Shown in pieces: positions 1 to 64,000 of a stretch of DNA of 64,000 nucleotides. The notes under the pieces are model-generated. The model did not search any database. It saw only the letters and a program-made list of their open reading frames with translations, and was not told the DNA's origin. This stretch comes from Candidatus Woesebacteria bacterium (lineage in GTDB: Bacteria > Patescibacteriota > Microgenomatia > UBA1400 > UBA1396). The position numbers and the translations under genes were made by a program. The first letter of the stretch is position 1. Every line of letters begins with the position of its first letter. The stretch covers positions 65,380 through 129,379 of the forward strand of contig CAVVNJ010000009.1 in assembly GCA_963749595.1 (NCBI GenBank), given 5' to 3'.

Positions 1-444
1 GTCGACGCTCTCTATTCGCCAATCGTAAAAGTCGCTTATGACGTGGAAGAAACTCGCGTTGGCCAGCGCACGGACTATGACCGCTTAATCCTTAAAGTTT
101 GGACCAACGGTACCGTTGACGCCCGTGAGGCTCTCAATCAAGCTTCCGAAATTTTAATCGTTCACTTCCAGCAGGTAATTAATCCGGTTGATGTGGTTAA
201 AAAAGCCGAAGCGCCTTCCGTTCGTCCGGTTAATGAAGCCGCCCGGTTGACTATCGAAGAACTCGATCTCCCCACCCGGATTGCCAACGCTCTCCGCAAG
301 GGTGGCTACAACACCGTCGGTGATTTAATGAAAGCGACCCAAGCTCAGGTTTCCCTCGTGAAGAATCTCGGTGGTAAATCAGTGGGAATTGTCGCAGAAG
401 CCATGGAAAAAGTCGGCGCTAACTTCAAGGAAGAACAAGCGTAA
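1..444 (+). CDS. rpoA: DNA-directed RNA polymerase alpha subunit, C-terminal part (5' end lies outside the window)
   Basis: Frame 1 is open from nt 1 (VDALYSPIVKVAYDVEETRVGQRTDYDRLILKVWTNG...). It ends with the alpha-CTD motif LDLPTRIANALRKGGYNTVGDL. rplQ follows, as in the conserved rpoA-rplQ arrangement. Confidence 0.9.
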   Translation, partial: VDALYSPIVKVAYDVEETRVGQRTDYDRLILKVWTNGTVDAREALNQASEILIVHFQQVINPVDVVKKAEAPSVRPVNEAARLTIEELDLPTRIANALRKGGYNTVGDLMKATQAQVSLVKNLGGKSVGIVAEAMEKVGANFKEEQA

Positions 445-452
445 AGGAAATT

Positions 453-951
453 ATGCGTCACCGAGTTAAAGCCAAACACTTCAATCGCGATACTAAGGGT
501 CGGAAGGCGATGTTCAAGGAATCTGCTTTCTAATCTTTTTGAGCACGGTGCCATTGAGACTACCGAACCCAAAGCCAAAGCGATCAAGCGTTTAGCCGAT
601 AAAATTATCGGTAAAGCCATGCCTGGCACGCTTACCGCCCGCCGCATTCTGGAACGGTTTTTCGGTTCCAAGAAAGTGGTTAACCAGGTCGTCGATTCAG
701 TGGCTCCGGCCATGAAGGATCGCACTTCCGGTTTCACCCGCATTATCCATTTGGGTCGCCGCCGCGGCGATGACTCCGCGATGGTTAAAGTGGAGCTGGT
801 AAAGCCGCCCATCGTTAAAACCGCTGAGCCGGAAAAAACAGTTAAGACCGTCAAAGCCGAACCGAAAAAGGTTAAACCGGCCGCTAAAAAAGCTCCGGCC
901 AAAAAAGTCGCCGCTCCGGCCAAGGAAAAACCGGCTGCCAAGAAGAAATAA
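453..951 (+). pseudogene. rplQ: 50S ribosomal protein L17, with an apparent +1 frameshift near nt 516-519
   Basis: ATG at 453 with RBS AAAGGAAA gives MRHRVKAKHFNRDTKGRKAMFK, then a stop at 531. Frame 1 from 517 continues with the L17 consensus RNLLSNLFEHGAIETTEPKAKAIKRLADKIIGKA...GFTRIIHLGRRRGDDSAMVKVELV. One extra base in AAGGAA explains the shift. The C-terminal ~45 aa is an AKKP-rich tail. Confidence 0.85.
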
Positions 952-960
952 GCAGGATTT

Positions 961-1386
961 ATGATCAAAACGTTCATGCAAAGAAAAGAAGATGTGGTAC
1001 GCCAGTGGCATTTAATTGATGCTAAGGGTAAATTATTGGGTGATATCGCAACTCAAACGGCGGTGTGGTTGGTTGGCAAGCACAAACCGACCTTCACCCC
1101 GCACGTTGATGGCGGCGACTACGTGGTCATCATCAATGCTAAAGAAGTTGAAGTTACCGGCAACAAAGCCGAGGACAAAATGTATTACCGCCACTCTCGT
1201 TATCCCGGCGGTCTTCGCGAGGAGAGCCTGGGAACATTGCGCGAGAAATCTCCCGAGCGTTTGTTCGAAGAAGCGGTTAAAGGCATGTTGCCCAAAAACA
1301 AGCAGCAGGATCGTCGTCTCCGCCGCTTGAAGGTTTTTCCCACCGCCGAACACCCGTACGCTGATAAGTTAGGTAAGACGCAATAG
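961..1386 (+). CDS. rplM: 50S ribosomal protein L13
   Basis: 141 aa with WHLIDAKGKLLGDIATQTAVWLVGKHKPTFTPHVDGGDYVVIINA, a typical L13 N-terminus. It sits in the conserved rplM-rpsI pair. Confidence 0.95.
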   Translation: MIKTFMQRKEDVVRQWHLIDAKGKLLGDIATQTAVWLVGKHKPTFTPHVDGGDYVVIINAKEVEVTGNKAEDKMYYRHSRYPGGLREESLGTLREKSPERLFEEAVKGMLPKNKQQDRRLRRLKVFPTAEHPYADKLGKTQ

Positions 1387-1393
1387 AGGATAT

Positions 1394-1903
1394 ATGGCCA
1401 AACAATTCAAAAAAGCTCCCAAGAAGATTCAAAAAGTGGTAAAGAAGGTCGTGGCTGTCAGGGCAAAAGCGGCCGTAGCTCACGGTGGTGCCAAAATGGC
1501 TCTTCCAGCCGGTGAATTTATCGCTACCCTCGGTCGTCGCAAAACGGCTACCGCTCGCGTCCGTCTTTACAAAACCTCCGGCGACTATATCGTCAATGAC
1601 AAGCCGATGGCTCAGTATTTTTCCTCGCTCATTGGTCCGGAAGTCCGATTCTTGGAACCTTTCCGCACGACCGATACGTTGGGCAAATATGCTGTCAGTG
1701 TCAAAACTAATGGTTCTGGTTTGGCCGCTCAGCTAGATGCCGCGGTGCTGGGTATTGCCCGCGCCCTGACCAAAGTCGATGAAGGTTTTCGTCCTCTGTT
1801 GCGTGAAGCCGGCTTACTCAGCCGCGATCCACGCATGAAGGAAACACGCAAACCCAACACCGGTGGCAAAGCCCGCCGGAAGCGTCAGTCGCCTAAGCGT
1901 TAA
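1394..1903 (+). CDS. rpsI: 30S ribosomal protein S9, with a ~40-aa Lys/Ala/Val-rich N-terminal extension
   Basis: GRRKTATARVRLYKTSG core and C-terminal KARRKRQSPKR are S9 hallmarks. At 169 aa it is longer than the usual ~130 aa. Confidence 0.95.
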   Translation: MAKQFKKAPKKIQKVVKKVVAVRAKAAVAHGGAKMALPAGEFIATLGRRKTATARVRLYKTSGDYIVNDKPMAQYFSSLIGPEVRFLEPFRTTDTLGKYAVSVKTNGSGLAAQLDAAVLGIARALTKVDEGFRPLLREAGLLSRDPRMKETRKPNTGGKARRKRQSPKR

Positions 1904-1944
1904 AGATTTCTTCCTATATTTGGTAAAGTTTTCCCTTGCAAGGG

Positions 1945-1993
1945 TTGACTTTGCCATATCATGGGTTTAATATAACAATATCGTTATAGATAT
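1945..1993 (+). promoter_or_regulatory. sigma70-type promoter plus operator-like inverted repeat for the toxin-antitoxin island
   Basis: TTGACT (1945-1950), a 17-nt spacer, then TAATAT (1968-1973). The inverted repeat ATATC-N6-GATAT at 1978-1993 overlaps the expected transcription start. Confidence 0.55.
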
Positions 1994-2009
1994 ATGAAAA
2001 GAAGCAAAA

Positions 2010-2381
2010 ATGGAAGTAGAGCTCTACACGTCAGAACAAGGCAGATGCAGTGTGGAAGAATATCTTCAGAGTTTGCTCCCAAAAACGGCAAAAAGAATTA
2101 TTATGTGCTTAGAAAAGATTGAAAAATATGGATTTATGGCGTTCAAATCACTTGACACAAAAAAGATGAAAGGGCATGAGTTTAGAGAAATTAGGATCGG
2201 TTCCACTAGACTTTTTTACGTTACTCGGGGAGGAACCTTTTGGCTCCTGCACGGTTTTACAAAAAAATCGGGGCAGACCCCACTTCGAGAAATTCGGTCA
2301 ACAGAAGCCAAAATAGCCGATTTAGATTTAAGAATAATTCCAAATATGTTGAGACCAAAAAGGATGTATGAAATTAACTGA
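2010..2381 (+). CDS. type II toxin, RelE/ParE superfamily (phage Gp49-like / HigB-like)
   Basis: 123 aa. EVELYTSEQGRCSVEEYLQSL...FREIRIGSTRLFYVTRGGTFWLLHGFTKKSGQTPLREI matches the Gp49/DUF891 toxin pattern. The 3' end overlaps the next ORF by 14 nt. Confidence 0.8.
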   Translation: MEVELYTSEQGRCSVEEYLQSLLPKTAKRIIMCLEKIEKYGFMAFKSLDTKKMKGHEFREIRIGSTRLFYVTRGGTFWLLHGFTKKSGQTPLREIRSTEAKIADLDLRIIPNMLRPKRMYEIN

Positions 2382-2790
2382 TCTGAAGAAAAAACTACTT
2401 ACCAAAAAAGAATTTAGGGCTGAATTTGAAAAACACGATTTGGCTTTGGAGGTTAGTCAAAAGATTCTGGAAATCAGGATTGTCAACGGCTTAACTCAGC
2501 TTGAGTTGGCCAACCTAATTTCTACCAAGCAATCAGCCATTGCTCGTGCCGAATCTGGTAATAGTTTGCCCAGTTTGTCTTTTTTGAATAAGATAGCCTC
2601 TGTTCTTGGTACAGAATTATGCGTTGATTTTAAAAGCATTAGATCTATCCAACTCGAAAATATGACATCCAGCTTTTATGCTGGCGTAGTAGCTTTTAGA
2701 TCACCAGAAGTGCCCTATTTAAATCCCCAATCAATCTGGCCCAATACTAGTGCTTCAAATGACTCAGTTATCGAAGGAGGTATGCTGTGA
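2368..2790 (+). CDS. XRE-family HTH antitoxin (HigA-like) with a ~55-aa C-terminal extension
   Basis: The HTH core is NGLTQLELANLISTKQSAIARAESGNSLPSLSFLNKIASVLG. The extra C-terminal tail (FKSIRSIQLENMTSSFYAGVVAFRSPEVPYLNPQSIW...) has no recognisable domain. Confidence 0.75.
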   Translation: MKLTDLKKKLLTKKEFRAEFEKHDLALEVSQKILEIRIVNGLTQLELANLISTKQSAIARAESGNSLPSLSFLNKIASVLGTELCVDFKSIRSIQLENMTSSFYAGVVAFRSPEVPYLNPQSIWPNTSASNDSVIEGGML

Positions 2791-3221
2791 TTAAACACAT
2801 CTGGACAGTTCTATGTAAAAAGTCGGTTATTGATCAAGAGACTAACAATCTAAGTTTATATGAAATCTTGGAAAAAATTACTGTCGAGATTAAAGCGGAG
2901 CGTTCACCAGAAATTCAGATTCCCCTTGAGTTTGAAATTATTAGTATGTGGACAAAAATTTCCAAAAGAGATTACGTCGGTAAATTCAGGATTAATATGA
3001 TGTCTCCAGAAGGAAAAAAGTTAGGGGAAAGTATAGAGAATGAAATAAGTATCCCAGCTAATATTCCCAGACTTAGAACGCGACTAAAAATTAAAGGGAT
3101 AACATTGATTGGATCTGGTAACTATTATTTCGATATTTATTCAATTCAGGGTGAAAAAACAGAAAAAGTAGCAAGTGTGCCATTAGAAGTTGAGCTAAAA
3201 CCTGTCAAGAACGTTGAGTAG
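2787..3221 (+). CDS. hypothetical 144-aa protein, third gene of the toxin-antitoxin island
   Basis: The GTG start overlaps the antitoxin stop (GTGA). The ORF is AT-rich and its sequence looks beta-rich (IWTVLCKKSVIDQETNNLSLYEILEKITVEIK...). I recognise no family. Confidence 0.6.
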   Translation: MIKHIWTVLCKKSVIDQETNNLSLYEILEKITVEIKAERSPEIQIPLEFEIISMWTKISKRDYVGKFRINMMSPEGKKLGESIENEISIPANIPRLRTRLKIKGITLIGSGNYYFDIYSIQGEKTEKVASVPLEVELKPVKNVE

Positions 3222-3258
3222 CAAACAATATAAATTAATCTGTTACCATACTCCTTAT

Positions 3259-4842
3259 ATGGCCTGGTACCGAAAATATCGTCCCCAGCGGATCGCTGAT
3301 TTGCAGATTGTGCCCGTGCGCGAGCAACTTTTGCAGACCTTGGCCAACGGCAAAATTTCCCATGCTTACCTGTTTGCCGGACCCAAGGGCACTGGCAAGA
3401 CCTCGACTGCCCGCATTTTGGCCCGTGTTTTGAATGATCCAGCCAATGAAAAGGTGGTGCTCGGTAAAAAGGGCAAATTATCCGAGCCTGATCCGGATAG
3501 CCGGTTGTTGCAGAAAATCGCCGAGGGTCATTCGGAGGTGGTTCTGGAGCTGGACGCTGCCAGTCACCGCGGGATCGATGATGTCCGGCGCCTGCAGGAA
3601 ATGGTCTCGGTGGTGCCGACTGAGGGCTTGATTAGAGTGGTGATTCTCGATGAAGTTCACATGTTAACTAATGAAGCCTTCAATGCCCTGCTGAAGTTGC
3701 TGGAAGAACCGCCGGAACGGGTGGTTTTTATTTTGGCGACTACCGAGTTACAAAAGGTTCCCGCCACGATTCAGTCGCGTTGTGAACTGATTCCTTTCCG
3801 CCGAGCGAATAGTGAGGAAATCGGGGCGGCTTTGCAGATGGTTGCCAATGCTGAAAAGATTGATTTATCCAAGGAAATATCCCTGAGAATTGCCGAGGCG
3901 GCACAAGGTAGTTTTCGCGACGCGGTGAAGTATCTGGAGCAAGTCGCGCGCGGCGGGGCGATGGACGAAAAATTATTAGATTTGTTAACGATTGGGCAGC
4001 AGCAGATCGAACCGTTGCTGCGCGCCCTCGCCGCGCGCGATCCCAAAGAAGTCGCAAAATTGTTTCAGGAGTCCAGGCAAAAGGGTGAAAACTTTGTCGC
4101 TTTGGAGCAAGCTTTAGTTTTGGCGGTGCAGGAGCGACTACATCGGGCGATTCAGCGGGGCGAAAAGTCAACGCGCATCTTGATCGAGTTGTTATCTCAT
4201 CTGGCCCACAATCTTGGCGGTCCCGAACCAATCGATGGAATCAAGCTTGAGGTCGCCTGTCTAACTTGGTGTTTGACGGGGTTGAGGATTGATTCCTCCC
4301 CGACGTTACCCCAAGAGGAATCAATCCGGAATGATTCCTCTCGAGAAAAAGTAAGCAAGGAATCAATCCTATGCGCGTGGGAGGTGCCGAGTACGGCCAT
4401 CACCCTTGAGGAAGCCAAACAACAAGCTAAGCAAGAAAAGGCACAAGCGCCGGTGGCCGCCGTAGACTTGAGGTCGGTTGAAGAATCTGAACTAGTTTCG
4501 AGTGAGCTTGTCATTGATCGAGTTCAGCAAGCTTGGCCGCAATTATTACTCGCGGCCCGGACGAAGAGTCAGGCGCTGGAATCAATTATCAAACAGGGAC
4601 GGATTAGTGGTGTCAAGGGCGCTACCATCCAGCTTGAATTCGAACTCGGTTTTCACAAAGAACAACTGGAGACTAAAAGATACCACGCCGTTTTTCTGGA
4701 GTTATTGGCCGAGAGTTTTGGCCGCGGCGTAACTTTTGCGGCGACGGTTCTGCCTCCAGCGGTGGTGTCGGTCATTAATTCCGATCAGAGTCAGGACTCG
4801 CTGGTTCAAGCTGTCGAGGCGGCCGTTTTATCTCTCGGGTAA
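3259..4842 (+). CDS. dnaX: DNA polymerase III subunit gamma/tau
   Basis: MAWYRKYRPQRIADL start, Walker A GPKGTGKTSTARILA, and the LDEVHMLT and SRC (TIQSRC) motifs. I prefer the ATG at 3259 over the upstream TTG at 3214. Confidence 0.9.
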   Translation: MAWYRKYRPQRIADLQIVPVREQLLQTLANGKISHAYLFAGPKGTGKTSTARILARVLNDPANEKVVLGKKGKLSEPDPDSRLLQKIAEGHSEVVLELDAASHRGIDDVRRLQEMVSVVPTEGLIRVVILDEVHMLTNEAFNALLKLLEEPPERVVFILATTELQKVPATIQSRCELIPFRRANSEEIGAALQMVANAEKIDLSKEISLRIAEAAQGSFRDAVKYLEQVARGGAMDEKLLDLLTIGQQQIEPLLRALAARDPKEVAKLFQESRQKGENFVALEQALVLAVQERLHRAIQRGEKSTRILIELLSHLAHNLGGPEPIDGIKLEVACLTWCLTGLRIDSSPTLPQEESIRNDSSREKVSKESILCAWEVPSTAITLEEAKQQAKQEKAQAPVAAVDLRSVEESELVSSELVIDRVQQAWPQLLLAARTKSQALESIIKQGRISGVKGATIQLEFELGFHKEQLETKRYHAVFLELLAESFGRGVTFAATVLPPAVVSVINSDQSQDSLVQAVEAAVLSLG

Positions 4843-4886
4843 ATGTGGTACAGTTGGCGGTAGTGAAATAGGACAGGAAAGGAATT

Positions 4887-5168
4887 ATGAACAACCCCCT
4901 CAAAGCGCTCGGCGACTTAAATCAACTTCGTTCCCAGGCGATGGCGATGCAGAAAGCCTTGGCCCAGCAGCAAATCGTGATCGAAGAAGGCGATGTAAAG
5001 GTCGTGATTACCGGTGATCAACGGATCGTGGAGTTTAGCGTTCAGGGCGTCACTTCCGACGTGGCTGTCACCGCGCTCAACAAAGCCATTAAGAAATCCC
5101 AAGAGATGGCGGCGGCCAAGCTGCAGGAAATGACCGGCGGATTGGGCGGCATGCTGGGCGGACGATAA
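4887..5168 (+). CDS. ybaB: YbaB/EbfC family nucleoid-associated protein
   Basis: 93 aa in the conserved dnaX-ybaB-recR context. VVITGDQRIVEFSV is a typical YbaB core. Confidence 0.85.
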   Translation: MNNPLKALGDLNQLRSQAMAMQKALAQQQIVIEEGDVKVVITGDQRIVEFSVQGVTSDVAVTALNKAIKKSQEMAAAKLQEMTGGLGGMLGGR

Positions 5169-5179
5169 GCTACAAGGAA

Positions 5180-5217
5180 GCGGGGATTTTCCTCTTCGAG
5201 GAAAATCCCCTTTAACG
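5180..5217. repeat. hairpin/palindrome element, copy A (family shared with the recA upstream region)
   Basis: GCGGGGATTTTCCTC-TTC-GAGGAAAATCCCCTTTAACG forms a perfect 13-bp stem with a 3-nt loop. It ends 2 nt before the recR ATG. Two related copies lie at 53388-53467. Confidence 0.7.
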
Positions 5218-5218
5218 T

Positions 5219-5824
5219 ATGAAACTTCCCCGGTCCGTGCGCGCGGTGACGGAGCATTTTGAGCGTCTACCTGGTATTGGACCCAAGACGGCGCAACGGT
5301 TGGCGCTGTATCTGCTGCACGTGCCCGATCACGTTTTAGCCGAGTTCGCCAACTCCTTGACCAGCCTCAAACCGAACACTCGTTTTTGTGCCCAATGCCA
5401 CTTGATTGGCGAAGCGGAGACTTGCGCGATCTGTGCCGATGACAGCCGGGAAAAGTCGACCATCTGCGTGGTGGAGCAGCCGCTGGACGCGATCGCCCTG
5501 GAACAGGCAGGCAAGTACCACGCCCTTTATCACGTGTTGCATGGGGTGATTTCGCCGTTGGATAACATTGGTCCCGATCAATTGTACTTGCGTGATCTGC
5601 TGACTCGTTTAGACGGTGTAGACGAGGTAATTTTGGCCACCAACGCCACGATGGAGGGCGAGGCCACGGCGCTTTATCTTGAACGGTTGCTGCGCGACTC
5701 CGGTTATGACTCGCAGCGGCTGAAAGTCACACGCATAGGCCACGGTCTGCCGATCGGGGCGAACATTGAGTTTGCAGATGGAATTACCCTCGCTCGGGCA
5801 CTCGAAGGTCGGCGGGTGATGTAG
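5219..5824 (+). CDS. recR: recombination protein RecR
   Basis: LPGIGPKTAQRLALYLL helix-hairpin-helix, a C4 zinc motif (CAQC...CAIC) and a Toprim region. Confidence 0.95.
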   Translation: MKLPRSVRAVTEHFERLPGIGPKTAQRLALYLLHVPDHVLAEFANSLTSLKPNTRFCAQCHLIGEAETCAICADDSREKSTICVVEQPLDAIALEQAGKYHALYHVLHGVISPLDNIGPDQLYLRDLLTRLDGVDEVILATNATMEGEATALYLERLLRDSGYDSQRLKVTRIGHGLPIGANIEFADGITLARALEGRRVM

Positions 5825-6428
5825 CGATCGGTTTTTGACCGGTTACCAAACCCATTTCGGCGTTTCCATCCGAATATTTAAAGTCCTGGGTTACTAGATT
5901 TACCCGATGGAAGCCGATTTTGTCGGCTAATTTTGACCAGACAGCTGCATTAAATTGACTTTTTTGGTAATCAAAGTTATTCGATTTTATATCGGCGATA
6001 AAAAAGCTGGTGCCTGGTCTTAGAACCCGGAGAATCTCAGTCAGCAAGATTCCAGCCTGTTCATAGCCTAAATAACGGGCCAGAAAAAAAGAAACCACCA
6101 AGTCCGCACTGTCTGCTGCCAGTGGGAGTGGTCGATTAAGATCGGCAACGGTTCGTAACCGCGCGGGGTTCAGCGAGAGCATGCGGGGCGATAGATCAAG
6201 GGCCAGGGTATGACAGTCTAAAGATTTTCCCAAATAGGCCTGGTTATTGGCCCCTGCGCCCAAATTGGCGACCAGTGGTGAACTCGGCAATTTGTTCAGC
6301 AGTGGCGTTAGTCCGCGAGTAATAAAGCGAAAGATTGGTTCTTTTAGCTCGCCAAACAAACCGGAGTGATTGCGCCAGTACGGTGCCTCGTCATTCCAAA
6401 AAAGCTGTTCCCGTTTAAGCGATGACAT
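5784..6428 (-). CDS. class I SAM-dependent methyltransferase
   Basis: Motif I-like VANLGAGANN plus LDLSPRML and DLVVSFFLARYL. The 3' end overlaps the recR 3' end convergently by 41 nt. Confidence 0.6.
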   Translation of the reverse strand: MSSLKREQLFWNDEAPYWRNHSGLFGELKEPIFRFITRGLTPLLNKLPSSPLVANLGAGANNQAYLGKSLDCHTLALDLSPRMLSLNPARLRTVADLNRPLPLAADSADLVVSFFLARYLGYEQAGILLTEILRVLRPGTSFFIADIKSNNFDYQKSQFNAAVWSKLADKIGFHRVNLVTQDFKYSDGNAEMGLVTGQKPIATSPADLRVPERG

Positions 6429-6453
6429 CAGGGTATTATAAACCCCAGGCTTA

Positions 6454-6765
6454 CTAATAGCGGACTGCGGGCTTAGCGGATGGGGACGGGGAAACAGTTG
6501 GCTGACCCATCATCAGTTTTTCATCTTGCCTTTGCCGAAATTCAATCAGCTGCCGGGCGTCATCGACCTGTTTATAGTAGGCCATCATCGCCAATATCGC
6601 GAACAAGAGGAAGAAGATTGCCAACCAAAACAGCGTGTTTTCCGAGATTGCCGGTTTTTTGGCCGCCGACCGCCGGACAGTCCTCACCTCCGGCATTGAC
6701 ATCGGCTCCATTACTATGTTCTTTTTTGCTGGTCGACCGCGCTTTTTTGTGGTACGGGCAGCCAT
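6454..6765 (-). CDS. small single-pass membrane protein, last gene of the pilus operon
   Basis: 103 aa with a basic N-terminus and one hydrophobic helix (LFWLAIFFLLFAILAMMAY). It starts 4 nt after the pilin gene stop. Confidence 0.45.
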   Translation of the reverse strand: MAARTTKKRGRPAKKNIVMEPMSMPEVRTVRRSAAKKPAISENTLFWLAIFFLLFAILAMMAYYKQVDDARQLIEFRQRQDEKLMMGQPTVSPSPSAKPAVRY

Positions 6766-6768
6766 AAT

Positions 6769-7230
6769 TTACCTCACCACGCTGATGCTGACGCCTAGTT
6801 CGGCCGCCGGAGCGGTTAAGGTGATGCGGTTATCGCTGGCGCTGCGGACGACCGTGTAGTTGGTGTCATAAGCCGCGGCGCAATCGGTGACCGGAGTGCC
6901 GTTGTTAGTGAGTGGGTCCACCGGAAGAGCGGCGATGTACTGGGGAACGAGGTCAGCACAAAGATCAACTGCACCTGAGCTGATGTTTAGAACGTTAGTG
7001 GTGATGGCCCCGGCACCGGGAAGCGTTCCCTTGTTGTCAGCGGCATACTGGTGAATGGCGTTTAGCAAAGCGTTAACATCACTGCTGCGCTTGGTATTAT
7101 TGGCCTGCGAGAATTGGCGTGCCGGGTTGATGGCGATCAAGACGATGGCCAACAAGACGGCTAAAACGCCGACCACGACCAGCAGCTCAATCAGAGTAAA
7201 ACCACGTTGGAGATAGTTTAGTTTCTTCAT
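6769..7230 (-). CDS. type IV pilin (candidate major pilin)
   Basis: Class III signal / N-methylation motif MKKLNYLQRG|FTLIELLVVVGVLAVLLAIV, followed by a ~120-aa globular part. Confidence 0.85.
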   Translation of the reverse strand: MKKLNYLQRGFTLIELLVVVGVLAVLLAIVLIAINPARQFSQANNTKRSSDVNALLNAIHQYAADNKGTLPGAGAITTNVLNISSGAVDLCADLVPQYIAALPVDPLTNNGTPVTDCAAAYDTNYTVVRSASDNRITLTAPAAELGVSISVVR

Positions 7231-7263
7231 ATCTCTTAATATTGAGGCAATTAAAAACGAGTG

Positions 7264-8049
7264 TCAAGGGGAAAAGTTGCCCGAAACCGTGGCGCCTGGT
7301 GTAGTCGTTGGAATGGCTGGGGCCAGAGTGGCGGCAACTGGCGGCCGAGGGCTAGGAGTGCTCTTTCTAACCTGCTGCTGCTGTTGAGTCAGAATGAAAA
7401 AAGTTAAACCAATTACCAAAATGATGAAGCCTAAAAAGATGGCTAAGATCAGCGGGGTGTGCTTCTTGGCCAGTGCTTCCTCCTGCTCCTGTAGGGTTCG
7501 GGTGGGTTGGCGAATCTGGGCCAGACTAAATCCTTTTAACTCATCGGCCCGACGAATCAGCGTCTTAACAGCGGCGGAATCAAAATTTTTGATCCCCAGC
7601 AAGCTCAGAACTGAGATTGGCACGACCGCCAAGGTTGGAAATCCGGCGGCCTCAAAGGGATCGCGAATGGCTTCAAACGTCGTTCGGTTTAAGGCGACGG
7701 TGGTCAATCCGCTCCGGGCAGGATAATTTCTGGCCAAAACCCGTTCAAAAGGCACGGTTTCAATGAATTCTTTGGCTTGTTGCTCGTTAACTTCCGGTGC
7801 CGGATCGGAAAAGGCCTTGGAAAAGTAGGTGTTTTCCGAATAAATTTGAATCAGCGGGCTCGGCGTAAGTTTTTGGCTCTGGATTAATTGGTCGATTATT
7901 TTGGCTAGAGATTCCCGGGAGATCACTTCGTAGTCACGAATAATGGTGTCCGGTAAGTCGATCGCCAAGGCCTGGCCATTGGCCGCGTAGTAATACAGTT
8001 TGCGGGCGTCAACGAGGATTATGGCTGGTGAAAGATTAGTTGTTGCCAT
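7264..8049 (-). CDS. pilus-operon membrane protein (possible PilM/N/O-type assembly component)
   Basis: 261 aa. A cytoplasmic N-domain is followed by one TM helix (LILAIFLGFIILVIGLTFFIL) and a Pro-rich tail. The assignment rests on operon position only. Confidence 0.35.
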   Translation of the reverse strand: MATTNLSPAIILVDARKLYYYAANGQALAIDLPDTIIRDYEVISRESLAKIIDQLIQSQKLTPSPLIQIYSENTYFSKAFSDPAPEVNEQQAKEFIETVPFERVLARNYPARSGLTTVALNRTTFEAIRDPFEAAGFPTLAVVPISVLSLLGIKNFDSAAVKTLIRRADELKGFSLAQIRQPTRTLQEQEEALAKKHTPLILAIFLGFIILVIGLTFFILTQQQQQVRKSTPSPRPPVAATLAPAIPTTTPGATVSGNFSP

Positions 8050-8441
8050 TAAAATACCTCATTCCAATCTTGGATTGACAAGACGCCACTGGTAAAACCA
8101 GCCACAACCCGGATCTCGCGGCGGAAGTTGTTGAATTGTCCGATCGAGGTGATGGTCTGCGGGCCGGTCCCGGTCACGGTAATTGTTGCGGTGCCGGAAT
8201 CAATTGTCAATGTTTCGCCGGCATAGGCTGGGTCGCGTAGTAAGCGCAAGGTAGCGTTTTCTACCCCGGCCTCAGCCAGACTGTAAGCAATCAGACTTTG
8301 TTCAAACCGACTGGCTCCCAGCGAGCTGTTGATGATTAAGGTTACCGCCGCGGTGGTTACAATCAGGGTAATGGCCATGAAGAACAGCAGGATCGTCAAG
8401 GCTTGGCCAGATTGTCGATGAGGTCGATAAATTTGTTTCAT
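8049..8441 (-). CDS. PilX-like minor pilin / pseudopilin
   Basis: N-terminal GQALTILLFFMAITLIVTTAAVTLI hydrophobic segment, as in PilX N-terminal domains. Its ends overlap both neighbouring genes. Confidence 0.5.
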   Translation of the reverse strand: MKQIYRPHRQSGQALTILLFFMAITLIVTTAAVTLIINSSLGASRFEQSLIAYSLAEAGVENATLRLLRDPAYAGETLTIDSGTATITVTGTGPQTITSIGQFNNFRREIRVVAGFTSGVLSIQDWNEVF

Positions 8442-8923
8442 CTTAGTCCCACCGTGATTTGTTGGTGTCGAATTTCCGCCGGTTGGGCACCGGTTCCGGT
8501 GCCGGTCAGAGTAAACTTAATTTGCAAAGTCGGTTTTCCACTGGGGTTGCCAATCCTCGTCACTAACAAATTGCTTACCGAGACGCCGTCGCTAGAGAGA
8601 GGATAGTCTTGACCGCCCGTGGTTAGACGCAGCTGAGTACCGCTTAGGGCGTACTGGAAGCTCCCCCCACCGATCAAAAGGATTAGATTGTCAGCGCTTT
8701 GCCCATCGGCCGGGGCAATGACGCTGTCGGCCCGATGCAGATCATAGGTTAGGCGGGACAGGAGAAAATTGCCCGACTGTTCCACGTTGGAGGTAGATTG
8801 AGAGGCTAGCTGGACGTCAAGGGCGGTTAAAAAAATGGCCGTAAAAACGCTGATCAGGATCATGATCAGGCCCATGAAGATTAGCAATTCGATCAGAGTG
8901 AAGCCGGCGCGGAAGTTTTTCAT
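8438..8923 (-). CDS. prepilin-type N-terminal cleavage/methylation domain protein (minor pilin, PilW-like)
   Basis: MKNFRAG|FTLIELLIFMGLIMILISV motif. Confidence 0.75.
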   Translation of the reverse strand: MKNFRAGFTLIELLIFMGLIMILISVFTAIFLTALDVQLASQSTSNVEQSGNFLLSRLTYDLHRADSVIAPADGQSADNLILLIGGGSFQYALSGTQLRLTTGGQDYPLSSDGVSVSNLLVTRIGNPSGKPTLQIKFTLTGTGTGAQPAEIRHQQITVGLR

Positions 8924-10815
8924 GGTGAGTAATTTACCGTTATATCCGAAAATTGGGGAGTGATGTTAGGATCACTGGAGCTTAGATAGACTTTGTAACG
9001 GAAGCATTGGCCCGGGTTTTGGAAGTTTCCGCTAGTTAGGAGCGGAATTGAGCTGCTGTCATCAAAAAAGGTCTCTGCGGTTCCATCTGGGCCGATAAAT
9101 TGCCAGCTGGCGCCAGCGCAACTGCCCGCGACCGCCGGCGCGACCGCCATTTGGTACCTCACCGAGGTGCCGGCGGGTTCGGATTCGGTGACCCAAAAAC
9201 GGTTAAAAGCGGCAGAATAGCCGGCATCAAAAGTGTTAGATTCAAACGTTCCGGTCGCGGTGGTGCCGCCGCCAAATCCCTCGATAATTTTGAGTTCCGT
9301 ATTGGCGTCACCGGTGATAATATAGCTGTAGGCGTCGCCATCGCTTTCCAAAACCGAGGCCAAGCCGTTGACGCCGGTGTCAATGTTCAGGCTGCCGCAG
9401 GCGGACGGGGAGTTTCATTGGTGATGTCGATGACTTGGTATTCATCGCCGTTGGCTGCCGACAGTGATCGCTTTATTTCCAGGGACCACGGTTACGGAGC
9501 GGGGATTCATGCCATTGGTGTCATAACTGCCGATCACGGGTCGGTCGCCGGTTTTAGATCGATGTGTCAATGATGAAAAACTCTGCTTGCGAACCGGAGG
9601 CGCCGGTGGCCAGATATACTCGGTTGCCGTCGCCGCTGACGAATACGTCCCGACCGCCCTGTCCGGGGACGGACGCTTGCCGACCACCGTCGAGACTGCT
9701 GGGATTGGAGACGTCAATGATCTGCAACTGGGCGCCTGATTGATCGCGATGAAGGCGTGCGAACCGACCACCACGATTCTCCGGCCGTTGCCGGCCAGTC
9801 CGACGCTGCCCAGTTGCGGCCGGCTGCCGGATTTGTGTCGCAGGTTGAAACTGTAAAAGTGTTGCGGTCGGTCATGTAGCTCCGGTATTGCCGGAGACAA
9901 ACACGCTATCTCCTGATCCGGGGCCGGGAGAGTTAAAAGCCCGACTTCGCTGGGCGTGCCGGTGATGTCGAGAATGACGATTTCCTTATTATTCGTGTCC
10001 GTGCCGAGGTAAGCGTAATTCGTTTCGCCAAAAATGGCGTTGGTCTTGAAGCCATTGAAGGTATTAGTAATTGAGGGGATCGGAGGTTTGGTGTCGGTAA
10101 TGTTGATGGTCGCATAAGAAACTCCGGAGGCATTTTCTCCGGTGCCGGCAAAAATCTTGCCCTGAATGGCCGAGATGGCGTTGGCGACGCCGTTTTTGGG
10201 CAGATCCAGCGGGGTAATCTGCAAATTAGGGGCGCACCAGTTGGGGATGGATCCGGAAGCCAAAACTACGGCTCCTCCCCCCGTCGTGGTCACGGAAGTA
10301 TCGTTAGTGGTGCCCCCGCTAAACTCTTCCGTGCTTGATTCTTCTAGGGCATCGTTATCCAAGTAGCGGGTGAAGATCAGCGTGGTGCTAACCTCGGAGG
10401 CAAACGGTGTTGGCCAGCTGACGATGATCAACGTTTTTTTGGTGGAGGGGTCCAGTTGACCACCGTTTTCCACTAGCTGCCCATTTTCATTGCGAAAGGC
10501 CGAAGATACTTGAACCGAACGGGTAAAGCCGGAGATAACTTCCCCGTTGGGCTGAAGCTGCCAAAGGCCATTCACCACAACCGGATGATAAGTTCCGTCC
10601 ACGGCAAAAGTGGTCCAGTTTTGTTCGCGGACGCTGCGCGTGGCTTCCACCGCTTCCTGCATTAGCGCCGTCGCTTGAAGCCGTTGCTGTTGTTGTGCTT
10701 TTCCCTCCCGCGTGGCCACGATACCGGTTAGCAAGGCCGGCATTACCAGCGACGAGACCGCCATGGCGAGCAAGACTTCGATCAGGGTTTGGCCGGACTG
10801 CCAGAATTTTCGCAT
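8920..10815 (-). pseudogene. large pilin-like protein with a predicted beta-propeller (LVIVD-type repeats), disrupted by multiple frameshifts
   Basis: The N-terminus SGQTLIEVLLAMAVSSLVMPALL is pilin-like. From about 9950 down to 9360 the plausible protein jumps frames at least six times. Examples of good sequence in the other frames are DSVFVSGNTGAT, AQLQIIDVSNPSSL...DVFVSGDGNRVYLATGASGSQAEFFIIDTS and NGDEYQVIDITNE. It then rejoins ORF 8920-9363. Confidence 0.7.
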
Positions 10816-10816
10816 T

Positions 10817-11296
10817 TTACTGCACCCCCGTTACGACGCCCAAGCGGTTAAAGGTGGCTTGGCGGGTTTGGTTGTTAGCGGGATTAAACAGGGTGAAATA
10901 ATCTGCGCCGGCAACCAAACCCGCCACCTCCCCACTTCCGGGACTAAAAACGATCACCGCACTGGGTAGATTGGTACCGCTGAACTGCAACGATCCCGGA
11001 AGATCCACGACGGAATTGCCGAGCTTGTTGATTTGATAGGTTGGGCCGTAGAAGAGGGTGTAGCTCTCAGTTTCAAAATGGACGCCATAGCTATCGGTAA
11101 CGCCGCGCCCCTCTGTATCGCCCAGCATCGCCTTGAGCTGCTGTTGTTTGATGTCGGATAAAATCGCTTGGAGGGCGCTATTGATTTCAACCTGACTGCG
11201 GGCCCCCAAAAGATTAGGCACGGTCACGGCAATAATCGTGAGGATAATCCCCATCACGATGCCTAACTCGATGATCGTAAAACCATTGCGCCGCAT
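10817..11296 (-). CDS. prepilin-type minor pilin (GspH/FimT-like)
   Basis: MRRNG|FTIIELGIVMGIILTIIAV N-terminal methylation motif. Confidence 0.75.
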   Translation of the reverse strand: MRRNGFTIIELGIVMGIILTIIAVTVPNLLGARSQVEINSALQAILSDIKQQQLKAMLGDTEGRGVTDSYGVHFETESYTLFYGPTYQINKLGNSVVDLPGSLQFSGTNLPSAVIVFSPGSGEVAGLVAGADYFTLFNPANNQTRQATFNRLGVVTGVQ

Positions 11297-11299
11297 CGT

Positions 11300-12353
11300 T
11301 TACCTTGACCCTACTTGCCCGATCAGTCCATAAATCGGGGCAATAATTGACAGCATCATGCCGCCCACGGCCGCGCCAACAAACACCAGCATGATTGGTT
11401 CCAGCAGAACCGTGATGGCTTTGAGTGAGTTGTCGACTTCATATTCCATGAAATCCGCGATGTCGGCCATCGATTTTTCCAAAGTGCCGGTCTTATCGCC
11501 GACCTCGATTAATTTAACAATAATGTTGGGAATAAGTTTCCTTTCTTGCCGCAGTCCTTCCGCCAACTTTTTTCCGGAAGAAACGGACTCATGCAAATTG
11601 TGAATCACGCGGGCGATGTCTTTGCGCAAAACTACGTGTTCGGCCAGCAGTAGTGCGTCAGGCAGCGGTAGTCCCGAACCAAGCAATAAATGCATACTAT
11701 GGGCAAAACGGGCCAGATCAATTTTTCGCACTAAATCCGAAATTAACGGCAGTGACATCAGCGGCGTGAGCAATAGGCCGCGGTTGCGTCGGTAAATCAC
11801 GATCATGACGGTCACGATTAAACCAACCACGGCGATGACCGGCACCGTTTGCTTAAGCAACAAGTTTGAAGCGACAATCAGAATTCTGGTGGGCAGCGGA
11901 AGGGTGATGGTTAAGCGGGAGAAAACGGTCGCGATGCGGGGAATCACCACGACTAGAATCATGAGTAAAACGAGTATAAAGATAACCAGAATCAGCACCG
12001 GGTAAGCCAGAGCGGCTTTAATCTTGTCCGAAAACTCGGCTTCCTTTTTAGTGCTGGTTTTTAGGTCCTGCAAAATTTGGGCCAACGTGCCTGCCTTCTT
12101 CGGCGGCCCGCACCAAGCTCACGGTGACCTCATTAAAAACACGGGGAAATTTTGCCAGCGTGGTGTTGACCCGCTTACCCTCACTCAGGTCCGCCTGCAA
12201 AGTGGAGAGGACTTTTTTAACGTTACCTTTGGCATCGGTTTCCAGGGAATTTACCGCTTCTAAAATGGGAATGCCGGCGCTTAGCATCGTCTCAAGATTG
12301 CTGATGAAGCCGATTTTTTCGTTCGTGGATAGATAAAGTCGATTTCCGTTCAT
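11300..12353 (-). pseudogene. pilC: type IV pilus platform protein PilC (GspF family), with one apparent frameshift near 12090-12100
   Basis: ORF 12048-12353 (…FPRVFNEVTVSLVRAAEE) and ORF 11300-12085 (…AQILQDLKTSTKKEAEFSDKIKAALAYP…) join into a normal T2SSF protein. This requires removing one G from GAAGAAGGCAGG. Confidence 0.85.
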
Positions 12354-14035
12354 ACCATTTCTGTTTTGGTGACCCGCAACACCTCCTCCACCGTTGTTAA
12401 ACCACTGACCACTTTATTGAGACCGTCATCGACAATCGTAGCCATGCCTTCCTTAACCGCGGTGGCCTTGATGACGTCGGCATCGGCGCGTTGAGTGATC
12501 AGGGCGCGAATCGCTTCGGTGACCAACAGCACCTCAAAAAGACCGATCCGGCCAGCGTAACCGGTGCCACGGCAGACTTTACAACCCGTGCCGCGATAGA
12601 CACGGTTTTCCTTTTTTTCACCGCCATTGGGAAAATGTTTTTTTACAATTTCCGGCGGAAAATTGTCCAACAATTCTTTTTCACTGATGGTGGCCGAGGT
12701 TCGGCAGGCCTCGCAAATTTTTCGAACCAAGCGTTGCGCGACAATAACGTTCACGGTTGAGGCAACGAGAAAGGGTTCGACTTTCAAATCCAGCAAACGG
12801 GGAACGGCCGTCGCGGCGTCATTGGTGTGGAGCGTGCTGAAAACTAAGTGTCCGGTGAGAGCGGCATTAACCGCAATGCCGGCGGTTTCGCTGTCCCGAA
12901 TTTCGCCCACAAAAATAACGTTCGGGTCCTGACGCAAAATTGAGCGCAAGCCATTGGCAAAGGTCAGATTGGTTTTAGTGTTGACCTGGATTTGGTTGGC
13001 CCCTTTAATGCGGTACTCAATCGGATCTTCAATGGTGGTGATGTTGCGGTTGCGCTGATTAAGAATTTTCAGCATGGCGTAAATCGTGGTGGTCTTGCCG
13101 GAGCCGGTGGGTCCGGTAGACAGAATCATGCCGAAAGCCCGAGAATAGGCCTGGGTCATTTTGTTAAGATCGCCTTCATTCATGCCAAGGTCTGCCAGGG
13201 AATACTTACGGAGACGCGAAGAAAGCAGCCGGAGCACGACTTTTTCCCCGTCAGCAATCGGAATAATGGACACCCGAATATCCAGCGTGTCTTCGTCAAA
13301 CTCCAGGTGCATTTTTCCGTCTTGAGCGCTGAGATGTTCGTCCGTACGTAAATCGGAAAGGACCTTAATCCGGGTTAGAATGCGGTCATGGAGCGGTAAA
13401 TTGATGTGCAGAGCGTCTTGCAGCTCGCCATCGATACGAAAGCGGACAACTGATTCTTTTTCTTGCGGTTCAATGTGGATATCCGAGGAGAATTGCCGGT
13501 AAGCCGATTCAATCATGGAATCAACAATTTTCACTACCGGCGGATCGCTTACGCCGTCACCCCCGGTATCTTCTCGTTGTAATTGATCGATCGTTTTCTG
13601 GATATCTTCTTTGTAATGCAACAGGGTGTCTTCAATATCTTTAGTGGTGGCGTAATGGACGTTGACCTTCTGCCCGGTTTTCTTTTCGATCAACTCAACA
13701 ATATCTTTGCGGCTGGGATCAGCCATGGCCAGATCAAGCCCGGTGGTGGTCCGCGCAAAGGCGATGATTTTATATTTTCTGGCCAAACGCTGTGGAACAA
13801 CATTCAGTACTTCATTGCTAATTTCTTTTTTACCCAAAGCAACGAACGGTATTTTTATTTCCGCCGCAATTAGCTGTCCCAACTTCTCGTCGGTAATGAC
13901 CCCTCGTTCAACCAGGGCGTTAGGGAGAGTTTCCCCACTGGTTTGCGCGTAGGCGACTACCTCGGCCAGATCTTTGACTTCCAGCACATGGGCCGCGAGG
14001 ATAATTTTTTGGATTAGTTCGGCGGTGATAGGCAT
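12350..14035 (-). CDS. pilB: type IV pilus assembly ATPase PilB (GspE family)
   Basis: 561 aa with an N-terminal T2SSE_N-type domain, Walker A GPTGSGKTT and the tetracysteine CEAC...CKVC. Its stop overlaps the pilC start. Confidence 0.92.
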   Translation of the reverse strand: MPITAELIQKIILAAHVLEVKDLAEVVAYAQTSGETLPNALVERGVITDEKLGQLIAAEIKIPFVALGKKEISNEVLNVVPQRLARKYKIIAFARTTTGLDLAMADPSRKDIVELIEKKTGQKVNVHYATTKDIEDTLLHYKEDIQKTIDQLQREDTGGDGVSDPPVVKIVDSMIESAYRQFSSDIHIEPQEKESVVRFRIDGELQDALHINLPLHDRILTRIKVLSDLRTDEHLSAQDGKMHLEFDEDTLDIRVSIIPIADGEKVVLRLLSSRLRKYSLADLGMNEGDLNKMTQAYSRAFGMILSTGPTGSGKTTTIYAMLKILNQRNRNITTIEDPIEYRIKGANQIQVNTKTNLTFANGLRSILRQDPNVIFVGEIRDSETAGIAVNAALTGHLVFSTLHTNDAATAVPRLLDLKVEPFLVASTVNVIVAQRLVRKICEACRTSATISEKELLDNFPPEIVKKHFPNGGEKKENRVYRGTGCKVCRGTGYAGRIGLFEVLLVTEAIRALITQRADADVIKATAVKEGMATIVDDGLNKVVSGLTTVEEVLRVTKTEMV

Positions 14036-14081
14036 CAGATCAATAATATACTAAAGTAAGTTACTGTAGTATCCTGAGACT

Positions 14082-14891
14082 ATGACTCTTTCCGAAGCGC
14101 TCGGCAAAGGAAAAACTCTTGCTTTTTTCTCTCTGGTCTATGTCCTGGCGATAATTACCTACTGGTTTAAACCCTGGGGAGTCCAAAATGATTTGGCTCA
14201 AACCATTGTCTATCTTCTGGCCCCGGTTTTAGCCACCGGTTCGGCCCTTTTTTTACTGGCCAAGTATGGCTTGACCGGCAAACGTTCGCTGGTGTTTTTC
14301 ACTTTGTTGGCCGGTCTGATTTTTCTGTTGGCCGGTGAGGTGATCTATGTTTATTTCGACTATTTTTTGGAGTCCCGCCCGTTCCCAACCGTGGCTGACG
14401 TTTTTTATTTATTATCCTACCCATTTATTTTCTTAAGCATTTTTATCGCGTCGCGCTTGCTGCGGGAGTCGGCTCGTTCGCTGAGCTGGCAATCAAGGAT
14501 ATCTTTGCTGGTTTTGTTCCTGTTGTTTGGTGGAGTAGTGGCTTACTCGGATATTTACTTAAGTTACTCGACTTCGGAGTCGATTCTGGTTAACGCCATC
14601 AATTTGGCTTATGGACTGGGTGACTTTTTGATCATTGCCGGCGCGCTGGGTTTATTCTATCTGGCGCGCCACGCTCGCCAAACGGCGGAAAATTATCTCT
14701 GGACGGGTCTGGTGGTTGGCTTTGGCTGTATTACCGCCGCGGATTTGTTATTCGCTAATTTTAATGAGTTGTATTTATCGGGCAATACCATCGCGGTCAA
14801 CATTATGGACTCACTCTGGATGCTGGGTTACACCGTGATCGCTTTTTTCATCATGAACTTTGTGGTTAAGTCGATTCAGACTAACGACTAA
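14082..14891 (+). CDS. polytopic membrane protein, function unknown
   Basis: 269 aa with about 8 hydrophobic helices and no recognisable catalytic motif. Confidence 0.4.
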   Translation: MTLSEALGKGKTLAFFSLVYVLAIITYWFKPWGVQNDLAQTIVYLLAPVLATGSALFLLAKYGLTGKRSLVFFTLLAGLIFLLAGEVIYVYFDYFLESRPFPTVADVFYLLSYPFIFLSIFIASRLLRESARSLSWQSRISLLVLFLLFGGVVAYSDIYLSYSTSESILVNAINLAYGLGDFLIIAGALGLFYLARHARQTAENYLWTGLVVGFGCITAADLLFANFNELYLSGNTIAVNIMDSLWMLGYTVIAFFIMNFVVKSIQTND

Positions 14892-15646
14892 TTGCTCTCA
14901 GGCGTGGGTGCAGGAGAAGCCGTCGGGGTTGGAGTTGCTTTTACTAAGTTGGTAGCAGCATCGGCACCCAGAATTACTAAGATATCTCCTTGGGGCTTGG
15001 CTTCACCGGTTGGGAGCGATGCCACTTTTGCCTGTAGAAGTGTGGCTAGTTGGGTGGCCTCCGCCTTTTTCGTTCCGGATAAATCAACCACTATGGTTTC
15101 GGAGTAGCTCTTTTGCGCGTTGCCCTTACTAGTGATCGATAAATTATTGACTTTCTCTTTCAATAGGTTTTCGACCACGGAAGTGAGACCGGAGGAATTG
15201 GTCCCGTTGGCTAAAGCGACGCTGATAGTTGCGGCGTTTTCACCCAAATTGATCGCCGCCACCTCAATGATTTTATTCGTTCCCGGCCGGTAGAGCACGG
15301 CTTTTTTAGTGCCGGTATAAATTAAAACTTTATCGCCGTTTTCCGCTTTGGCGAAAAAAGGTTGGGTTTTTACTTTTTCGGCATCGGTGACGGTCATCAG
15401 GGTGGGTTTTTCTTCTGGTAATTCCATTAGTGTTCCGACCTTGTTAGTAAGCTGTTTGGCTTCCTCATCGACCACGATATTAGGATTAGCTTTGATTTTT
15501 GCCAGCTCGGATTGGAGAGAGCGGTAGCGGGTTACGCCAAAAAATAAACCGCCGCCTACGACTAATATTGCAACTACAACTAAGCTTATTTTTGAAACTA
15601 AAATCGATAGCAACGTCCTAATGATTCCCATGTCCTGTCTCCTCAA
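14888..15646 (-). CDS. membrane-anchored LytR_C domain protein
   Basis: N-terminal TM helix. The C-terminal segment VALANGTNSSGLTSVVENLL...ETIVVDLSGTKKAEATQLATLL fits the LytR C-terminal domain pattern. It ends in a Pro/Thr tail. Confidence 0.6.
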   Translation of the reverse strand: MRRQDMGIIRTLLSILVSKISLVVVAILVVGGGLFFGVTRYRSLQSELAKIKANPNIVVDEEAKQLTNKVGTLMELPEEKPTLMTVTDAEKVKTQPFFAKAENGDKVLIYTGTKKAVLYRPGTNKIIEVAAINLGENAATISVALANGTNSSGLTSVVENLLKEKVNNLSITSKGNAQKSYSETIVVDLSGTKKAEATQLATLLQAKVASLPTGEAKPQGDILVILGADAATNLVKATPTPTASPAPTPESN

Positions 15647-15698
15647 TTACTATCATTCTATTAAGTTCCGTAACAAACTGTCAAGATCGAACCGACCG

Positions 15699-18600
15699 TT
15701 AATTGACTTGGGCCGAGTTTGAAGCCGTCGGGGATGGTTCCGGTGTTATTTCCGGAGATGGAGTCGGAAGAGGACTTGGTATTGGAGTGACCGGTACTGC
15801 GGTCGGTTCGGGAGTTGGCGTTGATGCTGGCTCGACAGTTGGAACTGGAGAGGGCTGGCTGGTTGGTTCGATCACCGGGGTTGGTTCCGCGGGATGGTCG
15901 ATTTTGGTTACCGTGGCCGGAGTGGTTGAGTTGGCCACCGACAAAGCCATCCAAGAGAAATTCAGGTCAAAACTGCTCGGCCGGGAAAGTCTGATCTTGA
16001 AACCCTTGGTAGTCAGATCAGCGATCGCGTAGGCTGGCACCTCGTCCGGTTTGGTTGTGCCAACCAAGTTGACGTTGGCGGTGACCACTGGGTGGCTAGC
16101 GTATTCTTTTTCGAAACGAACCTCGACCTCGCTGGCACCACTGGGCAGAAAGGCGAAACCGGCGGTGTCTTTATTAAAGGTTGGGCGGCCCAGGAAGGCG
16201 ACGTCACCGTGGAAGACAACTTGGTCAAAGAATTCACTGACCCGGCGGAAGAGTCCATTTAAGAGGTCGGCCAGGAGAGTCGGAGATCCACCGGCAGTTT
16301 CGGAAGAGGCGACTTGAGCTGAGTTAGAGGCTAGACCGTCAACTTTTTCGGTGAGACTGGATAAGTTATTAGCGAGGATCGACCAACCCTGAATTTGATT
16401 GGCTTCGATTTTGTCAGCCTTCAGAGTGCCGGCGAAGAAGGCGTTGCCCAGAGAATCAACGCGGACATTTTCCAGTCCGTTTTCGCCCAACAGTTCTAGA
16501 GTTCCAGTCAGGCGGGCGTCCTGGGCGGTGATTCGAGGGGCAATTACCTCTATGCCGGCGGCTACGCGATCAGCCAGAACATTCGAGAAGTCGGCTGGTT
16601 CACCGGTCGCGAGAGGTTGACTGAGCAACTGCGTTAGGACTTGACGGCCATAGTCGGTTTCATTCTCGGTCAGTCCTGGTAATAGGTTAGATAACGTTCC
16701 GGTAGCAGCCCCGTTTTTCACAAAAGCCAATACCGCGCCGGTTCCCTCACCGTTGAAATCGGTCAGCGCCGTCCCAATCACTGCGCCGGCTTTCGTCGCT
16801 TTCATGGCCACTCCCGCCAGGCTCGAAGTCGTGAGGTAATCGCCCGCCTTAATTGGCCCATTCTCGGATGAGACCTTGACCGGTACGCGGCCGGACATGG
16901 CTATCGGTACGGCTTTAACGCCCTCGTTGGTGACATTACCCATCACTAAACCTGGCCAGGTGGAAACAATTCCCAGAACTCCCGGGTCGTAGGCAATGGC
17001 GCTCTTTTGGGCACCGGTTTCCAAGTTAGAATCTAAGGAAACTACGTCGCCGGCGGATAAGGTTGAGTCATTGGTGGTATAAAACTCTGCGAGGTCAGAA
17101 CCATTATCGATGACCGTGGCGAACATGCCGAAAATGCGGACGTCGGTGTCTCCGGTGGCGGTGGAGGCACAGAAAGAATAATTTTGCGCTGCTGTGCCAG
17201 CATCCGCTTCCAGAGCAACCAACTCAAAGTCGCCAACTATAACGCCATTAGCTACTGTGATAGCGATGGTGTTAGTCGCTAGGACCGAACCGGTACAAGT
17301 GGCGTTATCTTCAATTTTGATGACCAGAGATTGGTCAGTGTTGTTACTGCTGACTAATTCGACTTTACCGCGTACATAAACGTCGCCGGTGGCCGTTGAG
17401 GGAGTAACCGAAACCGACGCCAAAGTAACTTCTCCAGCCGCAACATTATCGAGGGCATCACTCGTGTCATAGCTGGCGGCGGATTGGACATCAGCCAGCG
17501 TGGTCACACAGTTGACCCAGGCTCCGTTCTCATAGCAGCGATATTTATTAGTGCTGGTGTTGTAGTACATGCCGCCGTTAACACCGGTGGGGTCGGCCGT
17601 GCCGTTATCGAGGACTAGGAGATCGGGTGTGGCGGTGGCGCTATTGCCGATCTGCACTTTGCCGCTAGAGGAAGTCGGTCCGACTGTAAAGTTGACGTTG
17701 CCGGTGCCGGAGTTAATATTGACTGCGGTCGCCCCGGTAATGTTGCCGATGGTCAAGGTCTTGGCATTGGCGCCGGTTCCTAGATTAACCGCACCGGTAG
17801 TGCCGGAGTCAAGGGTGAGGGCATTAGTCGTATTTGAGGTGACGGAACCGGCGCCGGCAAAACTGAAGGCCGTGGCGGAAACACCAATTGTGTCGAGTGA
17901 GGCCACCCCGGTTAACGCCCCACCAGTCGTAACGTTAAGACCGCCACTGGAAGTCAGGGCAAAGGTTCCGGTAGCATTACCGACCGCCGTGTTACCGGTT
18001 CCGGCAGTGTTGAAGTTGATGGTCGGAGCGGTAATAGCCGCCGTTCCGGAGGATAGGGTTTGAGTCAGGCCGGTTAATCCGGTCGAGTTGATCGCTCCGG
18101 AGGTCGAGGTCAGGCTGAGGGTACCGGACGCTAAAGTTAGGCCGGTGGCCCCCGTTATGGCGCCGGCGCCGGTAATGTCGATCGAGCCGGAATTAAGGAT
18201 GTTGCCCAGCGTGCCAGTGATCAGGATGCCGTCGGTGATGGTTCCTGCTGTTTCGGCAATCTGTAAGCCGCTAGTCATCGTACCCGCACCGGTTTGTTCA
18301 ATTAGCAGACCATTGGTTAAAGTGCCAGAGGCGATCGAATTAAAGATTCTTTGGGCGGATGTTCCAGCAGTATCCTGGTTTTCCAGGGTCAGGGAAGTCG
18401 GGGTGGCGACCTCGCCCAGGGTGAAAGCGATATTGCGGGCGGTAGTCGTTAAAATGGTGTTGCCGTTGTCATATGCGACCTGCAGGGTGGCAGTGCCACC
18501 GCCGGCTTGATCAGCGGCACAACCCCAGGTGTCGGTAGTCTCGTTCCACTTGAGAATTTGGGTATCGGAGCAGCCTTGTAACAGGGTTAGACCAGAGGAC

Positions 18601-21600
18601 AAAACCTCTAGACCTGAGCCAGAAGAGGTGGTGCTGGAAAGAGCGTCGGCCGAGGCGGCCACGTTGACGGTGAGGGCGCCTGAGGAGATGGTTAGACCGT
18701 TACCGGTCAAGTCGGTGAAGTTTTCGGAGTTAACCGATAAAGTCCCGGCTGTGATCGTGCCGGTAGTGCTGATGGTATCAGTGCCGACATTGATTGACCC
18801 AAAGTTGGCAGTAATCGATCCTGAGTCTAAAGCGCCCGTCCCGGTGATAGCGGTGGTGACCGCGTCGTTGGTGTCAACCAAGGCCGCGTCCTTGCCGTCC
18901 AGCCGGTTGAGTTCGGCGCCGCTGATTAAAGTGCCGGCATTATCGAACAAAGCGGTGAAGCCGCCGCCGGCGTCAGTGAATTTGATTGCGGCGCCGAGGG
19001 GTAAGTTAGTATCCGCATTGGCGATCACTAAGCCGGAGTCCAGACCATTGGTGTTGGCCGAATCAGCCTGGGTAATGGTCAAGCCGGAAGTTGTGCCGGC
19101 CGTGCCGCTGGGCGTTCCGGTGATGGAAACCACGTTGACCGTACCGACCAGGTCGGAACTGAGGCCCAAGTTTTCCGTTCCGGCAAAGGTATAGGTGTGG
19201 GAATTGGTCCAAGCGAAGGCCGTATCCTGATTCACGCTCAGGGTCAGACCGGCGGTCTCGCTGCCGCCGTCGGCACCGGAGATTCCCGTGCCGTTAGTGA
19301 TGGAGGCGACGTAGTTGCCGGCGGTGTCGGTACCCAGAGTCAGATCGCTGATTTCGGTCGGGCCAATGCAGTTGGTGCAGCTTAAGTCGTTGGCGGTCAG
19401 TGACGTGCCTAGTCCAGTCGAGTCGATACTCCAGGTGCCGTTGCCGATATTTTGGCCGGCTGCAATGGAAATTCCTCCGGTGTCAGTGGTGAGCGAGTCG
19501 ACGGTTGTGGCGTCTTGGATATCTACCGTTCCAGCGCCGTTGGCGACAATAACCAGTGATTCGTTGGTCCCGGTAGTGATGTCGGTGGCTAACCCAGATA
19601 AGGTCAGTGTGCCGCCGTCGATCGTCAGACCAGCGATGGTTGAGGAGGCATTAACATCAATCGCCGTCGTAAAAGTAGTGGCCGCAGTATTGAAGGTCCA
19701 ACCACCGGTGACTGTCTCAGCCTCATTTAGTAAACCAACCTGATTGCCGATGCGAACCCGGGCAGTGCTGCTACCTTGATCGGACACGATAAACTCATCG
19801 GTCGAGGTCGCCGCCGGCCCAAACTCGATGGTCGAAGCGGGTGAGACCGAAGGAGAGGTATCCGATTCGCGAACAGTTAGTGAACCGCCGGTGGTGTCAG
19901 CCGCACAACCCCAGGTATCGGTGGTCTCGTTCCATTTTAGGATTTGGCTGTCGGAGCAACCTTGGAGGAGGGCTAATCCGGAGGACAAAACCTCCAGGCC
20001 AGATCCGGAGGAAGTCGTGGCTGATAGGGCGTCAGCGGAGGCGGCAACGTTGACGGTGAGCGCTCCTGAAGAGATTGTTAGCCCGTTGCCGGTCAAGTCA
20101 GTAAAGTTTTCCGCGTTAACCGACAAGGTTCCAGCGGTAACGGTGCCGGTGGTGGAGATGGAATCGGTGCCGACATTGATCGAGCCAAAATTAGTGGTGA
20201 TCGAGCCAGAGTCTAAAGCGCCCGTCCCGGTGATAGCGGTGGTAACCGCGTCGTTGGTGTCAACCAGAGACGCATCCTTACCATCCAAACGGTTGAGTTC
20301 GGTACCGCTAATCAGAGTGCCGGCGTTGTTGATGATTGTGGTGAAACCACCACCGGCGTCGGTGATGTTTAGAGCCGCCCCGATTGGCAAATCGGTATCC
20401 GCATTGGCAATGACCAAACCAGAATCGAGTCCATTGGTGTTGGCCGAATCGGCCTGGGTGATGGTTAGTCCTGAGGTAGCGCCAGCTGTTCCACTCGGCG
20501 TTCCAGTGATGGCGACGACGTTAACGGTACCAGCTAAGTTAGACGTAATACCCAAATTTTCCGTCCCAGCAAAGGTATAGGTGTGGGCGTTAGTCCAAGC
20601 AAAGGCCGAATCCTGATTCACGCTCAGGGTCAGACCGGCGGTCTCGCTGCCACCGTCGCCACCGGAAATTCCGGTGCCATTGGTGACCGAGGCGACGTAG
20701 TTGCCAGTCGTGTCGGTACCCAGAGTCAAATCGGCTATCTCAGTGGAACCGATACAGTTGGTGCAGCTTAAGTCGTTAGCCGTTAAGGAAGTACCTAGAC
20801 CGGCCGAGTTGATACTCCAGGTGCCGTTGCCAATACCCTGTCCGGCGGCGATGGTTATTCCGCCGGTGTCGGTAGTGAGCGAGTCGACCGTGGTGGCGTC
20901 TTGGATATCAATTGTTCCTGAACCATTCGCGACGATGACTAGCGATTCGTTGGTCCCGGTAGTAATGTCGGTGGTTAGCCCGGACAAAGTTAGGGTGCCG
21001 CCGTCAACAGTCAGCCCCGCTATGGTTGAAGTTGTGTTGACGTCGATGGCTGTAGTAAAGGTCGTGGCCGCGGTGTTGAATGTCCACCCACCAGTTACCG
21101 TTTCCGCTTCATTTAGTAGTCCGACTTGGTTGCCGATCCGAACCCGCGAAGTGCTCCCGCCCTGATCGGAAACAATAAACTCATCAGTTGAGGTCGCCGC
21201 CGGCCCAAACTCGATGGTCGAAGCGGGTGAGACCGAAGGAGAGGTATCCGACTCCCGAACAGTCAGCGAGCCGCCGGTTGTATCAGCCGAACAATCCCAA
21301 GTGTCGGTCGTTTCGTTCCACTTAAGGACCTGAGCGTCGGAACAACCTTGGAGCAAGGTCAGTCCGGAAGCCAAAACTTCCAAGCCAGAACCGGAAGAAG
21401 TTGTCGCCGACAGGGCATTCGTGGCGGCGGTCAAGTCGATGGTGACATCATCGGCGTTAACGGTAATGCCGTTGCCCGCGCCAATGTTCAAAGTTGTCGA
21501 ACCACCCAGAGAAACCGAGCCGCCGTTAATCAAGCCTGAACCAGCGGTGATGGTTAAAGAAGAATTTGCCAGCTCGCTATTGTCTATTTCCCCAGCTGGC

Positions 21601-23162
21601 AACGAAACCGTACCTGAGGATACAGCCAGACCAGTGATGTTTTCCAAAGCGCCGCCACTAGTTAGCCGACTGGTCCCGCCAGTTGATAGCCCGCCATTTA
21701 GAGCTGCCGATGTGGTGAAAATGGTACCTAAAGTATTAAAGGTCCAGCCACCAGTTACCGTTTCCGCTTCATTTAGTAGTCCGACTTGGTTGCCGATGCG
21801 AACCCGACCCGTTCCGCCGCCCTGGTCGGAAACAATAAACTCGTTGGTGGAGGATGCGGCCGGACCAAACTCGATGGTTGAGGCGGGAGAGACGGAGGGG
21901 GAAGTATCCGACTCCCGAACGGTCAGTGAACCACCTGATGTGTCGCTGGCGCAGGCCCAGCCCCCGGCGTCGGTCCACTTCAATAGTTCGTTGTCGGCAC
22001 AGCCTTTTAGTAGGGCCAGACCAGAGGCCGAAACTTCCAATCCGGAGTTGCTGGAAGTCGAGCCGGTTGTGCCGCTGGTCGTTAAATTAACATCTAGGGA
22101 AACGGTTCCAGTTGTGCCGCCACCACTCAAGCCGCTGCCAGCCGTGACGCCTTCGATGTCGCCCGTTCCTCCAGATCCCGCTGATCCCGTAGCCCCAGTA
22201 GCCCCAGTGGCGCCCGCCGAGCCAGTATCACCTTTATCGCCTTTTGCCCCGGCTGGTCCAGCCGGACCGGAAGGTCCAGTTGGCCCCGGTGGACCGATTC
22301 CGGAAACGGCGGCGACGGCTGCTCCCGCCTGAGGAGTAACTACCAAGGCGCCATTAGTCGCATCCCGCTGAACGTTGACAAAGGAACCAACATTACCCGC
22401 CGGCAAACTCAATCCGGATAGCACCGGAGCCTGAGCGTAAGCTTTTTTCACCAGCCAGGATTCTTGGTCGATGATCGCTTCAATCATCCCCAGAATGCTT
22501 CGTTCCGGCTCGCCTGTCTCCTCAGCAAATAGTTGTAGAGTTTCGCGAAAAATCAATTCTTCCGCCGGATCGACGACTTTCAGGCTATCCTGTAGCTGTA
22601 GGCCCGACAACTCACCGCGCGCGTCAAACGTGCCGGTAATTTCTTTTTTATCTTTTAATGAGAAGAGGGTGAAATCCCCAACCAGCCGGCCGCGACTGAT
22701 CCGGCCGCGTAAAACTTTAACCGGCAGGACAGAACCGTCCGGCAAAACAACCCGGGAAACAGTGCGGGCAAAAACTGCCACCGGTCCCACCTCCTCCCGC
22801 TTGGAATGGAAAGAATCAATCGTTGTCGCGCCATCACTCACTATGCCGTGTTCGCCGTCGCCAAAGCTTAGTTCGGCATTACCCACAAAAGTGTCGTTTT
22901 CAACGACCGCATTTTCAACTTGAGCATAATAAAAAGTACCACTGCCCTTTTGAACCAGCAGTAAGAATGGTCCGGCAAATTGACTCTTTTCCAACGCTTT
23001 ACGGTCGATTGATTGAATTACCCCTGCCTGACGAACTTGGGGCCGAATTCTCGGAATCAACCAGCCGGAGATATTCAGGGCTCCACCAACCAGGACCAAT
23101 AATAAGAGGATTCCAATGGCGGCCGAGAGTCGGAATGAGCTGTTGGCGGAAGGGCGGGTCAT
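15699..23162 (-). CDS. giant (2487 aa) membrane-anchored fibrous surface protein with collagen-like triplets, 462-aa tandem repeats, paired-Cys motifs and a Pro/Thr-rich tail
   Basis: One uninterrupted ORF. It has an N-terminal signal-anchor (AAIGILLLLVLVGGAL), 15 G-X-Y triplets and a repeated LEV.SGL.LLQGC.D.Q.LKWNETTDTW.C motif. It also has Gly/Thr/Ser-rich beta-helix-like sequence and C-terminal globular domains. There is no LPXTG motif. Confidence 0.85.
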   Translation of the reverse strand: MTRPSANSSFRLSAAIGILLLLVLVGGALNISGWLIPRIRPQVRQAGVIQSIDRKALEKSQFAGPFLLLVQKGSGTFYYAQVENAVVENDTFVGNAELSFGDGEHGIVSDGATTIDSFHSKREEVGPVAVFARTVSRVVLPDGSVLPVKVLRGRISRGRLVGDFTLFSLKDKKEITGTFDARGELSGLQLQDSLKVVDPAEELIFRETLQLFAEETGEPERSILGMIEAIIDQESWLVKKAYAQAPVLSGLSLPAGNVGSFVNVQRDATNGALVVTPQAGAAVAAVSGIGPPGPTGPSGPAGPAGAKGDKGDTGSAGATGATGATGSAGSGGTGDIEGVTAGSGLSGGGTTGTVSLDVNLTTSGTTGSTSSNSGLEVSASGLALLKGCADNELLKWTDAGGWACASDTSGGSLTVRESDTSPSVSPASTIEFGPAASSTNEFIVSDQGGGTGRVRIGNQVGLLNEAETVTGGWTFNTLGTIFTTSAALNGGLSTGGTSRLTSGGALENITGLAVSSGTVSLPAGEIDNSELANSSLTITAGSGLINGGSVSLGGSTTLNIGAGNGITVNADDVTIDLTAATNALSATTSSGSGLEVLASGLTLLQGCSDAQVLKWNETTDTWDCSADTTGGSLTVRESDTSPSVSPASTIEFGPAATSTDEFIVSDQGGSTSRVRIGNQVGLLNEAETVTGGWTFNTAATTFTTAIDVNTTSTIAGLTVDGGTLTLSGLTTDITTGTNESLVIVANGSGTIDIQDATTVDSLTTDTGGITIAAGQGIGNGTWSINSAGLGTSLTANDLSCTNCIGSTEIADLTLGTDTTGNYVASVTNGTGISGGDGGSETAGLTLSVNQDSAFAWTNAHTYTFAGTENLGITSNLAGTVNVVAITGTPSGTAGATSGLTITQADSANTNGLDSGLVIANADTDLPIGAALNITDAGGGFTTIINNAGTLISGTELNRLDGKDASLVDTNDAVTTAITGTGALDSGSITTNFGSINVGTDSISTTGTVTAGTLSVNAENFTDLTGNGLTISSGALTVNVAASADALSATTSSGSGLEVLSSGLALLQGCSDSQILKWNETTDTWGCAADTTGGSLTVRESDTSPSVSPASTIEFGPAATSTDEFIVSDQGSSTARVRIGNQVGLLNEAETVTGGWTFNTAATTFTTAIDVNASSTIAGLTIDGGTLTLSGLATDITTGTNESLVIVANGAGTVDIQDATTVDSLTTDTGGISIAAGQNIGNGTWSIDSTGLGTSLTANDLSCTNCIGPTEISDLTLGTDTAGNYVASITNGTGISGADGGSETAGLTLSVNQDTAFAWTNSHTYTFAGTENLGLSSDLVGTVNVVSITGTPSGTAGTTSGLTITQADSANTNGLDSGLVIANADTNLPLGAAIKFTDAGGGFTALFDNAGTLISGAELNRLDGKDAALVDTNDAVTTAITGTGALDSGSITANFGSINVGTDTISTTGTITAGTLSVNSENFTDLTGNGLTISSGALTVNVAASADALSSTTSSGSGLEVLSSGLTLLQGCSDTQILKWNETTDTWGCAADQAGGGTATLQVAYDNGNTILTTTARNIAFTLGEVATPTSLTLENQDTAGTSAQRIFNSIASGTLTNGLLIEQTGAGTMTSGLQIAETAGTITDGILITGTLGNILNSGSIDITGAGAITGATGLTLASGTLSLTSTSGAINSTGLTGLTQTLSSGTAAITAPTINFNTAGTGNTAVGNATGTFALTSSGGLNVTTGGALTGVASLDTIGVSATAFSFAGAGSVTSNTTNALTLDSGTTGAVNLGTGANAKTLTIGNITGATAVNINSGTGNVNFTVGPTSSSGKVQIGNSATATPDLLVLDNGTADPTGVNGGMYYNTSTNKYRCYENGAWVNCVTTLADVQSAASYDTSDALDNVAAGEVTLASVSVTPSTATGDVYVRGKVELVSSNNTDQSLVIKIEDNATCTGSVLATNTIAITVANGVIVGDFELVALEADAGTAAQNYSFCASTATGDTDVRIFGMFATVIDNGSDLAEFYTTNDSTLSAGDVVSLDSNLETGAQKSAIAYDPGVLGIVSTWPGLVMGNVTNEGVKAVPIAMSGRVPVKVSSENGPIKAGDYLTTSSLAGVAMKATKAGAVIGTALTDFNGEGTGAVLAFVKNGAATGTLSNLLPGLTENETDYGRQVLTQLLSQPLATGEPADFSNVLADRVAAGIEVIAPRITAQDARLTGTLELLGENGLENVRVDSLGNAFFAGTLKADKIEANQIQGWSILANNLSSLTEKVDGLASNSAQVASSETAGGSPTLLADLLNGLFRRVSEFFDQVVFHGDVAFLGRPTFNKDTAGFAFLPSGASEVEVRFEKEYASHPVVTANVNLVGTTKPDEVPAYAIADLTTKGFKIRLSRPSSFDLNFSWMALSVANSTTPATVTKIDHPAEPTPVIEPTSQPSPVPTVEPASTPTPEPTAVPVTPIPSPLPTPSPEITPEPSPTASNSAQVN
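18520..22045 (-). repeat. tandem 1386-bp (462-aa) repeats inside the giant ORF: two full units plus partial units at both ends
   Basis: Landmark TCCGGA(G/A)G(A/C)CAAAAC(C/T)TCC recurs at about 18591, 19977 and 21363, a period of exactly 1386. A 62-nt perfectly identical block is at 19804-19865 and 21190-21251. A 660-nt-offset partial copy lies at 21752-21940. Confidence 0.85.
22161..22295 (-). repeat. collagen-like G-X-Y x15 segment inside the giant ORF
   Basis: GPPGPTGPSGPAGPAGAKGDKGDTGSAGATGATGATGSAGSGGTG read directly from the minus strand. Confidence 0.85.
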
Positions 23163-24865
23163 GTCGCCTTCCTGGTCCTTTCCGACAGGATAGTTAGGCC
23201 GATGATAAGAATCGACAATCCGCCAATCGCCAAGATCGCAATGTAGGCCGTCTGCTTCACCGAGAGGGCTTCAAAGAAAGGGGCCACGATGGTGAGTTGC
23301 CAATCATTTCCGACTAGCGTCTGGTCAGCGGATAGGGATAGATGTCCGTCCCAACCATAACCGCGGCGGACCAAACCCTGTTGATTGACCGTTTGAACGA
23401 AGACATCGCCTTCTTTAACTTCCAGAGAATCTAAGGAATTGGGCCATAACAGCCAATCTTTCCGACTGTCTTTTAGAACGAAGTACTGTTTGGTGCGCGG
23501 CGTGGCGATCGCGCTCAAGGAATCGTTAAGCAGGGGCAGATTTAAATAACCGATTAACACTCCGGCCAACTGTCCAGATGGTTGGAAAATTGGGTGCGCG
23601 ATCGCCACCACATCCGTGCCCGAGCCCTCAAAGTTGGCAATTATTCCGGAGACGTAACCTCGTTCTTCAGTTTTAACTTGGAGAAAGTAGTCCTGACTAC
23701 CCACGTCCGTAGTAGTAATGACTCCTCCGGAGGGGTAATTAACCAGGACCTGACCTTTTTCGTTAGCGATAATCACCTTATAAAGGTTTGAATTGCTTTC
23801 ATAGAGATTGCGGGCCAGGGACAAGCGATCCTTTTCCGGACCTTTGAGCGTGCTAATCAGTAACTGGTTTTTACTCATGCCCTCAACCGCGGCCGTGGTT
23901 CCATTTAAAACCGACTCGATTTGGATCCGGCCATAAGTAACCTTGTCCAGCAAAGTTTCGGAGACGTTAGTCACGATTAGGTTTTGGGCGACATAGATCA
24001 AGAGAATCACCACCGCGAAAATCGCAAAAAGTCCGCCGAACATCCGCACGACCATACCCCGAATTTCCGGTTGGCGGAAAGTCAACTCGTCCCAAAAAGG
24101 AACCAGAATGACAAACAAGGCCGACATCATCAAAACAAAAGTTTTTGGCCACTCCGATTCGCCCGCAAAAAATAAGGATAAGCCGGCCAGAGGCAAGGCG
24201 GTTAAACCGATCAGATAGCTTAGTCGCTGCTTATGGGCAAAGTAGGACCAGGTTGCCAGAGTGGCCAAGCTCAGGATCACCAAGCCGATCAACCAGATCG
24301 GCCAGGTCGCCAGTTCCGGAAAAACCCGAAGCATACTTTGCCAGGTGGGATTTTCCGGATAGAGCACCGCAGCCAGCCAAAGGCTGAGTAGTACGCCATA
24401 GCCATAAAAGGTGAAACTCTTGAGCGTACTCACCTCGGTTACTAGCTCCAAAAGAACCAACAAACCGATCAATCCGGCCAAACTAACGCCGAAAATATCG
24501 AACGATTGCCACCACAGTAGCGCGAGAGAAGAAAAAGCCACAACGAGGGCGATACGAAAAACTTGGTTCCACCAGCGGTTGTTTTCGGGTCTTATTTCGG
24601 TATAAATCAGCCCGACTCCGCCCAGAAAAAGCCAGAGACGAATTGGAATTAACCAGGCAGCCAACTGACTGACTTGGTATACCTCCAGTAATCGTAAGGG
24701 CAGGATGGAGGCCAGGGCGATCACGACGGCGGTTAAGCCAACGAACCAGCTAAACAAGGTTGGTGCGGCCAGCATTTGAGCCACTTGGGTCCGACCGAGT
24801 TTTACGGCCTGGGCATAGGTCTCAACCTGGGCAGGAGTGGTGGTTGGTTTAGGCACATCATCCAA
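23159..24865 (-). CDS. polytopic membrane protein with an extracytoplasmic Cache-like sensor domain and no output domain
   Basis: About 9 N-terminal TM helices are followed by a ~250-aa segment resembling a double-Cache/PDC fold (…NLYKVIIANEKGQVLVNYP…DYFLQVK…VAIAHPIF…). A final TM helix closes the protein. The stop overlaps the giant ORF start (ATGA). Confidence 0.55.
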   Translation of the reverse strand: MDDVPKPTTTPAQVETYAQAVKLGRTQVAQMLAAPTLFSWFVGLTAVVIALASILPLRLLEVYQVSQLAAWLIPIRLWLFLGGVGLIYTEIRPENNRWWNQVFRIALVVAFSSLALLWWQSFDIFGVSLAGLIGLLVLLELVTEVSTLKSFTFYGYGVLLSLWLAAVLYPENPTWQSMLRVFPELATWPIWLIGLVILSLATLATWSYFAHKQRLSYLIGLTALPLAGLSLFFAGESEWPKTFVLMMSALFVILVPFWDELTFRQPEIRGMVVRMFGGLFAIFAVVILLIYVAQNLIVTNVSETLLDKVTYGRIQIESVLNGTTAAVEGMSKNQLLISTLKGPEKDRLSLARNLYESNSNLYKVIIANEKGQVLVNYPSGGVITTTDVGSQDYFLQVKTEERGYVSGIIANFEGSGTDVVAIAHPIFQPSGQLAGVLIGYLNLPLLNDSLSAIATPRTKQYFVLKDSRKDWLLWPNSLDSLEVKEGDVFVQTVNQQGLVRRGYGWDGHLSLSADQTLVGNDWQLTIVAPFFEALSVKQTAYIAILAIGGLSILIIGLTILSERTRKAT

Positions 24866-24895
24866 ACTATTTATTTATGTTAAATAACTTAATAA

Positions 24896-24924
24896 ATAGT
24901 AGAAGAAATATCGGGCAGCGTCAA
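24896..24924 (-). promoter_or_regulatory. sigma70-type promoter of the Cache / giant-protein operon
   Basis: On the minus strand, TTGACG (24924-24919), a 17-nt spacer, then TACTAT (24901-24896). The AT-rich leader carries the inverted repeat CTATTTATT...AATAAATAG (24867-24899). Confidence 0.5.
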
Positions 24925-24940
24925 TCAACAGCTAATTTCC

Positions 24941-25312
24941 TTAAGCTAGAACTGCGCGAACGTTCGCGACGATTTCATCAATGCCAACTTCAACCTTAAT
25001 CAAATAGCGGGCGGGCTTGAGATTAGTGGCGCCCCAAGCGGTTTTTTCATCTTTATTGAAATTGGACAGGATTATTACCGGCACCCGAGCCCCCCAGTCG
25101 CCGGATTCGCGCAAACGGCGAAGCATCTCGGTACCCCTCATTTTAGGCATCAGCAGATCAAGAATGATGACATCTGGTTTTTCTTCGATCGCCTTGGCTA
25201 GTCCTGCCTGCCCATCTCCAGATACATGAACGACGAAGCCCTCCTGGGTGAACTTGGTCGACAGCACCTTGGCCATGGTATTTTCGTCTTCAACGATTAG
25301 GATCTTAGGCAT
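24941..25312 (-). CDS. stand-alone response-regulator receiver domain (CheY-like)
   Basis: 123 aa with the acidic pocket IVEDEN, phospho-acceptor VIILDLLMP and a conserved Lys region. There is no DNA-binding or enzymatic output domain. Confidence 0.85.
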   Translation of the reverse strand: MPKILIVEDENTMAKVLSTKFTQEGFVVHVSGDGQAGLAKAIEEKPDVIILDLLMPKMRGTEMLRRLRESGDWGARVPVIILSNFNKDEKTAWGATNLKPARYLIKVEVGIDEIVANVRAVLA

Positions 25313-25383
25313 ATAGTTTCCATTCTAAAGGATATTGCTTCATCTTATTCAGTATCATGGCAATCTGCAACCGTTAACCGATA

Positions 25384-25524
25384 TGGTACAATTTAACTCG
25401 ATGCAAAACCAAACCTGGCACCTCATGTGTTATTTTTCCACCACCGGGAGGGGCGTGTTTTTGCGGCAGTAAGTAGAAAAAACCAAAAGACAACACCAAC
25501 CTCCTCACTAGGAGGTTTTTTGTT
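25384..25524 (+). promoter_or_regulatory. leader element L1: extended -10 promoter, closing stem, G-rich box and intrinsic terminator upstream of the M20 gene
   Basis: TGgTACAAT (25384-25392). GCAAAA (25403-08) can pair with TTTTGC (25459-64) around CACC...ACCACCGGGAGGGGCGTG. The terminator AACCTCC-tcacta-GGAGGTT plus T6 is at 25498-25524. Confidence 0.45.
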
Positions 25525-25537
25525 AGGAAAGGAAAAA

Positions 25538-26641
25538 ATGTTAACCAAAAAGGAACTCGTTGACCAGCTGTCAATTCTGGTGGCTTTTCGCACCCTGACC
25601 GGCGACGTTGAGTCCAACCGCCGAGCGCTGGATTATGTTCAATCCTTGTTGTCGCCGAAAGCGAAGATGAAAAGAGTTAGAAATGGTCCAGCGGAGATTT
25701 TATTGGCCGGCAACACTGACAGTCTGAATCCTGATTTCGGTTACCTGGTACACATTGACGTGGTGGCGGCCTCGGAAAAATTGTTCACGCTGCGGAGGGA
25801 GGGCGATCGGGTCTTTGGTCGCGGGGTTAGCGACATGAAGTTCTCGATTCCGCTAGGGATCGCTTTGTTAAATGAAGCCGTTGAAACCAATAGTCAGGTG
25901 ACTTTTTCGCTGGCCATCACGACCGATGAGGAAACGGGCGGATTTGGTGGCGGCAAGTTTTTGGCTACTGAGCTGGCGTGGCAGCCAAAAGCCTTGATCG
26001 TACCGGATGGCGGCGATAATCTGAATTTTGTCAGCAAAGGCAAGGGCGTGGCGCAGTTTCAAGTCAGCGCGAAAGGAGTTTCGGCGCACGCCTCCCGGCC
26101 GTGGTTGGGCAAAAATGCTTTGCCGCCGCTTTGCCAATTGGTAGTCGAGTTGGAACAACGCTATGGCCAGAACAGTCAGCAAGCCAACTGGAATACGACC
26201 CTCAACTTTGGTCAGCTGATCGGTGGAGTTTCAACTAATCAAGTTTGTGACTCGGCAGTATTAAAACTAGATTTCCGTTACCCGGAAACTGATTCGTTCG
26301 AGCGGATCGAGCAGGAGCTGCTGGCTCTTGCCGAGTCAATAGATCCCGAAATTAGCATCGCCAGATTGTCGACCGGATTGCCGACGGTAACTGACGTAAA
26401 ATTAACGGTGGTGCAACGTTTTTTGCAAACTTTGCAGGACGAGTTTCAACAAGAGATACCGGTCAAACCTAATTACGGCGCTTCCGATGCACGCCATTTT
26501 GCCCCGTTTAAAATTCCGGTGCTAATGATTAAGCCGGTGGGCGGAGACATCCACTGCGAAACCGAGTGGCTGGACATCGCGTCAACGCAGAAGTTTTACC
26601 AGGCGTTGCGAAAATTTATTTTCCCAAGAAAGGAGATTTAA
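25538..26641 (+). CDS. M20 family metallopeptidase/deacylase (ArgE/DapE/CPG2-like)
   Basis: HIDVV metal-ligand motif and ITTDEETGGFGG motif. I prefer the ATG at 25538 (RBS AGGAAAGGAAAAA) over the upstream GTG at 25427, which would read through the leader terminator. Confidence 0.7.
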   Translation: MLTKKELVDQLSILVAFRTLTGDVESNRRALDYVQSLLSPKAKMKRVRNGPAEILLAGNTDSLNPDFGYLVHIDVVAASEKLFTLRREGDRVFGRGVSDMKFSIPLGIALLNEAVETNSQVTFSLAITTDEETGGFGGGKFLATELAWQPKALIVPDGGDNLNFVSKGKGVAQFQVSAKGVSAHASRPWLGKNALPPLCQLVVELEQRYGQNSQQANWNTTLNFGQLIGGVSTNQVCDSAVLKLDFRYPETDSFERIEQELLALAESIDPEISIARLSTGLPTVTDVKLTVVQRFLQTLQDEFQQEIPVKPNYGASDARHFAPFKIPVLMIKPVGGDIHCETEWLDIASTQKFYQALRKFIFPRKEI

Positions 26642-26652
26642 TCGGGCTTCCC

Positions 26653-26681
26653 TTGACGCCCTACGCCCGGAAACGTAATCT
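26653..26681 (+). promoter_or_regulatory. promoter placed for a leaderless transcript of ORF 26688
   Basis: TTGACG, a 17-nt spacer, then TAATCT. Exactly 6 nt separate the -10 from the ATG at 26688, and there is no SD. Confidence 0.45.
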
Positions 26682-26687
26682 AGGGAT

Positions 26688-27260
26688 ATGGCCGACGAAC
26701 CCAGCTCTGCTCCTACTCCGCAATCGATCGCCCAGCTGCTAAGTCCAGCGGTACCAACCGATCAAGTAATGGTGCAGCCAGTTGTGCCTGCGCCGACAAC
26801 CCAGGTGGTTGACACCCCACCAACAGTGTCTGAACCAGTGGCGGAGGTGACGCCAAAACCGTCGCCCACCGAAGCAGTTCCGGTTGCCGCTGAGCCGCCG
26901 ATCCCTGAAGAACCGGCTAAACCGAGCGGTGACGAGGAAAAATCACCATTGGAAATTCTTGAGGAAATACTGGCCAGCGCCGGTGCCGAAAAGGACGAAA
27001 AAGAGAAAGAAGAAACGGAGAAGAAAGCTGCTGAGGAGCAAGCCAAAGCGGAGGCGGCCGCCAAGGAAGCGGAGTATCGTCAAGAGGCGGATCAGAAAAT
27101 CGCTGTTGCGGAGCAGCAACTGGTCACGGCCAAACAGGAGCAGGCGCAGGTCGATGCCGACCATCCGGCGGCTCCCTCCGCGGTTTTGCCGGACGAAATG
27201 GCCATTCATCAGATGCACCATGAGGTCCGTCCTGGAACCGTAGTCCTAGGTGCTTATTAA
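26688..27260 (+). CDS. low-complexity Pro/Glu/Ala/Lys-rich protein, function unknown
   Basis: 190 aa. A Pro/Thr/Val-rich N-half is followed by an EK/AE coiled-coil-like segment. Confidence 0.4.
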   Translation: MADEPSSAPTPQSIAQLLSPAVPTDQVMVQPVVPAPTTQVVDTPPTVSEPVAEVTPKPSPTEAVPVAAEPPIPEEPAKPSGDEEKSPLEILEEILASAGAEKDEKEKEETEKKAAEEQAKAEAAAKEAEYRQEADQKIAVAEQQLVTAKQEQAQVDADHPAAPSAVLPDEMAIHQMHHEVRPGTVVLGAY

Positions 27261-27308
27261 TTGTTCATAATCGATTCTATAATCTGTCAGAAAGGAGGAT
27301 CGTAGGCC

Positions 27309-28554
27309 ATGAAAATCTACAACACTCTAACACAATCGATCGAACCCATTCGCAAGCTAGCGAACGAGGACCAGATCGGGGTGTACGCTTGTGGTCCTAC
27401 CGTCTACGATTACGCGCACATCGGTCACGCGCGCAAGTATACGCTGGACGACGTCTTGATTCGGACTTTGCGGTTGGCTGGTTTTCCGGTGAAACACGTG
27501 ATGAATATCACTGATGTCGGCCAACTGACCTCGGACGCCGATACCGGGGAAGACAAGATGGAAAAAGGCGCCCGTAAATTCGGCAAAACTGTCTGGGAGG
27601 TGGCCGAGTTCTTTGAGGAAGATTTTTGGCGCAAAGCTGATCTGTTGGGTTAAGCACCCCGAGATTGTTGTCGAAAGCCACCGATCACCTCGTGAGCAGA
27701 TCGCGATGGTGAAGAAACTGGAGGACAAGGGCTTCACTTACGAAATTCCTGGTGACGGCATCTATTTTGATACCAGTAAAGACCCGCATTACGGCGAGCT
27801 GGCCCGATTGAAGCTCGATCAACAACTCGAGGGCGCCCGGATCGGCATTACGGAGGGCAAGCGTAATCCCAGCGATTTTGCGTTGTGGAAGTTTTATCCG
27901 GTTGGCGAAAAACATGGAGATGGAATGGGATTCACCGTGGGGCAAAGGTTTTCCCGGTTGGCATATCGAGTGTTCAGCGATGAGTATCAAGTATCTGGGC
28001 GAACAGTTTGCGATCCACACCGGTGGCATTGACCATATTCCGGTTCACCACACTAACGAAATCGCCCAAGCCGAAAACTCTACCGGCAAGCGGCCCTTTG
28101 TCCGTCACTGGGTGCATCATAATTTTTTGCGGGTAGATGGGAAAAAAATGAGCAAGTCGCTCAATAACTTCTATACCCTGGACGACGTGATTGCCAAGGG
28201 ATTTTCGCCGCTGGCGCTAAAACTTTTATTTTTGCAGGCGCACTACCGCGATGAGCTGAATTTTACCTGGAATTCTTTGGCGGGCACCCAAAAGGCCTAC
28301 GAAAAACTGCAACGGCAGGTGGGAAAACTTTTGTCGGCAGCCAGTTACGAAGATCTATCTGAGATACCGGAGCCGGAAGCCGTTAATTTGTCGATGAGCT
28401 TAAGCAGCGGTTGGACGAATTTGTTGGTTATCTGGAAGAAGATCTTAAAACGGCGCAAGCCCTGGCGGTGCTATGGAAGACGGTCAAAGGCTCATCAGTG
28501 GAGGCGCTGCCGGTGATCAAGCGGATGTTCGAATATTTCGGCCTAGCAATCTGA
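27309..28554 (+). pseudogene. cysS: cysteine--tRNA ligase, with multiple apparent frameshifts
   Basis: HIGH motif (YDYAHIGHARKY), [13 protein letters not shown] and KMSKS are all present but spread over frames 0, 1, 2 and 1. Shifts occur near 27645 (G-run), 27918 (A5 run) and 28388 (T-run). A compensating pair near 27675-27700 hides KATDHLV. Confidence 0.88.
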
Positions 28555-28565
28555 AACGAGGTAAA

Positions 28566-29411
28566 GTGAGCGATTTTAAGCTTTTTTCCCACAACGGAAA
28601 AATTTTGCCGGTCAAGGCGGCCAAAGTTTCGCTGTTTAATATCGAATACAGCTATGGTTTCGGCATTTACGAAACGATGAAATTGCGCCATGGACGGCTA
28701 TATTTCGTTGATCAGCACTTGGAGCGATTGTTCCACTCGGCGGCGGTGATCGGAGTCGACATCGGCTATCCGGTGGACCAGATCAACCGGTGGTTGGCGG
28801 AATTGGTCGAAGCCCTGTCAATCGAGGCGGCCAATCTCAAGATTTTGGTGATCGGCGGAAAAGAATCGGCGGTCTATATTTTTGCCAGTGCGCCGCTGTA
28901 TCCGGACAAGAAACTTTATCGTCAGGGGGTGAAACTAATCAGCTATCCCTACGAACGGTTGTTTCCGACGGCCAAGACGCTCAACATGCTGCCGAGTTAT
29001 TTGGCGTATAAAAAGGCGCAGGAAAGTGATTGTTACGATGCTTTGTTGATCGACGCGGAGGGCAACATTCTTGAGGGGACGCGAACGAATTTTTGTTTGG
29101 TGCGCGGTCAAACGATCTACCGCGCGCCGGCGGATCGAGTTTTAGGCGGGGTGACGTTCCTCACCCTGGAGATTGTCGCCAAACGGCTCGGCTGGTCGAT
29201 TGTTGAGCAGTTAGTGCCATTGAAAGAAATCGCCGATTTCGAGGCGGCCTTTGTGACCAGTACGAGCACCAAGATTATGCCGGTTAAGCAGATCGACGAT
29301 CATCTTTTCCCGCCGATTCCGGAACCTATTTTTGCCCTGATCCGGGCTTACGATAATTTTTTGGCGGAGTGCCGGGGCGTCCTGCCGGACGCCCCGGACT
29401 CTTCCGTTTAA
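28566..29411 (+). CDS. class IV (fold-type IV) PLP-dependent aminotransferase / aminodeoxychorismate-lyase-like
   Basis: GTG start after a GAGG RBS. FGIYETMKL...YFVDQHLERL and EGTRTNFCLVRGQTIYRAP fit the BCAT/DAAT family. Confidence 0.7.
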   Translation: MSDFKLFSHNGKILPVKAAKVSLFNIEYSYGFGIYETMKLRHGRLYFVDQHLERLFHSAAVIGVDIGYPVDQINRWLAELVEALSIEAANLKILVIGGKESAVYIFASAPLYPDKKLYRQGVKLISYPYERLFPTAKTLNMLPSYLAYKKAQESDCYDALLIDAEGNILEGTRTNFCLVRGQTIYRAPADRVLGGVTFLTLEIVAKRLGWSIVEQLVPLKEIADFEAAFVTSTSTKIMPVKQIDDHLFPPIPEPIFALIRAYDNFLAECRGVLPDAPDSSV

Positions 29412-30442
29412 CGTCGCCCCGCTTGGGCGATTTGCCACAACGCGTCCACCAATGCCTGGTTATCAGCCCGAGTCTTCAGGCCGACGCGGACATAGTGTTC
29501 GTTCCGGATCCCGTCCGTCCGGTCGAGGTCGACCACCTTGATTCCGCGGGTTGGTAGGAGGTTGGCCAGAGAAAGTTCCCGGTGGCGCACCATGAGGATA
29601 CCGACTTGGGGTTCGCCGCCGATTTCGATTCCTGGTATTCGCCGGATTTCGTTTTTCAACCACGTCAATTCCCGCTCCTGCCAATCAGCGCTGCGGCGCA
29701 AATGATCTAGATCGTCCAGCCCGGCCAGGGCTGCCACCAAACCTTTAGCGGTCGGGGGTTGGATTTCCGCGCGAATCAGGGCTGCGATTTCCGGACGGGC
29801 GAACAACATGCCCACCCGCGCCTCCGGCAAACCGAACGCCTTGGAGAAGGTTTTGGTCACGATTAGATTGGGGTGGCTGGGCACGAGCCGGACTTGTGAT
29901 GCCAGGTTATCCGGATCAACGATCTCCCAATAGGCTTCGTCGACCACTGTCATTCCTGAGCGGTTCCACTCAACGAAGGACCGCAGTACTTTTGGATCCA
30001 CCATTGTCCCGGTCGGGTTGTTGGGATTGCAGACCCAAACTAGCGAACCACTTGTCCGATCGTCTCGCGGTAAAGAAATTTGCTTGATTCCAGGCAGGGG
30101 CGTGACTGGCACCTGATTGGTCTCAACCGCTTCGGCAATGTGGAAGTAAGTTGGTACGGGAATTGCTACTTTCGGCCAGAGTGGGGCGATCAGTTTGGCG
30201 ATGGCGTCAATCAAACAATCGCTGCCCGCCGAGACGACAATTATCTCCGATGGTACGCCCAACCATTCCGACAACCGAAGGGTTAATTCCTTGAGCAATC
30301 GTTCTTGGTCGCTTGGGTGCTCAGCGTAACGCGCCAGCCGTTCCGCCACCAACGGACTGGGCCCGAGCGGATTACCGACAATGCCGAAATCAAGTTCGCG
30401 CCTTTCCGGTTTACGCTCCGGTTGTAATTTTTCGTTTTTCAT
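29408..30442 (-). CDS. class I/II PLP-dependent aminotransferase (HisC-like)
   Basis: VCNPNNPTG and the TKTFSKAFGLPEARVG (PLP-lysine) motifs. The start overlaps the stop of the upstream GNAT gene. Confidence 0.75.
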   Translation of the reverse strand: MKNEKLQPERKPERRELDFGIVGNPLGPSPLVAERLARYAEHPSDQERLLKELTLRLSEWLGVPSEIIVVSAGSDCLIDAIAKLIAPLWPKVAIPVPTYFHIAEAVETNQVPVTPLPGIKQISLPRDDRTSGSLVWVCNPNNPTGTMVDPKVLRSFVEWNRSGMTVVDEAYWEIVDPDNLASQVRLVPSHPNLIVTKTFSKAFGLPEARVGMLFARPEIAALIRAEIQPPTAKGLVAALAGLDDLDHLRRSADWQERELTWLKNEIRRIPGIEIGGEPQVGILMVRHRELSLANLLPTRGIKVVDLDRTDGIRNEHYVRVGLKTRADNQALVDALWQIAQAGRR

Positions 30443-31018
30443 CTTACCTCCTTATTTTTTGGCGGCCGGATCATCACCGCCGCGCTGTGTCCAGGCCGCA
30501 ATTTTTGTTTGACGACCTCGGCGATTGCCGGATCAATAGCCAATAATTCCTCGGTGCTGGCCTCCACGAAACCCAGTCTTCGGAAAATCGTTCGTGCTAC
30601 CGTGATCGTGAAACAACCATCTTCCGCGGGCAGGGAGTGGATCGCCTGTTGTAGCAGTGACTGTAAAATTTCTCCACCCTGATGCCGACGACTGGGGTGG
30701 ACGACTCCATGGTTGAAGTAGTGCCAAGTTGCTCCTGATCCCCGGAACGGCAAAATCGTGTGGCCGGCCAGAACCTCTCCCTTGGTATCAATGGACGCCC
30801 AAACCGACCCTCCCCTTGAAGAGAAAGTCATTAGTTCCTCTGGCGTGAGATCGCGAATCAGGCCGCCGTTAGAGATGAATTCCGGCTGCAGTAGTCGGTG
30901 TAGTGCGAAGATAGCGGGAAAGTCCATTAAAACACATGGGATAGGTGGGATTAAACCCTGCCTCCAGGGCCTGCGGAATTAGGTTGGTTGGTTTTGGTGG
31001 TAAGAGTTCAATGCTCAT
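30439..31018 (-). pseudogene. GNAT family N-acetyltransferase, with a probable N-terminal frameshift near 30925
   Basis: A strong RBS (AAAGGAG) plus ATG at 31018 opens a 49-codon ORF (MSIELLPPKPTNLIPQALEAGFNPTYPMCFN...). It runs into the 30439-30927 GNAT ORF in another frame. Removing one G from AATGGAC fuses the two. Confidence 0.6.
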
Positions 31019-31039
31019 AGCCACTCCTTTCTTTTGCAT

Positions 31040-31183
31040 AAAAAAACCTCCGGGTTGGCGGAGGTTCGGATTGGTGTATTGATAAATTCTTTTACAACCG
31101 CCGAACCTCCCTGGTTAAATTAAAGGAATAAAAGCGACACATGATTTGGTGAACGGTTGGGTTCATTGCCACTAATTGTAGCA
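31040..31183 (-). promoter_or_regulatory. leader element L3: extended -10 promoter, closing stem, G-rich box with a perfect 10-bp antiterminator, and a terminator upstream of the GNAT-aminotransferase pair
   Basis: Read on the minus strand. TGcTACAAT is at 31183-31175. CAACCG (31159-54) can pair with CGGTTG (31100-095). GGAGGTTCGG (31110-01) is the exact complement of CCGAACCTCC (31069-60), which is also the 5' half of the terminator CCTCCG-ccaacc-CGGAGG plus U7 (31064-31040). Confidence 0.5.
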
Positions 31184-31190
31184 CATTGGT

Positions 31191-31535
31191 TTATAGCCCG
31201 ATTTGTCGCTTAAAAATCAACCAAAATTTTCTCCAAAATCCCGCTTTGGCATACTCGCGGCGGAACTGGTGATATTGCTTGTACTCTTTCCAATCGACCG
31301 TGCCTTGTAGAGGTGGATTAAGCCAGCAGGAAAGAATTCGCCACTCATCTTTATTTTTTTCCTGAGCCACGACCGACAGGGTTCGTCCGGAAAATATTTT
31401 CCGGAATTCGTGGGAGCGGGGCCGTTTGGCGGGCCGATTTGATTCCGGGTGACTAATTGTTTCCACGATCATGCTGTGGGAGATACCGCGTTGCCGCAGT
31501 CGTTCTTGCGCGTGGTGAGTCCAGAATAACTTCAT
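31191..31535 (-). CDS. DUF4258-like small protein (toxin-like fold family)
   Basis: The N-terminus WTHHAQERLRQRGISHSMIVETI matches the DUF4258 H..ER...RGI signature. The C-terminal tail is basic and hydrophobic. Confidence 0.5.
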   Translation of the reverse strand: MKLFWTHHAQERLRQRGISHSMIVETISHPESNRPAKRPRSHEFRKIFSGRTLSVVAQEKNKDEWRILSCWLNPPLQGTVDWKEYKQYHQFRREYAKAGFWRKFWLIFKRQIGL

Positions 31536-31550
31536 GGGTCTATTGTAACC

Positions 31551-32342
31551 CTACTCAAGTCGCGCTAAACCCTTGACTCGGCTTCTGGAGAACATGAAGA
31601 CGAAAAATGCCAAGGACAAGAGTAAGTACAGCAGGTTCAGCCCCAGGCTGATTAAAAGGTAATCGAGCCGCATTGTGCCGGTATTGATGATTTCACGCAT
31701 GCCTTCGAACACGTAGGTCATGGGGAGCAGACGGGAAACCGCCTGCACGGCCGGCGGCAGGACCGTTAACGGATAGTAAACCGCGGAGAAGGGCGCGAAC
31801 AAAAAACCCATGCTCCAGGCGATCGTCTGAATCTTATGGCCGTAGTAGATGATCAAGCCGGAAGCCAGAAAACCCATGAACCAACCGGACATCATCAGCA
31901 ACGCGAAGAACGGTAGGATTGACCAGCCGATCGCGAAGACGTTGATGGCATACAACAGCCATACTGCCCCGGTGGCAACAGCCACGGTGAGGATCAGTTT
32001 GAGCCCGCCGACGATCATGACGCTCAGCACCCACTCGATCACGGTGAGCGGCGTGGAGAAAAGATTAACCACGTTTTGGTTCCACATTTCCTCGAGTAGA
32101 TTAACGGAGATTTCGTAATTGGCCCGCCAAACCACTTGCCAGAAAACTAGGGCGGTCAGGATCAAAAGTACCAGATTGGGAATTGCGGTCTGAGTTTGCA
32201 TGATCCAACGGCTGGTCAGTCCCCACATCACGATGTCCAGGACCGGCCAATAAACCATATCCGACCACCGATCCGGGCTTTTGCGGAATAAGTACAAGTG
32301 GCGTATGACGACCGCCTGGACTCGGTGCCAACTTAAGTTCAT
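31551..32342 (-). CDS. ABC-2 type transporter permease
   Basis: 263 aa with six hydrophobic helices. It overlaps the upstream ATPase gene by 4 nt. Confidence 0.8.
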   Translation of the reverse strand: MNLSWHRVQAVVIRHLYLFRKSPDRWSDMVYWPVLDIVMWGLTSRWIMQTQTAIPNLVLLILTALVFWQVVWRANYEISVNLLEEMWNQNVVNLFSTPLTVIEWVLSVMIVGGLKLILTVAVATGAVWLLYAINVFAIGWSILPFFALLMMSGWFMGFLASGLIIYYGHKIQTIAWSMGFLFAPFSAVYYPLTVLPPAVQAVSRLLPMTYVFEGMREIINTGTMRLDYLLISLGLNLLYLLLSLAFFVFMFSRSRVKGLARLE

Positions 32343-33292
32343 GTTCGGGTTCCTTTTCCTTGGCGGGCCAGTTGCAAAAAGTAATCTTCCAGACTTGGTT
32401 TCTGAATGGCGATTTGGGAATAGTTGACGCCAACCTTGGCCAAACCGGCCAATAGAGTCGCAATATCGTGTTCTTCTACTTCAATCGTAATCGAGCGCTG
32501 GTCAATACTGGAACGCAACGAATGTTTTTCGGTGTACTCCTTGGTTCGCTTCAAACCATCGCCGACTAGAAGCTCCACGCGGGCGGTTGAAACGCTGGCG
32601 GCTAATTTTTCCGGTGTATCAACAGCGACGATTTTGCCGTGCTGCAGAAACATCACTCGGTCACAGACCTCACTGACCTCGGCCATGTTATGGGAAGTAA
32701 ACAGAATCGCCACACCATATTCGCGCCGCTGTTCCTGCACGAATGCCCGCACTTCCAAGGCAATATCCGGATCCAAGGAAGCAGTGGGCTCGTCCAGCAA
32801 AGCGACGCGCGGGTGAGCCAGAAAAGCTTTGGCCAACATGACTCTAGTCATCTGTCCGGCCGAAAGCGCGCCGGTGGATTTTTTCTTTAATTCTTTGGCT
32901 CCAAAAAAACCCAAAAATTTGTCGATCCGGTGTCGCCGTTCACTGGCACTCAGGCCATAGAGACGACCATAAACGTCCAAATTTTCTCCAACGGTGAGGC
33001 GGGAGGGCAATTTAACGTAGGTGCTGGCAAAAGCGACTTGTTGGAGTAGTTCTGAGCGGTGACTCTTTAAGTCTTGACCAAAATATTCGATCTTCCCGGA
33101 AGTTGGTTCCAGAGCCGTCAAGAGCATCTGAATGGTAGTGGTTTTGCCCGCGCCGTTGGGCCCGAGCAGTCCCAAAATTTCACCTTCGCTCATTTGAAAT
33201 GAGAGGTGATCAACGGCGGTGAAGGAGCCATAAGACTTCGTTAGCTCCCGCACAGAGAGTGCTGGTGTACCCGAAGAAACGCGAGGGGACAT
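32339..33292 (-). CDS. ABC transporter ATP-binding protein (DrrA/ABC-2 exporter type)
   Basis: Walker A GPNGAGKTT, signature LSAGQMTRV and Walker B ALLDEPT. Confidence 0.9.
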   Translation of the reverse strand: MSPRVSSGTPALSVRELTKSYGSFTAVDHLSFQMSEGEILGLLGPNGAGKTTTIQMLLTALEPTSGKIEYFGQDLKSHRSELLQQVAFASTYVKLPSRLTVGENLDVYGRLYGLSASERRHRIDKFLGFFGAKELKKKSTGALSAGQMTRVMLAKAFLAHPRVALLDEPTASLDPDIALEVRAFVQEQRREYGVAILFTSHNMAEVSEVCDRVMFLQHGKIVAVDTPEKLAASVSTARVELLVGDGLKRTKEYTEKHSLRSSIDQRSITIEVEEHDIATLLAGLAKVGVNYSQIAIQKPSLEDYFLQLARQGKGTRT

Positions 33293-33325
33293 TCGGTTAG
33301 TTTATCACTTTTGGACGGTAAGTCG

Positions 33326-33838
33326 CTAGAGAATTTTCTTTAAAATGACGCTGTCTTTGACGAATCCCAGGCGTTCGTAAGTGGCGATCGTTTTCGTGTT
33401 TTCGGCAAAGGCTTCGACCGAAATCGATTTGCAACCCTGAGATTTTATTTCGGAAATGAAGGTGGCGTAGAGTTTTCGTCCGATGCCTTTTTGGCGATAA
33501 TCCTCGGTGACGAACCAGTCGATAATCTCGGCTTCGGGGTGGTGGATAATCAGGGGATTGAGATGAATAGTGCCGGAGATGAGACCAATAATCTGGTCGT
33601 CTTTTTCGGCCACAAGAAGGATATAACCTTCATCGAAATAAGACTGGATTGTGTTGGCGCAAAACTGTCGGTCGTCATGGGTTTTAACCAACTCCTTCGT
33701 TACTCCCGTGAGTGTTTGTTCCATATTGAAGCGATTGAAAAATTCAAAATAGAGTTCGGATAGCTGGTCAACATCTTTCGGTCGAGCTTTTCTGATTTTC
33801 GGTCCGAAAAAGGGAAAGGTCATTACTCGACTATACAT
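33326..33838 (-). CDS. GNAT family N-acetyltransferase
   Basis: WFVTEDYRQKGIGRKLYATFISEI acetyl-CoA binding motif (Q/R-x-x-G-x-G/A). Confidence 0.8.
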   Translation of the reverse strand: MYSRVMTFPFFGPKIRKARPKDVDQLSELYFEFFNRFNMEQTLTGVTKELVKTHDDRQFCANTIQSYFDEGYILLVAEKDDQIIGLISGTIHLNPLIIHHPEAEIIDWFVTEDYRQKGIGRKLYATFISEIKSQGCKSISVEAFAENTKTIATYERLGFVKDSVILKKIL

Positions 33839-33843
33839 TTTTC

Positions 33844-33865
33844 ATGTACTAGTACACTAGTACAT
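33844..33865. promoter_or_regulatory. 22-bp palindromic operator candidate upstream of the GNAT / ABC-2 operon
   Basis: ATGTACTAGT-AC-ACTAGTACAT has perfect 10-bp arms. It lies 6 nt upstream of the GNAT start codon. Confidence 0.5.
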
Positions 33866-33916
33866 AGAACTTAGGGTTGTTTCGCCTGGTTCCAGAGGTC
33901 ACAAAAATGTGGCAAT

Positions 33917-36849
33917 TTACGGGGCAAATTCGAGCTCTTTAACCAGGTAAGCGCCGGTCTCGGAGTTTGGATTGGCGGCAATTTGTTGGGGCGTACCCGC
34001 GGCTACAACCCGTCCGCCATCTTCGCCGCCACCTGGACCCAAATCGATGATCCAGTCGGCATTCTTGATGACATCCAGGTTGTGCTCGATCAGGATAATC
34101 GAGTTACCCTGCCGGATTAATTTATCCAGCACGTCCAGCAACTTCTTGACGTCCTCAAAGTGTAGTCCGGTCGTCGGCTCGTCCAGTAAATAAAGGGTAT
34201 GTACCAATGTGTTGGTCGTCAATTCTTTGGCCAATTTGACCCGCTGTGCCTCGCCGCCGGAGAGGGTTGGCGCCGGTTGGCCGAGCTTGATGTAGCCCAA
34301 CCCAACGTCGAGCAAAGTTTGTAGCCGCTGCTGAAGTTTTTTGTAGTGCGAGAAGAATGCCGCCGCTTCTTCGATAGTCATATCCAGGACGTCGGAGATC
34401 GTTTTGTCATGGTAGCGGACTTCGAGAGTCTCGCGGTTATAGCGCGTACCATGACAGACCTCGCAGGCCACGTAGACGTCCGGCAAAAATTGCATTTCGA
34501 TTTTAACCTGGCCCTCGCCCTGACAAGCTTCACAGCGGCCGCCCTTGACGTTGAAGCTAAAGCGTCCTGGTTTGTAGCCGCGCTCCTTGGCGTCGTGCGT
34601 TTCGGCGAAAACTTCACGAACTAGATCAAAGACCTTGGTGTAGGTGGCGGGATTGGAGCGCGGCGTCCGGCCGATCGGGCTTTGGTCAATCAACGCCAGA
34701 CGCTTCAGTTCTTCATGGCCGTGAATGGCTTCCACCGGACCCGGAGTTTCGGAAGAAACCCGATCCAGCAGTAAAAGTAAGTTTTGGTAGAGCGTGTCGT
34801 GGAGCAAAGTCGACTTTCCGGAACCAGAGAGGCCGGTGAGACAGACTAATTGATGCAGCGGAAATTCGACGGTTAGGTTTTTCAAGTTGTGCGCGGTGGC
34901 GCCATGGACCACCAACGATTTGCCGCGTCGGCCCAGCGGTTGCGGCCGCGACTCCAGCCAAATGTCTTTTTTGCGGTTTAAATATTGGCCGGTGATGGAA
35001 TGTTTGTCTTTCATTATTTCGGCCGAAGTGCCTTGCGCGACCACCTCCCCGCCGCGCACGCCTGCCCCCGGTCCAAAGTCGATCAGCCGGTCACTGGCCA
35101 GCATCACGTCGCGGTCATGTTCAACGACCACGACCGTATTGCCAAGATCGCGCAGCCGTTGCAGGGTGGTGATTAAACGATGGTTGTCTTTTTGGTGCAA
35201 GCCGATCGTTGGTTCATCAAGAACGTAGAGGACGCCGGAGAGGCCGGTGCCAATTTGGGAAGCCAGACGGATCCGCTGGGCCTCGCCGCCGGCCAGGGTA
35301 TTGGCCTCGCGCGCGAGCGTCAGATAGGTTAGTCCAACCGAAACGAGGAAATTCAAACGGGCAATAATTTCTTTGGCAATCGGCTCAATAATCTGACGCT
35401 CGCGCGCCGTCAACACCGATTTGGTCAACATATCCTGAATCCAAGCCAAAGACTCGCCGATGCTCAACTCGGTGACGTCGGCAATTGACAAACCATCGAC
35501 CGTAACCGCCAAACTTTCCGGTTTCAATCGGCGGCCACGACAATCAGAGCAGGGATTCTTCTGCATGAATCGTTCTATTTCCTGACGGATATAATCGGAA
35601 GTGGACTCGCGGTAGCGACGCTCCAAGTTAGGAATGAAGCCCTCAAATGTTTCGCGGATTAAAGTGGATTCGCCGAAACGATTCTCGCCACGGACGGTAT
35701 AAACCGTGTCGCTGCCATAGAGTAATTCTTGCTGTAGTTCGGGGGAAAGTCTTTTCCAAGACGAGCGCCAATCCTCCCCGTATTCCGTAACCACGGTCCG
35801 CACGATGCGGGCAAACCAAGTATCGCTTTCCAGCAAACGGGCAAAAGGAATGATCGCTCCTTCCGGCAGGGTCAGGGTCGGGGCGATTAGCTTTTTCATT
35901 TCAATGGAGAGGATTGTCCCCAAACCGCTGCAGCGGGGACAGGCACCATGCGGAGTGTTAAACGAAAACATTCGGGGTTCGAGCTCCGGAACCGGTTGGC
36001 CGGTGCTGGGATAAACGCGCTTCTCGGTAAATTCCCTAGTTTCCAATTGGCGGGGCTTTTCCGGGAAATCCAGGCCCGGATCCAACACGTAGGCCAGAGT
36101 TAACCCAACCGTCGGACAGCGTGAGGGCCTGTTCAATATCGGCGTTAAGGCGGGAGCGGAGCGCGCGCGACTTCTTCCGGATCGTTCAGTTGGACCTGGG
36201 CGACCACGACCCGATCAATCACTGCCTCGATCGTATGTTGGTTATTTTTGAATAAGGTGATGTCTTCGCGCAAATCATAGATGTCGCCATCAATGCGGGC
36301 TTGGGAATAACCTTTTTGGCGCAAGTTGGCAAATAACGATTGAAATTCGCCTTTACGTTCTTTGACCACGGGAGCCAGAATTAAAAAACGGACCGGACCG
36401 GCCGACGCGCGCCGGGCGAGCTCGCCAAGTAATTCGTCCAAAATCTGGTCCAGGGAAAACGGTAGTACTTCTTCGCCGGTGCTAGGATCATGCGGCCGCC
36501 CGGCGCGCGCAAACAGCAAACGCAGGTAATCGTAGACCTCGGTAATCGTCCCGACCGTGGAGCGCGGGTTGTGTGAGGTCGTCTTTTGGTCAATGGAAAT
36601 AGCCGGGGATAAACCAGTGATGCTTTCCACTTTCGGTTTCTGCATCACGCCTAAAAACTGCCGGGCATAAGCGGATAAGGATTCCACGTAGCGTCGCTGA
36701 CCCTCGGCGTAGAGGGTATCAAAGGCGAACGAACTTTTACCGGAACCGGATAGACCGGTTACAACAACCAGCGAATTTTTCGGCAAATCCAAGTCAACGT
36801 TCTTAAGGTTATGTTCTTGCGCGCCGCGCACGCGGATAAAATCGTCCAT
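33917..36849 (-). pseudogene. uvrA: excinuclease ABC subunit A, with two apparent frameshifts within about 55 nt
   Basis: The N-terminal ORF 36145-36849 contains GLSGSGKSS. The C-terminal ORF 33917-36136 contains zinc-finger cysteines, the second ABC module and LSGGEAQR twice. The linker [18 protein letters not shown] is only readable in the third frame (about 36090-36160). Confidence 0.9.
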
Positions 36850-36927
36850 GAAGCATCGTATTATACGGTTTAGTGACTAAAAAAACTAGTCACCTGCCGC
36901 AAGTCGCTGACACTGACCAGTCGTTCG

Positions 36928-37767
36928 TCAATCCAGTCCGGCCCAGGATATTTTTCGCCGGTACCAGACACATAATCCAAAACCAAGTTGATCGTGCGGC
37001 ACGGCCAAATCCCCCTGGTAGGAGTCGCCAATCATAATGCAGCATTGCGGTTCAACTGGGCGGTGTTGATATTCTTCAGCGGCTAACAACATCGATTGAA
37101 AGCCGGAAAGGGCTGGTTTGTCGAGGGGGTCACCGGTAGTCAAGGTGTCGTAAGTCAAACCCTGGTCGCGGTAGCGTTCGATCCGCTGAATTTTTTGTTG
37201 TCTCGATCGATCAGGATCATAAGTAAAAGTTTGTCGTGGCTGGTTATAACTTAAATGCCCGTCGCTGGAGGTAAATAAATGAACCGAGCGGCCGCGGCGT
37301 TTGATTTCGGCGATCAAGGCCTGAGCATCCGGCAGGACGGCCGATTTTTGGGCCACCCCTTCCCAAAACGCCGCGGCCGCGTCTTCAGCCATCGAACCAG
37401 CCAGCTCGATCCTCAGCTCATCAGCGCAGAGTTTCAGCAAGACTTCTCGGCTCCATAATTTGGCGGCACCGAATTTTTTGATTACCTCCGGTTGATAGCT
37501 CCGGATTTGGTCCAGTAGAACTTCATAGGCCGCTTGTCCGCCAGGAATTTTTTCCCAATCGGCCGGATCTTTGGCGCTGTAACCTTGCCGGATAAACCAG
37601 TATTTTTTATTGAACAAGGCGATGATTTTTTCCGCGTCTTGAGGATCGATCCCTCGGGATAGATGTTGCTGCGCCAGCTTGGCACCATAATCATGCGCCC
37701 CATCGGTATTCAGAATCGTATCATCGACGTCCAAAAACCAAACGGTATCCTGCCAAGAATGGATCAT
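36928..37767 (-). CDS. HAD-superfamily hydrolase-like protein
   Basis: FLDVDDTILN (DxDxT motif I) and MIGDSYQGD (motif IV). The last ~15 codons may be frameshifted, because an alternative frame reads ...SGTGEKYPGPDWIDERLVSVSDLRQV. Confidence 0.5.
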   Translation of the reverse strand: MIHSWQDTVWFLDVDDTILNTDGAHDYGAKLAQQHLSRGIDPQDAEKIIALFNKKYWFIRQGYSAKDPADWEKIPGGQAAYEVLLDQIRSYQPEVIKKFGAAKLWSREVLLKLCADELRIELAGSMAEDAAAAFWEGVAQKSAVLPDAQALIAEIKRRGRSVHLFTSSDGHLSYNQPRQTFTYDPDRSRQQKIQRIERYRDQGLTYDTLTTGDPLDKPALSGFQSMLLAAEEYQHRPVEPQCCIMIGDSYQGDLAVPHDQLGFGLCVWYRRKISWAGLD

Positions 37768-37768
37768 A

Positions 37769-38329
37769 TTATTCTTTTGGTTTTGCTAATCGACTAAAAT
37801 CGATTAGGCATTTTTGGTACTTTTCCTCGCTAAATTTTATTACTTGCCAGTGGGAAAGTGCTCTTTCCTGTTCAATGGTAATGACGTTCAATCGGTCAAA
37901 TAAAGTGTCTCCGAAGTCGGAAAAGTCGCCAGTCAATAATATCAAGTGAGGATGTAGTTGCATTCTTGCCATTAGAAATAGATCGTTTTGTGGCGTTGAT
38001 TGTTTTCCTTTGGAGCGCAAGAGACGTGATAATTCTAGAGCTTTTTCTTGTAATTGGTGATGAATTTCTTGATGGCTTGATAAATTAATGAAGGGCTCAT
38101 GGTCAATAAAGTTCTCTCGAGCCTGTATCTGTTCAGGAAAGTAAGTGTCGCGAAGAAACTCGAATTTAATTACTGGATCAACCAAAAAATCACTTTCGGG
38201 GAATAGTTTAAGGGTCACTTCCGATAAAAGCTTCTCATCGGAGAAGAGATTGGCGAGAATATTGTTATCGAGGAAGACAGTATTCTTCCCGAGTTTCTCC
38301 TGCCTGGATTTGTCGTAGTATATCTGCAT
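37769..38329 (-). CDS. PIN-domain nuclease-like protein (VapC-like toxin candidate)
   Basis: VFLDNNILANLF and ILLTGDFSDF resemble the first and last acidic PIN motifs. The ORF is AT-rich. I prefer the start at 38329 (MQIYYDK), which has a GAGG upstream. Confidence 0.45.
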   Translation of the reverse strand: MQIYYDKSRQEKLGKNTVFLDNNILANLFSDEKLLSEVTLKLFPESDFLVDPVIKFEFLRDTYFPEQIQARENFIDHEPFINLSSHQEIHHQLQEKALELSRLLRSKGKQSTPQNDLFLMARMQLHPHLILLTGDFSDFGDTLFDRLNVITIEQERALSHWQVIKFSEEKYQKCLIDFSRLAKPKE

Positions 38330-38447
38330 TCTTAGCCTCGAACTCCTTAGATTGTCTGATGATTTCAACCAAATGATCAACGGCTTTCCTACGCTGTGGG
38401 CCAACTAATGTTTTTTTCTTAAGTTTGACTAACTGAGCTTTCAGCAT
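38265..38447 (-). CDS. small basic protein, candidate antitoxin for the PIN gene
   Basis: 60 aa (MLKAQLVKLKKKTLVGPQRRKAVDHLVEIIRQSKEF...) located immediately upstream of, and overlapping, the PIN ORF. Confidence 0.35.
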   Translation of the reverse strand: MLKAQLVKLKKKTLVGPQRRKAVDHLVEIIRQSKEFEAKNADILRQIQAGETREEYCLPR

Positions 38448-38488
38448 ATTTTCATTGTAAAGCAGATTCTTACCGAAACTAACAATTT

Positions 38489-39904
38489 TTAGCGTTTTAG
38501 CACGTCTATCTGAATATTTCCCCCACAAGAATACTGATAGCTTTCCTCTGACGGTCCAAACAACGTTAACTCATGATAGGCAGTTTTGCCGTGTTCATAA
38601 CTGCCGCTGTCGATTACCACCGCCATTTTATTGGCGCCACTAGGATCATAGTATTCGTCACGCACGTCGCAACCATGTCGTTTCAGGAAGTACCGGTGTT
38701 CTGGGCCGTTATGATAGGGGTGAAAACCACTGGTCACGCTGACAAAAAGCGGATCCTTTTCCTGGGCGCAGAAACCCCGAAAACATTCTTCCAATTGGGC
38801 CACAGTCCGCGGCGCTTTCGCAAAATGGGCGCGAATTTGTTGCGGCCGCAGCCAGTAGGAAGCCAGCAGCATGACGATCAATAGTGATATTTGTTTGGGC
38901 AGGGCGGCAATCACAAAAAATCCAGCGGTGAGCATGGCAAAAATATAATGTTTTTGCACCACCAACGGAGAAAGCAGCGTGATTGCGATCGTTAAGCCGA
39001 GTAACCAAAGTAGAGTAAAAAAGTCGGCTGATAGGAGCGCTTTTTCTTTCTTCTGCCGCTGGTAGACGACAAAAACCAGGACCATTAGCCCCAGCAATAA
39101 CCAGGAAAACCAAGTCGAGGCGCCCAGCAGCTGAGTCGGCAAGTCGATCAGCTTGCCCAAGAGCGGGGCGTTAGTGGCAATCACCGCCTGTGGCCGCAAA
39201 ACCGCGCGCGTAATTTGAAAGTCGTGCCGCAGCTCGGAAATTAACAAGCCCAAATTGGCCAGGACGCCGCCGGCGAAGGTTGTGGCCAGCAGGAGCCAGC
39301 CGCGCCGCCGCCATTGCCAGAACCAAAGCGGAATGAAAGCCACGGCCAGCGGCGCGGCGGAATAGTTCATTGAGACGGCAAAAGCTAAAGCCAAGCCGTG
39401 CAATACCACCAATTTAAGTTCGAATTTTTGACGTAGCCGCAAATAGGCAATGATGGCCAAACTCAACAGCGGCCCCAAGTATGACGGATTCCAGACAAAA
39501 CGATTCTGACCGATAAATTGCGGGTGGATCACCATTAGGGCGAAGACTACCAACCATAGTCGTTGCCAGTAAGGTTTGGAGCGAACTAAGTAGAGGCCCA
39601 GCCAAAAAATGGCGAGATAAACGACGGCATTGGTTAGAAGCGTGCTGTAGGGTGAGCCGCCGGTCAACAAAAAGAGCGGGTAAAACGAGTAGTAGTACCA
39701 GGCGCTCTGGTTAAAAGGTAGGGCGCTGGTTTGCGGACCCAGGAGAGGCGGTTTGCCGGATCGCTGCCAATCGAGGAGTACCAGAAAATCACGGCCAATG
39801 TCGTTGAAGAAGAAGAGCGACTCGCGAATGTTGTAAAACCGGAAAAAGAGAAAAGCCAGGGATAAAAAAATGGCAATGTTGCGGACGGCTGTCCCTCGGG
39901 TCAT
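38489..39904 (-). CDS. GT-C fold membrane glycosyltransferase (ArnT/PMT family 39-like)
   Basis: 471 aa with about 11 TM helices, an N-terminal loop FFFNDIGRDFLVLLDW and a soluble C-terminal domain. Confidence 0.5.
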   Translation of the reverse strand: MTRGTAVRNIAIFLSLAFLFFRFYNIRESLFFFNDIGRDFLVLLDWQRSGKPPLLGPQTSALPFNQSAWYYYSFYPLFLLTGGSPYSTLLTNAVVYLAIFWLGLYLVRSKPYWQRLWLVVFALMVIHPQFIGQNRFVWNPSYLGPLLSLAIIAYLRLRQKFELKLVVLHGLALAFAVSMNYSAAPLAVAFIPLWFWQWRRRGWLLLATTFAGGVLANLGLLISELRHDFQITRAVLRPQAVIATNAPLLGKLIDLPTQLLGASTWFSWLLLGLMVLVFVVYQRQKKEKALLSADFFTLLWLLGLTIAITLLSPLVVQKHYIFAMLTAGFFVIAALPKQISLLIVMLLASYWLRPQQIRAHFAKAPRTVAQLEECFRGFCAQEKDPLFVSVTSGFHPYHNGPEHRYFLKRHGCDVRDEYYDPSGANKMAVVIDSGSYEHGKTAYHELTLFGPSEESYQYSCGGNIQIDVLKR

Positions 39905-39954
39905 GGTTATATTTTAGCGGGAAAGGCAAAAGAAAGCAGAGGAAAAATTTAATG

Positions 39955-40024
39955 TTGCGGGGCAAGGAATCGGACCTTGTCTGCGAGATTATGAGCCTCA
40001 CGTGCAACCGTACACTACCCCGCG
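39955..40024 (-). tRNA. tRNA-Met (CAU), initiator-like with a C1:A72 mismatch; CCA not encoded
   Basis: The minus strand reads CGCGGGG-TA-GTGT-ACGGTT-GCAC-G-TGAGG-CTCATAA-TCTCG-CAGA-CAAGG-TCCGATT-CCTTG-CCCCGCA-A. This gives a clean cloverleaf. The 5' CGCGGGG and 3' CCCCGCAA ends match E. coli tRNA-fMet. A TGcTATAAT promoter lies about 10 nt upstream (40035-40043). Confidence 0.7.
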
Positions 40025-40050
40025 CGATGGGGCTATTATAGCACACAGCC

Positions 40051-40058
40051 TGTACAAT
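40051..40058 (+). promoter_or_regulatory. extended -10 promoter placed for a leaderless glycosyltransferase mRNA
   Basis: TGTACAAT, then 6 nt (ggttct), then the ATG at 40065. No SD is present. Confidence 0.45.
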
Positions 40059-40064
40059 GGTTCT

Positions 40065-41156
40065 ATGAAGGTCGCTCTCGTCCATGACTACTTACGCGAG
40101 TATGGCGGGGCCGAGCGCGTGGTGGAAGCCCTGCATGAGATGTTTCCCAAGGCGCCGTTATACGTGGCCTTCTACGATCCTGCCGCGCTCGGCCCGCAAG
40201 CGCAGCGTTTTGCCGGTTGGGATATTCGTGAATCGCCCTTAACTAAATTACCCTTATACAAACGCCTTTTTTCTCCCTACCGCCTTTTTTCTGCTTGGGC
40301 CTTTTCTCAATTAGATCTGTCCGAATTCGACGTGGTTATTTCTTCCACTAATATGTATATGGCCAAAGGAGTCAGGGTTAAGCCCGGCGCTCGCCACCTC
40401 AGCTATATTCATACGCCACCCCGTTCACTTTACGGTCTCTCCACCCAAACCGACTGGCGACGCAACCCAATCATCCGACTTGGTGGCGGATTGATCAATC
40501 TCTGGATGCGTCGGCTGGATTGGCGTACGGCCCAAAATCCGGATTTATTGATTGCCAACGGTCGCACCACCCAAGAGCGGATCAAAAAACACTATCAACG
40601 CGATTCGGTAATGATCTATCCTCCGGTAGCTTTGGTCGATGCCGGCCTGAAAGTTTTGCCGGCGGAGGAACGAAGTTACGCCCTATTCGTCGGTCGATTG
40701 GCCTACAGCAAACATCCGGAACTGGCGGTCCAAGTTTGCCGTGAACTTGATTTGCCATTAAAAGTGGTTGGCACCGGCTCCTTGAGTGAGGGGTTGGCGG
40801 CCCAAGCGAGTGAAAAAGTCGAGTTTCTCGGTTCGGTTGATGACACGACCCTCCGCGAGCTTTATCAACACGCCAGAGTACTGCTTTTCCCGGCCGAGGA
40901 TGAGGATTTCGGCATCGTCCCGATTGAGGCCATGGCCGCCGGGACGCCGGTGGTGGCCCATTACTCTGGCGAACCCCGTTTTACCGTAACAGGTGGGTTA
41001 TCCGGTTTTCACGTTCAAACTTTTGACCCGGACGACTGGAAAAAGACGGTTGAAAGAGCTTGGAAATACGAGTGGGATTATCGCGCCATTCAGCAATCAG
41101 TAGAAGAGTTCTCCAAACAAAATTTCATGAAGCGGATTCGGAATTTATTGGCTTGA
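40065..41156 (+). CDS. GT4 family glycosyltransferase
   Basis: MKVALVHDYLREYGGAERV N-terminus and the C-terminal EDFGIVPIEAMAAGTPVV (E-x7-E) motif. I prefer the ATG at 40065 because the upstream GTG at 40002 overlaps the tRNA. Confidence 0.8.
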   Translation: MKVALVHDYLREYGGAERVVEALHEMFPKAPLYVAFYDPAALGPQAQRFAGWDIRESPLTKLPLYKRLFSPYRLFSAWAFSQLDLSEFDVVISSTNMYMAKGVRVKPGARHLSYIHTPPRSLYGLSTQTDWRRNPIIRLGGGLINLWMRRLDWRTAQNPDLLIANGRTTQERIKKHYQRDSVMIYPPVALVDAGLKVLPAEERSYALFVGRLAYSKHPELAVQVCRELDLPLKVVGTGSLSEGLAAQASEKVEFLGSVDDTTLRELYQHARVLLFPAEDEDFGIVPIEAMAAGTPVVAHYSGEPRFTVTGGLSGFHVQTFDPDDWKKTVERAWKYEWDYRAIQQSVEEFSKQNFMKRIRNLLA

Positions 41157-41200
41157 TTTGCGATTATCATCGATGTTCTTTTCATGGCCCTACAACAATG

Positions 41201-41214
41201 TGTACATATGTACA
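41201..41214. other. perfect 14-bp palindrome TGTACATATGTACA flanked by direct TACAACAA repeats
   Basis: Read directly in the convergent intergenic region between the GT4 and GH genes. Confidence 0.5.
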
Positions 41215-41303
41215 ACAAACCCTGTTACTCATTAATAGTACCTATCTTTAAAATCAGGATCGATCAGACTTAGTTTCGGCGCGAAAAAAAAGGAAAATCT
41301 AGT

Positions 41304-42749
41304 TTACCGGGTAGTTGTAGTGGGAACGGCTACTCCCGGAGTTGGCACCAACCGCAAAAACATTACCGAATTTGCGGGCATAAAGACCGTCGTCGCTAAT
41401 TCCGCCGCGGTGGTCGCCAGTGGCACTCGGCGCGTATTGCCGCCCAAGTCAGTGATCTCCAGTTGATAATTGCTCGGGAAGATATTTGTAAACTTCACCG
41501 GAACATTTTCGGAATGCTTGCCGTATTGGTCATAGTTGGCCAACAACATTTCGGTGTACAGGCCGTTCTTGCTGGCCACCGCCTTGACCCAAGTGCCTTT
41601 GCCAGATAGCCGTAATCGGTTTCCGGAAATGCGGTTCATTAAACGGAGAGCCAAGTAGCGCGGCTTAATGTTGGCCCCAAACTCATGATTGGTCAACAGA
41701 CCCCAGCGACCCCAGCGCTCCTGTCCCTTGGGATCTTTGCCATCTTCAACCTCAAAGACAAAACCGCGGTTAATATTGCCGACCATCTCGATACCCGCGG
41801 CCGCGGTGTGGGCGGCGCCAAAACCAGTGTCATAGCCGGGATGAACGTTGCTATCGTGGCCGAATTCGGTGATATGAAGTTGCAGGTTGGCCAGGCCGGG
41901 GTTGGCGGCTTTCCACTGGTTGGCTTGTTCAAAGTCTTTATCGAATTGAGCCAGGTCCTTGTTGTAGCGGTGCCAGGAAAAGAAGTCGAGTCGCCAGCCA
42001 TTCTTTTGGGCCTCTTTAGTCAGTGTATCGAACCAGTTTTTATAAAGGGCCGTGATGGCCGGGCCACCAAACTGAAAAGGTTGAGCCCCGCGAACTTGTT
42101 TTTGTGCGCGGTCGGCGTAGCTATAAAGATTGAGGTAGTTGCGGTCGCCGTAAGTTTTCCAGCCGCCAAAGAGATCAGGTTCATTCCAAACTTCGTAAAT
42201 AACGTTGGCGATTTTTTTATCGCCGGAATAATGCTGAATCGTGGCCCGCACCGTTTCTTGCCAATATTCCCACTTGATCGGCGGACTGGTGATTTGGCCG
42301 TCACTGGCGATGGTAGCTGGCATATAGGACAGGGCGATGTAGGGCTTGGCCCCGGTGGCGACAATGTCATCGATCAGCGGATCGAGCTTGCTGAAGTCAA
42401 AGCGGAGAGTGTCCCCATCTTTTTGCACAATATCGTAGAAAGAATAGATGTGATCAATCCGGATATATTCTGGATTCAGGGCGCTAACTTTCCCCTTAAT
42501 GTCGGTCAGCCGCCAATTGCTCATTTCGCCACCTTGAGCCAGATTGCGCCAGGGTTTGGTAAGCGGGCCGACTTCCGCCCGGGCGTCAACGACGAGGTTG
42601 GCTGGAGTTCCACTTGCCCCCGCTAGAAATTGTCTTACCACTGGGAGTTGGGCCGCGCCGATGATGCCGGCAATTGCCACCACGATCACCGGTACTAGCT
42701 GGAGAATCAGGCGAATACGCGAAGACCGGCGTGATGAACGTCTGGGCAT
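41304..42749 (-). CDS. membrane-anchored clan GH-A glycoside hydrolase (GH39/GH5-like)
   Basis: N-terminal TM anchor, YEVWNEPD (acid/base Glu) and LHITEFG (nucleophile Glu), which are signatures of (beta/alpha)8 GH-A enzymes. Confidence 0.6.
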   Translation of the reverse strand: MPRRSSRRSSRIRLILQLVPVIVVAIAGIIGAAQLPVVRQFLAGASGTPANLVVDARAEVGPLTKPWRNLAQGGEMSNWRLTDIKGKVSALNPEYIRIDHIYSFYDIVQKDGDTLRFDFSKLDPLIDDIVATGAKPYIALSYMPATIASDGQITSPPIKWEYWQETVRATIQHYSGDKKIANVIYEVWNEPDLFGGWKTYGDRNYLNLYSYADRAQKQVRGAQPFQFGGPAITALYKNWFDTLTKEAQKNGWRLDFFSWHRYNKDLAQFDKDFEQANQWKAANPGLANLQLHITEFGHDSNVHPGYDTGFGAAHTAAAGIEMVGNINRGFVFEVEDGKDPKGQERWGRWGLLTNHEFGANIKPRYLALRLMNRISGNRLRLSGKGTWVKAVASKNGLYTEMLLANYDQYGKHSENVPVKFTNIFPSNYQLEITDLGGNTRRVPLATTAAELATTVFMPANSVMFLRLVPTPGVAVPTTTTR

Positions 42750-42794
42750 AGCAATAGTTTAGCCGGAAAAAGGTGGCGGGTTCAAGCAGGGGAA

Positions 42795-42821
42795 ATAGCA
42801 CTCTTGCCAAAATAGTGCTAA
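42795..42821 (+). promoter_or_regulatory. CIRCE operator (HrcA binding site)
   Basis: ATAGCACTC-TTGCCAAAA-TAGTGCTAA closely matches the consensus TTAGCACTC-N9-GAGTGCTAA. It lies 20 nt upstream of hrcA. Confidence 0.85.
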
Positions 42822-42841
42822 CGAGGTAAAGTAGGCAGACT

Positions 42842-43567
42842 ATGGTCGATCTTACCGGGCGTCAAATTCAGATTCTGCGCGCCATTGTTGAAAAATACAT
42901 GGAAACCGCTGAGGCCGTGGGTTCGGAAACCATTGACAAAAAGTTCAATTTTGGCGTTTCTCCGGCCACCATTCGTAATGAGATGGTTTATTTGGCCGAC
43001 CAAGGTTACCTTCGCAAGCCTCACAGTAGTGCCGGGCGCGTCCCCACCTCTCAGGCGATCAAGTTTTACGTCCGTGAGTTGATGCGGGAGAAGGACCTCT
43101 CCGTGGCCGATGAAGTTTCGGTTAAGGAGCGTATTTGGTCCAATCGCAACCAAATTTCTGATCTTTTCAACGAGGCGGCCCACGTTTTGGCCGACCGCGC
43201 CCGCTGTATCGGCTTGGTCATGGACACGGAAGATGGTCGCCTTTACACCTCTGGCTATGCCCACATCTTGGCTTTTCCGGAGTTTTCCAACGTCGATGTG
43301 ACTCGGACGGTTCTCACCCTGATCGAAGAGGTGCGTGCCATGCAGGAAATTTTTGATTACGCTCGCGGCGAAGAACCGATCCACCTGGTTTTGGGCGAAG
43401 ATCTGGGGAACCAGTACCTTTTGCCGGTCAGTTTTGTTTTTACCGATTTGCAAGTTGGTAATAACCGTTACAATCTCAGTGTCATTGGCCCGGCCCGCCT
43501 GGATTATGCTTATGTGATCCCGATGATGAAGTACTTCCGTACTTTAATCGTGGAAATGATCGGATAA
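42842..43567 (+). CDS. hrcA: heat-inducible transcription repressor HrcA (short form, 241 aa)
   Basis: LTGRQIQILRAIVEKYMETAEAVGSETI...SPATIRNEMVYLADQGYLRKPHSSAGRVPT is a typical HrcA N-terminus. It heads the hrcA-grpE-dnaK-dnaJ operon. Confidence 0.9.
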   Translation: MVDLTGRQIQILRAIVEKYMETAEAVGSETIDKKFNFGVSPATIRNEMVYLADQGYLRKPHSSAGRVPTSQAIKFYVRELMREKDLSVADEVSVKERIWSNRNQISDLFNEAAHVLADRARCIGLVMDTEDGRLYTSGYAHILAFPEFSNVDVTRTVLTLIEEVRAMQEIFDYARGEEPIHLVLGEDLGNQYLLPVSFVFTDLQVGNNRYNLSVIGPARLDYAYVIPMMKYFRTLIVEMIG

Positions 43568-43592
43568 AACTCAAAGTGAATGAGGAGCGTAA

Positions 43593-44069
43593 ATGGCGAA
43601 GTCAGACGCCCAGCTAAAAATCATGGAAGAACAAGTCGAACAATTGCGCCAGGAATTGGCGGTCTGTCAGGAGGCACAGAAGCGGATCTTGGCCGACTAT
43701 CGCAATTTAGAGCAGCGGACCCAGCAGGAAAAAGTCATTTGGCGCGAGCAAGCGGCCCGGATGCTGATTCTTGATCTTCTGCCCACGCTGGATCACGTGA
43801 TGCTGGCTCAAAAACATCTGTCCGATCCGTCGATCAAGCTAATTGCCGATGATCTGCAGAAAGTACTGTCCGCTCATGGGCTTGAAGCGTTGCCAACCAT
43901 CGGTCAGGAATTTGATCCCAGCCAGATGGAAGCGGTGGCGACCGACGCCGGTAAAAAAGATGAAGTCTTGGCTGAGGAAGAGCGCGGCTATCAATTGAAT
44001 GGTAAAGTCATTCGTCCGGCCAAAGTGATTGTCGGCCGAGGCGAATCATTAACTAAGGAACAAGAGTAA
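43593..44069 (+). CDS. grpE: nucleotide exchange factor GrpE
   Basis: [13 protein letters not shown] coiled-coil region and the C-terminal [16 protein letters not shown] beta-domain. Confidence 0.9.
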
Positions 44070-44079
44070 AGGAGAAACT

Positions 44080-45972
44080 ATGTCCAAGATTATTGGCATC
44101 GATTTAGGAACGACGAACTCCGCGATCGCGGTGATGCAAGCCGGCAAAGCGGTCATTATCCCGACTTCGGAAGGGCGCAATACCTTTCCTTCCATCGTGG
44201 AACCGGTCAAGCAATTGGTCGGTGATTCGGCCAAGCGCCAGATGGTGCTGAATCCTAAGAACACGGTCATGTCGGTGAAGCGCCTGATGGGCCGCCGCTT
44301 TGAGGATAAGGAAGTCCAGAAAGCCAAAGAGCATTTTGCCTATACCATTGTTAAAGGTAAAGACGGGTTGGCTGATGTCGAGATCGATGGTCGCCAATAT
44401 ACGCCGCAGGAAATTTCGGCCAAGGTGCTGCAAAAAGCCAAGGCGGACGCCGAGGCCTTTTTGGGCGAAACAGTCGATCGGGCCGTGATCACGGTTCCGG
44501 CTTACTTTGACGACTCGCAGCGTCAGGCTACCAAACAAGCCGGCGAGATTGCCGGGCTGAAAGTCGAGCGCATTTTGAACGAACCGACCGCCGCCTCGCT
44601 GGCGTACGGCTTGGATAAGAAAAATAACGAAACCATCGCCGTGTACGATCTTGGCGGCGGCACCTTTGATATTTCCATTTTGGAAATAGGCGAGGGTGTA
44701 TTCGAAGTTAAGTCGACTAACGGCGATACCTTTTTGGGCGGTGACGACTTTGATGCTGTGATCATCCAGTGGATTGTGTCCGAATTCAAAAAAGAAAACG
44801 GGGTCGATCTGGGCAAAGACCGCCAGGCGCTGCAGCGTATCCGCGACGCGGCCGAAAAAGCCAAGATCGAGCTGTCTTCCGCGGTGGAGACGGAAATCAA
44901 TCAACCTTTTATCACGCAGGGCGCCGATGGTCCGTTGCATCTGACGCTGACTTTGACCCGCGCCAAGCTCGAGGAGCTGGTGGCCGAGTTGATCACTAAA
45001 ACTTTCGGTCCGGTCAAGCAAGCCCTCAATGACGCTGGCGTTTCCGCGTCCGACATCAACGAGGTAGTGCTGGTGGGTGGCATGACCCGCATGCCCAAGG
45101 TGATCGAAGAAGTGGAAAAATTCTTTGGCAAGAAACCCAATAAGAGCGTTAACCCCGATGAAGTCGTGGCGCTGGGCGCGGCCATTCAGGGCGGCGTCAT
45201 CACTGGTGATGTTCATGACATTGTTTTGTTGGACGTTACGCCCCTGACCCTGGGTCTGGAAACTTTGGGTGGGGTGCGCACGGCCCTGATCCCGCGCAAC
45301 ACCACCGTGCCAACCAGCAAATCGCAGGTCTTTTCCACGGCGGCGGACAACCAGACGCAGGTGGAAATCCACGTCTTGCAGGGTGAGCGCGAAATGGCGG
45401 CGGACAATAAGTCGCTCGGACGATTCATTCTTGACGGCATCCCGCCGGCGCAACGCGGTATGCCTCAGATCGAGGTCGCCTTTGACATTGATAGCAATGG
45501 CATTTTGCACGTAGCGGCCAAGGATAAGAACACCGGCAAGGACGCCAAGATCACGATCCAGAACGCCACCAACTTGTCCGAGGAAGAGGTCGAAAAGATG
45601 AAGGCCGAGGCCGAAAAGTACGCCGAGGAAGACAAACGCAAGCGCGAAAATGTGGAGGCCCGTAACCACGCCCAGGGCGTGGCGGCCGAGATCGGTAAAC
45701 AGCTCAAGGAATACGGCGACAAACTGGAAGACGCCGACAAAACCAAGATCGAGGAGTCGGTGAAGAAACTGGAAGAGCTGGCTCAGGATCAGGAAGCGTC
45801 CAAGGAAACGATCGATAAAGCGATTGAGGAAACTTTCGCGGCGGCGCAGAAAATCGGTGAGGTCATGCAAAAGGCCCAAGCTGAAGCGCCCAAGGCGGAA
45901 GAAAAATCCGAGACCAAGCCCGAGGATGACAAGGGTAAGGCCGAGGAAGGCGAGGTTGTCGACGGCGAGTAA
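44080..45972 (+). CDS. dnaK: molecular chaperone DnaK (Hsp70)
   Basis: [27 protein letters not shown] and [11 protein letters not shown] are Hsp70 signatures. Confidence 0.98.
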
Positions 45973-45988
45973 GCGCGACGAATAAACC

Positions 45989-46843
45989 ATGGCGACTAAA
46001 CGTGATTTCTACGAAGTTCTCGGCGTCGCCCGATCGGCCACCAAGGACGAGATCAAAAAGGCCTACCGCAAGCTGGCCTTAAAGTTCCATCCTGATCGCA
46101 ACAAAGAAGCTGACGCCGAACAGAAGTTCAAAGAAATTAATGCCGCTTATGAGGTCTTAAGTGACGAGCAGAAGCGGGCCGCCTACGATCAGTACGGCCA
46201 CGCCGCGTTCGACCAAGCCGCTGGCATGGGTGGCGGCAATCCCTTTGGTGGGTTTGCTGGCGGCCCGTTCCGCTACACCTATTCCGCCGGCGGGGAAAAC
46301 CCGTTCGCCGGTTTCGGTTTTGACGCCTCCGATCCGTTTGAAATTTTCGAGCAGTTTTTCGGTGGCGGATTCGGTGGTGCCCGGCGGAAACAACGCTATG
46401 CCTTGACGGTTAGTTTTGACGAGGCCGTGCATGGCACGGAAAAGAAAGTCCAGATCGACGGCAAGCAACACACCATTAAGGTTCCTGCTGGCGCTGACGA
46501 TGGGACTCGGATGCGTTTCGAAGACTTCGATGTCACCATTCAGGTCCGACCTGATCCGCGGTTCCGTCGCGAGGGATATGACGTGGTTACAGAAACCGAA
46601 GTCGATTTTCTGACCGCCTTACTCGGCGGGGAAGTCGAGGTGCCAACGCTGGAAAAACCGCTGCGGGTGAAAATCAGGCCGGGCACGCAATCTCACACTC
46701 TAATGCGTTTGCGCGGCAATGGCGTGCCCCATCTGCGGGGCTCCGGACACGGTGATCTATATGTCCGGCTACTGGTCAAGATTCCGGAAAAATTGTCCCG
46801 CGAACAGAAAAAAGCCCTTGAAAGCGTGCGAAATCTCTTCTAG
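45989..46843 (+). CDS. dnaJ: J-domain co-chaperone DnaJ/CbpA type, lacking the Cys-rich zinc-finger domain
   Basis: J domain with the HPD motif (KFHPDRNK), a G/F region and C-terminal substrate-binding domains. No CxxCxGxG repeats are present; the protein has no Cys at all. Confidence 0.85.
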
Positions 46844-46854
46844 ACTGATTTCGT

Positions 46855-47973
46855 ATGCCCAAATTACTGGTTCAATTTACCCAAACCCTGTTACTCGCTT
46901 TATGCTTTCTCGCGCTTGGCATAAAACCGGTCCAAGCCCAGACTGCGGCGGTTGCGGTCGATGATCTGGAACTACTTAATGACGGCCCACATTTTTTTGC
47001 CGATAAAACTGTAACTCTGGATCAGGATTACACCGGTTCGGTCTACGCTTTTGGCGGTGAAGTTAGGTTAACCGGCCTGGTTGATGGCGATTTGATCGTC
47101 GCCGGCGGCAGCGTGACGATTGATGGCTCGGTTTTGGGTGACGTTTACGCCGCCGGCGGGACCGTGGTCGTCAATGGCGACATCGGTGGCAACCTAACCG
47201 TTGGCGGTGGGGAGGTGCAACTTACTTCCTCAGGCGAGGTGGCCGGGGCCGTGATCGCTGGATCCGGTAATTATCGTCAGGAAGGCAACGTGCTGGGTGA
47301 TCTAAAGCTTGGGGCCAAGACCGCGTTATTGGCTGGCATGGTCGGTCAAACGGCTACGTTGCAGGCCGAAAAATTAACGGTCGCCGATCAAGCCGTAATT
47401 GGTGAGGACTTAAAGGCGCAAATCGGTAAGGAGTCCATGGTTAGTGACCAAGCCCAGATTACCGGCGAGCGTTCAGTCGAGATTAGACCGGATAAGTTGA
47501 CGAAGACTCAGCCTGGCAAAATGGCGAAAGTGTCTTGGTCGGGAAAGTGGTTATTTAGCTTGGTTGGTCGGGTCATCGTGATGCTGCTGGCCGTCGCTCT
47601 GTTTGGCGAAACCCTCAAGAAAGCTGGCACGGTCTTTGATCGCCGCTGGCCGGATGCACTTTGGAAAGGCGCTGCGTTCTTAGTACTGATTCCCTTTGGC
47701 ATTCTGACTTTGATGCTCACGATTATCGGTTTGCCGGCGGCTTTGTTAATAGGCATGGTTTATGGTCTGGTTCTTTTGACCGCCTGGGTGGTGCCAGGGT
47801 ATTGGCTGGGCCGCTTATTAGTGCCCAAGGTTTCGCCCTATGCTCAAGGGACGGTGGGGGCGCTGATTCTTAGTATTGTGGTCCATCTCCCGATTCTGGG
47901 AATGATCGCCAGTTTGTTGCTGGCGGTTCTGGGGACCGGGGCCCTCATCGACTTATGGCGCCGAGGCAAGTAA
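46855..47973 (+). CDS. secreted/membrane protein with bactofilin-like beta-helix repeats and a C-terminal 4-TM domain
   Basis: A signal peptide is followed by degenerate repeats (GDLIVAGGSVTIDGSVLGDVYAAGGTVVVNGDIGGNLTVGGGEV) and then hydrophobic helices. Confidence 0.45.
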   Translation: MPKLLVQFTQTLLLALCFLALGIKPVQAQTAAVAVDDLELLNDGPHFFADKTVTLDQDYTGSVYAFGGEVRLTGLVDGDLIVAGGSVTIDGSVLGDVYAAGGTVVVNGDIGGNLTVGGGEVQLTSSGEVAGAVIAGSGNYRQEGNVLGDLKLGAKTALLAGMVGQTATLQAEKLTVADQAVIGEDLKAQIGKESMVSDQAQITGERSVEIRPDKLTKTQPGKMAKVSWSGKWLFSLVGRVIVMLLAVALFGETLKKAGTVFDRRWPDALWKGAAFLVLIPFGILTLMLTIIGLPAALLIGMVYGLVLLTAWVVPGYWLGRLLVPKVSPYAQGTVGALILSIVVHLPILGMIASLLLAVLGTGALIDLWRRGK

Positions 47974-47980
47974 GTTAATT

Positions 47981-47989
47981 TGCTATACT
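47981..47989 (+). promoter_or_regulatory. extended -10 promoter placed for a leaderless transcript of ORF 47996
   Basis: TGcTATACT, then 6 nt (gccgcc), then ATG. No SD is present. Confidence 0.45.
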
Positions 47990-47995
47990 GCCGCC

Positions 47996-48436
47996 ATGAC
48001 CCATCCCGAAACCCGTTCTCATGACGAAACGATGAAGATCGTGGCTGAGCTGGCTTTGGCCATTGCCGAAAATAATCGGGAGCTGATCGCTGAGTTGGGC
48101 GAGCAGTTGGCTGGAAAAAGAAAGCCTTATGTCCGACCGGATTTTGAACAACCTACTAATCCAGCCAGGTTTGAGGTAACTAGACGGGTATTGCTATTAC
48201 GCCGATTTGCCGAAGATGAGTTGGTCGCGGAGTATCGATATTTACCGGAAGATGTTACCAGTGCCTTGCAGGAATTGCTCGACTTAGGGTACATCGTGAT
48301 TGACCCAACCGCCCCCACGGATGGTCGGGTTCATTATTGTCTGACCGATGATCGGAATAAACGACTGGAGCTTTCCCGCAGCATTGAAGCGGTGTTTTAT
48401 CGGGAGCTTCCCGAATCCGAATATCGACACCGGTAA
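47996..48436 (+). CDS. hypothetical protein (146 aa)
   Basis: The composition looks coding and matches neighbouring genes. I recognise no motif. Confidence 0.4.
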   Translation: MTHPETRSHDETMKIVAELALAIAENNRELIAELGEQLAGKRKPYVRPDFEQPTNPARFEVTRRVLLLRRFAEDELVAEYRYLPEDVTSALQELLDLGYIVIDPTAPTDGRVHYCLTDDRNKRLELSRSIEAVFYRELPESEYRHR

Positions 48437-48502
48437 GTAACACCCAGTTTCCCTTTTCCCCCATTTTTGTGTATAATGTGAACGTCCTTGATCAGTTCTC
48501 GA

Positions 48503-48524
48503 GGCGGGTGTTCCCGCCTTTTTT
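48503..48524 (+). terminator. intrinsic terminator inside the nusA leader
   Basis: GGCGGG-tgtt-CCCGCC followed by T6. It is nested in an outer stem (ACGTCCTT at 48482-89 pairing with AAGGACGT at 48530-37). It lies downstream of a TATAAT box at 48472-77. Confidence 0.6.
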
Positions 48525-48565
48525 ACTAAAAGGACGTCAAAATTGGGTTAACAAGGGAGTAAAAC

Positions 48566-49811
48566 ATGTCGAACAGCATGATTAAAAGCGGTTTTCTGGC
48601 CTTGCTGGAGCAAGTCGCCAAGGAACGCAATATTTCCGTCGATAAAGTCATCGAGTCCATTGAGCAGGCCATTGAAGCGGCTTTGCGCAAGGATCGTCCG
48701 GAGTTGTTTGAGGACGAGGAACTGGACGAAGAGGGCAATGTCATTCCCGGTAAGGTTCGTTTTCAAGTCGAGCTTGATCGAGCCGAGGGTTCCGCCCGCA
48801 TTTTCCGGATTGAAGAAGACAAAAAAGAGGACGTTACTCCCGCCGGTTTTGGTCGGATTGCTTCTCAGACTGCCAAGAACGTGATTTTCCAAAAAGTGCG
48901 CGAAGCCGAGCGTGATGCGCTGATCTCTGACTTTTCCGATCGGCTGGGAACCTTGAGCCAAGGCTTAATTGTTCGCTATGACGGCAAAAACGCCATCGTC
49001 GATCTGGGTCGGGGCCAGGCGATTATGCCTCCGGAAGAACAGATGCGTGGTGAGTTTTACAAGCCCAACATGCGGATTACGGTTCTGATCAAAGAAATTC
49101 GCGAAACCTTTCGCGGCAAGCAGATTGTTGTCTCCCGGGCCGACAAAGATTTGATCGTCAAGTTGTTTGAGCGGGAAGTTCCCGAATTGGCTTCCGGTGC
49201 GGTTCAGATCAAGGGCCTGGCTCGTGAAGCGGGCGTGCGCACCAAGATTGCGGTTTATTCCGACCAGTCCGGCGTTGATCCGGTTGGTTCCTGTGTTGGT
49301 CAGCGCGGTGTCCGGGTGCAAGAAGTCATTCGCGAAGTAAATAATGAAAAGATTGACATCATTCAGTACTCCCCTGATATGCGGCTTTACTTGGCCGCGG
49401 CCTTGGGACCAGCGGAATCGTTGGTCATTGAGGTGGACGAGAAAAATCGTCGTGCGATAGTAATTGCCCCTGACGATCAGCTCCCGCTGGCCATTGGCCG
49501 CGGCGGACAAAACGTTCGGTTGGCGGCTAAGCTGACCGACTTTGAGATTACCGTCAAGTCAGCCACCGGCAAACAGGAGGCCAAAGTGACCGGTCAGGAA
49601 GAATACGAAATCGATCAAGTTGCCGGCCTGAAGGACGAGACCCGGACCTATCTGATTGAAAATCGCGTAACGACTCTAGAGGACCTGCGCCGTAAATGGC
49701 AGGATGAGCGTTTCTTGTCCGGTTTAGAACCCGACCAAAAGGCTGCTTTTGGATCCGGCCGTCAAAGCCTACATTGCCCAACTTGAGGCCACTGAAAGAA
49801 TCGAAAAATAA
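48566..49811 (+). pseudogene. nusA: transcription termination/antitermination factor NusA, with a probable frameshift about 55 nt before the stop
   Basis: S1 and KH domains are present (…VSRADKDLIVKLFEREVPEL…, GQRGVRVQEVIRE, GRGGQNVRLAAKLT). After about 49750 the alternative frame reads DPAVKAYIAQLEATERIEK* and ends at 49811, just before the infB RBS. Confidence 0.85.
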
Positions 49812-49822
49812 GGACGAAAACT

Positions 49823-51248
49823 ATGGCTTTACAGCCGCGACCGCCAGTTGTCACCATCATGGGACACGTTGACCACGGGAAGACGTCCTTGTTGGACTTC
49901 ATCCGTCAAACTCGGGTTGCGGCTGGTGAGGCGGGGGGCATTACCCAACATATCGGTGCCTATCAAGCCGAGTTTAATGGTCAGAAAATCACTTTCATTG
50001 ATACTCCCGGACATGCCGCTTTTTCGAAAATGCGTTCCCGCGGCGCGGCGATCACGGACATTGTAGTTTTGGTCGTCGCTGCCGATGACGGTGTGATGCC
50101 GCAAACCGTTGAGTCAATTCAACATATCAAAACCGCCGGCGTGCCTCTCATCGTGGCGATTAACAAAATCGACGTCCAGGGTGCCTCACCGGAAATGGTC
50201 AAAGCGCAATTGGCCGAAAAGGAAATTTACGTCAGTGGTTACGGCGGCGACGTCGAAGCGATTGAATTATCCGCCAAAACCGGCCAAGGCGTGGACAAGC
50301 TTTTGGAAACTTTAGTGGTCATGGGCGAAGTGCTTGAGCTCAAGGCTGATCCCGAGGGTGAGCTACAGGGCGTCGTGATTGAGTCCAGCAAGCATAAGTT
50401 CCGCGGACCGGTGGCCACGGTTCTCATCCAAAACGGTACTCTCCGGCCGCACGCCACAATTTTTGCCGATGATATCGCTTGTTCCGTACGGACAATGACC
50501 GATGCCGTCGGTCAGTTGATTGAGGCGGCCGGCCCTTCTTTGCCAGTAGAGGTTGCTGGTTTTGACAGCGTCCCGCCAGTGGGCGCTTCCATAACTCGTC
50601 AGGAACATTCCGTTGTCGCCGTCGCTAAAGCCGCGCCGTTGATGATTCCCTCAATTGAAGAGGCGTCTAAACTTCGCTTAATTATCAAAGCCGATTTTGT
50701 TGGTACTTTAGAAGCGATTCGCCAGAATTTGGTGTCTGACAACCTGGAAATTATCGGTACCGGCATCGGTGACGTGAACGAATCGGACGTGATCTTGGCG
50801 GAGACGACAAAAGCGAGAATCGTTACTTTCCAGACTAAGGCTCCCGGTCCGATTAAAAAATTGGCTGAGAGGCTCGGGCGTAAAAATCAAGCAATACCAG
50901 ATCATTTACGATTTATTGGAAGACCTGCAAAAGCAGTTGTTACATCTTTTGGCGCCTGAGATTAATGAAAAAGAAACCGGGAAAGCGGAAATTATTCAGA
51001 TTTTTTCCATTCGCGGCGAGCAAATTTTGGGCTGCCGGGTGCAGACTGGTGTGTTGCGCAAAGGTGATTTGGTTCATCTCAAGCGCGCCGACCAGCTCCT
51101 GGCTGACGCTAAGGTGGTCTCACTCAAGCAGGGAAAAACTGACATCGACAGCGTTTCCGAGAACGTTGAATTTGGCCTCGTGCTGGATAAGCCAGCCACC
51201 GTGGTCGTGGGAGACGTTGTTTTGGCCTACCAAATAGTTGAAGATTAA
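49823..51248 (+). pseudogene. infB: translation initiation factor IF-2 (short form starting at the G domain), with an apparent frameshift near 50875
   Basis: PRPPVVTIMGHVDHGKTSLLD and DTPGH lie in ORF 49823-50959. The conserved C-terminus GVKIKQYQIIYDLLEDLQKQL...VLAYQIVED lies in ORF 50916-51248. One extra G in CTCGGGCG explains the shift. Confidence 0.9.
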
Positions 51249-51294
51249 CGGCCGATAGCTTTCGTTTTTATTTTTTTCGGGTAGAATACACTAT

Positions 51295-52290
51295 ATGCAG
51301 AACAATCTGGATCTTTCCGCCCTAGCGGCGGTTTACGAAAAAGCCCAAAGCGTGGTTTGTTTTGTCCATCCCCAAGCGACTTATGACGCGGTGGCGGCAG
51401 CCTTGGCGCTGCGGATTGCTTTCCGCGAGGCCGGCAAATCCTGCGAGGTGGTTTGTGAGGAGCCGATGCGGGTGGAGTTTTCGCGCTTAGTTGACGTTGA
51501 TACGATTCATTCTGAAGCCGGCAACCGCGACCTGGTCTTGTCCTTTGCCTATAGTGAGGAACAGGTCGATAAAGTCAGCTATAACGTAGATGAGGATAGC
51601 AAGCGTTTTGAGTTGGTGATTTCTCCCAAAACCGGCGGTCAGCCGTTGGATCCCAGCACAATTGAGTTTCGTCGGGCCGGGTTTGCGGCGGACGTGATTT
51701 TCCTGTTTGGTTATCACGGCTTGGCCGAGTTGGGCGGAATCTACGAACGAGAAAAATACGCCATTGACAGCGCCTACTCCGTGGCCGTGACCCAGAATAA
51801 AATTCCCGGTTATGCCAAGCTGCATCTAACTTTGCAACCCGAGCATCTGTCTTATTCCGAGCTGGTCTATTTCATTGTTCGACAGCTGCAGATTGCGGAG
51901 GTTAAGGACGATTTGGCGACCAATCTTTTAGCCGGTATTGAATATGCTACGGATCGTTTGGTTCAGCCCAATCTCTCTCCGCGCACTTTTGAAACAGTCG
52001 CTAATTTGATGCGCCGTGGTGCTCGCCGTGATCCTAATAACCCGGCGTTCCAATTCTTGGGTCAACCCATTCGTCAGTCTCAGGAGCCGCAGTTTGAAGG
52101 CGGCGAGCAGGAATGGAATCTGCCCAACCTTCAACCGCAAACGATGCGGGTTGGGGGCATGGGAGCGGCTAAAGCGCCAGCTTTTTCGGGACAAGCGATG
52201 CCCCAGTTTGCACCGTCGGCTCCGACTGACGTCGCACCGCAAACCGTCTCAGCCAGCGATTTTGCCCGCGCGATGTCCAGCCGCTCTTAA
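51295..52290 (+). CDS. degenerate DHH/NrnA-like protein (catalytic motifs not conserved)
   Basis: Its position after infB and the segments VCFVHPQATYDAVAAALAL and LLAGIEYATDRL resemble DHH motif I and the DHHA1 region. The DHH histidines are absent. Confidence 0.35.
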   Translation: MQNNLDLSALAAVYEKAQSVVCFVHPQATYDAVAAALALRIAFREAGKSCEVVCEEPMRVEFSRLVDVDTIHSEAGNRDLVLSFAYSEEQVDKVSYNVDEDSKRFELVISPKTGGQPLDPSTIEFRRAGFAADVIFLFGYHGLAELGGIYEREKYAIDSAYSVAVTQNKIPGYAKLHLTLQPEHLSYSELVYFIVRQLQIAEVKDDLATNLLAGIEYATDRLVQPNLSPRTFETVANLMRRGARRDPNNPAFQFLGQPIRQSQEPQFEGGEQEWNLPNLQPQTMRVGGMGAAKAPAFSGQAMPQFAPSAPTDVAPQTVSASDFARAMSSRS

Positions 52291-53367
52291 TTAAGCGGTC
52301 TTGGTGGCGGCTTTAGCCTGTTTTGAGGCCTTGATGTGCTCCCAGACTTTGCGCTTAATTTCTTCCATGAGTTTGGGATCTTCTTCCAGCACCGCTTTGG
52401 CGTTATCGCGTCCTTGAGCCAGAGTTTGGCCGTTGTACTTGAAGAACGCGCCCGCTTTTTCCACGATATTCATTTCCGTGGCAACGTCCAGTACGCCGCC
52501 GGATTGGGAAATGCCGGAATCAACCATCATGTCGAATTCGGTGGTCCGGAAAGGTGGAGCCACTTTATTTTTGACGATCCGGGCGCGGTGGCGGGTGCCG
52601 ACGGTAGTGTCGCCTTCCTGAATGTTGCCGATCTTGCGCATGTCGATTCGCACCGAAGCGTAAAACTTCAGAGCTTGACCACCGGCAGTCACTTCCGGAT
52701 TGCCAAACATCACACCGATTTTCATGCGCAATTGGTTGGTGAAGATGATCACGGTTTGGGATTTACTGATGACGGCGGCCAGTTTGCGCATGGCCTTGGA
52801 CATCAGTCGGGCCTGGGTGCCGACCGAAACATCACTCATTTCACCCTCGATTTCCGACTTGGGGACCAGAGCCGCGACCGAGTCGACGACTAGAACATCG
52901 ATGCCCCCGGAACGGATCAGAGTTTCGGCAATTTCCAGGGCTTGTTCACCATAATCCGGCTGAGAAATCAGCAGTTCTTCTAATTTGACGCCGATGTTTT
53001 TGGCTCGCTCTGGGTCAAGCGCATGCTCGGCATCAATGAACGCCGCTACCCCGCCTAGTTTTTGGGCTTCGGCAATGACATGCAGACAGACGCTGGTTTT
53101 GCCGGAAGCTTCCGGACCGTAGATTTCAACTACTCGGCCACGCGGCAAACCGCCTACGCCCAAGGCCAGATCTAAGGGCAGACACTGCGTCGAGATCACC
53201 GGCATGGTGTACATCTCGTCCAGCTTGCTGCCTAGGCGCATCACCGAGCCTTCACCGTAATCCTTCTGGATTTGTTTTAGCGCGATCTCGATTGCCTCGC
53301 GCCGTTGCTGCTGTTGACTGTCGCCAGCCTTGGGGGCAACGACATTAGCGTCAGAATTTTTTGACAT
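52291..53367 (-). CDS. recA: recombinase RecA
   Basis: Walker [23 protein letters not shown] and [19 protein letters not shown]. An AAGGAG RBS lies 7 nt upstream. Confidence 0.98.
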
Positions 53368-53387
53368 ACCTACTCCTTACTTTTGTA

Positions 53388-53467
53388 GCGGGGATCATCC
53401 TCTTCGAGGAAGACCCCCTTACGGTTTTTAGGCGGGAATCAACCTCTCCCAGGAAGATCCCCTTACG
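53388..53467. repeat. two tandem copies (B and C) of the hairpin/palindrome element also found before recR
   Basis: GCGGGGATCATCCTCTTCGAGGAAGACCCCCTTACG (53388-53423) and GGCGGGAATCAACCTCTCCCAGGAAGATCCCCTTACG (53431-53467). They lie immediately upstream of the recA RBS. Confidence 0.65.
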
Positions 53468-53505
53468 CTTTCCATCCACTATGACAGGCAATTATTACTA
53501 AATTG

Positions 53506-53823
53506 TTACGAAGAAAGGTCTTTTCTTTGAAACTTCGGGAATTTCTCCTGCCAGTCCTTCGCCGTTTGTTTCGTGACCTGCTTGACCGTCTTAGCGGCGG
53601 CCAGCATTTTTTGTTGGTTTTCCGGTTCCAAAAACTCTTCCTTTTGTTTTTCCAGTTGTTGACGGAGCTGCTGCAAAGCCTCGTGCCCCTGTTTGGTGCC
53701 AAACAAGAACATGCCAATGGCGCCGCTCAGCAGGCCGATGAAAAACCCGGTGCCAAAATTACCGCCGTCATTTTCCGTCGATCGAGGGGCAGAACTGGGT
53801 GCGGTTTTGTTATTCTTGCGCAT
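53506..53823 (-). CDS. YtxH-domain protein
   Basis: GFFIGLLSGAIGMFLFGTKQG followed by a charged coiled-coil tail is the typical YtxH layout. Confidence 0.6.
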   Translation of the reverse strand: MRKNNKTAPSSAPRSTENDGGNFGTGFFIGLLSGAIGMFLFGTKQGHEALQQLRQQLEKQKEEFLEPENQQKMLAAAKTVKQVTKQTAKDWQEKFPKFQRKDLSS

Positions 53824-54094
53824 CGTCGTTTTGTCTTTTTACGAAATGGGCGAATGATTCAAACATTTTCATGCCGGTCTTAAGGCCTGCCATCATGCCG
53901 CCCAAATTTTGTAGCGGGGTAAAGGTTTTGGTAATGACGTTATCAATGGTATCGGCGAGTTCATTAAAGCGTTTCAAAGAACGGCGGACTTCCTGCATGA
54001 CCAGAATAGCCTGGACGCCGACCACAATGAGAATCAGCGACAGGATAGCAGCGACGACGGTGAGGACGATGACGAGCGGATCCATATGATTCAT
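53810..54094 (-). CDS. DUF948-like membrane-anchored protein
   Basis: 94 aa with an N-terminal TM helix and a helical domain (VRRSLKRFNELADTIDNV). It is paired with a YtxH gene, as in Firmicutes. Confidence 0.5.
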   Translation of the reverse strand: MNHMDPLVIVLTVVAAILSLILIVVGVQAILVMQEVRRSLKRFNELADTIDNVITKTFTPLQNLGGMMAGLKTGMKMFESFAHFVKRQNDDAQE

Positions 54095-54113
54095 CTAAGC
54101 ATGGATAGGTTAT

Positions 54114-54279
54114 TTTCACAAGAGCGGCGACGTGGTGTATAATGTCGCCAATGGCATTGGAAAACACTCACCACCAGGCTTGGTATTACACCTTAACCAG
54201 GGGGGTGCGGTTTCTGATGGGCTAAAAAAATAAAAGCATGAGTCAGGCCAAACCTCCCAGATGGGAGGTTTTTTGTTTT
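54114..54279 (+). promoter_or_regulatory. leader element L2: promoter, hairpins, G-rich box and intrinsic terminator upstream of the nucleoside-salvage operon (alternatively a ~130-nt sRNA)
   Basis: TTCACA, an 18-nt spacer, then TATAAT (54138-43). The hairpin CCAATG-gc-CATTGG is followed by CACCACC...ACCAGGGGGGTGCGGTTTC. The terminator AACCTCCC-agat-GGGAGGTT plus TTTTGTTTT is at 54251-54279. Confidence 0.5.
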
Positions 54280-54297
54280 GACCCAAGAAAGGCAGAT

Positions 54298-55288
54298 ATG
54301 CCGGAAAAATTAAAAAATATTTTATGGATGGGAGAAGAACTCGATTTTGAGCTTCGGCCCGATGCCAAAGCGGAGGCAAAAGCATTGATTGCTCGCTTTC
54401 TGCGGCTGACCGCCAACCCGACTTTGTCCCACTGGCTTTATTGAGCCAACACAGAATATCCCCAAACTTAAATCTCAGATCGAAACTCGACATCATCGCC
54501 AGCCATTCACTTTTGTTGTCGATCTAGCCCGCGGTCCTTTGATTCGAGCCCTTGCTTGTCTGGACCAAGTCCCGCATTGGACCGGATTTTCCATGGGTCG
54601 TATTCGGGAAGTCAGTAGTATCGATCTTCCCACCAGTGGTCATATGCTCAGTCACAATCTAGAGGAAATACGAGCGCTCTTGGCGAACCAAGACCTAAGC
54701 AATATCTTGGTTTTAGATGACACCTCTTTTTCCGGATCGACCTCATTGATTTTCGAGAAACTATTGCGAGCGGCGTTCTCCGAGAAGAAGATGGATTTCA
54801 CGCATGGTTTCTTGATTCTCAACCAGGGAAAGCTTGGCAGCAACCCAGGTGCCAAAGAAAGACTCGGAGCAAAGGCTTTTGGTGGTCGGGAAATGGTTAC
54901 TCCTAAGGATGATGGCTGGCACTTTTTCGATTTAGTGAAGCAAGGAGACATTGCCAACCACCTATTGGTACTAAGTGAAATTCTTAAGCTTATTGGTCGG
55001 CCAAACTTCCCCCAATTGGCAAATGCCATTTTAGCCGACGAAAAAACGCTACGGTTAATGTTTCCTCAGGTGATTACCGCTCGAGAAATATTGGAATTAC
55101 AATCAACCGGTCATTTTATCGGCCAGCTGAAAACGGAAGGCGGGTTTCAGGTTCGGAACCCCCAATTGTTGCCCAATATAATTGGTCAAAAACACTTATT
55201 GCCGCCCAGCGAGTGGCGAGGGGATCGGGATGAGGTTTTTGAGCTGTTGCTTGCGTTGAATCAACTATTAGCGAAAGGATCGCGATGA
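54298..55288 (+). pseudogene. phosphoribosyltransferase-like protein, with a probable N-terminal frameshift near 54410-54444
   Basis: Type I PRT motif NILVLDDTSFSGST. The main ORF (54539 TTG) has no RBS, but its frame is open back to 54410. There it overlaps a 48-codon ORF that has a good RBS/ATG at 54298. Confidence 0.45.
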
Positions 55289-55956
55289 ATAAAATTGAGG
55301 CCATTGTTTTTGACTTAGACGGAACGTTGTACTCTTTCGACGATCGAAACGAGAGTCATTTTCCGTCCTCCCGCTTTGGGCAACAGATTCAAGCTAATTG
55401 TCGGAAATTTTTTCAGGACCGTTTTGGCTTGAACGAGTTGGAAGCTCAGGCCTGCTATTTGGATTTCAATGAGCGATACCAGGGAGAAGTAAGCTTGGGT
55501 TTGGAGCGTGAACGAGGGGTGCCGCGTAGTGAGTACTTTGCGGTGACGTGGAATCTCCAGCCGCAAGATTTTTTGGTGGCCAATCAGGAATTGAAACAAA
55601 CACTCAGCTTGTTATCAGTGAAGACTGGGATCTTGAGTGCCGCACCGAGAATATGGGTCGATCGTGTCCTGCAATTCTTAGCCATAAATCAGTTTTTTGC
55701 GGAAGCCATCTTTACCGGCGATCCGGATATCCGCAAACCGGATCCACGGTCGTTCCAACAATTGGTCGACTTTTGGCAGCTGGCACCTCAGAAAATTGTT
55801 TCCATTGGCGATCAAGAAAAAACCGACATTCTGCCGGCAAAAAGCTTAGGAATGTTGACGGTGCGAATTGGTAGAGATCTAGAAACTAAAGCTGATTTTC
55901 AGGCCGGTGACGTTATTCAGGCGATCGCGTTATTAAAAGAGAAAGGATTAATATGA
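55285..55956 (+). CDS. HAD-IA family hydrolase (phosphatase)
   Basis: VFDLDGTLY motif I and SIGDQEKTDI motif IV. It overlaps both neighbours by 4 nt. Confidence 0.75.
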   Translation: MNKIEAIVFDLDGTLYSFDDRNESHFPSSRFGQQIQANCRKFFQDRFGLNELEAQACYLDFNERYQGEVSLGLERERGVPRSEYFAVTWNLQPQDFLVANQELKQTLSLLSVKTGILSAAPRIWVDRVLQFLAINQFFAEAIFTGDPDIRKPDPRSFQQLVDFWQLAPQKIVSIGDQEKTDILPAKSLGMLTVRIGRDLETKADFQAGDVIQAIALLKEKGLI

Positions 55957-56876
55957 ATAAGTTGTTAAAGAAAAAGATCATCATCGACACCGACCCCGGC
56001 CATGACGATGCGCTGGCTTTGCTGCTAATGCTGAAATCAGGGCAGTTTGACGTCCAGGCGGTGACCACGGTGGCCGGCAACGCGACGATCGATAAAGTCA
56101 CTCGCAACGCCCAAGCGATTTTGGATCTGATTAGGTCGAAGGTTCCGGTGTTTTCTGGCCAACCTAGCCCTTTAAAGCGGGAACTGGTGACGGCGGTTGT
56201 GCACGGTGAGAGTGGTCTAGACGGGTTTGATACTTCAAAAACGAACTACCGCCTGACCGCCGACGCGCCGGAAAGGATCATTGAGATTGTCCGGAAAAAT
56301 CCTGGCGAGGTAACGATTTTAGCTCTTGGTCCGCTGACCAACCTGGCGCGGGCGTTCCAACTCGATCCGGAATTGCCGTCCCTGATTCCGCAAGTAGCGA
56401 TTATGGGCGGGGCAATTGATGTTCCGGGAAATAAAAACCGGGTAGCGGAGTTCAACTTCTTCGTCGATCCGGAAGCGGCGGACATTGTTTTCCGGTCGGA
56501 GGTCCCGAAAGTTTTGGTTCCGCTTGATGCCTGTAATAAGGTGGTTTTACAGGTTGAGGATTTTGAACGGCTGGCCAATCGACGATTGAAAAAAATCTTG
56601 GTGCCGATGATGCGACACTTTATGGCCGGACTAACTGTCAATGAAGGGACCAAAGGACTTTTGGTCTACGACGCCCTAGCCGGGTATTTTCTGCTGAATC
56701 CTAAAGCTTTCCAACTCGAGCCGATGAATATTGTGATCGAAACGAAAGGTGAACACACGTTCGGCATGAGCGTGGCCGAACGACGAAAGTATAAACGGGA
56801 GACGCCTAACGTGATGGTGGCTAAAGAGTTGGACCAGAATCAGTTCAAACGGGATTTATTTGCCACACTTGGTTAG
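55953..56876 (+). CDS. nucleoside hydrolase (IUNH family)
   Basis: The N-terminal IIIDTDPGHDDALALLLML aspartate cluster is diagnostic for the inosine-uridine-preferring nucleoside hydrolase family. Confidence 0.85.
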   Translation: MNKLLKKKIIIDTDPGHDDALALLLMLKSGQFDVQAVTTVAGNATIDKVTRNAQAILDLIRSKVPVFSGQPSPLKRELVTAVVHGESGLDGFDTSKTNYRLTADAPERIIEIVRKNPGEVTILALGPLTNLARAFQLDPELPSLIPQVAIMGGAIDVPGNKNRVAEFNFFVDPEAADIVFRSEVPKVLVPLDACNKVVLQVEDFERLANRRLKKILVPMMRHFMAGLTVNEGTKGLLVYDALAGYFLLNPKAFQLEPMNIVIETKGEHTFGMSVAERRKYKRETPNVMVAKELDQNQFKRDLFATLG

Positions 56877-57832
56877 CGCCGGTCGACGGCGGTCAGGCTC
56901 AATCCAAAATCATCACCGGGCAAAGAAAACTGAGTGCCGCTAGAGGTATTTAGTGGATTAAAGGCATACTGGTACTGAAGATCGGTTTCCGGAAGGTCGG
57001 CAAATCCAGATCCCAGGCGAAGATTAACGATCTCTTTCTGACCCCAGAGAGGAGCAGGAATAGGCAGGTCGATCATCTGACCATTTTGGTCCATCAGGCG
57101 AACAACAATCGATAAGACTCGTTGATTATTACCAGTTTCAATCGAAGCGATCGATTGGATGGCATTATTAAGGATAGAAATCCCTTTTCCGTAAGTCTGG
57201 CCGTTTCGCAGATCTTGATAAAAATAGTAAGCCGATATGGGTTGTCCGCCTTCAACCTGTAATTTTGTTTCGCGATTTTCATCTACGGTTGACAATAATT
57301 TACGGAAGAGTTGAGTGGCGGTCTCAGGATCATAGGGACCTGGTAGTAAGTCGAGATCTATCCGATCAAGACTAGGAAGTTTAATTTGGTCTTCAAAATT
57401 AACGATGGCGCCATTATTGTCGAAAAACAACTTCAATCCTCCAATTTCGCCAAAGGCGGGCATGGAAGCACCGATTGCCGGACCATCGCTCACGTAACCC
57501 AAGTTGATCAAGTCCTGATTAGATAGCTGTAGTACTGCCGGGATAACGTCAGCTGGGGCCGCTTGTTTATCGGGGGTGCCGACTACTGGCTCATCGGACG
57601 CGACTTGACGAGATGAATGTATGAGTAACAGGCTGAGTAGAAAGAGAACAGCTGCAGATGTTATTACCTTTTCGGCGTTGTGATTTGATTTCTCATTTTT
57701 TTGAACAACTTTTATTTCCCGTGGAACGACGGGGAGCACATAGCCGCAAGCCACACAAGCTGTTGCGCCTTGATTATTGCCCTGGCCACACATTGGACAG
57801 TTCAAGGGATGATGTTTTTCAGAGTGTGTCAT
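56873..57832 (-). CDS. zinc-ribbon membrane protein with an extracytoplasmic domain, function unknown
   Basis: CPMCGQ...CVACGY zinc ribbon, one TM helix (AAVLFLLSLLLI) and a ~230-aa external domain. A TATAAT box sits exactly 6 nt upstream of the ATG (57839-57844). Confidence 0.45.
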   Translation of the reverse strand: MTHSEKHHPLNCPMCGQGNNQGATACVACGYVLPVVPREIKVVQKNEKSNHNAEKVITSAAVLFLLSLLLIHSSRQVASDEPVVGTPDKQAAPADVIPAVLQLSNQDLINLGYVSDGPAIGASMPAFGEIGGLKLFFDNNGAIVNFEDQIKLPSLDRIDLDLLPGPYDPETATQLFRKLLSTVDENRETKLQVEGGQPISAYYFYQDLRNGQTYGKGISILNNAIQSIASIETGNNQRVLSIVVRLMDQNGQMIDLPIPAPLWGQKEIVNLRLGSGFADLPETDLQYQYAFNPLNTSSGTQFSLPGDDFGLSLTAVDRR

Positions 57833-57936
57833 AGCCTAATTATACCATATACTATAGGTTGGTTAAATCGGTATAAAGCGGGGATGATCTGGCAAATTAA
57901 CTCAGTAGTCCGCCGGTTTGGACATCGATTTGTCGT

Positions 57937-57942
57937 TATAAT
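57937..57942 (+). promoter_or_regulatory. -10 box placed for a leaderless transcript of ORF 57949
   Basis: TATAAT, then 6 nt (gcgacg), then ATG. No SD is present. Confidence 0.4.
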
Positions 57943-57948
57943 GCGACG

Positions 57949-58776
57949 ATGGGTATCTTTGAATCCTCCCGCAAATTTATTGCTAACGAAGGCGGCGAAC
58001 GAACCAAATTTTTTTTGCGCTTGAATCTTGAACCGTTTATCAACTTGGATAAGCTTGAGGTAAGGGGTCAAGAAAGCCTGGAGAAATTGCCTCCTGAGCG
58101 GACCGTGATTTTTGCCGTTACCCACTTGGATGATCTTTCCGTCCAAGCGATCGGTTACTGGCTAATGGAGCAGGGTTACGATGCCTATCTGACCCAACAA
58201 TCTGCCCAGAGAAAAATATCCGAAGCCGCACCGCTGGCCTTATTGATGCGAGTGATTGGTTGGGAGCGCTTTTTTCCGATTGGCTCGCGCACGGTGAAAG
58301 GCCAGATTAAAGGCACGATCAGCTATAGCGAATATAAAGACATTGCGCATAAGGCGCCGCATTACATCGTGATCGCCGCCCACAATCCGGTGAAAGCGGG
58401 TGAGGGAGCTCAGCTTCCGGAAAAGGCTGGCTTAGCGGCACCACTGGCGGCCATTGCGACCGGCGGGGTAATTGTCCCGGTCAGTATCGACATTCAAGGA
58501 CCGGCGGTGACTTTTGAAAATCCTTTGTCCGCTCTTCGCCGTCCGGCCACTATTTCTTTTGGCGAGCCGGTTGACTGGTTCCAAGATCAGAGTGCGGAAG
58601 CGGTAGTGGCTCGTGATCGGATTCACCAGCAAATTTTGGGTTACGAACCGGAAACCAAGTTGCCCAAGGACTATCTTCGCCAGTTGGGCGGCGATTTGAT
58701 GGGTCGATTGGCAATGCTTCTTCCGGTTAGCAAAAGAGGGATTTGGAATCAGGATTTATCTCAGAGTGAGACTTGA
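57949..58776 (+). CDS. acyltransferase-like protein (PlsC/LPLAT-like; weak call)
   Basis: VIFAVTHLDDLSVQAIGY resembles the NHxxxxD acyltransferase block, but the H-x4-D spacing is not exact. Confidence 0.3.
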   Translation: MGIFESSRKFIANEGGERTKFFLRLNLEPFINLDKLEVRGQESLEKLPPERTVIFAVTHLDDLSVQAIGYWLMEQGYDAYLTQQSAQRKISEAAPLALLMRVIGWERFFPIGSRTVKGQIKGTISYSEYKDIAHKAPHYIVIAAHNPVKAGEGAQLPEKAGLAAPLAAIATGGVIVPVSIDIQGPAVTFENPLSALRRPATISFGEPVDWFQDQSAEAVVARDRIHQQILGYEPETKLPKDYLRQLGGDLMGRLAMLLPVSKRGIWNQDLSQSET

Positions 58777-59451
58777 TTGACCGGCGGCTAATTCGGCCGT
58801 GATGGTTGTGGTTTGTTTCCAGGCATCGATGTCAACTCCGAAAGAGTTCCAATGTTCGCCCTCGGCTTGTGTCCAGCAACGAATAATCAAATCGTTTTCC
58901 GCTTTGATAGTTCCGTTTTCTAGTTCAATCGTTATTTTTTCCGGTAATTGATTGGGGGAAAATGCACCGAGCCAATCATTATCTCCCACCTCAGGAAAAA
59001 CGGTAACATCAATGTAATTTCTTCCCTCGTCATGTGACACGTGAATCTTCCAGATTTGTTGACCTTGGCGATTAAAACCGTGGAGATACAACAGATGATC
59101 GTTTTGCAGACCGGCAATATTAATTTCCCATTTTTGGAAATCGATTAAATTTTCGGCGACAGCAACTTTTTGATGCGGTCGGAGGATTATTTCTCTAGGC
59201 GCCATCGGCGTTTCGGTTGGTACCGGGAGGGCGGTGGGCGGGGGTAAATCGATGATGATCGGTTGGGTCTCGATTTCGGCCGGATGGCTGTCGCTGCCGG
59301 AATCTTTGATATAGTCGGCGGAGATGCTCGTGTGGTAATTGTTTGAATTGTGGTTCTTTTCCTGATCAGCACAGCTGGACAATCCAAGAACAGCGGAAGC
59401 GATAAAGCCACCTGCGGCAATTTGACGAATAATCTTTTCTCTTGAGATCAT
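58756..59451 (-). CDS. lipoprotein, function unknown
   Basis: Signal peptide with the lipobox LGLSS|C. Confidence 0.55.
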   Translation of the reverse strand: MISREKIIRQIAAGGFIASAVLGLSSCADQEKNHNSNNYHTSISADYIKDSGSDSHPAEIETQPIIIDLPPPTALPVPTETPMAPREIILRPHQKVAVAENLIDFQKWEINIAGLQNDHLLYLHGFNRQGQQIWKIHVSHDEGRNYIDVTVFPEVGDNDWLGAFSPNQLPEKITIELENGTIKAENDLIIRCWTQAEGEHWNSFGVDIDAWKQTTTITAELAAGQSSLTLR

Positions 59452-59466
59452 GGCAAGGATTATATA

Positions 59467-60090
59467 CTATTCTACCGTCACAAAGATAATTTGTTCGCTG
59501 GCGCGCCCTTGCTGGTCCCGGGCTTGAACGACGATGGCTCGTTCCCCGGGTGGCAAATCGAGCGAGTAAGTGAAGTTCCCTTGTGGATCCAGGGAGACGA
59601 GTTCCGTATTAATTGTCAGGGAAGCATCGGGATCGGTTTTACCGGTGACGCTGATTGGTGCCACCACGATCGCCGAGTTAATCGGGGTCTCGACCGTCAG
59701 TTGCGGCGGACGGCCCAGTTGTTGCCATTTTTGGAATAACCAAGCTCCGCCAACTAAGATCGCCAACCATAAAATTGTCAGCGAGAGTATCCGCGGTGTG
59801 AACCAAAATCGCCAACCGCGGCGTCGGTGAGGTTTTACCGGATTGCTAGCCGGAGAACGATCCAAATCCCGGCGGAAGAGGGCAATCGCATTTTCTTCCG
59901 GCAAGCTGATTTCCTGAGCAATCAAGCGGACATAGCCCTTGACTAGGGCCGGGGCCGGCAGACGGTTCAGGTCTTCTTCCTCCAAGGCCTCAATGAAATC
60001 GGTCGGCACCATGGTTCGGCGCGAAAGCTCGCCGGGACTTAAGTGGTGTTTCTGGCGGTAATCGCGTAAGACGGGTCCGATGGTTTTCAT
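59467..60090 (-). CDS. RodZ-like HTH membrane protein
   Basis: The N-terminal HTH (LRDYRQKHHLSPGELSRRTMVPTDFIEALEEEDLNRLP) is followed by one TM helix and a beta-rich C-terminal domain. Confidence 0.6.
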   Translation of the reverse strand: MKTIGPVLRDYRQKHHLSPGELSRRTMVPTDFIEALEEEDLNRLPAPALVKGYVRLIAQEISLPEENAIALFRRDLDRSPASNPVKPHRRRGWRFWFTPRILSLTILWLAILVGGAWLFQKWQQLGRPPQLTVETPINSAIVVAPISVTGKTDPDASLTINTELVSLDPQGNFTYSLDLPPGERAIVVQARDQQGRASEQIIFVTVE

Positions 60091-62225
60091 GCCGCTGGCG
60101 GTTCGCCACCCTGCAAGAACTGCTGGGCGGCGCTCTGGTTTATTTCCCGGGGTTTGGCGCCATTAACCACGCCGACAATACCCAACTCATGTAGTTGATC
60201 CAGAATCCGCGCCGCCCGGTTATAACCAACCGATAGCCGGCGCTGGATGTAGGAAGACGAGGCCTCGCCTTTCTCCAAAATGATGCGCGCGGCTTCTTTG
60301 ATCAGTTCATCTTGCTCTTCGGTCCCGCCTTTAGAGGGGCCGCCGTGGGTGAGATTGCTCTGGAACTTAGTCACGATTTCTTCTTCATAGGCCGGTGTTT
60401 TATTTTGTTTCTTGAGGAATTCGATCAGGTCGTGGATTTCTTGATCGGAGACAAAGGTTCCCTGGATGCGGACCGGTTTGGCCTGGTCTGGAGGAATATA
60501 CAGCATATCGCCGCGGCCCAGCAGTTTTTCCGCGCCCGGAGTATCCAAGATGACCCGCGAATCGGTGTTGGAAGAAACGTTAAAGGCGATGCGGGTGGGA
60601 ATGTTGGCCTTAATTAAGCCGGTGATCACGTCCACCGATGGTCGCTGGGTGGAAACCAATAGGTGAATGCCCACTGCCCGGGCCATTTGCGCCAAGCGAG
60701 TGACCGATTCTTCAACCTCGTTTGGTGAAAACAGCATGATGTCCGCCAACTCATCAATAATAATCACGATGTAAGGCATCGCCTGGAAACCGGAGGCCTC
60801 GTTGTAACCAGCAATGTTGCGCACGCCGACTTCTTGGAAGACCTTGTAGCGCTTGTCCATTTCGGCGCAAGCCCACTTCAGGGCGGAGACCACTTTCTTT
60901 GGTTCGGTGATGACCGGAGTGAGCAGATGAGGAATGTCATTGTATTGGGTTAACTCGACTCGCTTAGGGTCAACCAAAATAAATTTCACCTCATCCGGAG
61001 AAGCGCGGAACAAAATCGAGGCGATAAAAGCGTTGACCGCGACTGATTTTCCCGAGCCGGTGGCACCGGCAATCAAGGCATGCGGCATTTTTGCGACGTC
61101 AGCCACCACCTCGCGTCCGGCCACGTCCAAGCCCAGGGAGACGGCCAATTTAGACTGGTTCTTTTTCATGTCCGGTGACATTAAAACTTGGCGCAATGAA
61201 ACTACCTGGAGCGAGCGGTTGGGGACCTCAATACCCACCAAATCACGACCGGGAATGGGGGCTTCAATACGAATTTGACCGGTCGGGGCCGCCAGAGCAA
61301 GAGCCAGGTCGTTGGCCAGCGAGGTGATCTTGGTCAACTTAGTACCAATGCTTGGTTTAATGGCGTACTGGGTCACGGCCGGACCAATGTTCACCTCGAC
61401 CATCTGGGCCTTAATACCGAATGAATCTAGCGTTTGCTCAATGATCGAGGCATTAGCTTTAACGTCGCCGGCATCAGCCTGAGCGCCGCGTTTGGCACTA
61501 AGCAAGGAAGTGGGTGGATACTCCCAAGCTTGACTGCCGGGCTGGTTAGCCAGCGGAGCGGTTGAAGAAGTATCTTCCAAATCAATCGACGGCACCATCG
61601 GTTTGTTAACTTTGAAAGATTCCTGAGGATTAGCGGTGGTTGCCTCCGGTTCTTTTTCTTTGCCTTTAGTGAGCAGCGAAAGTCCCTTGATTGAAAAGCC
61701 CTTGGTTTTGGCTTCCTCTTTAAGCTTGGCCTGTTTTTCGCGGGACGATTGGTCGACTTCAACCATTGAACCAAAGAAGCGGAAGAGTTCGCGCAGGGAA
61801 GTGTCGGAAAGAATCAAGAAGCCGGCCAGCCCAACCAGAGAAAAGACAATTTGGGTCCCCAGCGGCTGAATCAGCTCCGAAAAGTTCAGGAAAAGGGCTT
61901 GGCCGGATTCGCCGCTTTTACCAAGCACTAAGGCGGACAAGAAAAACAAAAATGAGCCGACCAAAACTTGCGGTTTAGCGAATGACCATTTGGCTCCGGT
62001 CAAAACCAGACCCATCGAAATGAATAAAAACGGCAATAATAAACCGGCAAAACCAAAGGTCGAACGTAGGACGTCGTTCACTGCTTGCAGCGATTCTCCC
62101 TGGCCCGAAAAAGAAATAATGGTCAAACCGGCCAGTGCAAAAAACAGCAAACTGCCTAGCGAATAAATCGTTTCTAACCGAAGTTTAAGTTTAAACGGCG
62201 ACCGCTTGCGCCCACGCTTCCCCAT
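60087..62225 (-). CDS. ftsK: DNA translocase FtsK
   Basis: N-terminal TM helices, motor domain with Walker A GATGSGKSV, and a C-terminal winged-helix gamma domain (SSSYIQRRLSVGYNRAARILDQL). Confidence 0.95.
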   Translation of the reverse strand: MGKRGRKRSPFKLKLRLETIYSLGSLLFFALAGLTIISFSGQGESLQAVNDVLRSTFGFAGLLLPFLFISMGLVLTGAKWSFAKPQVLVGSFLFFLSALVLGKSGESGQALFLNFSELIQPLGTQIVFSLVGLAGFLILSDTSLRELFRFFGSMVEVDQSSREKQAKLKEEAKTKGFSIKGLSLLTKGKEKEPEATTANPQESFKVNKPMVPSIDLEDTSSTAPLANQPGSQAWEYPPTSLLSAKRGAQADAGDVKANASIIEQTLDSFGIKAQMVEVNIGPAVTQYAIKPSIGTKLTKITSLANDLALALAAPTGQIRIEAPIPGRDLVGIEVPNRSLQVVSLRQVLMSPDMKKNQSKLAVSLGLDVAGREVVADVAKMPHALIAGATGSGKSVAVNAFIASILFRASPDEVKFILVDPKRVELTQYNDIPHLLTPVITEPKKVVSALKWACAEMDKRYKVFQEVGVRNIAGYNEASGFQAMPYIVIIIDELADIMLFSPNEVEESVTRLAQMARAVGIHLLVSTQRPSVDVITGLIKANIPTRIAFNVSSNTDSRVILDTPGAEKLLGRGDMLYIPPDQAKPVRIQGTFVSDQEIHDLIEFLKKQNKTPAYEEEIVTKFQSNLTHGGPSKGGTEEQDELIKEAARIILEKGEASSSYIQRRLSVGYNRAARILDQLHELGIVGVVNGAKPREINQSAAQQFLQGGEPPAA

Positions 62226-62282
62226 AGTCTCCTACTTTATCACTTTAGCCAGGTAGATTACAATCAACAGGAAAGGTAACTT

Positions 62283-63695
62283 ATGCGTCGAACCAAGATT
62301 GTGGCCACGATTGGCCCCGCCACGGACACCGAAGAAAAGATTGAATTGCTCCTTAAATCAGGAGTGAACGTTTTTCGTTTTAACATGAAGCACGGCGATG
62401 TTGCCTGGCATACCGAGCGGATCCAGCGGGCGCAAGCGGTGGCGGATCGCTTAGGTTTGCCCGTCGGGATTTTGATCGATTTGCAGGGTCCGGAGATCCG
62501 GCTCGAAACGCCCAATAAAGAACCGGTGTTAGTGGCTGCCGGAGAAGAAATTCTGCTCTCCTTTGATTTTGTCGAGGGCCGCAAGGGCATCCGAGTGCCT
62601 GACCACCGGGTAATAGATGGCTTGAATGCCGGTGATCAAATTTTAATTGACGATGGATTTATCGAGTTCGCGGTTATTGGGCGCGACGAGCAGGGCGTTC
62701 TAATCAAGGCCAAAGCCGATTATTCGGTGAGTAATCGTAAAGGCATGAACCTTCCTGGAGTTCACCTGGAATTATCTTCGCTGATTGATGATGATTTTAA
62801 AAAGTTGGATATGGCCGCCAGCGAAAAAGTTGATTTCGTGGCCCTCTCCTTCGTTCGAACCGCCGAAGATATCCGGGTATTAAAAGAAGCGATGGATCAA
62901 CGAAAAATTAACGCTCACATCGTGGCCAAAATTGAAAATGCCAAAGCGGTGGAGCACTTGGACGAAATTATCGCGGTCAGTGACGCGGTGATGATCGCCC
63001 GTGGCGACCTGGGAATAGAGGTGCCGTTTGAAGAGTTGACCTACTGGCAAAAAACGATGATCCATAAATGTAGGCAAGCCGGCAAACCGGTAATTACGGC
63101 TACTCAAATGTTACAGTCGATGATCGATAGCCCACGACCGACGCGGGCAGAAGTTTCCGACGTGGCTAACGCGGTTTTCGATGGCACCGACGCCATCATG
63201 CTGTCCGGAGAAACGGCGCAGGGCAAGTACCCGGATCTGGCAGTTCAGGCGATGCACCGAATTGCAGAATTTAACGAAGCCAAAGTAACCCTGCCGCCGC
63301 TGGAAGAGACCCATGTTTTGTCCCAAACGGAAGCGGTGACCCGGGCGGTCAGTGATATTCTTGGCCAGAAACGGGACTTTTCTCTCTCAGCAATTGTGGT
63401 CTTCACCGAAACGGGTGAAACCGCCCGCAAGTTGGCGCGCTTCCGTCCGGAGATTCCGTTGATCGCGCTCACTGAGGATACGAAAACCCGCGATGAGCTT
63501 TGCCTGAGCTACGGAATTTTTCCCTTAGTTGCTCAGTTTCCAGAGGGAGATATCGTTTCGGTAGATCCGATCATTGAACAGTTGAAAGCCCTGCAAGTGG
63601 TTAAAACCGGCGATCGCCTTTTGTTTGTTCATGGGCGTCGCTGGAAGGAACCCGGATTAACCAATACCTTATCCTTGCGCGAGGTGGTGTCCTAA
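62283..63695 (+). CDS. pyk: pyruvate kinase
   Basis: MRRTKIVATIGPA, MIARGDLGIEVP and TQMLQSM motifs. Confidence 0.95.
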   Translation: MRRTKIVATIGPATDTEEKIELLLKSGVNVFRFNMKHGDVAWHTERIQRAQAVADRLGLPVGILIDLQGPEIRLETPNKEPVLVAAGEEILLSFDFVEGRKGIRVPDHRVIDGLNAGDQILIDDGFIEFAVIGRDEQGVLIKAKADYSVSNRKGMNLPGVHLELSSLIDDDFKKLDMAASEKVDFVALSFVRTAEDIRVLKEAMDQRKINAHIVAKIENAKAVEHLDEIIAVSDAVMIARGDLGIEVPFEELTYWQKTMIHKCRQAGKPVITATQMLQSMIDSPRPTRAEVSDVANAVFDGTDAIMLSGETAQGKYPDLAVQAMHRIAEFNEAKVTLPPLEETHVLSQTEAVTRAVSDILGQKRDFSLSAIVVFTETGETARKLARFRPEIPLIALTEDTKTRDELCLSYGIFPLVAQFPEGDIVSVDPIIEQLKALQVVKTGDRLLFVHGRRWKEPGLTNTLSLREVVS

Positions 63696-64000
63696 TGCCT
63701 CGTTTGCTCTACGCCACTAACAATTCCGGCAAATATGGCGAGGTCAGCCGTATCGCCCATCAATACGGAATTGAGTTATTGCGGCCGCTGGACTTTACCC
63801 TGGATTTTGAACCGGAAGAATCTGGCGCCACCCTGGAAGAAAACGCCATTATCAAAGCTAACGCTTTCCGTCAGTTTTTACCCGATGATGTTTTCGTTGT
63901 GGCCGATGATACTGGAGTGGAAATCGACGCCCTCAACGGTGAGCCGGGGATTTATGTCCGCCGCTGGAAAGATCGGGCGCATAAGATGACCGACGAAGAA
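63695..64000 (+). CDS. rdgB: non-canonical purine NTP pyrophosphatase RdgB/HAM1 (3' end lies outside the window)
   Basis: The ATG overlaps the pyk stop (TAATG). The frame is open to the window end and reads MPRLLYATNNSGKYGEV...VVADDTGVEIDALNGEPGIYVRRW. This ORF is absent from the ORF track because it has no stop in the window. Confidence 0.8.
   Translation, partial: MPRLLYATNNSGKYGEVSRIAHQYGIELLRPLDFTLDFEPEESGATLEENAIIKANAFRQFLPDDVFVVADDTGVEIDALNGEPGIYVRRWKDRAHKMTDEE

Follow-up and report, generated by a model that had tools for sequence, protein, structure and literature searches.

A probable leader-peptide attenuator with Tyr and Phe codons upstream of an acetyltransferase-aminotransferase operon in Patescibacteria

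Leader-peptide attenuation is textbook biology, and the known attenuators of this type come mainly from Proteobacteria, with some from Actinobacteria. T-box leaders (RF00230) are known, for example, from tyrS and aromatic operons of Firmicutes. The pheL-pheA and pheST systems of gamma-proteobacteria are leader-peptide attenuators represented by the Rfam family Phe_leader RF01859 (PMC3082878), and the E. coli trp operon attenuator provides a four-segment model whose kinetics have been analysed (PMC1183508). Two further reports describe leaderless polycysteine short-ORF attenuators in mycobacteria (bioRxiv 10.1101/834739; PMC4633059). Here we analysed an element on the minus strand of a 64,000-nt stretch of DNA (the window, meaning the whole stretch). 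The element is very probably a classical ribosome-mediated (leader-peptide) transcription attenuator sensing Tyr and Phe, and most likely switches an acetyltransferase-aminotransferase operon on when Tyr/Phe are scarce. The mechanism is classic; full-text literature searches returned no paper linking leader-peptide attenuation to the Candidate Phyla Radiation/Patescibacteria, and its description in this tiny-genome lineage was not found in the literature searched.

Together with its homologues, the window element resembles pheL-pheA and pheST in its short leader ORF, in which the regulatory codons are aromatic, in its set of protector, antiterminator and terminator helices, in a stop codon placed where a terminating ribosome would block the antiterminator, and in its predicted targets, genes for aromatic amino acids and for a tRNA synthetase. 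In contrast to those systems, the window family shows no sequence or model homology to Phe_leader (18.6 bits, E = 1.2 on the window, versus a gathering score of 55), carries mixed Tyr and Phe codons instead of a pure Phe run, has an ATG 6-12 nt past a -10 box with no Shine-Dalgarno sequence, and belongs to a Patescibacteria host with a GNAT-fold protein and a HisC-like aminotransferase among the putatively regulated genes. As in trp, four segments are present with regulatory codons in segment 1, the 1:2, 2:3 and 3:4 pairings are mutually exclusive, and few regulatory codons would suffice (two Trp in trpL, three aromatic in the window). Unlike trp, the window-type 2:3 pairing is far more stable than 1:2 and the free RNA is predicted to fold as the antiterminator; termination would thus hinge more on the ribosome covering segment 2 than on 1:2 re-forming. 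The mycobacterial polycysteine ORFs resemble what is proposed for the window ORF in lying at or near the transcript 5' end without a Shine-Dalgarno sequence and in encoding the amino acid made by the downstream operon; they differ in amino acid, phylum and sequence, and the window leader has an explicit intrinsic terminator/antiterminator pair. In T-box leaders, as proposed here, the tRNA charging state chooses between terminator and antiterminator. The window leader is about 130 nt long and lacks Stem I, the specifier loop and the T-box sequence; its sensing would use the translating ribosome, not direct tRNA binding. The Rfam T-box model (RF00230, threshold 93 bits) gave no match in the window, whereas it detected a true T-box at 100 bits in the relative L094, which shows that the test works; this relative (L094/L095) carries the T-box instead of an attenuator before a homologous CM-DAHPS-PDH-aminotransferase operon. 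Rfam searches at the gathering score (window and nine related loci) and at E <= 10 (window) returned only tRNAs and noise.

An earlier note on this DNA had described a mutually exclusive terminator/antiterminator pair, and base-for-base reading of the letters confirmed it. On the minus strand, 31110-31101 GGAGGTTCGG and 31069-31060 CCGAACCTCC are exact complements, and the exact 10-mer occurs at only these two sites in the 64-kb window, one per strand. The terminator comprises CCTCCG (31064-31059), the loop CCAACC (31058-31053), CGGAGG (31052-31047) and seven T (31046-31040). Its stem lengthens to 9 pairs (31067-31044; -12.8 to -13.0 kcal/mol), so that the intrinsic terminator spans 31067-31040 with the arms GAACCUCCG/CGGAGGUUU (31067-31059 with 31052-31044). 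The segment 31069-31060 overlaps the terminator 5' arm; both helices are real and exclude each other. Region 3 CCGAACCUCCG (31069-31059) is common to the terminator, where it pairs with region 4, and to the antiterminator, where it pairs with region 2 AGGGAGGUUCGGCGGUUG (31112-31095). The core of region 2, GGAGGUUCGG (31110-31101), forms the antiterminator 5' arm, and an anchored alignment showed that region 2 mimics region 4. When the minimum-free-energy (MFE) folds were compared, the free window leader folded as the antiterminator hairpin 31111-31060 at -21.0 kcal/mol versus -12.8 to -13.0 kcal/mol for the terminator. This antiterminator is predicted to contain 10 perfect R2:R3 pairs together with an inner stem. 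The most stable duplex that the upstream leader can form with the 5' arm of the terminator reached -21.5 kcal/mol, compared with -10.6 +/- 2.7 kcal/mol for dinucleotide shuffles, and the window R2:R3 duplex had z = -4.0, with 2/500 dinucleotide shuffles equally good. Downstream, a strong Shine-Dalgarno sequence, AAAGGAG (31030-31024), precedes the first structural-gene start at ATG 31018-31016, the first base of which lies 22 nt beyond the last T, as noted earlier. The helices sit between a -10-like box and the GNAT-like/aminotransferase pair and are conserved with covariation in relatives, which makes the earlier proposal that helix choice decides expression the best reading.

We also identified a putative promoter and a leader ORF ahead of these helices. 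An extended -10 promoter element, TGCTACAAT (31183-31175, minus strand), lies just past the stop codon of a DUF4258 gene (31191), and from it we infer a transcription start close to the leader ATG. The leader-peptide ORF MNPTVHQIMCRFYSFNLTREVRRL (31166-31092, minus strand) runs from ATG 31166-31164 through 24 codons to TAA 31094-31092, so that region 2 holds its last codons and its stop lies just beyond the antiterminator arm. No Shine-Dalgarno sequence was found upstream of ATG 31166 and the -10 box ends 8 nt before it, so the ORF is probably leaderless or nearly so. The putative regulatory codons (31133-31122) are UUU for Phe12 (31133-31131), UAU for Tyr13 (31130-31128), UCC, and UUU for Phe15 (31124-31122). 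Three aromatic codons of 24 are not significant in the window peptide alone (P = 0.4), and the Tyr/Phe case therefore rests on the leader family. Region 1 UCGCUUUUAUUCCUU (31137-31123), the 5' strand of the protector, holds the regulatory codons and is predicted to pair with region 2 in the nascent transcript; a prefix ending at 31092 folded with UCGCU/GGCGG and UUCCUU/AGGGAG pairing, the R1:R2 protector. This protector is far weaker than the antiterminator, the whole prefix that contains it and another hairpin reaching only -12.8 kcal/mol. With the antiterminator as the free-RNA fold and so weak a protector, a leader that is not translated would by default allow read-through, in contrast to the trp paradigm. 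The earlier note had missed the leader ORF, its Phe-Tyr-Ser-Phe codons, the R1:R2 protector and the homologous leader family, and had called the effector unknown. The leader ORF with its aromatic codons, the protector and the homologous leaders point instead to the supply of charged tRNA-Tyr/tRNA-Phe, sensed by the translating ribosome, as the likely effector, and not to an unknown-ligand switch.

The same layout was found in 10 leaders from 8 other Patescibacteria loci, where it precedes homologous aminotransferase/GNAT-like genes or whole aromatic-biosynthesis/putative-TyrRS operons. Every one of these leaders combines protector, antiterminator and terminator helices with a cluster of Tyr/Phe codons (YYFSYF, FYYYKFF, FFYYF and the like). 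The leader peptides from the other loci are MEKAGQSHKYYKFSASLITGGGLSAV, MQTSTNLTDYTYFRSFAGEVGLA, MSLLRCSYYFSYFTSSLMGQRDVRKAK, MNSTSQKFYYYKFFTSQIGRMVAGTNMN, MNCSGNQSFFGFYKAFFVGELVAVDKNLTLLC, MHMQSNQYFFYFASTLEGLLAVVNR, MNSQRNQNFFYYFTPVLGGDCVA and MMRQSNRFYFYFAPVLGGVAVVS; two tandem leaders at L010 (L010a and L010b) complete the 10. All 10 contain an equivalent ORF, 23-32 codons long (11/11 with the window). Phe and Tyr account for 48 of 267 codons across the 11 leaders versus 9% expected from composition (P = 4e-6; because the leaders share descent, this and the other family-wide P-values overstate independence). All of these codons fall within codons 8-17, and all are U[UA]Y, with both U and C used as third base. 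A TAnAnT hexamer lies 6-12 nt ahead of the leader ATG in 12/12 promoter-proximal leaders, with TGC directly before it in 7/12, and a Shine-Dalgarno sequence before the ATG was absent from all 12. The internal tandem leader L010b has GGAG upstream of its ATG, and the second leader of L099 has AGGAGA. In all leaders scored (L010a is not listed), 41-54 nt separate the stop codon from the T-run; the R1:R2 protector encloses the aromatic codons in 11/11 leaders. The only conserved blocks across the 11 are the ATG, the aromatic codons, R2 and R3/R4; the R2-R3 spacer varies in length and sequence, and a T-run of 6-7 U directly after the GC-rich stem is invariant. Two sister leaders were observed in the same 64,000-nt window, one of which, at 25401, would serve an M20 peptidase.

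To model the ribosome, MFE folds were computed with a fixed -15/+12 footprint, a crude approximation. The window leader was predicted to form the antiterminator when masked at F12, Y13 or F15 and the terminator when masked at the stop codon. In 10/11 leaders the predicted fold changed from no terminator to terminator at, or a few codons from, the last aromatic codon; in L010b the antiterminator never appeared under footprint masking. Analysis of R2:R3 duplexes showed that at most 2/500 dinucleotide shuffles were equally good in 6/11 leaders, while z-scores were weak for L001, L099 and L010b. The antiterminator arm of each leader suits its own terminator better than those of other leaders, with a mean R2/R3 energy of -19.7 kcal/mol for cognate versus -15.1 kcal/mol for non-cognate combinations (0/20,000 permutations). 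In an anchored alignment of 14 leaders, 95% of terminator cells and 74% of antiterminator cells were paired, and double changes were seen at 8/12 antiterminator pairs, the antiterminator register in this alignment (A7) having been fitted by the duplex search. The covariation score observed for either helix was reached in 0/500 shuffles, and slid registers scored lower.

Two other approaches were set aside. RNAalifold on the raw MAFFT alignment gave a chimera of R1:R4 and R2:R3, which arises because R1 resembles R3 and R2 resembles R4; we rejected it as a structure, and it is consistent with a four-segment design. A minimal signature, requiring an ORF with three or more aromatics in 7 plus a terminator, was non-specific when run on a negative control of 506 kb of contigs with generic HisC genes. 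Most of the control matches fell at the 3' ends of real genes, for example at the C-terminus ...VSYPTFF of what we take to be aroA/EPSP synthase. Position upstream of the operon, and not this signature, provides the specificity.

On the basis of these in silico data (sequence elements, conservation with covariation, and predicted folds under ribosome masking), the attenuator would operate as follows. Transcription would start a few bases downstream of TGCTACAAT, at ATG 31166 or immediately ahead of it, and a ribosome would translate the 24-codon ORF without a Shine-Dalgarno sequence. When tRNA-Phe and tRNA-Tyr are well charged, the ribosome would reach the stop codon at 31094-31092 and cover region 2 (31112-31095). 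Region 3 (31069-31059) could then pair only with region 4, the terminator would form, and RNA polymerase would halt at the T-run 31046-31040. When charged tRNA-Phe/Tyr is scarce, the ribosome would stall at UUU-UAU-UCC-UUU (31133-31122), melting the R1:R2 protector and leaving region 2 free just past its footprint. Region 2 would pair with region 3, no terminator would form, and transcription would read through into the GNAT-like and aminotransferase genes.

Alternative helices alone would also fit a metabolite-binding riboswitch, in which ligand binding would stabilise one helix or the other, antiterminator or terminator, and the ORF would have no role. CGGCGGTT is conserved as nucleotides in the window and L001 though the frames differ, which would favour such a switch; the window CGGCGG, however, is accounted for by pairing with region 1 UCGCU. 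The R2-R3 spacer varies freely and conservation is limited to the ATG, aromatic codons, R2, R3 and R4, so the 11 leaders have no aptamer-like core. There was no Rfam match at the gathering score (window and nine related loci) and nothing convincing at E <= 10 (window), and a riboswitch would not require a conserved ORF, ORF length, stop position or U[UA]Y codons; we regard it as very unlikely. Factor-dependent antitermination, with an RNA-binding protein or uncharged tRNA picking the helix in the style of TRAP, PyrR or a T-box, is unlikely, if less so. The T-box of L094/L095 on a homologous operon type means that tRNA-sensing leaders exist in related genomes, and Rfam gave weak sub-threshold alignments to PyrR and Phe_leader. 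However, the leader has no T-box sequence and is too short for a T-box, the Rfam T-box and PyrR models stay below threshold (17 bits versus 54 for PyrR), and repeated protein-binding triplets were not seen in the leader sequence. A factor would also leave unexplained the conserved ORF, the -10-to-ATG spacing, the restriction of Shine-Dalgarno sequences to internal tandem copies, and the fixed stop-to-terminator distance.

The DUF4258 gene stops at 31191, 125-150 nt ahead of the hairpin and T-run, and no other terminator is found between the two units; the element might thus be the ordinary terminator of the upstream ABC-transporter/DUF4258 operon with a chance upstream complement. A 10-nt perfect complement overlapping a terminator arm is nevertheless rare by chance, and the element travels with aminotransferase or aromatic genes, not with DUF4258. 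The upstream neighbour on the opposite strand is an integrase in L001 and a penicillin-binding protein in L007, L010, L096, L098 and L099; with a divergent upstream gene in these loci, the leader there cannot be its terminator, and we consider this explanation extremely improbable for the window. Only slightly less improbable is mainly translational control, in which the region 4 GGAGG (31051-31047) would serve as Shine-Dalgarno sequence for ATG 31039-31037 and the helices would gate ribosome binding. This ATG directly follows the T-run, lies 7 nt past GGAGG and is in frame with ATG 31018. ATG, GTG or CGTG follows the T-run in 9/13 leaders, the L010b gene has its ATG 5 nt past the T-run with no other Shine-Dalgarno sequence visible between, and the window and L006, whose proteins are about 50% identical, share all 32 nt from CGGAGG to GGAGTGG. 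Against it, the invariant run of 6-7 U that directly follows a GC-rich stem is characteristic of intrinsic termination, the main start 31018 is preceded by a strong Shine-Dalgarno sequence of its own that lies outside the hairpin, and in L001, L006 and L098 the start codon behind the T-run is not in the reading frame of the gene. Translational control may be an added layer to ribosome-mediated attenuation, not an alternative.

We also examined the genes that the attenuator would control. The first (31018-30439, minus strand) had been described as a 162-aa GNAT; fold prediction agreed, but the reading frame was not intact and Pfam gave no match. The frame from ATG 31018 has 49 codons and ends at 30869 (56 aa, 31039-30869, when listed from ATG 31039), and the GNAT domain (30927-30439) lies in the +1 frame relative to it. 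No Pfam family matched the GNAT-like protein at E <= 0.01, and its homologues likewise have no entry in the precomputed Pfam field. Its AlphaFold2 model (mean pLDDT 94, pTM 0.88) had as best Foldseek matches ArgA, N-acetylglutamate synthase and other GNATs (E about 1e-5, TM about 0.6), and by this model the protein is a GNAT fold. The family has 25 representatives among 1.84 billion proteins and always adjoins, or is fused with, this aminotransferase; a profile search of metagenome contigs with the GNAT-like alignment returned a single locus, L092. The second gene (30442-29408, minus strand), which overlaps the first by ATGA (30442-30439), encodes a class I/II (HisC-like) aminotransferase (Pfam PF00155, E = 6e-26) that is probably an aromatic aminotransferase. 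Its homologues share operons with genes for chorismate mutase, prephenate dehydrogenase, prephenate dehydratase, DAHP synthase and EPSPS, or adjoin a class Ib tRNA synthetase gene (Pfam tRNA-synt_1b), probably TyrRS, with a weak TyrRS C-terminal match in two loci. The gene context of these homologues, 32-37% identical, suggests a Tyr/Phe role for the window enzymes; no aromatic pathway gene adjoins the pair in the window. A contig profile search with an alignment of 17 aminotransferases gave, among the matches listed, generic HisC of Bacillota/Bacteroidota and was uninformative on the leader. In the closest relative (L101/L102, UvrA 83% identical) the uvrA-cysS segment is replaced by a restriction-modification/defence island, which made a close-range leader comparison impossible.

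The window shares the 0 to +1 split of the GNAT-like gene with L006, which is an independent sample whose protein is 53% identical. Where the two frames overlap, both loci contain a prfB-type CUU_U slippery site (30922-30919 in the window); in L006 it stands in the context UUC CUU UAU, with Tyr as the next codon in the zero frame. Indel errors are present in the assembly. A two-tier aromatic sensing, with a leaderless Tyr/Phe attenuator and a required +1 ribosomal frameshift in the first gene promoted by a slow codon, is a speculative and quite unlikely reading. Considerably more likely is a Microgenomates-wide Tyr/Phe regulon that includes the M20 peptidase behind the leader at 25401 and gives a handle on the uncharacterised GNAT family.

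If ribosome-mediated attenuation operates at this locus, reduced, uncultured bacteria would couple transcription and translation tightly enough to support it, and would do so with a sensor ORF that is initiated leaderless. Attenuator and T-box would have been interchanged between sister lineages on the same aromatic operon. The Tyr/Phe codons would point to a function that can be tested for the rare family of GNAT-fold proteins found beside, or fused to, a HisC-like aminotransferase, and likewise for the M20 peptidase under the sister leader. Such leaders could help to annotate amino-acid regulons in Patescibacteria genomes.

On the minus strand, GGAGGTTCGG at 31110-31101 has its exact complement, CCGAACCTCC, at 31069-31060, and the latter shares bases with the 5' arm of a hairpin that runs into seven T (CCTCCG-CCAACC-CGGAGG-T7, 31064-31040), with AAAGGAG (31030-31024) and ATG 31018 downstream of the T-run. 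The earlier note, which had flagged this terminator/antiterminator pair from sequence, placed all of these elements correctly. Up to nine pairs can form in the terminator stem (31067-31044, about -13 kcal/mol); a consensus scan of 28-34 kb identified it as the best formed of seven terminator-like sites and the sole nine-pair site on the minus strand. The note had also proposed comparing the alternative folds, and the antiterminator hairpin (31111-31060) was the more stable at -21.0 kcal/mol, being the minimum-free-energy fold of the entire leader. The upstream leader and the terminator arm form a duplex of -21.5 kcal/mol at best, compared with -10.6 +/- 2.7 in dinucleotide shuffles (2/500 equally good), and the exact 10-mer was absent from the rest of the 64-kb window. 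The complementarity is thus more than chance.

The leader precedes a GNAT-like gene (162-codon ORF, 30927-30439) and a class I/II aminotransferase gene (30442-29408), joined by an ATGA overlap on the minus strand; further upstream, this strand carries a GNAT gene (33838-33326), an ABC ATPase and ABC-2 permease, and a DUF4258 gene ending at 31191. Among named proteins, the window's UvrA is closest to those of Woesebacteria, Pacebacteria, the Microgenomates group and Patescibacteria, which places the window in a Patescibacteria (CPR) genome of the Microgenomates group. The 'GNAT' label of the downstream gene stood at the level of fold, since the AlphaFold2 model of the 162-aa protein was a confident GNAT fold (pLDDT 94) and Foldseek placed ArgA, N-acetylglutamate synthase and other GNATs on top (E about 1e-5); a Pfam search of the protein gave zero matches. 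The GNAT-like family is very small: a word-indexed search returned one protein cluster beyond the window's own, and a HMMER search against the full set of 1.84 billion representatives returned 25. The GNAT-like protein always adjoins a class I/II aminotransferase, in either gene order, or is fused to the aminotransferase C-terminus. A leader of the same design was present before the operon at every locus fetched from outside the window with the GNAT-like protein or a close aminotransferase homologue. Counting those of the window, the family is sampled by 14 leaders.

Each leader contains a short ORF. In the window it runs on the minus strand from ATG 31166 to TAA 31094-31092 (peptide MNPTVHQIMCRFYSFNLTREVRRL); the related loci encode MEKAGQSHKYYKFSASLITGGGLSAV (L001), MQTSTNLTDYTYFRSFAGEVGLA (L006), MSLLRCSYYFSYFTSSLMGQRDVRKAK (L007), MQSMLQGKYFTTKTPILGGVLAVA and MDNTRWHKFSFYTSFPLGRASPW (first and second of a tandem pair in L010), MNSTSQKFYYYKFFTSQIGRMVAGTNMN (L092), MNCSGNQSFFGFYKAFFVGELVAVDKNLTLLC (L093), MHMQSNQYFFYFASTLEGLLAVVNR (L096), MNSQRNQNFFYYFTPVLGGDCVA (L098) and MMRQSNRFYFYFAPVLGGVAVVS (L099, where a second leader is also present). 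Phe and Tyr accounted for 48/267 leader codons compared with 9% expected from base composition (P = 4e-6) or 8% if a typical proteome is assumed (P = 1e-7); all fell within codons 8-17, with zero outside, and both UUU/UUC and UAU/UAC were used. The window leader alone (3/24) was not significant, whereas the family was. Around the aminotransferase in L096, L098, L099 and L100 we identified DAHP synthase, prephenate dehydratase, chorismate mutase, prephenate dehydrogenase, EPSP synthase/shikimate kinase or chorismate synthase. In L007, L010, L096, L098 and L099, a class Ib tRNA synthetase lies directly or shortly downstream, with a weak Pfam TyrRS C-terminal match in L010 and L096. This gene content makes Tyr/Phe a sensible signal.

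Four segments can be assigned to the leader: region 1, the protector 5' strand; region 2, the antiterminator 5' arm; region 3, common to antiterminator and terminator; and region 4, the terminator 3' arm. In every leader scored, 41-54 nt separate the stop codon from the T-run downstream of it, and the antiterminator 5' strand starts 1-21 nt past the last aromatic codon and ends at -1 to +28 nt relative to the stop. When a 28-nt ribosome footprint (-15/+12 around the A-site codon) was masked in the window leader, the antiterminator was the best fold when the A site held Phe12, Tyr13 or Phe15, and the terminator took over at codon 16 and stayed best through to the stop. The same flip occurred in 10/11 leaders, at or a few codons from the last aromatic codon. 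In nascent prefixes ending before region 3, region 2 paired with upstream sequence enclosing the aromatic codons in 11/11 leaders; the partners in the window are UCGCU-UUUA-UUCCUU (31137-31123) and AGGGAG-GUUC-GGCGG (31112-31098), and this protector pairing explains the conservation of the CGGCGG nucleotides, which had at first been unexplained.

Region 2 paired better with its own region 3 (mean -19.7 kcal/mol) than with those of other leaders (-15.1; 0/20,000 permutations). In an alignment of the 14 leaders, which are related by descent, anchored on the T-run, the terminator was 95% paired with a covariation score of 0.405 compared with 0.159 in shuffles, 0/500 of which reached that value. 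The antiterminator, in a single ungapped register picked by duplex search, was 74% paired with double changes at 8/12 pairs and scored 0.283 compared with 0.165 (0/500 shuffles as high); slid registers scored 0.19 or less. One region 3 column changes from U to C, matched by A to G in both its region 2 and region 4 partners.

These leader features make it very probable that the window element is a classical four-segment, Tyr/Phe-sensing, ribosome-mediated attenuator. With ample Phe-tRNA and Tyr-tRNA, the ribosome would arrive at UAA 31094-31092 and cover region 2, regions 3 and 4 would form the terminator, and transcription would stop at 31046-31040. When charged Phe/Tyr-tRNA is scarce, a ribosome stalled at 31133-31122 would melt the protector and expose region 2 immediately 3' of its footprint; region 2 would then pair with region 3, and polymerase would continue into the genes for the GNAT-like protein and the aminotransferase. 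Unlike in the trp paradigm, the antiterminator is the fold of the free RNA in five leaders (window, L001, L006, L092 and L093), and termination there would depend on a ribosome occupying region 2.

A TAnAnT hexamer, mostly preceded by TG, was found 6-12 nt before the ATG in 12/12 promoter-proximal leaders, among them the window's two further leaders, and none of the 12 had an SD-like motif within 18 nt of the ATG. Second leaders of tandem pairs carry GGAG or AGGAGA (Shine-Dalgarno). The -10-like hexamer so near an ATG that lacks an SD, together with the SD of second leaders, suggests that the first leader ORF is translated leaderless or nearly so. A block, ATTGACAA(T/C)nnnTGnTA(T/G)ACT, is conserved in L010 (about 3695-3712), L096 (about 338-358), L098 (about 1399-1418) and L099 (about 1190-1210); its TTGACA lies just 8 nt before the -10 hexamer, which we judged too close for a usual -35, and the block could be an operator or reflect unusual promoter geometry.

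Other explanations of the switch were weighed against these data. A ligand riboswitch is unlikely: Rfam gave zero matches at gathering score in the window and nine related loci, the R2-R3 loop is variable, and a conserved core is absent outside the ORF and three helices. A protein- or tRNA-dependent switch leaves three features unaccounted for: the ORF, the distance between ORF and promoter, and the stop-codon geometry. Loci with a divergent upstream gene exclude a simple terminator of the preceding operon. A translational component is possible as a layer added to attenuation. In many leaders the region 4 GGAGG has an ATG or GTG 7 nt downstream (ATG 31039 in the window), and in 9/13 leaders the T-run directly precedes ATG, GTG or CGTG, 6-7 nt past the GGAGG/GGGG of the terminator 3' arm. 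With the start codon so near, the arm may double as a ribosome-binding site for a bridging mini-ORF or N-terminal extension. A stretch of 32 nt, CGGAGGTTTTTTTATGCAAAAGAAAGGAGTGG, is identical between the window (31052-31021) and L006 (1781-1812), whose encoded proteins are about 50% identical.

Two further leaders were identified in the window, both on the plus strand. An attenuator of the same design at 25385-25521 (TGGTACAAT, ATG 25401, peptide MQNQTWHLMCYFSTTGRGVFLRQ, terminator AACCTCCTCACTAGGAGG-T6) lies upstream of an M20/M25/M40 peptidase gene (25538-26641; Pfam E = 5e-19), and its peptide resembles that of the GNAT-like operon leader (HLMCYFS vs QIMCRFYS). An attenuator-like leader at 54138-54274 (TATAAT, ATG 54151, peptide MALENTHHQAWYYTLTRGVRFLMG, terminator AAACCTCCCAGATGGGAGG-T6) precedes genes at 54298-56876: a frame-broken gene, a HAD hydrolase and an inosine-uridine nucleoside hydrolase. 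The frame-broken gene has zero Pfam matches and a VLDDTSFSGST motif that looks phosphoribosyltransferase-like. Tandem attenuators, two full units in series before the operon, each with leader ORF, antiterminator and terminator, occur in L010 (3725-4000) and L099 (1219-1500). The called DAHP-synthase start in L099 (1392) falls within the second leader and was therefore probably called too far upstream.

The same operon type in L094 and L095 has a true T-box in front (100 bits vs a gathering score of 93; 1217-1511 in L094, the same in L095), before a chorismate mutase-DAHP synthase-prephenate dehydrogenase-aminotransferase operon whose homologues elsewhere have leader peptides. By analogy, the T-box shows what would be the same logic in a different implementation. 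The aligned specifier-loop region of the L094 T-box contains a candidate UAC (Tyr) (GAAUUACC).

The frame opened by ATG 31018 closes at 30869 and the GNAT domain is in the +1 frame, so the gene is split as assembled (31018-30869 vs 30927-30439). The same 0 to +1 split is present in L006 (1814-1975 vs 1953-2405), a Logan assembly independent of the window, in which protein identity is 53% and the remaining genes are apparently intact. The two frame overlaps share a CUU_U site (30922-30919 in the window; UUC CUU UAU in L006) and GGGTTTA. The split may reflect sequencing error, a pseudogene or a programmed +1 frameshift. UvrA (36849-33917) changes frame twice in about 100 nt compared with an intact, 83% identical 977-aa homologue, CysS (27309-28516) is in three pieces (intact, 410 aa, in L101), and the gene at 54298-55288 is likewise frame-broken. 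These breaks suggest that the window assembly is indel-prone and call for caution on single-base details; the leader ORF is nonetheless intact and matches the family. A class IV (branched-chain/D-amino-acid type) aminotransferase ORF (28473-29411, plus strand) converges on the class I/II gene, with stop codons overlapping at 29408-29411, and as listed also overlaps the last CysS fragment. The uvrA-cysS segment is a variable island: the window carries the GNAT, ABC transporter, DUF4258, leader, GNAT-like and two aminotransferase genes, and the closest relative found (UvrA 83% identical; L101 13083-21168, L102 11519-19604) carries a type I restriction-modification system, SMODS and SLATT genes and a Bro-N protein.

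In function, the window element would resemble pheL/pheA, pheST and trpL (PMC3082878, PMC1183508, PMC1262725), and it is not a sequence member of Rfam Phe_leader (18.6 bits vs 55). In starting without an SD, its ORF is reminiscent of the leaderless polycysteine attenuator ORFs of mycobacteria (10.1101/834739; PMC4633059). Full-text literature searches found no paper on CPR or Patescibacteria that deals with leader peptides or transcription attenuation. Taken together, this likeness, the lack of Phe_leader membership and the literature result make these leaders a new family within known ribosome-mediated attenuation, distinguished by mixed Tyr/Phe codons, a probable leaderless start and the host lineage.

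Follow-up and report, generated by a model that had tools for sequence, protein, structure and literature searches.

Hairpin elements upstream of recA and recR in a Woesebacteria-like CPR bacterium: probable members of a low-copy REP-like repeat family

Three homologous hairpin elements of about 45 nt, each built as a 13-bp stem with a 3-nt loop, are present in the 64-kb stretch of DNA analysed here (referred to as the window), one in the ybaB-recR spacer and two in tandem upstream of recA. They are probably copies of a low-copy, lineage-restricted, GTAG-tagged palindromic repeat of REP-like kind, carried by a Microgenomates/Woesebacteria-like CPR genus; the kind itself is already known, but this family appears not to have been described before. 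Four observations directly support this reading, namely the homology of the copies, their presence at some sites and absence from empty counterparts, the retention of pairing despite sequence turnover, and the location of the copies in likely transcription units. A unit would span about 41-48 nt, with a 5' tag TTTTGTAGC in the best copies, a 13-bp stem usually containing one internal mismatch, a 3-nt loop and a tail TT(YA)ACG. We infer that the family acquires copies by insertion or local duplication, and loses them again, in short transcribed spacers just upstream of ribosome-binding sites, and that every copy becomes part of an mRNA, where any effect would be that of a stable stem-loop, with the generic REP role in the stability or processing of the message or in the setting of translation initiation. 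On this reading the elements would not constitute a sequence-specific operator of a DNA-damage regulon, and their placement beside recA and recR in this genome would reflect tolerated insertion sites and chance.

Elements and other features of the window

The two occupied loci comprise the following features, given in window coordinates:

4887-5168, plus strand: ybaB, upstream partner in a dnaX-ybaB-recR operon; orthologues carry the Pfam domain YbaB_DNA_bd
5171-5218, plus strand: recR-site copy of the element in the ybaB-recR spacer; arms 5182-5194 and 5198-5210, loop TTC; flanks, in sense to recR, 5' CTACAAGGAAGC and 3' tail TTTAACG
5174-5180, plus strand: Shine-Dalgarno-like AAGGAAG, just 5' of the recR-site hairpin
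5219-5824, plus strand: recR, 201 aa, last gene of the dnaX-ybaB-recR operon
52291-53367, minus strand: recA, 358 aa, assigned by its ORF, RecA homologues and Pfam RecA_N/RecA_C
53373-53378, minus strand: recA Shine-Dalgarno AAGGAG, read from the sequence, separated by 5 nt from the ATG and by 9 nt from the proximal hairpin upstream of it
53379-53432, plus strand: recA-proximal copy (copy 1); arms 53390-53402 and 53406-53418
53433-53476, plus strand: recA-distal copy (copy 2), degenerate; arms 53434-53446 and 53450-53462
53478-53486, minus strand: putative extended -10 TGTCATAGT of the recA promoter, just past the ytxH stop codon
53506-53823, minus strand: YtxH-like gene, directly upstream of recA

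The sequences of the tandem hairpins that the first-pass annotation had placed near recA were confirmed, and TRF detected the pair as a tandem with a period of 44 nt and 2.1 copies (53380-53471), the distal copy being the head-to-tail partner of the proximal one. With recA on the minus strand, both copies lie upstream in the sense of the gene, as had been claimed; the exact distances to the recA ATG are 21-56 nt (proximal) and 65-100 nt (distal), in correction of the earlier values. At recR, the reported perfect 13-bp stem was found, and the copy ends 1 nt, not 2 nt, before the ATG at 5219. The asserted homology between the two loci is borne out by their common core: the pattern GGGGATNNNCCTCTTCGAGGNNNATCCCC, with up to 3 mismatches, matched only 5182-5210, 53390-53418 and 53434-53462 in the 64-kb window and had no match in 100 shuffles; none of the three copies is expected by chance. 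Scored with two covariance models (R1 and R2), the recR-site copy reached 64.3 and 56.9 bits, the recA-proximal copy 55.8 and 63.3 bits and the recA-distal copy 37.1 and 44.7 bits. Run with filters off, neither model yielded a fourth copy in the window, in agreement with the earlier statement that the 64 kb hold no others.

The element extends past the palindrome into conserved flanks, 5' (W)AGC and 3' TT(YA)ACG. The recA-proximal copy has the GTAG tag TTTTGTAGC and the tail TTACGGTTTT, that is, the flank form TTTTGTAGC...TTACGGTTTT. The tag is intact in three of the eight complete copies (recA copy 1 and the infA copies of relatives L046 and L060, described below) and is altered to TTAG in recA copy 2 and to GAAG in the four recR-site copies. 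The perfect stem and 3-nt loop of the recR copy have a predicted RNA folding energy of -22.3 kcal/mol (z = -4.8); Watson-Crick pairs make up 11 of 13 in recA copy 1 and 9 of 13 in copy 2. Folded as RNA in the transcribed sense, all hairpins are stable (-8.5 to -20.9 kcal/mol). The three copies have identical plus-strand orientation and hence face oppositely relative to recR (plus) and recA (minus), so that there is no single oriented RNA signal; the recA-proximal copy is antisense to recA, and the recA mRNA contains its reverse complement.

The element had no match in Rfam 15 at the gathering threshold, a tRNA being the sole match in the window, and permissive Rfam scans returned generic hairpin noise far under threshold. 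In k-mer counts over the 64 kb, none of the element's sub-words proved over-represented, and a DNA uptake sequence (DUS/USS) was ruled out on these grounds. A weak covariance-model match at 53905-53948 was also rejected: it rests on the 13-mer TTTTGTAGCGGGG in conserved coding sequence (TFTPLQNLGG) and was judged a coincidence. The 13-mer (53907-53919), located in a gene for a 94-aa membrane protein about 520 nt away, equals exactly the 5' flank and stem start of recA copy 1, probably by coincidence.

Pfam searches of 50 window ORFs identified uvrA, a type IV pilus cluster, hrcA-grpE-dnaK-dnaJ and a HigB/HigA-like pair; no RAYT, Y1_Tnp or other transposase domain was found in these ORFs. uvrA (33917-36849, minus strand) is split into two ORFs, as are cysS (27309-28516), pilC/T2SS-F (11300-12353) and infB (49823-51248); four split genes in 64 kb suggest assembly indel errors (or pseudogenes), a caveat for homopolymer lengths in the hairpins. 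Upstream of uvrA (36850-36927, minus strand), an inverted repeat GTGACTA-N7-TAGTCAC overlaps the -35 region of a good TATAAT promoter. Some 10 nt separate the end of this promoter from the uvrA ATG, which would make the transcript nearly leaderless; a one-mismatch LexA-like CGAACGACTGGTC is located just upstream (36915-36926). A Gp49/HigB-like toxin gene, an HTH_3 (HigA-like) antitoxin gene and a DUF6941 gene (2010-3221) are inserted between rpsI and dnaX; the matching gap has no called genes in L046 and one unrelated 234-aa ORF in L047. A 2487-aa ORF (15699-23162, minus strand) lies beside type IV pilus genes and a Cache-domain sensor/response-regulator pair.

Within dnaX (3214-4842, plus strand), the segment 4286-4370 contains four 13-nt arms in the order A-A'-A-A' (GGATTGATTCCTC / GAGGAATCAATCC / GGAATGATTCCTC / AGGAATCAATCCT), which can pair as two long-loop hairpins or as one central hairpin, in the variable linker just past DnaX domain III. 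The arms resemble the repeat stem (GGATT..TTCCTC), a GAAAAAG run lies in the second loop, and dnaX of the relatives has no such palindrome; the arms could be an intragenic REP-like insertion or a frameshift-type signal.

The recA leader and the ybaB-recR spacer in related genomes

The best matches to RecA and RecR of the window bear Microgenomates/Woesebacteria names. The relatives used for comparison are of genus-level divergence (79-89% protein identity) and not strains; 64 kb were read for the window genome and 2-41 kb per relative. For recA, five relative genomes or populations were compared (L039-41, L042-44, L045, L049), with RecA 79-85% identical. All five keep the gene order membrane protein - ytxH - recA - convergent gene - infB - nusA, recA being preceded in its own sense by the small membrane-protein gene and then the YtxH-like gene. 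The ytxH-recA spacer measures 138 nt in the window versus 54-60 nt in the relatives. The two 44-nt units account for the extra ~80 nt, and all of the relatives examined (5/5) lack the element ahead of recA. A promoter-like TGTnATA box and the Shine-Dalgarno sequence are retained around the insert, and the relatives have counterparts of the box (TGTCATAAT, TGTTATATA, TGTATAA) in the same place; a simple consensus promoter scan did not call it upstream of recA. Because the putative extended -10 lies upstream of both hairpins, they would belong to the 5' leader of recA, where together they appear to represent an insertion between the likely extended -10 and the Shine-Dalgarno sequence.

The first-pass annotation had envisaged a shared operator in an SOS-like regulon with a non-LexA box. 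Under this proposal a dimeric regulator would bind the 29-bp palindrome and co-repress recA and recR; in a variant of it, the regulon might have arisen recently in the lineage by co-option of a repeat. The palindromic core common to the three copies would suit such an operator, as would the location of the recA copies, which directly follow the putative -10, where repressors classically bind, and the absence of a canonical GAAC-N4-GTTC box upstream of recA; operators can also be long palindromes, as the CIRCE element at 42795-42821 of the window illustrates. Against it, the element is missing upstream of recA in all five relatives, 4 of the 13 symmetric positions are lost in recA copy 2, no candidate regulator adjoins either site, and within the 64-kb window the region upstream of uvrA is without a copy.

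The same spacers were considered as sites of intrinsic terminators or attenuators that would separate ytxH from recA and ybaB from recR, in line with the terminator-type alternative raised earlier. The hairpins are indeed stable, G+C-ended and placed between co-directional genes, and the recR hairpin drew a terminator-like call on the minus strand in the consensus scan; this call, however, is antisense to the operon. In the transcribed sense no U-tract follows the stem, the tails reading GCUACAAAAG, UUUAACG and UUCAACG, whereas canonical hairpins with a T-run do occur elsewhere in the relatives, e.g. downstream of recA at L042:11121-11157. The recA copies are, moreover, downstream of recA's own promoter-like box. 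Termination is the least credible of the explanations considered and is extremely unlikely.

For recR, six relatives were compared (L046, L047, L048, L050, L051, L052), with RecR 80-88% identical. The ybaB-recR spacer contains a hairpin in the window, L048, L050 and L052, where it measures 50-56 nt (50 nt in the window), and is hairpin-free and 4-15 nt long in L046, L047 and L051. Mapped on a neighbour-joining tree of RecR, this distribution is patchy and implies either one gain and two losses or two gains. In the four genomes with a hairpin, the flanks are conserved (5' CTAYAAGGAAGC, 3' TTYAACG), and the stems between them are essentially unrelated in sequence (GGGGATTTTCCTC, AAGAACGCTTCTT, GAGGACTGACCCT, GCGATCGCTTCTT). 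The conservation in relatives that had been suggested as a check on the regulon is therefore largely lacking at both genes: the element is absent at all five recA loci and, among the six recR loci, absent from three and present with unrelated stems in the other three.

The recR site weighs further against a shared operator. Stems that are unrelated between genomes with RecR 84-88% identical imply a turnover too fast for the co-evolution of a regulator with its operator. Because the ybaB-recR gap in relatives is 4-15 nt, the recR copy is intra-operon, where there would be no promoter to control; the consensus scan found no promoter-like site at this intercistronic copy.

All four genomes with a recR-site hairpin conserve the AAGGAAG motif on its 5' side, and the three without a hairpin all lack the motif. 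AAGGAAG lies 38-44 nt from the recR AUG with the stable hairpin in between, and in the hairpin-free genomes the stop-start distances of ybaB and recR are compatible with translational coupling. To judge from these sequences, AAGGAAG may be a Shine-Dalgarno sequence that the folded hairpin would draw near the AUG, which suggests a hairpin-bridged ribosome-binding site in place of translational coupling at recR. Such an arrangement would be one possible role among several if the hairpins were dedicated cis-acting RNA elements, kept for post-transcriptional control of their genes; the others are a leader stabiliser or a protein or RNase site for recA, and joint control of recA, recR and infA. In favour of RNA elements of this kind, AAGGAAG is conserved only where the hairpin exists, and the hairpin itself persists at the recR site of four genomes. 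Their inversion at recA and infA relative to recR, by which loop and flanks are presented differently, and their absence from sister genomes at every site, by which they are dispensable, argue against it. The covariation analysis described below also bears on this explanation.

Copies at translation genes and evolution of the stem

When the window elements were compared by short-word BLAST with the loci of the relatives, a copy was located in L046 (3486-3539), between adk and infA and antisense to infA, with flanks TTTTGTAGCGGGGAT...ATCCCCTTACGGTTTT. L060 has the orthologous copy upstream of infA (1300-1353) with the same flanks, and in both genomes the flanks are identical to those of recA copy 1. 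In L047 the corresponding flanks, highly conserved, enclose a clean 41-nt empty site. A second L060 copy follows directly after the rpsM stop codon and is cut by the contig end; the rpsM-rpsK spacer of L046 is 2 nt where L060 has this copy. In L049, L050 and L060, which derive from one sample, the recR-site and infA-site stems differ and recA is without a copy. Altogether, four distinct loci (ybaB-recR, recA leader, infA leader and rpsM-rpsK) are occupied in five genomes or populations, all of them between co-directional genes, and every copy is 1-25 nt from a Shine-Dalgarno sequence or start codon, a regularity that RNA elements would also explain. With models R1 and R2 and filters off, no further copies were found in about 75-115 kb of relatives, and about 84 kb from three more distant relatives contained none. 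In the relatives, infA seems to start at a conserved CTG (L046 ~3556, L047 ~3163, L060 ~1377), 5 nt past a strong AAAGGAG; gene callers placed its start at an internal ATG, giving a shortened product of 70-71 aa, or overlooked the gene (L047).

Several short Logan contigs break at or near copies: that of L060 ends inside one, and those of L048, L051 and L052 begin 50-90 nt from one. Assemblers typically break contigs at dispersed repeats, and these ends are a weak hint of more copies of the family than those seen. The low copy number, with 2 loci in 64 kb, speaks against the REP-like reading; classical REPs usually exceed 100 copies per genome.

The copies at translation genes are difficult to accommodate in a damage regulon. 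Copies with the same flanks as at recA precede infA, another follows rpsM, and uvrA in the window has none; the enrichment at repair genes that a regulon would entail is not seen across these loci. For the window alone the picture differs, since both occupied spacers (2/2 loci) precede recombination genes, at a nominal P of 3/1891 = 0.0016 for ~62 genes with 3 in repair or recombination; this counts in favour of an operator, and we attribute the nominal P of about 0.002 to chance and the post hoc choice of category. Taken with the relatives, a shared operator and the SOS-like regulon built on it are very improbable, and of the two alternatives to it that had been named at the outset, the evidence favours the REP-like repeat over the terminator.

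A further explanation confines regulation to this genome, where a REP-like hairpin would have been copied to recA and recR and co-opted as a common cis-element coupling both genes; it may then function as an operator in duplex DNA or as an RNA hairpin to which one protein binds. The stem sequence common to the three window copies is missing from the orthologous recR hairpins of the relatives. We give this explanation little weight and regard it as quite unlikely; if true, a CPR bacterium would possess a repeat-seeded 'SOS-like' module of very recent origin.

An alignment of nine copies was used to assess covariation. Across these, 85% of cells are paired, 10 of the 13 stem pairs have changes on both sides, and the covariation score was reached by none of 500 shuffles. 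Sliding the 3' arm by 1-3 columns lowers the pairing to 42-55%; the stem position formed by columns 19-33 is unpaired in 6 of the 9 copies. What persists is the pairing, not the sequence. G-U pairs exceed A-C pairs by 7 to 4 in the transcribed sense, a difference that is not significant. The strong covariation and the direction of the wobble asymmetry would both be in keeping with dedicated RNA elements; on the other side, the asymmetry falls short of significance, Rfam contains no match, and the upkeep of a palindrome can be mutational and not selected, as the pairing could be preserved by palindrome-correcting replication errors (template switching) instead of selection. Considering both sides, we hold dedicated RNA elements to be fairly unlikely and keep the REP-like repeat as the preferred explanation.

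Relation to known systems and meaning

GTAG-tagged REPs have stems of 6-13 bp, loops of 2-3 nt and a terminal GTAG, form sub-families with complementary stem changes and G-T pairs, and are found between unidirectional ORFs, with occasional head-to-tail dimers; REP-like insertions inside replication and repair genes have also been reported (Di Nocera et al. 2013; PMC3733652). RAYT-associated REPs have been treated by Nunvar et al. 2010 (PMC2817692). The elements described here resemble GTAG-tagged REPs as 20-40-nt palindromes with a terminal GTAG in the best copies, a stem of at most 13 bp with an internal mismatch (GTAG-24 type) and a 3-nt loop, as species- or genus-specific repeats with different variants in related genomes, and in their complementary stem variants, G-T pairs, unidirectional spacers and head-to-tail dimers. 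Unlike these, they have been seen in few copies (64 kb and partial relatives), their tag is mostly degenerate, and no RAYT was seen in the 50 window ORFs. They also differ from REPs in lying near the downstream ribosome-binding site instead of the 3' end of the upstream ORF, and in their host, a CPR (Patescibacteria) lineage. A full-text literature search for repetitive extragenic palindromes and Patescibacteria found nothing relevant.

With LexA/SOS boxes the elements share a palindromic motif near recA and, for the recA copies, the adjacency to a promoter-like box. Such operators, however, are sequence-conserved in relatives and enriched at repair genes, and the present element is neither; 13-bp arms only 3 nt apart give it the look of a hairpin and not of typical half-sites. 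The canonical Gram-positive-type LexA box GAAC-N4-GTTC, considered as a candidate, was rejected, as 27 were found against 31 expected (not enriched) with none at recA. Besides the LexA/SOS box, the RDRM/DdrO motif of Deinococcus is a known damage-response operator. An SOS network of Patescibacteria is attributed to Sanchez-Osuna et al. 2017 (cited in PMC8565304).

CIRCE, the HrcA target, is likewise an inverted repeat of nearly 30 bp in a 5' leader, and serves as both operator and mRNA hairpin; its sequence is conserved across phyla, whereas the present element keeps only its pairing. The window itself contains a canonical CIRCE-like repeat (ATAGCACTC-N9-TAGTGCTAA) upstream of hrcA-grpE-dnaK-dnaJ, from which HrcA-type heat-shock control appears to be intact in this CPR genome. 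Directly next to the CIRCE element upstream of its hrcA, L039 has a 49-bp perfect palindrome of three GGGTCWGACCC units (20158-20206, between hrcA and a GH39 gene), which the window lacks at the corresponding position and which may be another repeat family of the clade or an operator array. It has the 12-mer AGGGGTCAGACC in common with the recR-site hairpin of L050, a suggestive match, although about one of this kind is expected by chance in the sequence searched.

MITEs and Correia elements are comparable in their presence or absence with clean empty sites, co-transcribed location in leaders, and A-rich junctions that may be short target duplications. They differ in measuring 100-300 nt against ~45 nt here and in having terminal inverted repeats around a core instead of a single hairpin; no transposase was found for the present element in the 50 window ORFs. 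Hairpin-bridged ('split') ribosome-binding sites are known from phage T4 genes 38 and 25. The recR site would be akin to these, with AAGGAAG 38-44 nt from the AUG at a distance that the hairpin would close, but the recA and infA copies have a normal Shine-Dalgarno sequence downstream of the hairpin.

Searches of wider collections yielded chance matches only. In a collection of genome contigs, the loose core pattern had 38 matches, all singletons in unrelated G+C-rich genomes with other loops and flanks; in metagenomes, the core pattern had none and a flank-anchored pattern had 5 non-palindromic ones, and a viral scan returned 2.

For annotation, the analysis removes a false lead: the hairpins should not serve as a damage-response motif in CPR genomes. 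They point instead to an apparent REP-like family in a Patescibacteria lineage with small genomes, a setting in which dispersed repeats are considered rare. Its empty sites are clean, units have been duplicated in tandem, and compensatory changes in the stem are unusually clear; the copies also show a consistent preference for positions a few nucleotides upstream of ribosome-binding sites. Should full genomes show the family to be dispersed, whether or not a RAYT accompanies it, it would offer a compact system for the spread of palindromes and their effects on translation initiation in tight operons.

Follow-up and report, generated by a model that had tools for sequence, protein, structure and literature searches.

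Three transcription units in the window, the whole 64-kb stretch of DNA analysed here, are each preceded by a leader (Table 1). L1 lies upstream of an M20-family gene, L2 upstream of an operon in which a 48-aa ORF and protein X are followed by a HAD hydrolase and a nucleoside hydrolase, and L3 upstream of a GNAT-like protein and an aminotransferase. Pfam upheld the M20, HAD, nucleoside hydrolase and aminotransferase assignments of an earlier note on this DNA. The phosphoribosyltransferase (PRTase) it had named holds at fold level only, as a type I PRTase fold in the N-terminal ~165 residues of protein X, and its GNAT call is weak. An exact database look-up of the nucleoside hydrolase gave no match. 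The L3 aminotransferase matched only distant HisC-like proteins of unrelated organisms in metagenomes (at most 38% identity), and these matches are useless for judging conservation of the L3 leader.

The earlier note had described one layout of -10 box, G-rich box, A-rich linker and terminator at three loci, and we find it at L1, L2 and L3 with the same coordinates. The near-consensus -10 boxes agree as well, in sequence and in position. The box shared by the leaders is exact at L2 and L3 but deviates once at L1. As for the proposed closing stems, complementary segments are present at all three loci, but in the window copies their stability does not exceed that of shuffled controls (z -0.2 to -1.6, and about 0 on retest). 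In the MFE structure of L2, segment 1 (CAC CAC C) pairs with GGUG located 3' of the box. Common to the three loci is a terminator of the form ACCTCC-loop-GGAGGTTT, placed 3' of the A-rich linker. Overlooked until now was that L1, L2 and L3 each consist of an ATG-started small ORF of 23-24 codons, beginning 7-8 nt 3' of the -10 box.

Table 1. Leader elements and downstream genes in the window
Locus	Feature	Position	Strand	Sequence or description	Basis
L1	Extended -10 box	25384..25392	+	TGgTACAAT; 8-nt spacer, then ATG	
L1	Leader ORF	25401..25472	+	MQNQTWHLMCYFSTTGRGVFLRQ, then stop; Trp6 His7 ... Cys10 Tyr11 Phe12 at 25416-25436	
L1	G-box 10-mer	25443-25452	+	ACCGGGAGGG; one deviation	
L1	G-box (segment 2)	25443..25454	+	ACCGGGAGGGGC	
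L1	Closing complementary segments			GCAAAA/TTTTGC	
L1	Terminator	25498..25523	+	AACCUCCU-CACU-AGGAGGUU + U-run	
L1	M20 (ArgE/DapE-type) metallopeptidase/deacylase	25538..26641	+		Pfam
L2	-10 box	54138..54143	+	TATAAT; 7-nt spacer, then ATG	
L2	Leader ORF	54151..54225	+	MALENTHHQAWYYTLTRGVRFLMG, 24 codons, then stop	
L2	Putative regulatory codons	54169..54189	+	His7 His8 ... Trp11 Tyr12 Tyr13	Codon enrichment, MFE structure
L2	G-box 10-mer	54196-54205	+	ACCAGGGGGG; exact match	
L2	G-box (segment 2, antiterminator strand)	54196..54208	+	ACCAGGGGGGUGC; partner is the terminator 5' arm	
L2	Closing complementary segments			GAAAAC/GGTTTC	
L2	Intrinsic terminator (segments 3:4)	54251..54279	+	AACCUCCC-AGAU-GGGAGGUU + U-run	
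L2	First ORF past the terminator	54298..54444	+	SD-led, 48 aa, MPEKLKNILWMGEELDF...	
L2	Protein X	54410..55288	+	292 codons open; first canonical start not before 54539	
L2	HAD hydrolase	55285-55956	+	Weakly pyrimidine 5'-nucleotidase-like	Pfam
L2	Inosine-uridine nucleoside hydrolase	55953-56876	+		Pfam
L3	Extended -10 box	31175..31183	-	TGcTACAAT; 8-nt spacer, then ATG	
L3	Leader ORF	31092..31166	-	MNPTVHQIMCRFYSFNLTREVRRL, then stop; His6, Met9 Cys10, Phe12 Tyr13 Phe15; no Trp	
L3	G-box 10-mer	31115-31106	-	ACCAGGGAGG; exact match	
L3	G-box (segment 2)	31104..31115	-	ACCAGGGAGGUU	
L3	Closing complementary segments			CAACCG/CGGTTG	
L3	Terminator	31038..31067	-	GAACCUCCG-CCAACC-CGGAGGUUU + U-run	
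L3	Weakly GNAT-like protein, 162 aa	30927-30439	-	GNAT E=0.033	
L3	HisC/CobD-subfamily class I/II aminotransferase	30442-29408	-		Pfam

Leaders in related genomes

The proposal that L1-L3 form one conserved attenuator family was borne out, since relatives carry such leaders 5' of the same three gene sets. They precede the M20 peptidase in about 30 genomes and the PRTase-like/HAD/nucleoside-hydrolase operon in seven (L010, L012, L154-L158). The 162-aa GNAT-like protein has a single detectable homologue, and there too an L3-type leader stands before the GNAT-like/aminotransferase pair (L151; MEKAGQSHKYYKFSASLITGGGLSAV, then stop). Both leaders that precede the HisC-type aminotransferase operon contain His and Tyr/Phe codons and no Trp. 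Aminoacyl-tRNA synthetase genes are also among the putative targets. In L022, a leader of the same architecture that encodes a run of Phe (MFTNKYFTGFFFNFQK, then stop) is found upstream of pheS-pheT, and in L021 a His/Trp-type leader (MNKSFWSHHTYFNHSFGRV, then stop) is followed by hisS and then by the M20 gene; this hisS scores above the TIGR00442 cut-off (349.9 > 286.75). For some of the Phe-run leaders (L013, L040, L042 and L048a), no identity was obtained for the downstream genes. Overall, the arrangement is kept 5' of orthologous operons over several CPR lineages.

Start and codon content of the leader ORFs

Forty-three leaders from the window and from related Patescibacteria were compared. 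They had been collected partly by eye or with filters that depend on the ATG and the -10 box, so that some of the statistics are not fully independent of the hypothesis. The best -10 hexamer is separated from the ATG by 7-9 nt in 39 of 42 leaders, with a TGn extension in 22, and none of the 43 has a Shine-Dalgarno-like motif 5' of the ATG. One relative (L156) has GTG at the same position. An ATG-blind test was designed to escape the dependence on the filters: where a near-consensus -10 box lies upstream of these terminators, ATG follows at +5 to +9 in 29/59 cases, against a background of 11.8% (p=2e-12). Because the ATG comes 7-8 nt after the -10 box and has no Shine-Dalgarno sequence, we infer a leaderless mRNA whose transcription would start at, or adjoining, the A of the ATG.

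The ORFs are 15-28 codons long. All 43 leaders keep frame 0 open over 15 codons or more, whereas the other two frames reach this length in 10/43 and 14/43. The codons within them are strongly frame-specific: CAY occurs 75 times in frame versus 5 and 18 times in the other frames, UGG 31 times versus 2 and 4, and UAY 33 times versus 1 and 14. Among leader codons 4-16, His accounts for 16.1% and Trp for 6.7%, which is 11-fold and 6-fold over the long ORFs of the window (1.5% and 1.05%, respectively), and both CAC and CAT are used for His. Codon 11 is Trp in the majority of class 1 leaders and in 12/12 of class 2, even though the sequences have otherwise diverged widely. The cluster is short and mixed, with one His each in L1 and L3 and none in that of L008/L010, and several leaders have no Trp or a single His; the E. 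coli hisL peptide carries 7 His, and the cluster described here is weaker.

A codon-position test of the leaders gave no third-position excess of substitutions and no synonymous-over-non-synonymous excess, so that they lack the signature by which selection on a protein is classically recognised. Such a lack is what one would expect of leader peptides, yet it does not count as positive evidence for them. Saturation of the sequences and constraints from RNA pairing make the test uninformative. The GGAGG box, as read from the leader sequences, occurs in all three reading frames and is therefore an RNA-level element. It is the sole conserved element that is independent of frame, and it is the antiterminator strand.

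Pairing of the box with the terminator

Terminators of the ACCUCC..GGAGGU type occur in the window only at L1, L2 and L3, where 0.01 would be expected; the scan returned four matches for the three loci, L2 being counted on both strands. Across the loci of 70 relatives and the window, 27 of 35 CCUCC..GGAGG-U terminators are accompanied by such an ORF. Stems are 7-9 bp, loops 4-6 nt, and at least 5 U follow. By itself, the 10-mer box shows no enrichment in the window (17 matches with at most one mismatch versus 16 expected).

The pairing of the box with the 5' arm of the terminator, also proposed earlier, was confirmed, including the 10 contiguous pairs of L3. Duplex energies are -20.3 kcal/mol for L3, -17.2 for L2 and -13.1 for L1, and average -14.5 kcal/mol in the family (mean z -3.5 versus shuffles). 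The antiterminator (2:3) formed by this pairing and the terminator (3:4) are mutually exclusive. In 31/35 leaders the box pairs more stably with its own arm than with the arms of other subfamilies. Matched pairs are seen directly in the sequences (GGGAGG/CCUCCC, GCGGAG/CUCCGC, CGAAGGGGGU/ACACCCUUCG, UGAAGGG/CCCUUCA and GGGGAG/CUCCCC), and the box co-varies with the terminator 5' arm between subfamilies.

Closing (1:2) pairing, at chance in the window copies, shows a tendency when the whole family is considered (mean z -1.07, p=3.5e-5); many relatives have long helices of this kind. RNAalifold on a MAFFT alignment of 17 class 1 leaders produced only 3 pairs and no consensus aptamer, an outcome attributable to the poor alignment; for class 2 it gave a hairpin round the box with few compensatory changes. 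Conserved nucleotides are UGGUAUU, CACC and ACC..GGGAGG. The box follows the last His/Trp codon at a median of 17 nt (IQR 14-18), its end lies a median of 8 nt from the stop codon, and a median of 39 nt separates it from the terminator arm. This spacing fits the ribosome footprint in the trp/his attenuation model.

Database searches

The earlier note had recognised no riboswitch consensus in the leaders, and the Infernal/Rfam check agrees with this. With Rfam 15, the window and the loci of 11 relatives gave tRNAs only at gathering score, and no leader match. At E<=10, L1-L3 gave sub-threshold matches driven by the terminator. The best was Phe_leader (RF01859; 24.8, 24.1 and 18.6 bits versus a gathering score of 55), and Leu_leader (RF00512) reached 14.9 bits versus 50; neither His_leader nor Trp_leader matched at this limit. 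The PyrR site (RF00515) scored 17.1 bits on L3 only, mainly on the terminator (gathering score 54). A ZTP-like core, a PyrR site, a T-box and generic GGAGG terminators were each considered for the leaders and rejected.

Discussion

L1, L2 and L3 are probably very small translated genes with many His, Trp and Tyr/Phe codons, each coupled to a switchable terminator. Our preferred reading, which is computational and to which we assign a probability of roughly three in four, is that they are ribosome-mediated transcription attenuators of the trp/his/phe-leader type on leaderless mRNA. They would make up a new member family of this class, in which the signal is most likely charged tRNA-His and tRNA-Trp, and possibly also the supply of Tyr/Phe.

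According to this model, the RNA would start at the A of the ATG, or 1-2 bases from it, 7-8 nt past an often extended -10 box. The ribosome would initiate on the 5' AUG itself and read the 15-28-codon ORF, meeting at codons ~6-15 a cluster rich in His and Trp that also includes Tyr/Phe and, in some cases, Cys/Met. Segment 2, the G-rich box ~17 nt past the last His/Trp codon, would have two possible partners: upstream segment 1, made up of the 5' codons and the C-rich stretch of His codons (the "closing stem" of the earlier note), and downstream segment 3, the CCUCC strand on the 5' side of the terminator. When charged tRNA is ample, the ribosome would reach the stop codon and cover the box, the 3:4 terminator would form, and transcription would end. 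At a hungry cluster codon, a stalled ribosome would instead mask segment 1, leaving the box free to form 2:3 and allowing readthrough into the operon. If the leader is not translated, 1:2 would pair and termination would again result.

The regulon sensed in this way would comprise the three units of the window and, in relatives, hisS and further partners. Its salvage products would be the M20 deacylase, the PRTase-like/HAD/nucleoside-hydrolase operon and the GNAT-like/HisC-type aminotransferase pair. From general knowledge of CPR bacteria, we presume that the source organism is unable to make His, Trp or aromatic amino acids. Control of a nucleoside/nucleotide salvage operon by His/Trp is not accounted for by the attenuator model.

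Nor does a pure hungry-codon model demand a fixed Trp at codon 11 or conservation of the peptide. Conservation of the class 2 peptides is good among Saccharibacteria- and Paceibacteria-type MAGs, and that of the Saccharibacteria-type peptide (NNWHHxH..EGG) is fairly good. Such features would suit a sensor of the nascent chain, in which the His/Trp/aromatic peptide (HHxxWYF, NNWHHxH) acts as an exit-tunnel arrest peptide and a stall on a small molecule (e.g., a free amino acid) or another cue frees the box. The mixture of several amino acids in the cluster, where no single one is repeated, and target genes that are not biosynthetic for one amino acid point the same way. However, the synonymous excess that selection on a peptide would leave was not found in the leaders, much of the apparent peptide conservation falls on RNA pairing strands, and the members that lack Trp or have one His do not suit an arrest peptide. 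Hungry-codon sensing fits the sister leaders with simple Phe runs at pheST and the one rich in His at hisS. We therefore regard arrest by the peptide as unlikely. A broader proposal, tentative and rather improbable, is that the leaders with Trp at codon 11 represent a novel family of nascent-chain sensors that joins the leaders with Phe, Tyr or His runs in a ribosome-directed regulon spanning the CPR. If so, such a regulon could replace transcription factors or stringent control missing from reduced genomes, and it would couple aminoacyl-tRNA supply to the salvage of peptides, amino acids and nucleosides.

The earlier note had read the leaders as a riboswitch-like class responding to a ligand or a protein. 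As a riboswitch, a metabolite aptamer between the closing stem and the G-box would set the choice between sequestration and antitermination, and the ORF would be incidental. A long-range helix round the box whose sequence differs among copies, the conserved UGGUAUU, CACC and ACC..GGGAGG, and a terminator/antiterminator layout like that of expression platforms are all consistent with this. Yet the conserved "aptamer" bases are in-frame codons (CAY, UGG, UAY) of the small ORF, whose ATG is fixed at the predicted transcription start and whose frame is always open. Moreover, in pheST leaders of identical architecture the "aptamer" is replaced by unrelated runs of Phe codons. The folding energy of the window leaders is no different from that of shuffled sequence, the 17 class 1 leaders gave no RNAalifold aptamer, and no Rfam 15 family reached threshold in the window or at the loci of 11 relatives. 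It is thus reasonable to think, given also that the box is the antiterminator strand, that the sensor is most likely the translating ribosome and not the RNA. The riboswitch reading of L1-L3 is probably wrong, and a ligand-binding aptamer is in our view very unlikely.

Attenuation by an RNA-binding protein (PyrR-, TRAP- or HutP-like) that picks the hairpin would make protein X a candidate PyrR-like factor: it has a type I PRTase fold, with PyrR structures among the weaker structural matches (ranks 41 and 43). L3 gives the weak Rfam match to the PyrR site. That match is far under its gathering score and rests on the terminator, in many genomes no X is found near the M20 leader, and no repeated binding motif of (G/U)AG type was noticed on reading the sequences by eye. 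A protein would also leave the fixed leaderless ATG, the open frame and the frame-specific codons unexplained. We consider this explanation highly improbable. Equally hard to credit is that there is no switch, only functional micropeptides or chance ORFs beside ordinary partial terminators, with complementarity due to G-rich, SD-like sequence: the ordinary frequency of the 10-mer and the chance-level 1:2 pairing in the window would agree with it, but the terminator type is confined to these leaders, box and arm co-vary between subfamilies with cognate pairs more stable in 31/35, and the arrangement is conserved before orthologous operons in several CPR lineages.

The ribosome-mediated attenuators proposed here resemble the classical E. 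coli trpL, hisL, pheL and pheST systems, as these are summarised in PMC11802643. Shared with them are a small ORF in which the codons of the amino acid to be sensed are grouped, the alternative hairpins 2:3 (antiterminator) and 3:4 (intrinsic terminator) with a putative 1:2, between which the position of the translating ribosome would decide, and a synthetase operon as possible target (pheST, and here also hisS in L021). The leaders described here differ in that they have no Shine-Dalgarno sequence and, as inferred, no 5' UTR, in their short cluster of mixed His, Trp and Tyr/Phe codons, and in their targets, which are salvage/hydrolase genes and not biosynthetic operons. Nor does any sequence model among Rfam's curated leader families fit them.

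Leaderless starts are a feature of attenuators in Corynebacterium glutamicum. In that organism, leader-peptide precedents summarised in PMC11802643 are trpL and aroR, the latter with a mixed aromatic peptide (Phe-Tyr-Phe) and readthrough via ribosome stalling. They belong to another phylum and have other targets, whereas here His and Trp dominate the cluster, and the GGGAGG/CCUCCC box and terminator are typical of the clade. Mycobacterial polycysteine leaderless sORFs (the "Cys ribulon") also sense an amino acid by ribosome pausing and, as a ribosome-directed regulon, bring several operons under joint control (bioRxiv 10.1101/834739). They contain Cys runs in place of a His/Trp/aromatic cluster, and they control translation, by unmasking a downstream ribosome-binding site; the intrinsic terminator and U-run found here point to termination of transcription. 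With TnaC, the present leaders share a short ORF with Trp at a fixed position. TnaC is a short leader ORF with a conserved Trp that controls downstream transcription; it responds to tryptophan, has its stall at its own stop codon and acts through Rho-dependent termination. Unlike TnaC, the leaders have an intrinsic terminator/antiterminator pair, and they give no sign of a Rho site or of selection at the peptide level.

Patescibacteria (CPR) are uncultivated or epibiotic bacteria with small genomes. To our knowledge, their gene regulation is hardly understood and transcript mapping is almost absent. Our literature search found no publication reporting such attenuators for CPR bacteria. The present analysis suggests that they use the oldest known RNA-level sensor, the translating ribosome on a leader peptide, in a leaderless form, and that it controls salvage enzymes and aminoacyl-tRNA synthetases here and not biosynthetic operons. 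If this is true, gene function could be read from the codon content of the leader. The widespread CPR M20 deacylase, for instance, would be tied to His/aromatic supply, because it shares its leader, and sometimes its operon, with hisS. The leaders also predict promoter and transcription-start positions in the clade. For conserved "riboswitch-like" leaders in general, a check for small ORFs is advisable before new RNA classes are named.

The L2 operon may have a further layer of control. Its 48-aa first ORF is kept in 8 genomes and overlaps the following gene in a different frame, and the conserved +1 frame junction at this first gene suggests that it might act as a second, translational control layer.

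Three leaders with one layout

Reading and aligning the L1, L2 and L3 leader loci located every part of the five-part layout described in the earlier note. Each locus has a near-consensus -10 box, a pair of complementary segments whose sequence varies by copy, a CACC element with a G-rich box (ACCRGGGRGG, matched exactly by L2 and L3 and with a single deviation by L1), an A-rich linker, and an ACCUCC-loop-GGAGGU terminator with a U-run. A search of the 64 kb for the terminator pattern finds these loci and no others (0.01 hits expected), and the box alone is not enriched (17 hits vs 16 expected). The proposed box-to-terminator pairing also held: the duplex energies are -13.1 kcal/mol for L1, -17.2 for L2 and -20.3 for L3, where 10 contiguous pairs form. 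Folding energies of L1-L3 resemble those of shuffled sequence (z -0.2 to -1.6).

Positions of leader elements and of features discussed in the text (-10 boxes by direct sequence reading)
Feature	Locus	Position	Strand	Sequence
-10 box	L1	25384-25392	+	TGgTACAAT
-10 box	L2	54138-54143	+	TATAAT
-10 box	L3	31183-31175	-	TGcTACAAT
Leader ORF	L1	ATG 25401	+	MQNQTWHLMCYFSTTGRGVFLRQ*
Leader ORF	L2	ATG 54151	+	MALENTHHQAWYYTLTRGVRFLMG*
Leader ORF	L3	ATG 31166	-	MNPTVHQIMCRFYSFNLTREVRRL*
Phe-run small ORF, leaderless-type	L022	2772-2877		
Same	L013	1892-1998		
Same	L040	5807-5915		
Same	L042	7119-7227		
Same	L048	9385-9441	-	
Same	L048	11067-11117	-	
Same	L050	8619-8731		
tRNA-Phe gene	L048	9113-9186	+	
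Tyr-rich leader	L003	about 9724-9830	-	MIAKSIFASVYYASYTKAEVAMYC*
~48-aa peptide ORF and junction with X	window	54298-54520		MPEqLqNILWMGEELDF...ANPxLSHWLY
~48-aa peptide ORF and junction with X	L012	3385-3640		
Aminotransferase-like gene	window	28473-29411	+	
49-aa ORF	window	30869-31018	-	
162-aa GNAT-like ORF	window	30439-30927	-	
cysS	window	27309-28516	+	

A small ORF at the predicted start of the transcript

With transcription starting where predicted, the transcript of every leader would open directly with a small ORF. The leader set (43, from the window and relatives) was gathered partly with -10-box and ATG filters and partly by eye, and its members share descent, so that counts over them are only partly independent. 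In 39 of 42 leaders, 7-9 nt separate the ATG from the best -10 hexamer, 22 leaders have a TGn-extended -10, and none of the 43 has an SD-like motif upstream of the ATG. When near-consensus -10 hexamers within 200 nt 5' of these terminators were taken with no ATG pre-selection, 29 of 59 led to an ATG at +5 to +9, vs 11.8% genome-wide (p=2e-12). In all 43 leaders the ATG frame runs for 15 or more codons without a stop (other frames, 10/43 and 14/43), and it concentrates CAY (75 in frame vs 5 and 18), UGG (31 vs 2 and 4) and UAY codons (33 vs 1 and 14). Leader codons 4-16 are 16.1% His and 6.7% Trp, compared with 1.5% and 1.05% in the window's long ORFs, and codon 11 is Trp in most leaders.

The GGAGG box is found in all three reading frames (e.g., ACC AGG GAG GTT, GGG AGG GGC, GGA GGT) so its conservation is at the RNA level and not that of a peptide. 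A codon-position test of the leaders gave no third-position excess, so the case for coding has to be made from start site, frame and codon content. The peptide sequence thus appears free of ordinary protein selection, as is typical of leader peptides. That the nascent peptide itself acts as an arrest sensor we consider unlikely.

Alternative pairings and probable attenuation

It is our reading, at a probability of about three in four, that these are leaderless leader-peptide transcription attenuators. The in silico observations behind it are the statistics on ORF, frame and codons, the position of the promoter relative to the ATG, the terminator and antiterminator and their co-variation, the spacing of the parts, their conservation, and the examples of cognate genes. 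The leader ORF would be translated, and a ribosome stalled in the His/Trp codon cluster would mask segment 1 (the 5' codons and His-codon region), so that the box (segment 2) could pair with segment 3; once at the stop codon, the ribosome would cover the box, and the 3:4 terminator would form. It is about an even question whether the physiological signal is the supply of aminoacyl-tRNA for His and Trp, perhaps Tyr/Phe too.

Box:terminator-5'-arm duplexes average -14.5 kcal/mol (mean z -3.5 vs shuffled box regions), and the cognate arm outperforms other subfamilies' arms in 31/35 leaders; L041, a relative's locus, has a matched change (CGAAGGG/CCCUUCG vs UGAAGGG/CCCUUCA). In the anti-antiterminator, the box and the U/G-rich stretch after it would pair with sequence upstream, namely the A-rich first codons and the C-rich region of His codons. 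The earlier note had called this 1:2 pairing a closing stem. It is strong in many relatives (e.g., L008, L010, L014 and L051), significant over the whole family (mean z -1.07, p=3.5e-5) and no better than chance in L1-L3. The last His/Trp codon and the box lie a median of 17 nt apart (IQR 14-18), counted from the codon's first base to the first base of the box that pairs; the medians are 8 nt from box to start of stop codon and 39 nt from box to start of terminator arm. This is the spacing that the classical attenuation model needs.

At gathering score, Rfam 15 returned only a tRNA for the whole window, and a scan of 11 relatives' loci gave no match. Permissive scans of L1-L3 gave only sub-threshold, terminator-driven hits. 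The top match for all three, Phe_leader (18.6-24.8 bits vs a gathering score of 55), is also a leader-peptide attenuator family. A riboswitch, toward which the first proposal leaned, is very improbable; a switch worked by a protein, or no switch at all, is marginally more so.

Literature searches for attenuators or leader peptides in CPR/Patescibacteria found no description. Leaderless leader-peptide control has mycobacterial precedents (10.1101/834739), and the closest aromatic-codon attenuators are C. glutamicum trpL and aroR (PMC11802643). These leaders would therefore be a new family of a known attenuator kind rather than a new RNA-sensor class.

Relatives and regulated genes

Homologues of M20, the metallopeptidase/deacylase gene after L1, occur in Patescibacteria/CPR MAGs (Woesebacteria, Microgenomates, Saccharibacteria, Paceibacteria-type), and a leader lies directly 5' of M20 in ~30 of 70 genome loci anchored on that protein. 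The leader subfamilies have unlike sequences and one common layout, with box/terminator arm GGGAGG/CCUCCC in class 1, GCGGAG/CUCCGC in class 1b and CGAAGGGGGU/ACACCCUUCG in class 2 (Saccharibacteria-type). Across the 70 loci and the window, 27/35 CCUCC..GGAGG-U terminators belong to such leaders.

Some sister leaders precede cognate genes. A Phe-run leader, MFTNKYFTGFFFNFQK*, stands directly 5' of pheS-pheT in L022 (others read MTLISNRFFFFTF.., M..FFSFFF.. and ..SIFFFFM..), and the His/Trp-type leader MNKSFWSHHTYFNHSFGRV* precedes hisS in L021 (349.9 vs the TIGR00442 cut-off of 286.75), with M20 next. His/Trp-type leaders also accompany HAD-M20-nucleoside hydrolase (L010), a single X-HAD-nucleoside hydrolase-M20 operon (L012), LMW phosphatase-M20 (L014, L051) and amino-acid racemase-M20 (L023).

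Such Phe runs (FFFF, FFSFFF, GFFFNF) lie in leaderless-type small ORFs of other CPR genomes, L022 among them, and GGGAG/CUCCC-type terminators follow; one such leader is 5' of a PLP-dependent decarboxylase, another 5' of an 85-aa ORF and argS. In L048, a tRNA-Phe gene adjoins and converges on a Phe-run leader (9441-9385), which may be coincidental. In L003, a similarly built, Tyr-rich leader is 5' of a 374-aa protein lacking Pfam domains and of a second M20 paralogue.

L2-type leaders stand 5' of X-HAD-nucleoside hydrolase in 5/6 further X-homologue loci (MQSKNMHYHSWYYASTRRCVFLMR*, MQINNMHHYAWYYTLTGRCSFLVQ*, MQQSSMHFYHWYGSPAGGACL*, MRKALTHLHSYHYHHVGGVY* and, with a GTG start, QVSNTYHHVWYYTPVGGACL*). 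The 162-aa protein of L3 has one detectable homologue, within the same gene pair, behind an L3-type leader (TAGAAT, 9 nt, then MEKAGQSHKYYKFSASLITGGGLSAV*; box GGGAGGAGGG; terminator ACCUUCCG-GAAA-CGGGAGGU). In this HisC/CobD-subfamily aminotransferase operon, the two leaders contain His and Tyr/Phe and no Trp, which would fit (n=2) the His/aromatic range for which HisC-type enzymes are known.

M20 is ArgE/DapE-type, under every equivalog cut-off; HAD is weakly pyrimidine 5'-nucleotidase-like, and the nucleoside hydrolase is RihC/RihA-like (Pfam IU_nuc_hydro, 299 bits). The earlier assignment of X as a PRTase stands at the level of fold and not beyond it: a Pfam search found no domain, and in the AlphaFold model (pLDDT 85) the N-terminal ~165 residues form a type I PRTase fold, closest in the PDB to HGPRT and purine PRTases (E about 1e-4). 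Convergent with the L3 operon is a D-amino-acid/branched-chain aminotransferase-like gene; together with the L023 racemase-M20 pair, it hints at D-amino-acid or N-acyl-amino-acid salvage around the regulon.

Frame irregularities

Three overlapping ORFs together make up the cysteinyl-tRNA synthetase gene (cysS); they match consecutive stretches of the Pfam profile for the catalytic domain (positions 5-89, 93-178 and 173-298). This essential gene thus contains two frameshifts, which most likely come from indel errors in the MAG assembly. Past the L3 terminator, a 49-aa ORF overlaps the 162-aa ORF in another frame. P0122 (183 aa), the sole homologue of the 162-aa protein, is a single continuous ORF whose first 34 residues are unmatched in it; a frameshift, real or an assembly error, is possible.

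Downstream of the L2 terminator, the first ORF with an SD codes for a conserved peptide of ~48 aa, found also in L012 and upstream of X in L154-L159. The conserved body of X (..GFIEPxxNxPxL..) resumes in the +1 frame across an invariant [C/G]UU UAU in 8/8 independent genomes; in most, stop codons close the X frame only a few codons 5' of this point, and it lacks a canonical start. Assembly error is ruled out here because the junction is conserved. It would be explained by a programmed +1 frameshift at a slip site (CUU-U) resembling that of prfB, or else by termination-reinitiation on AUU/AUC.
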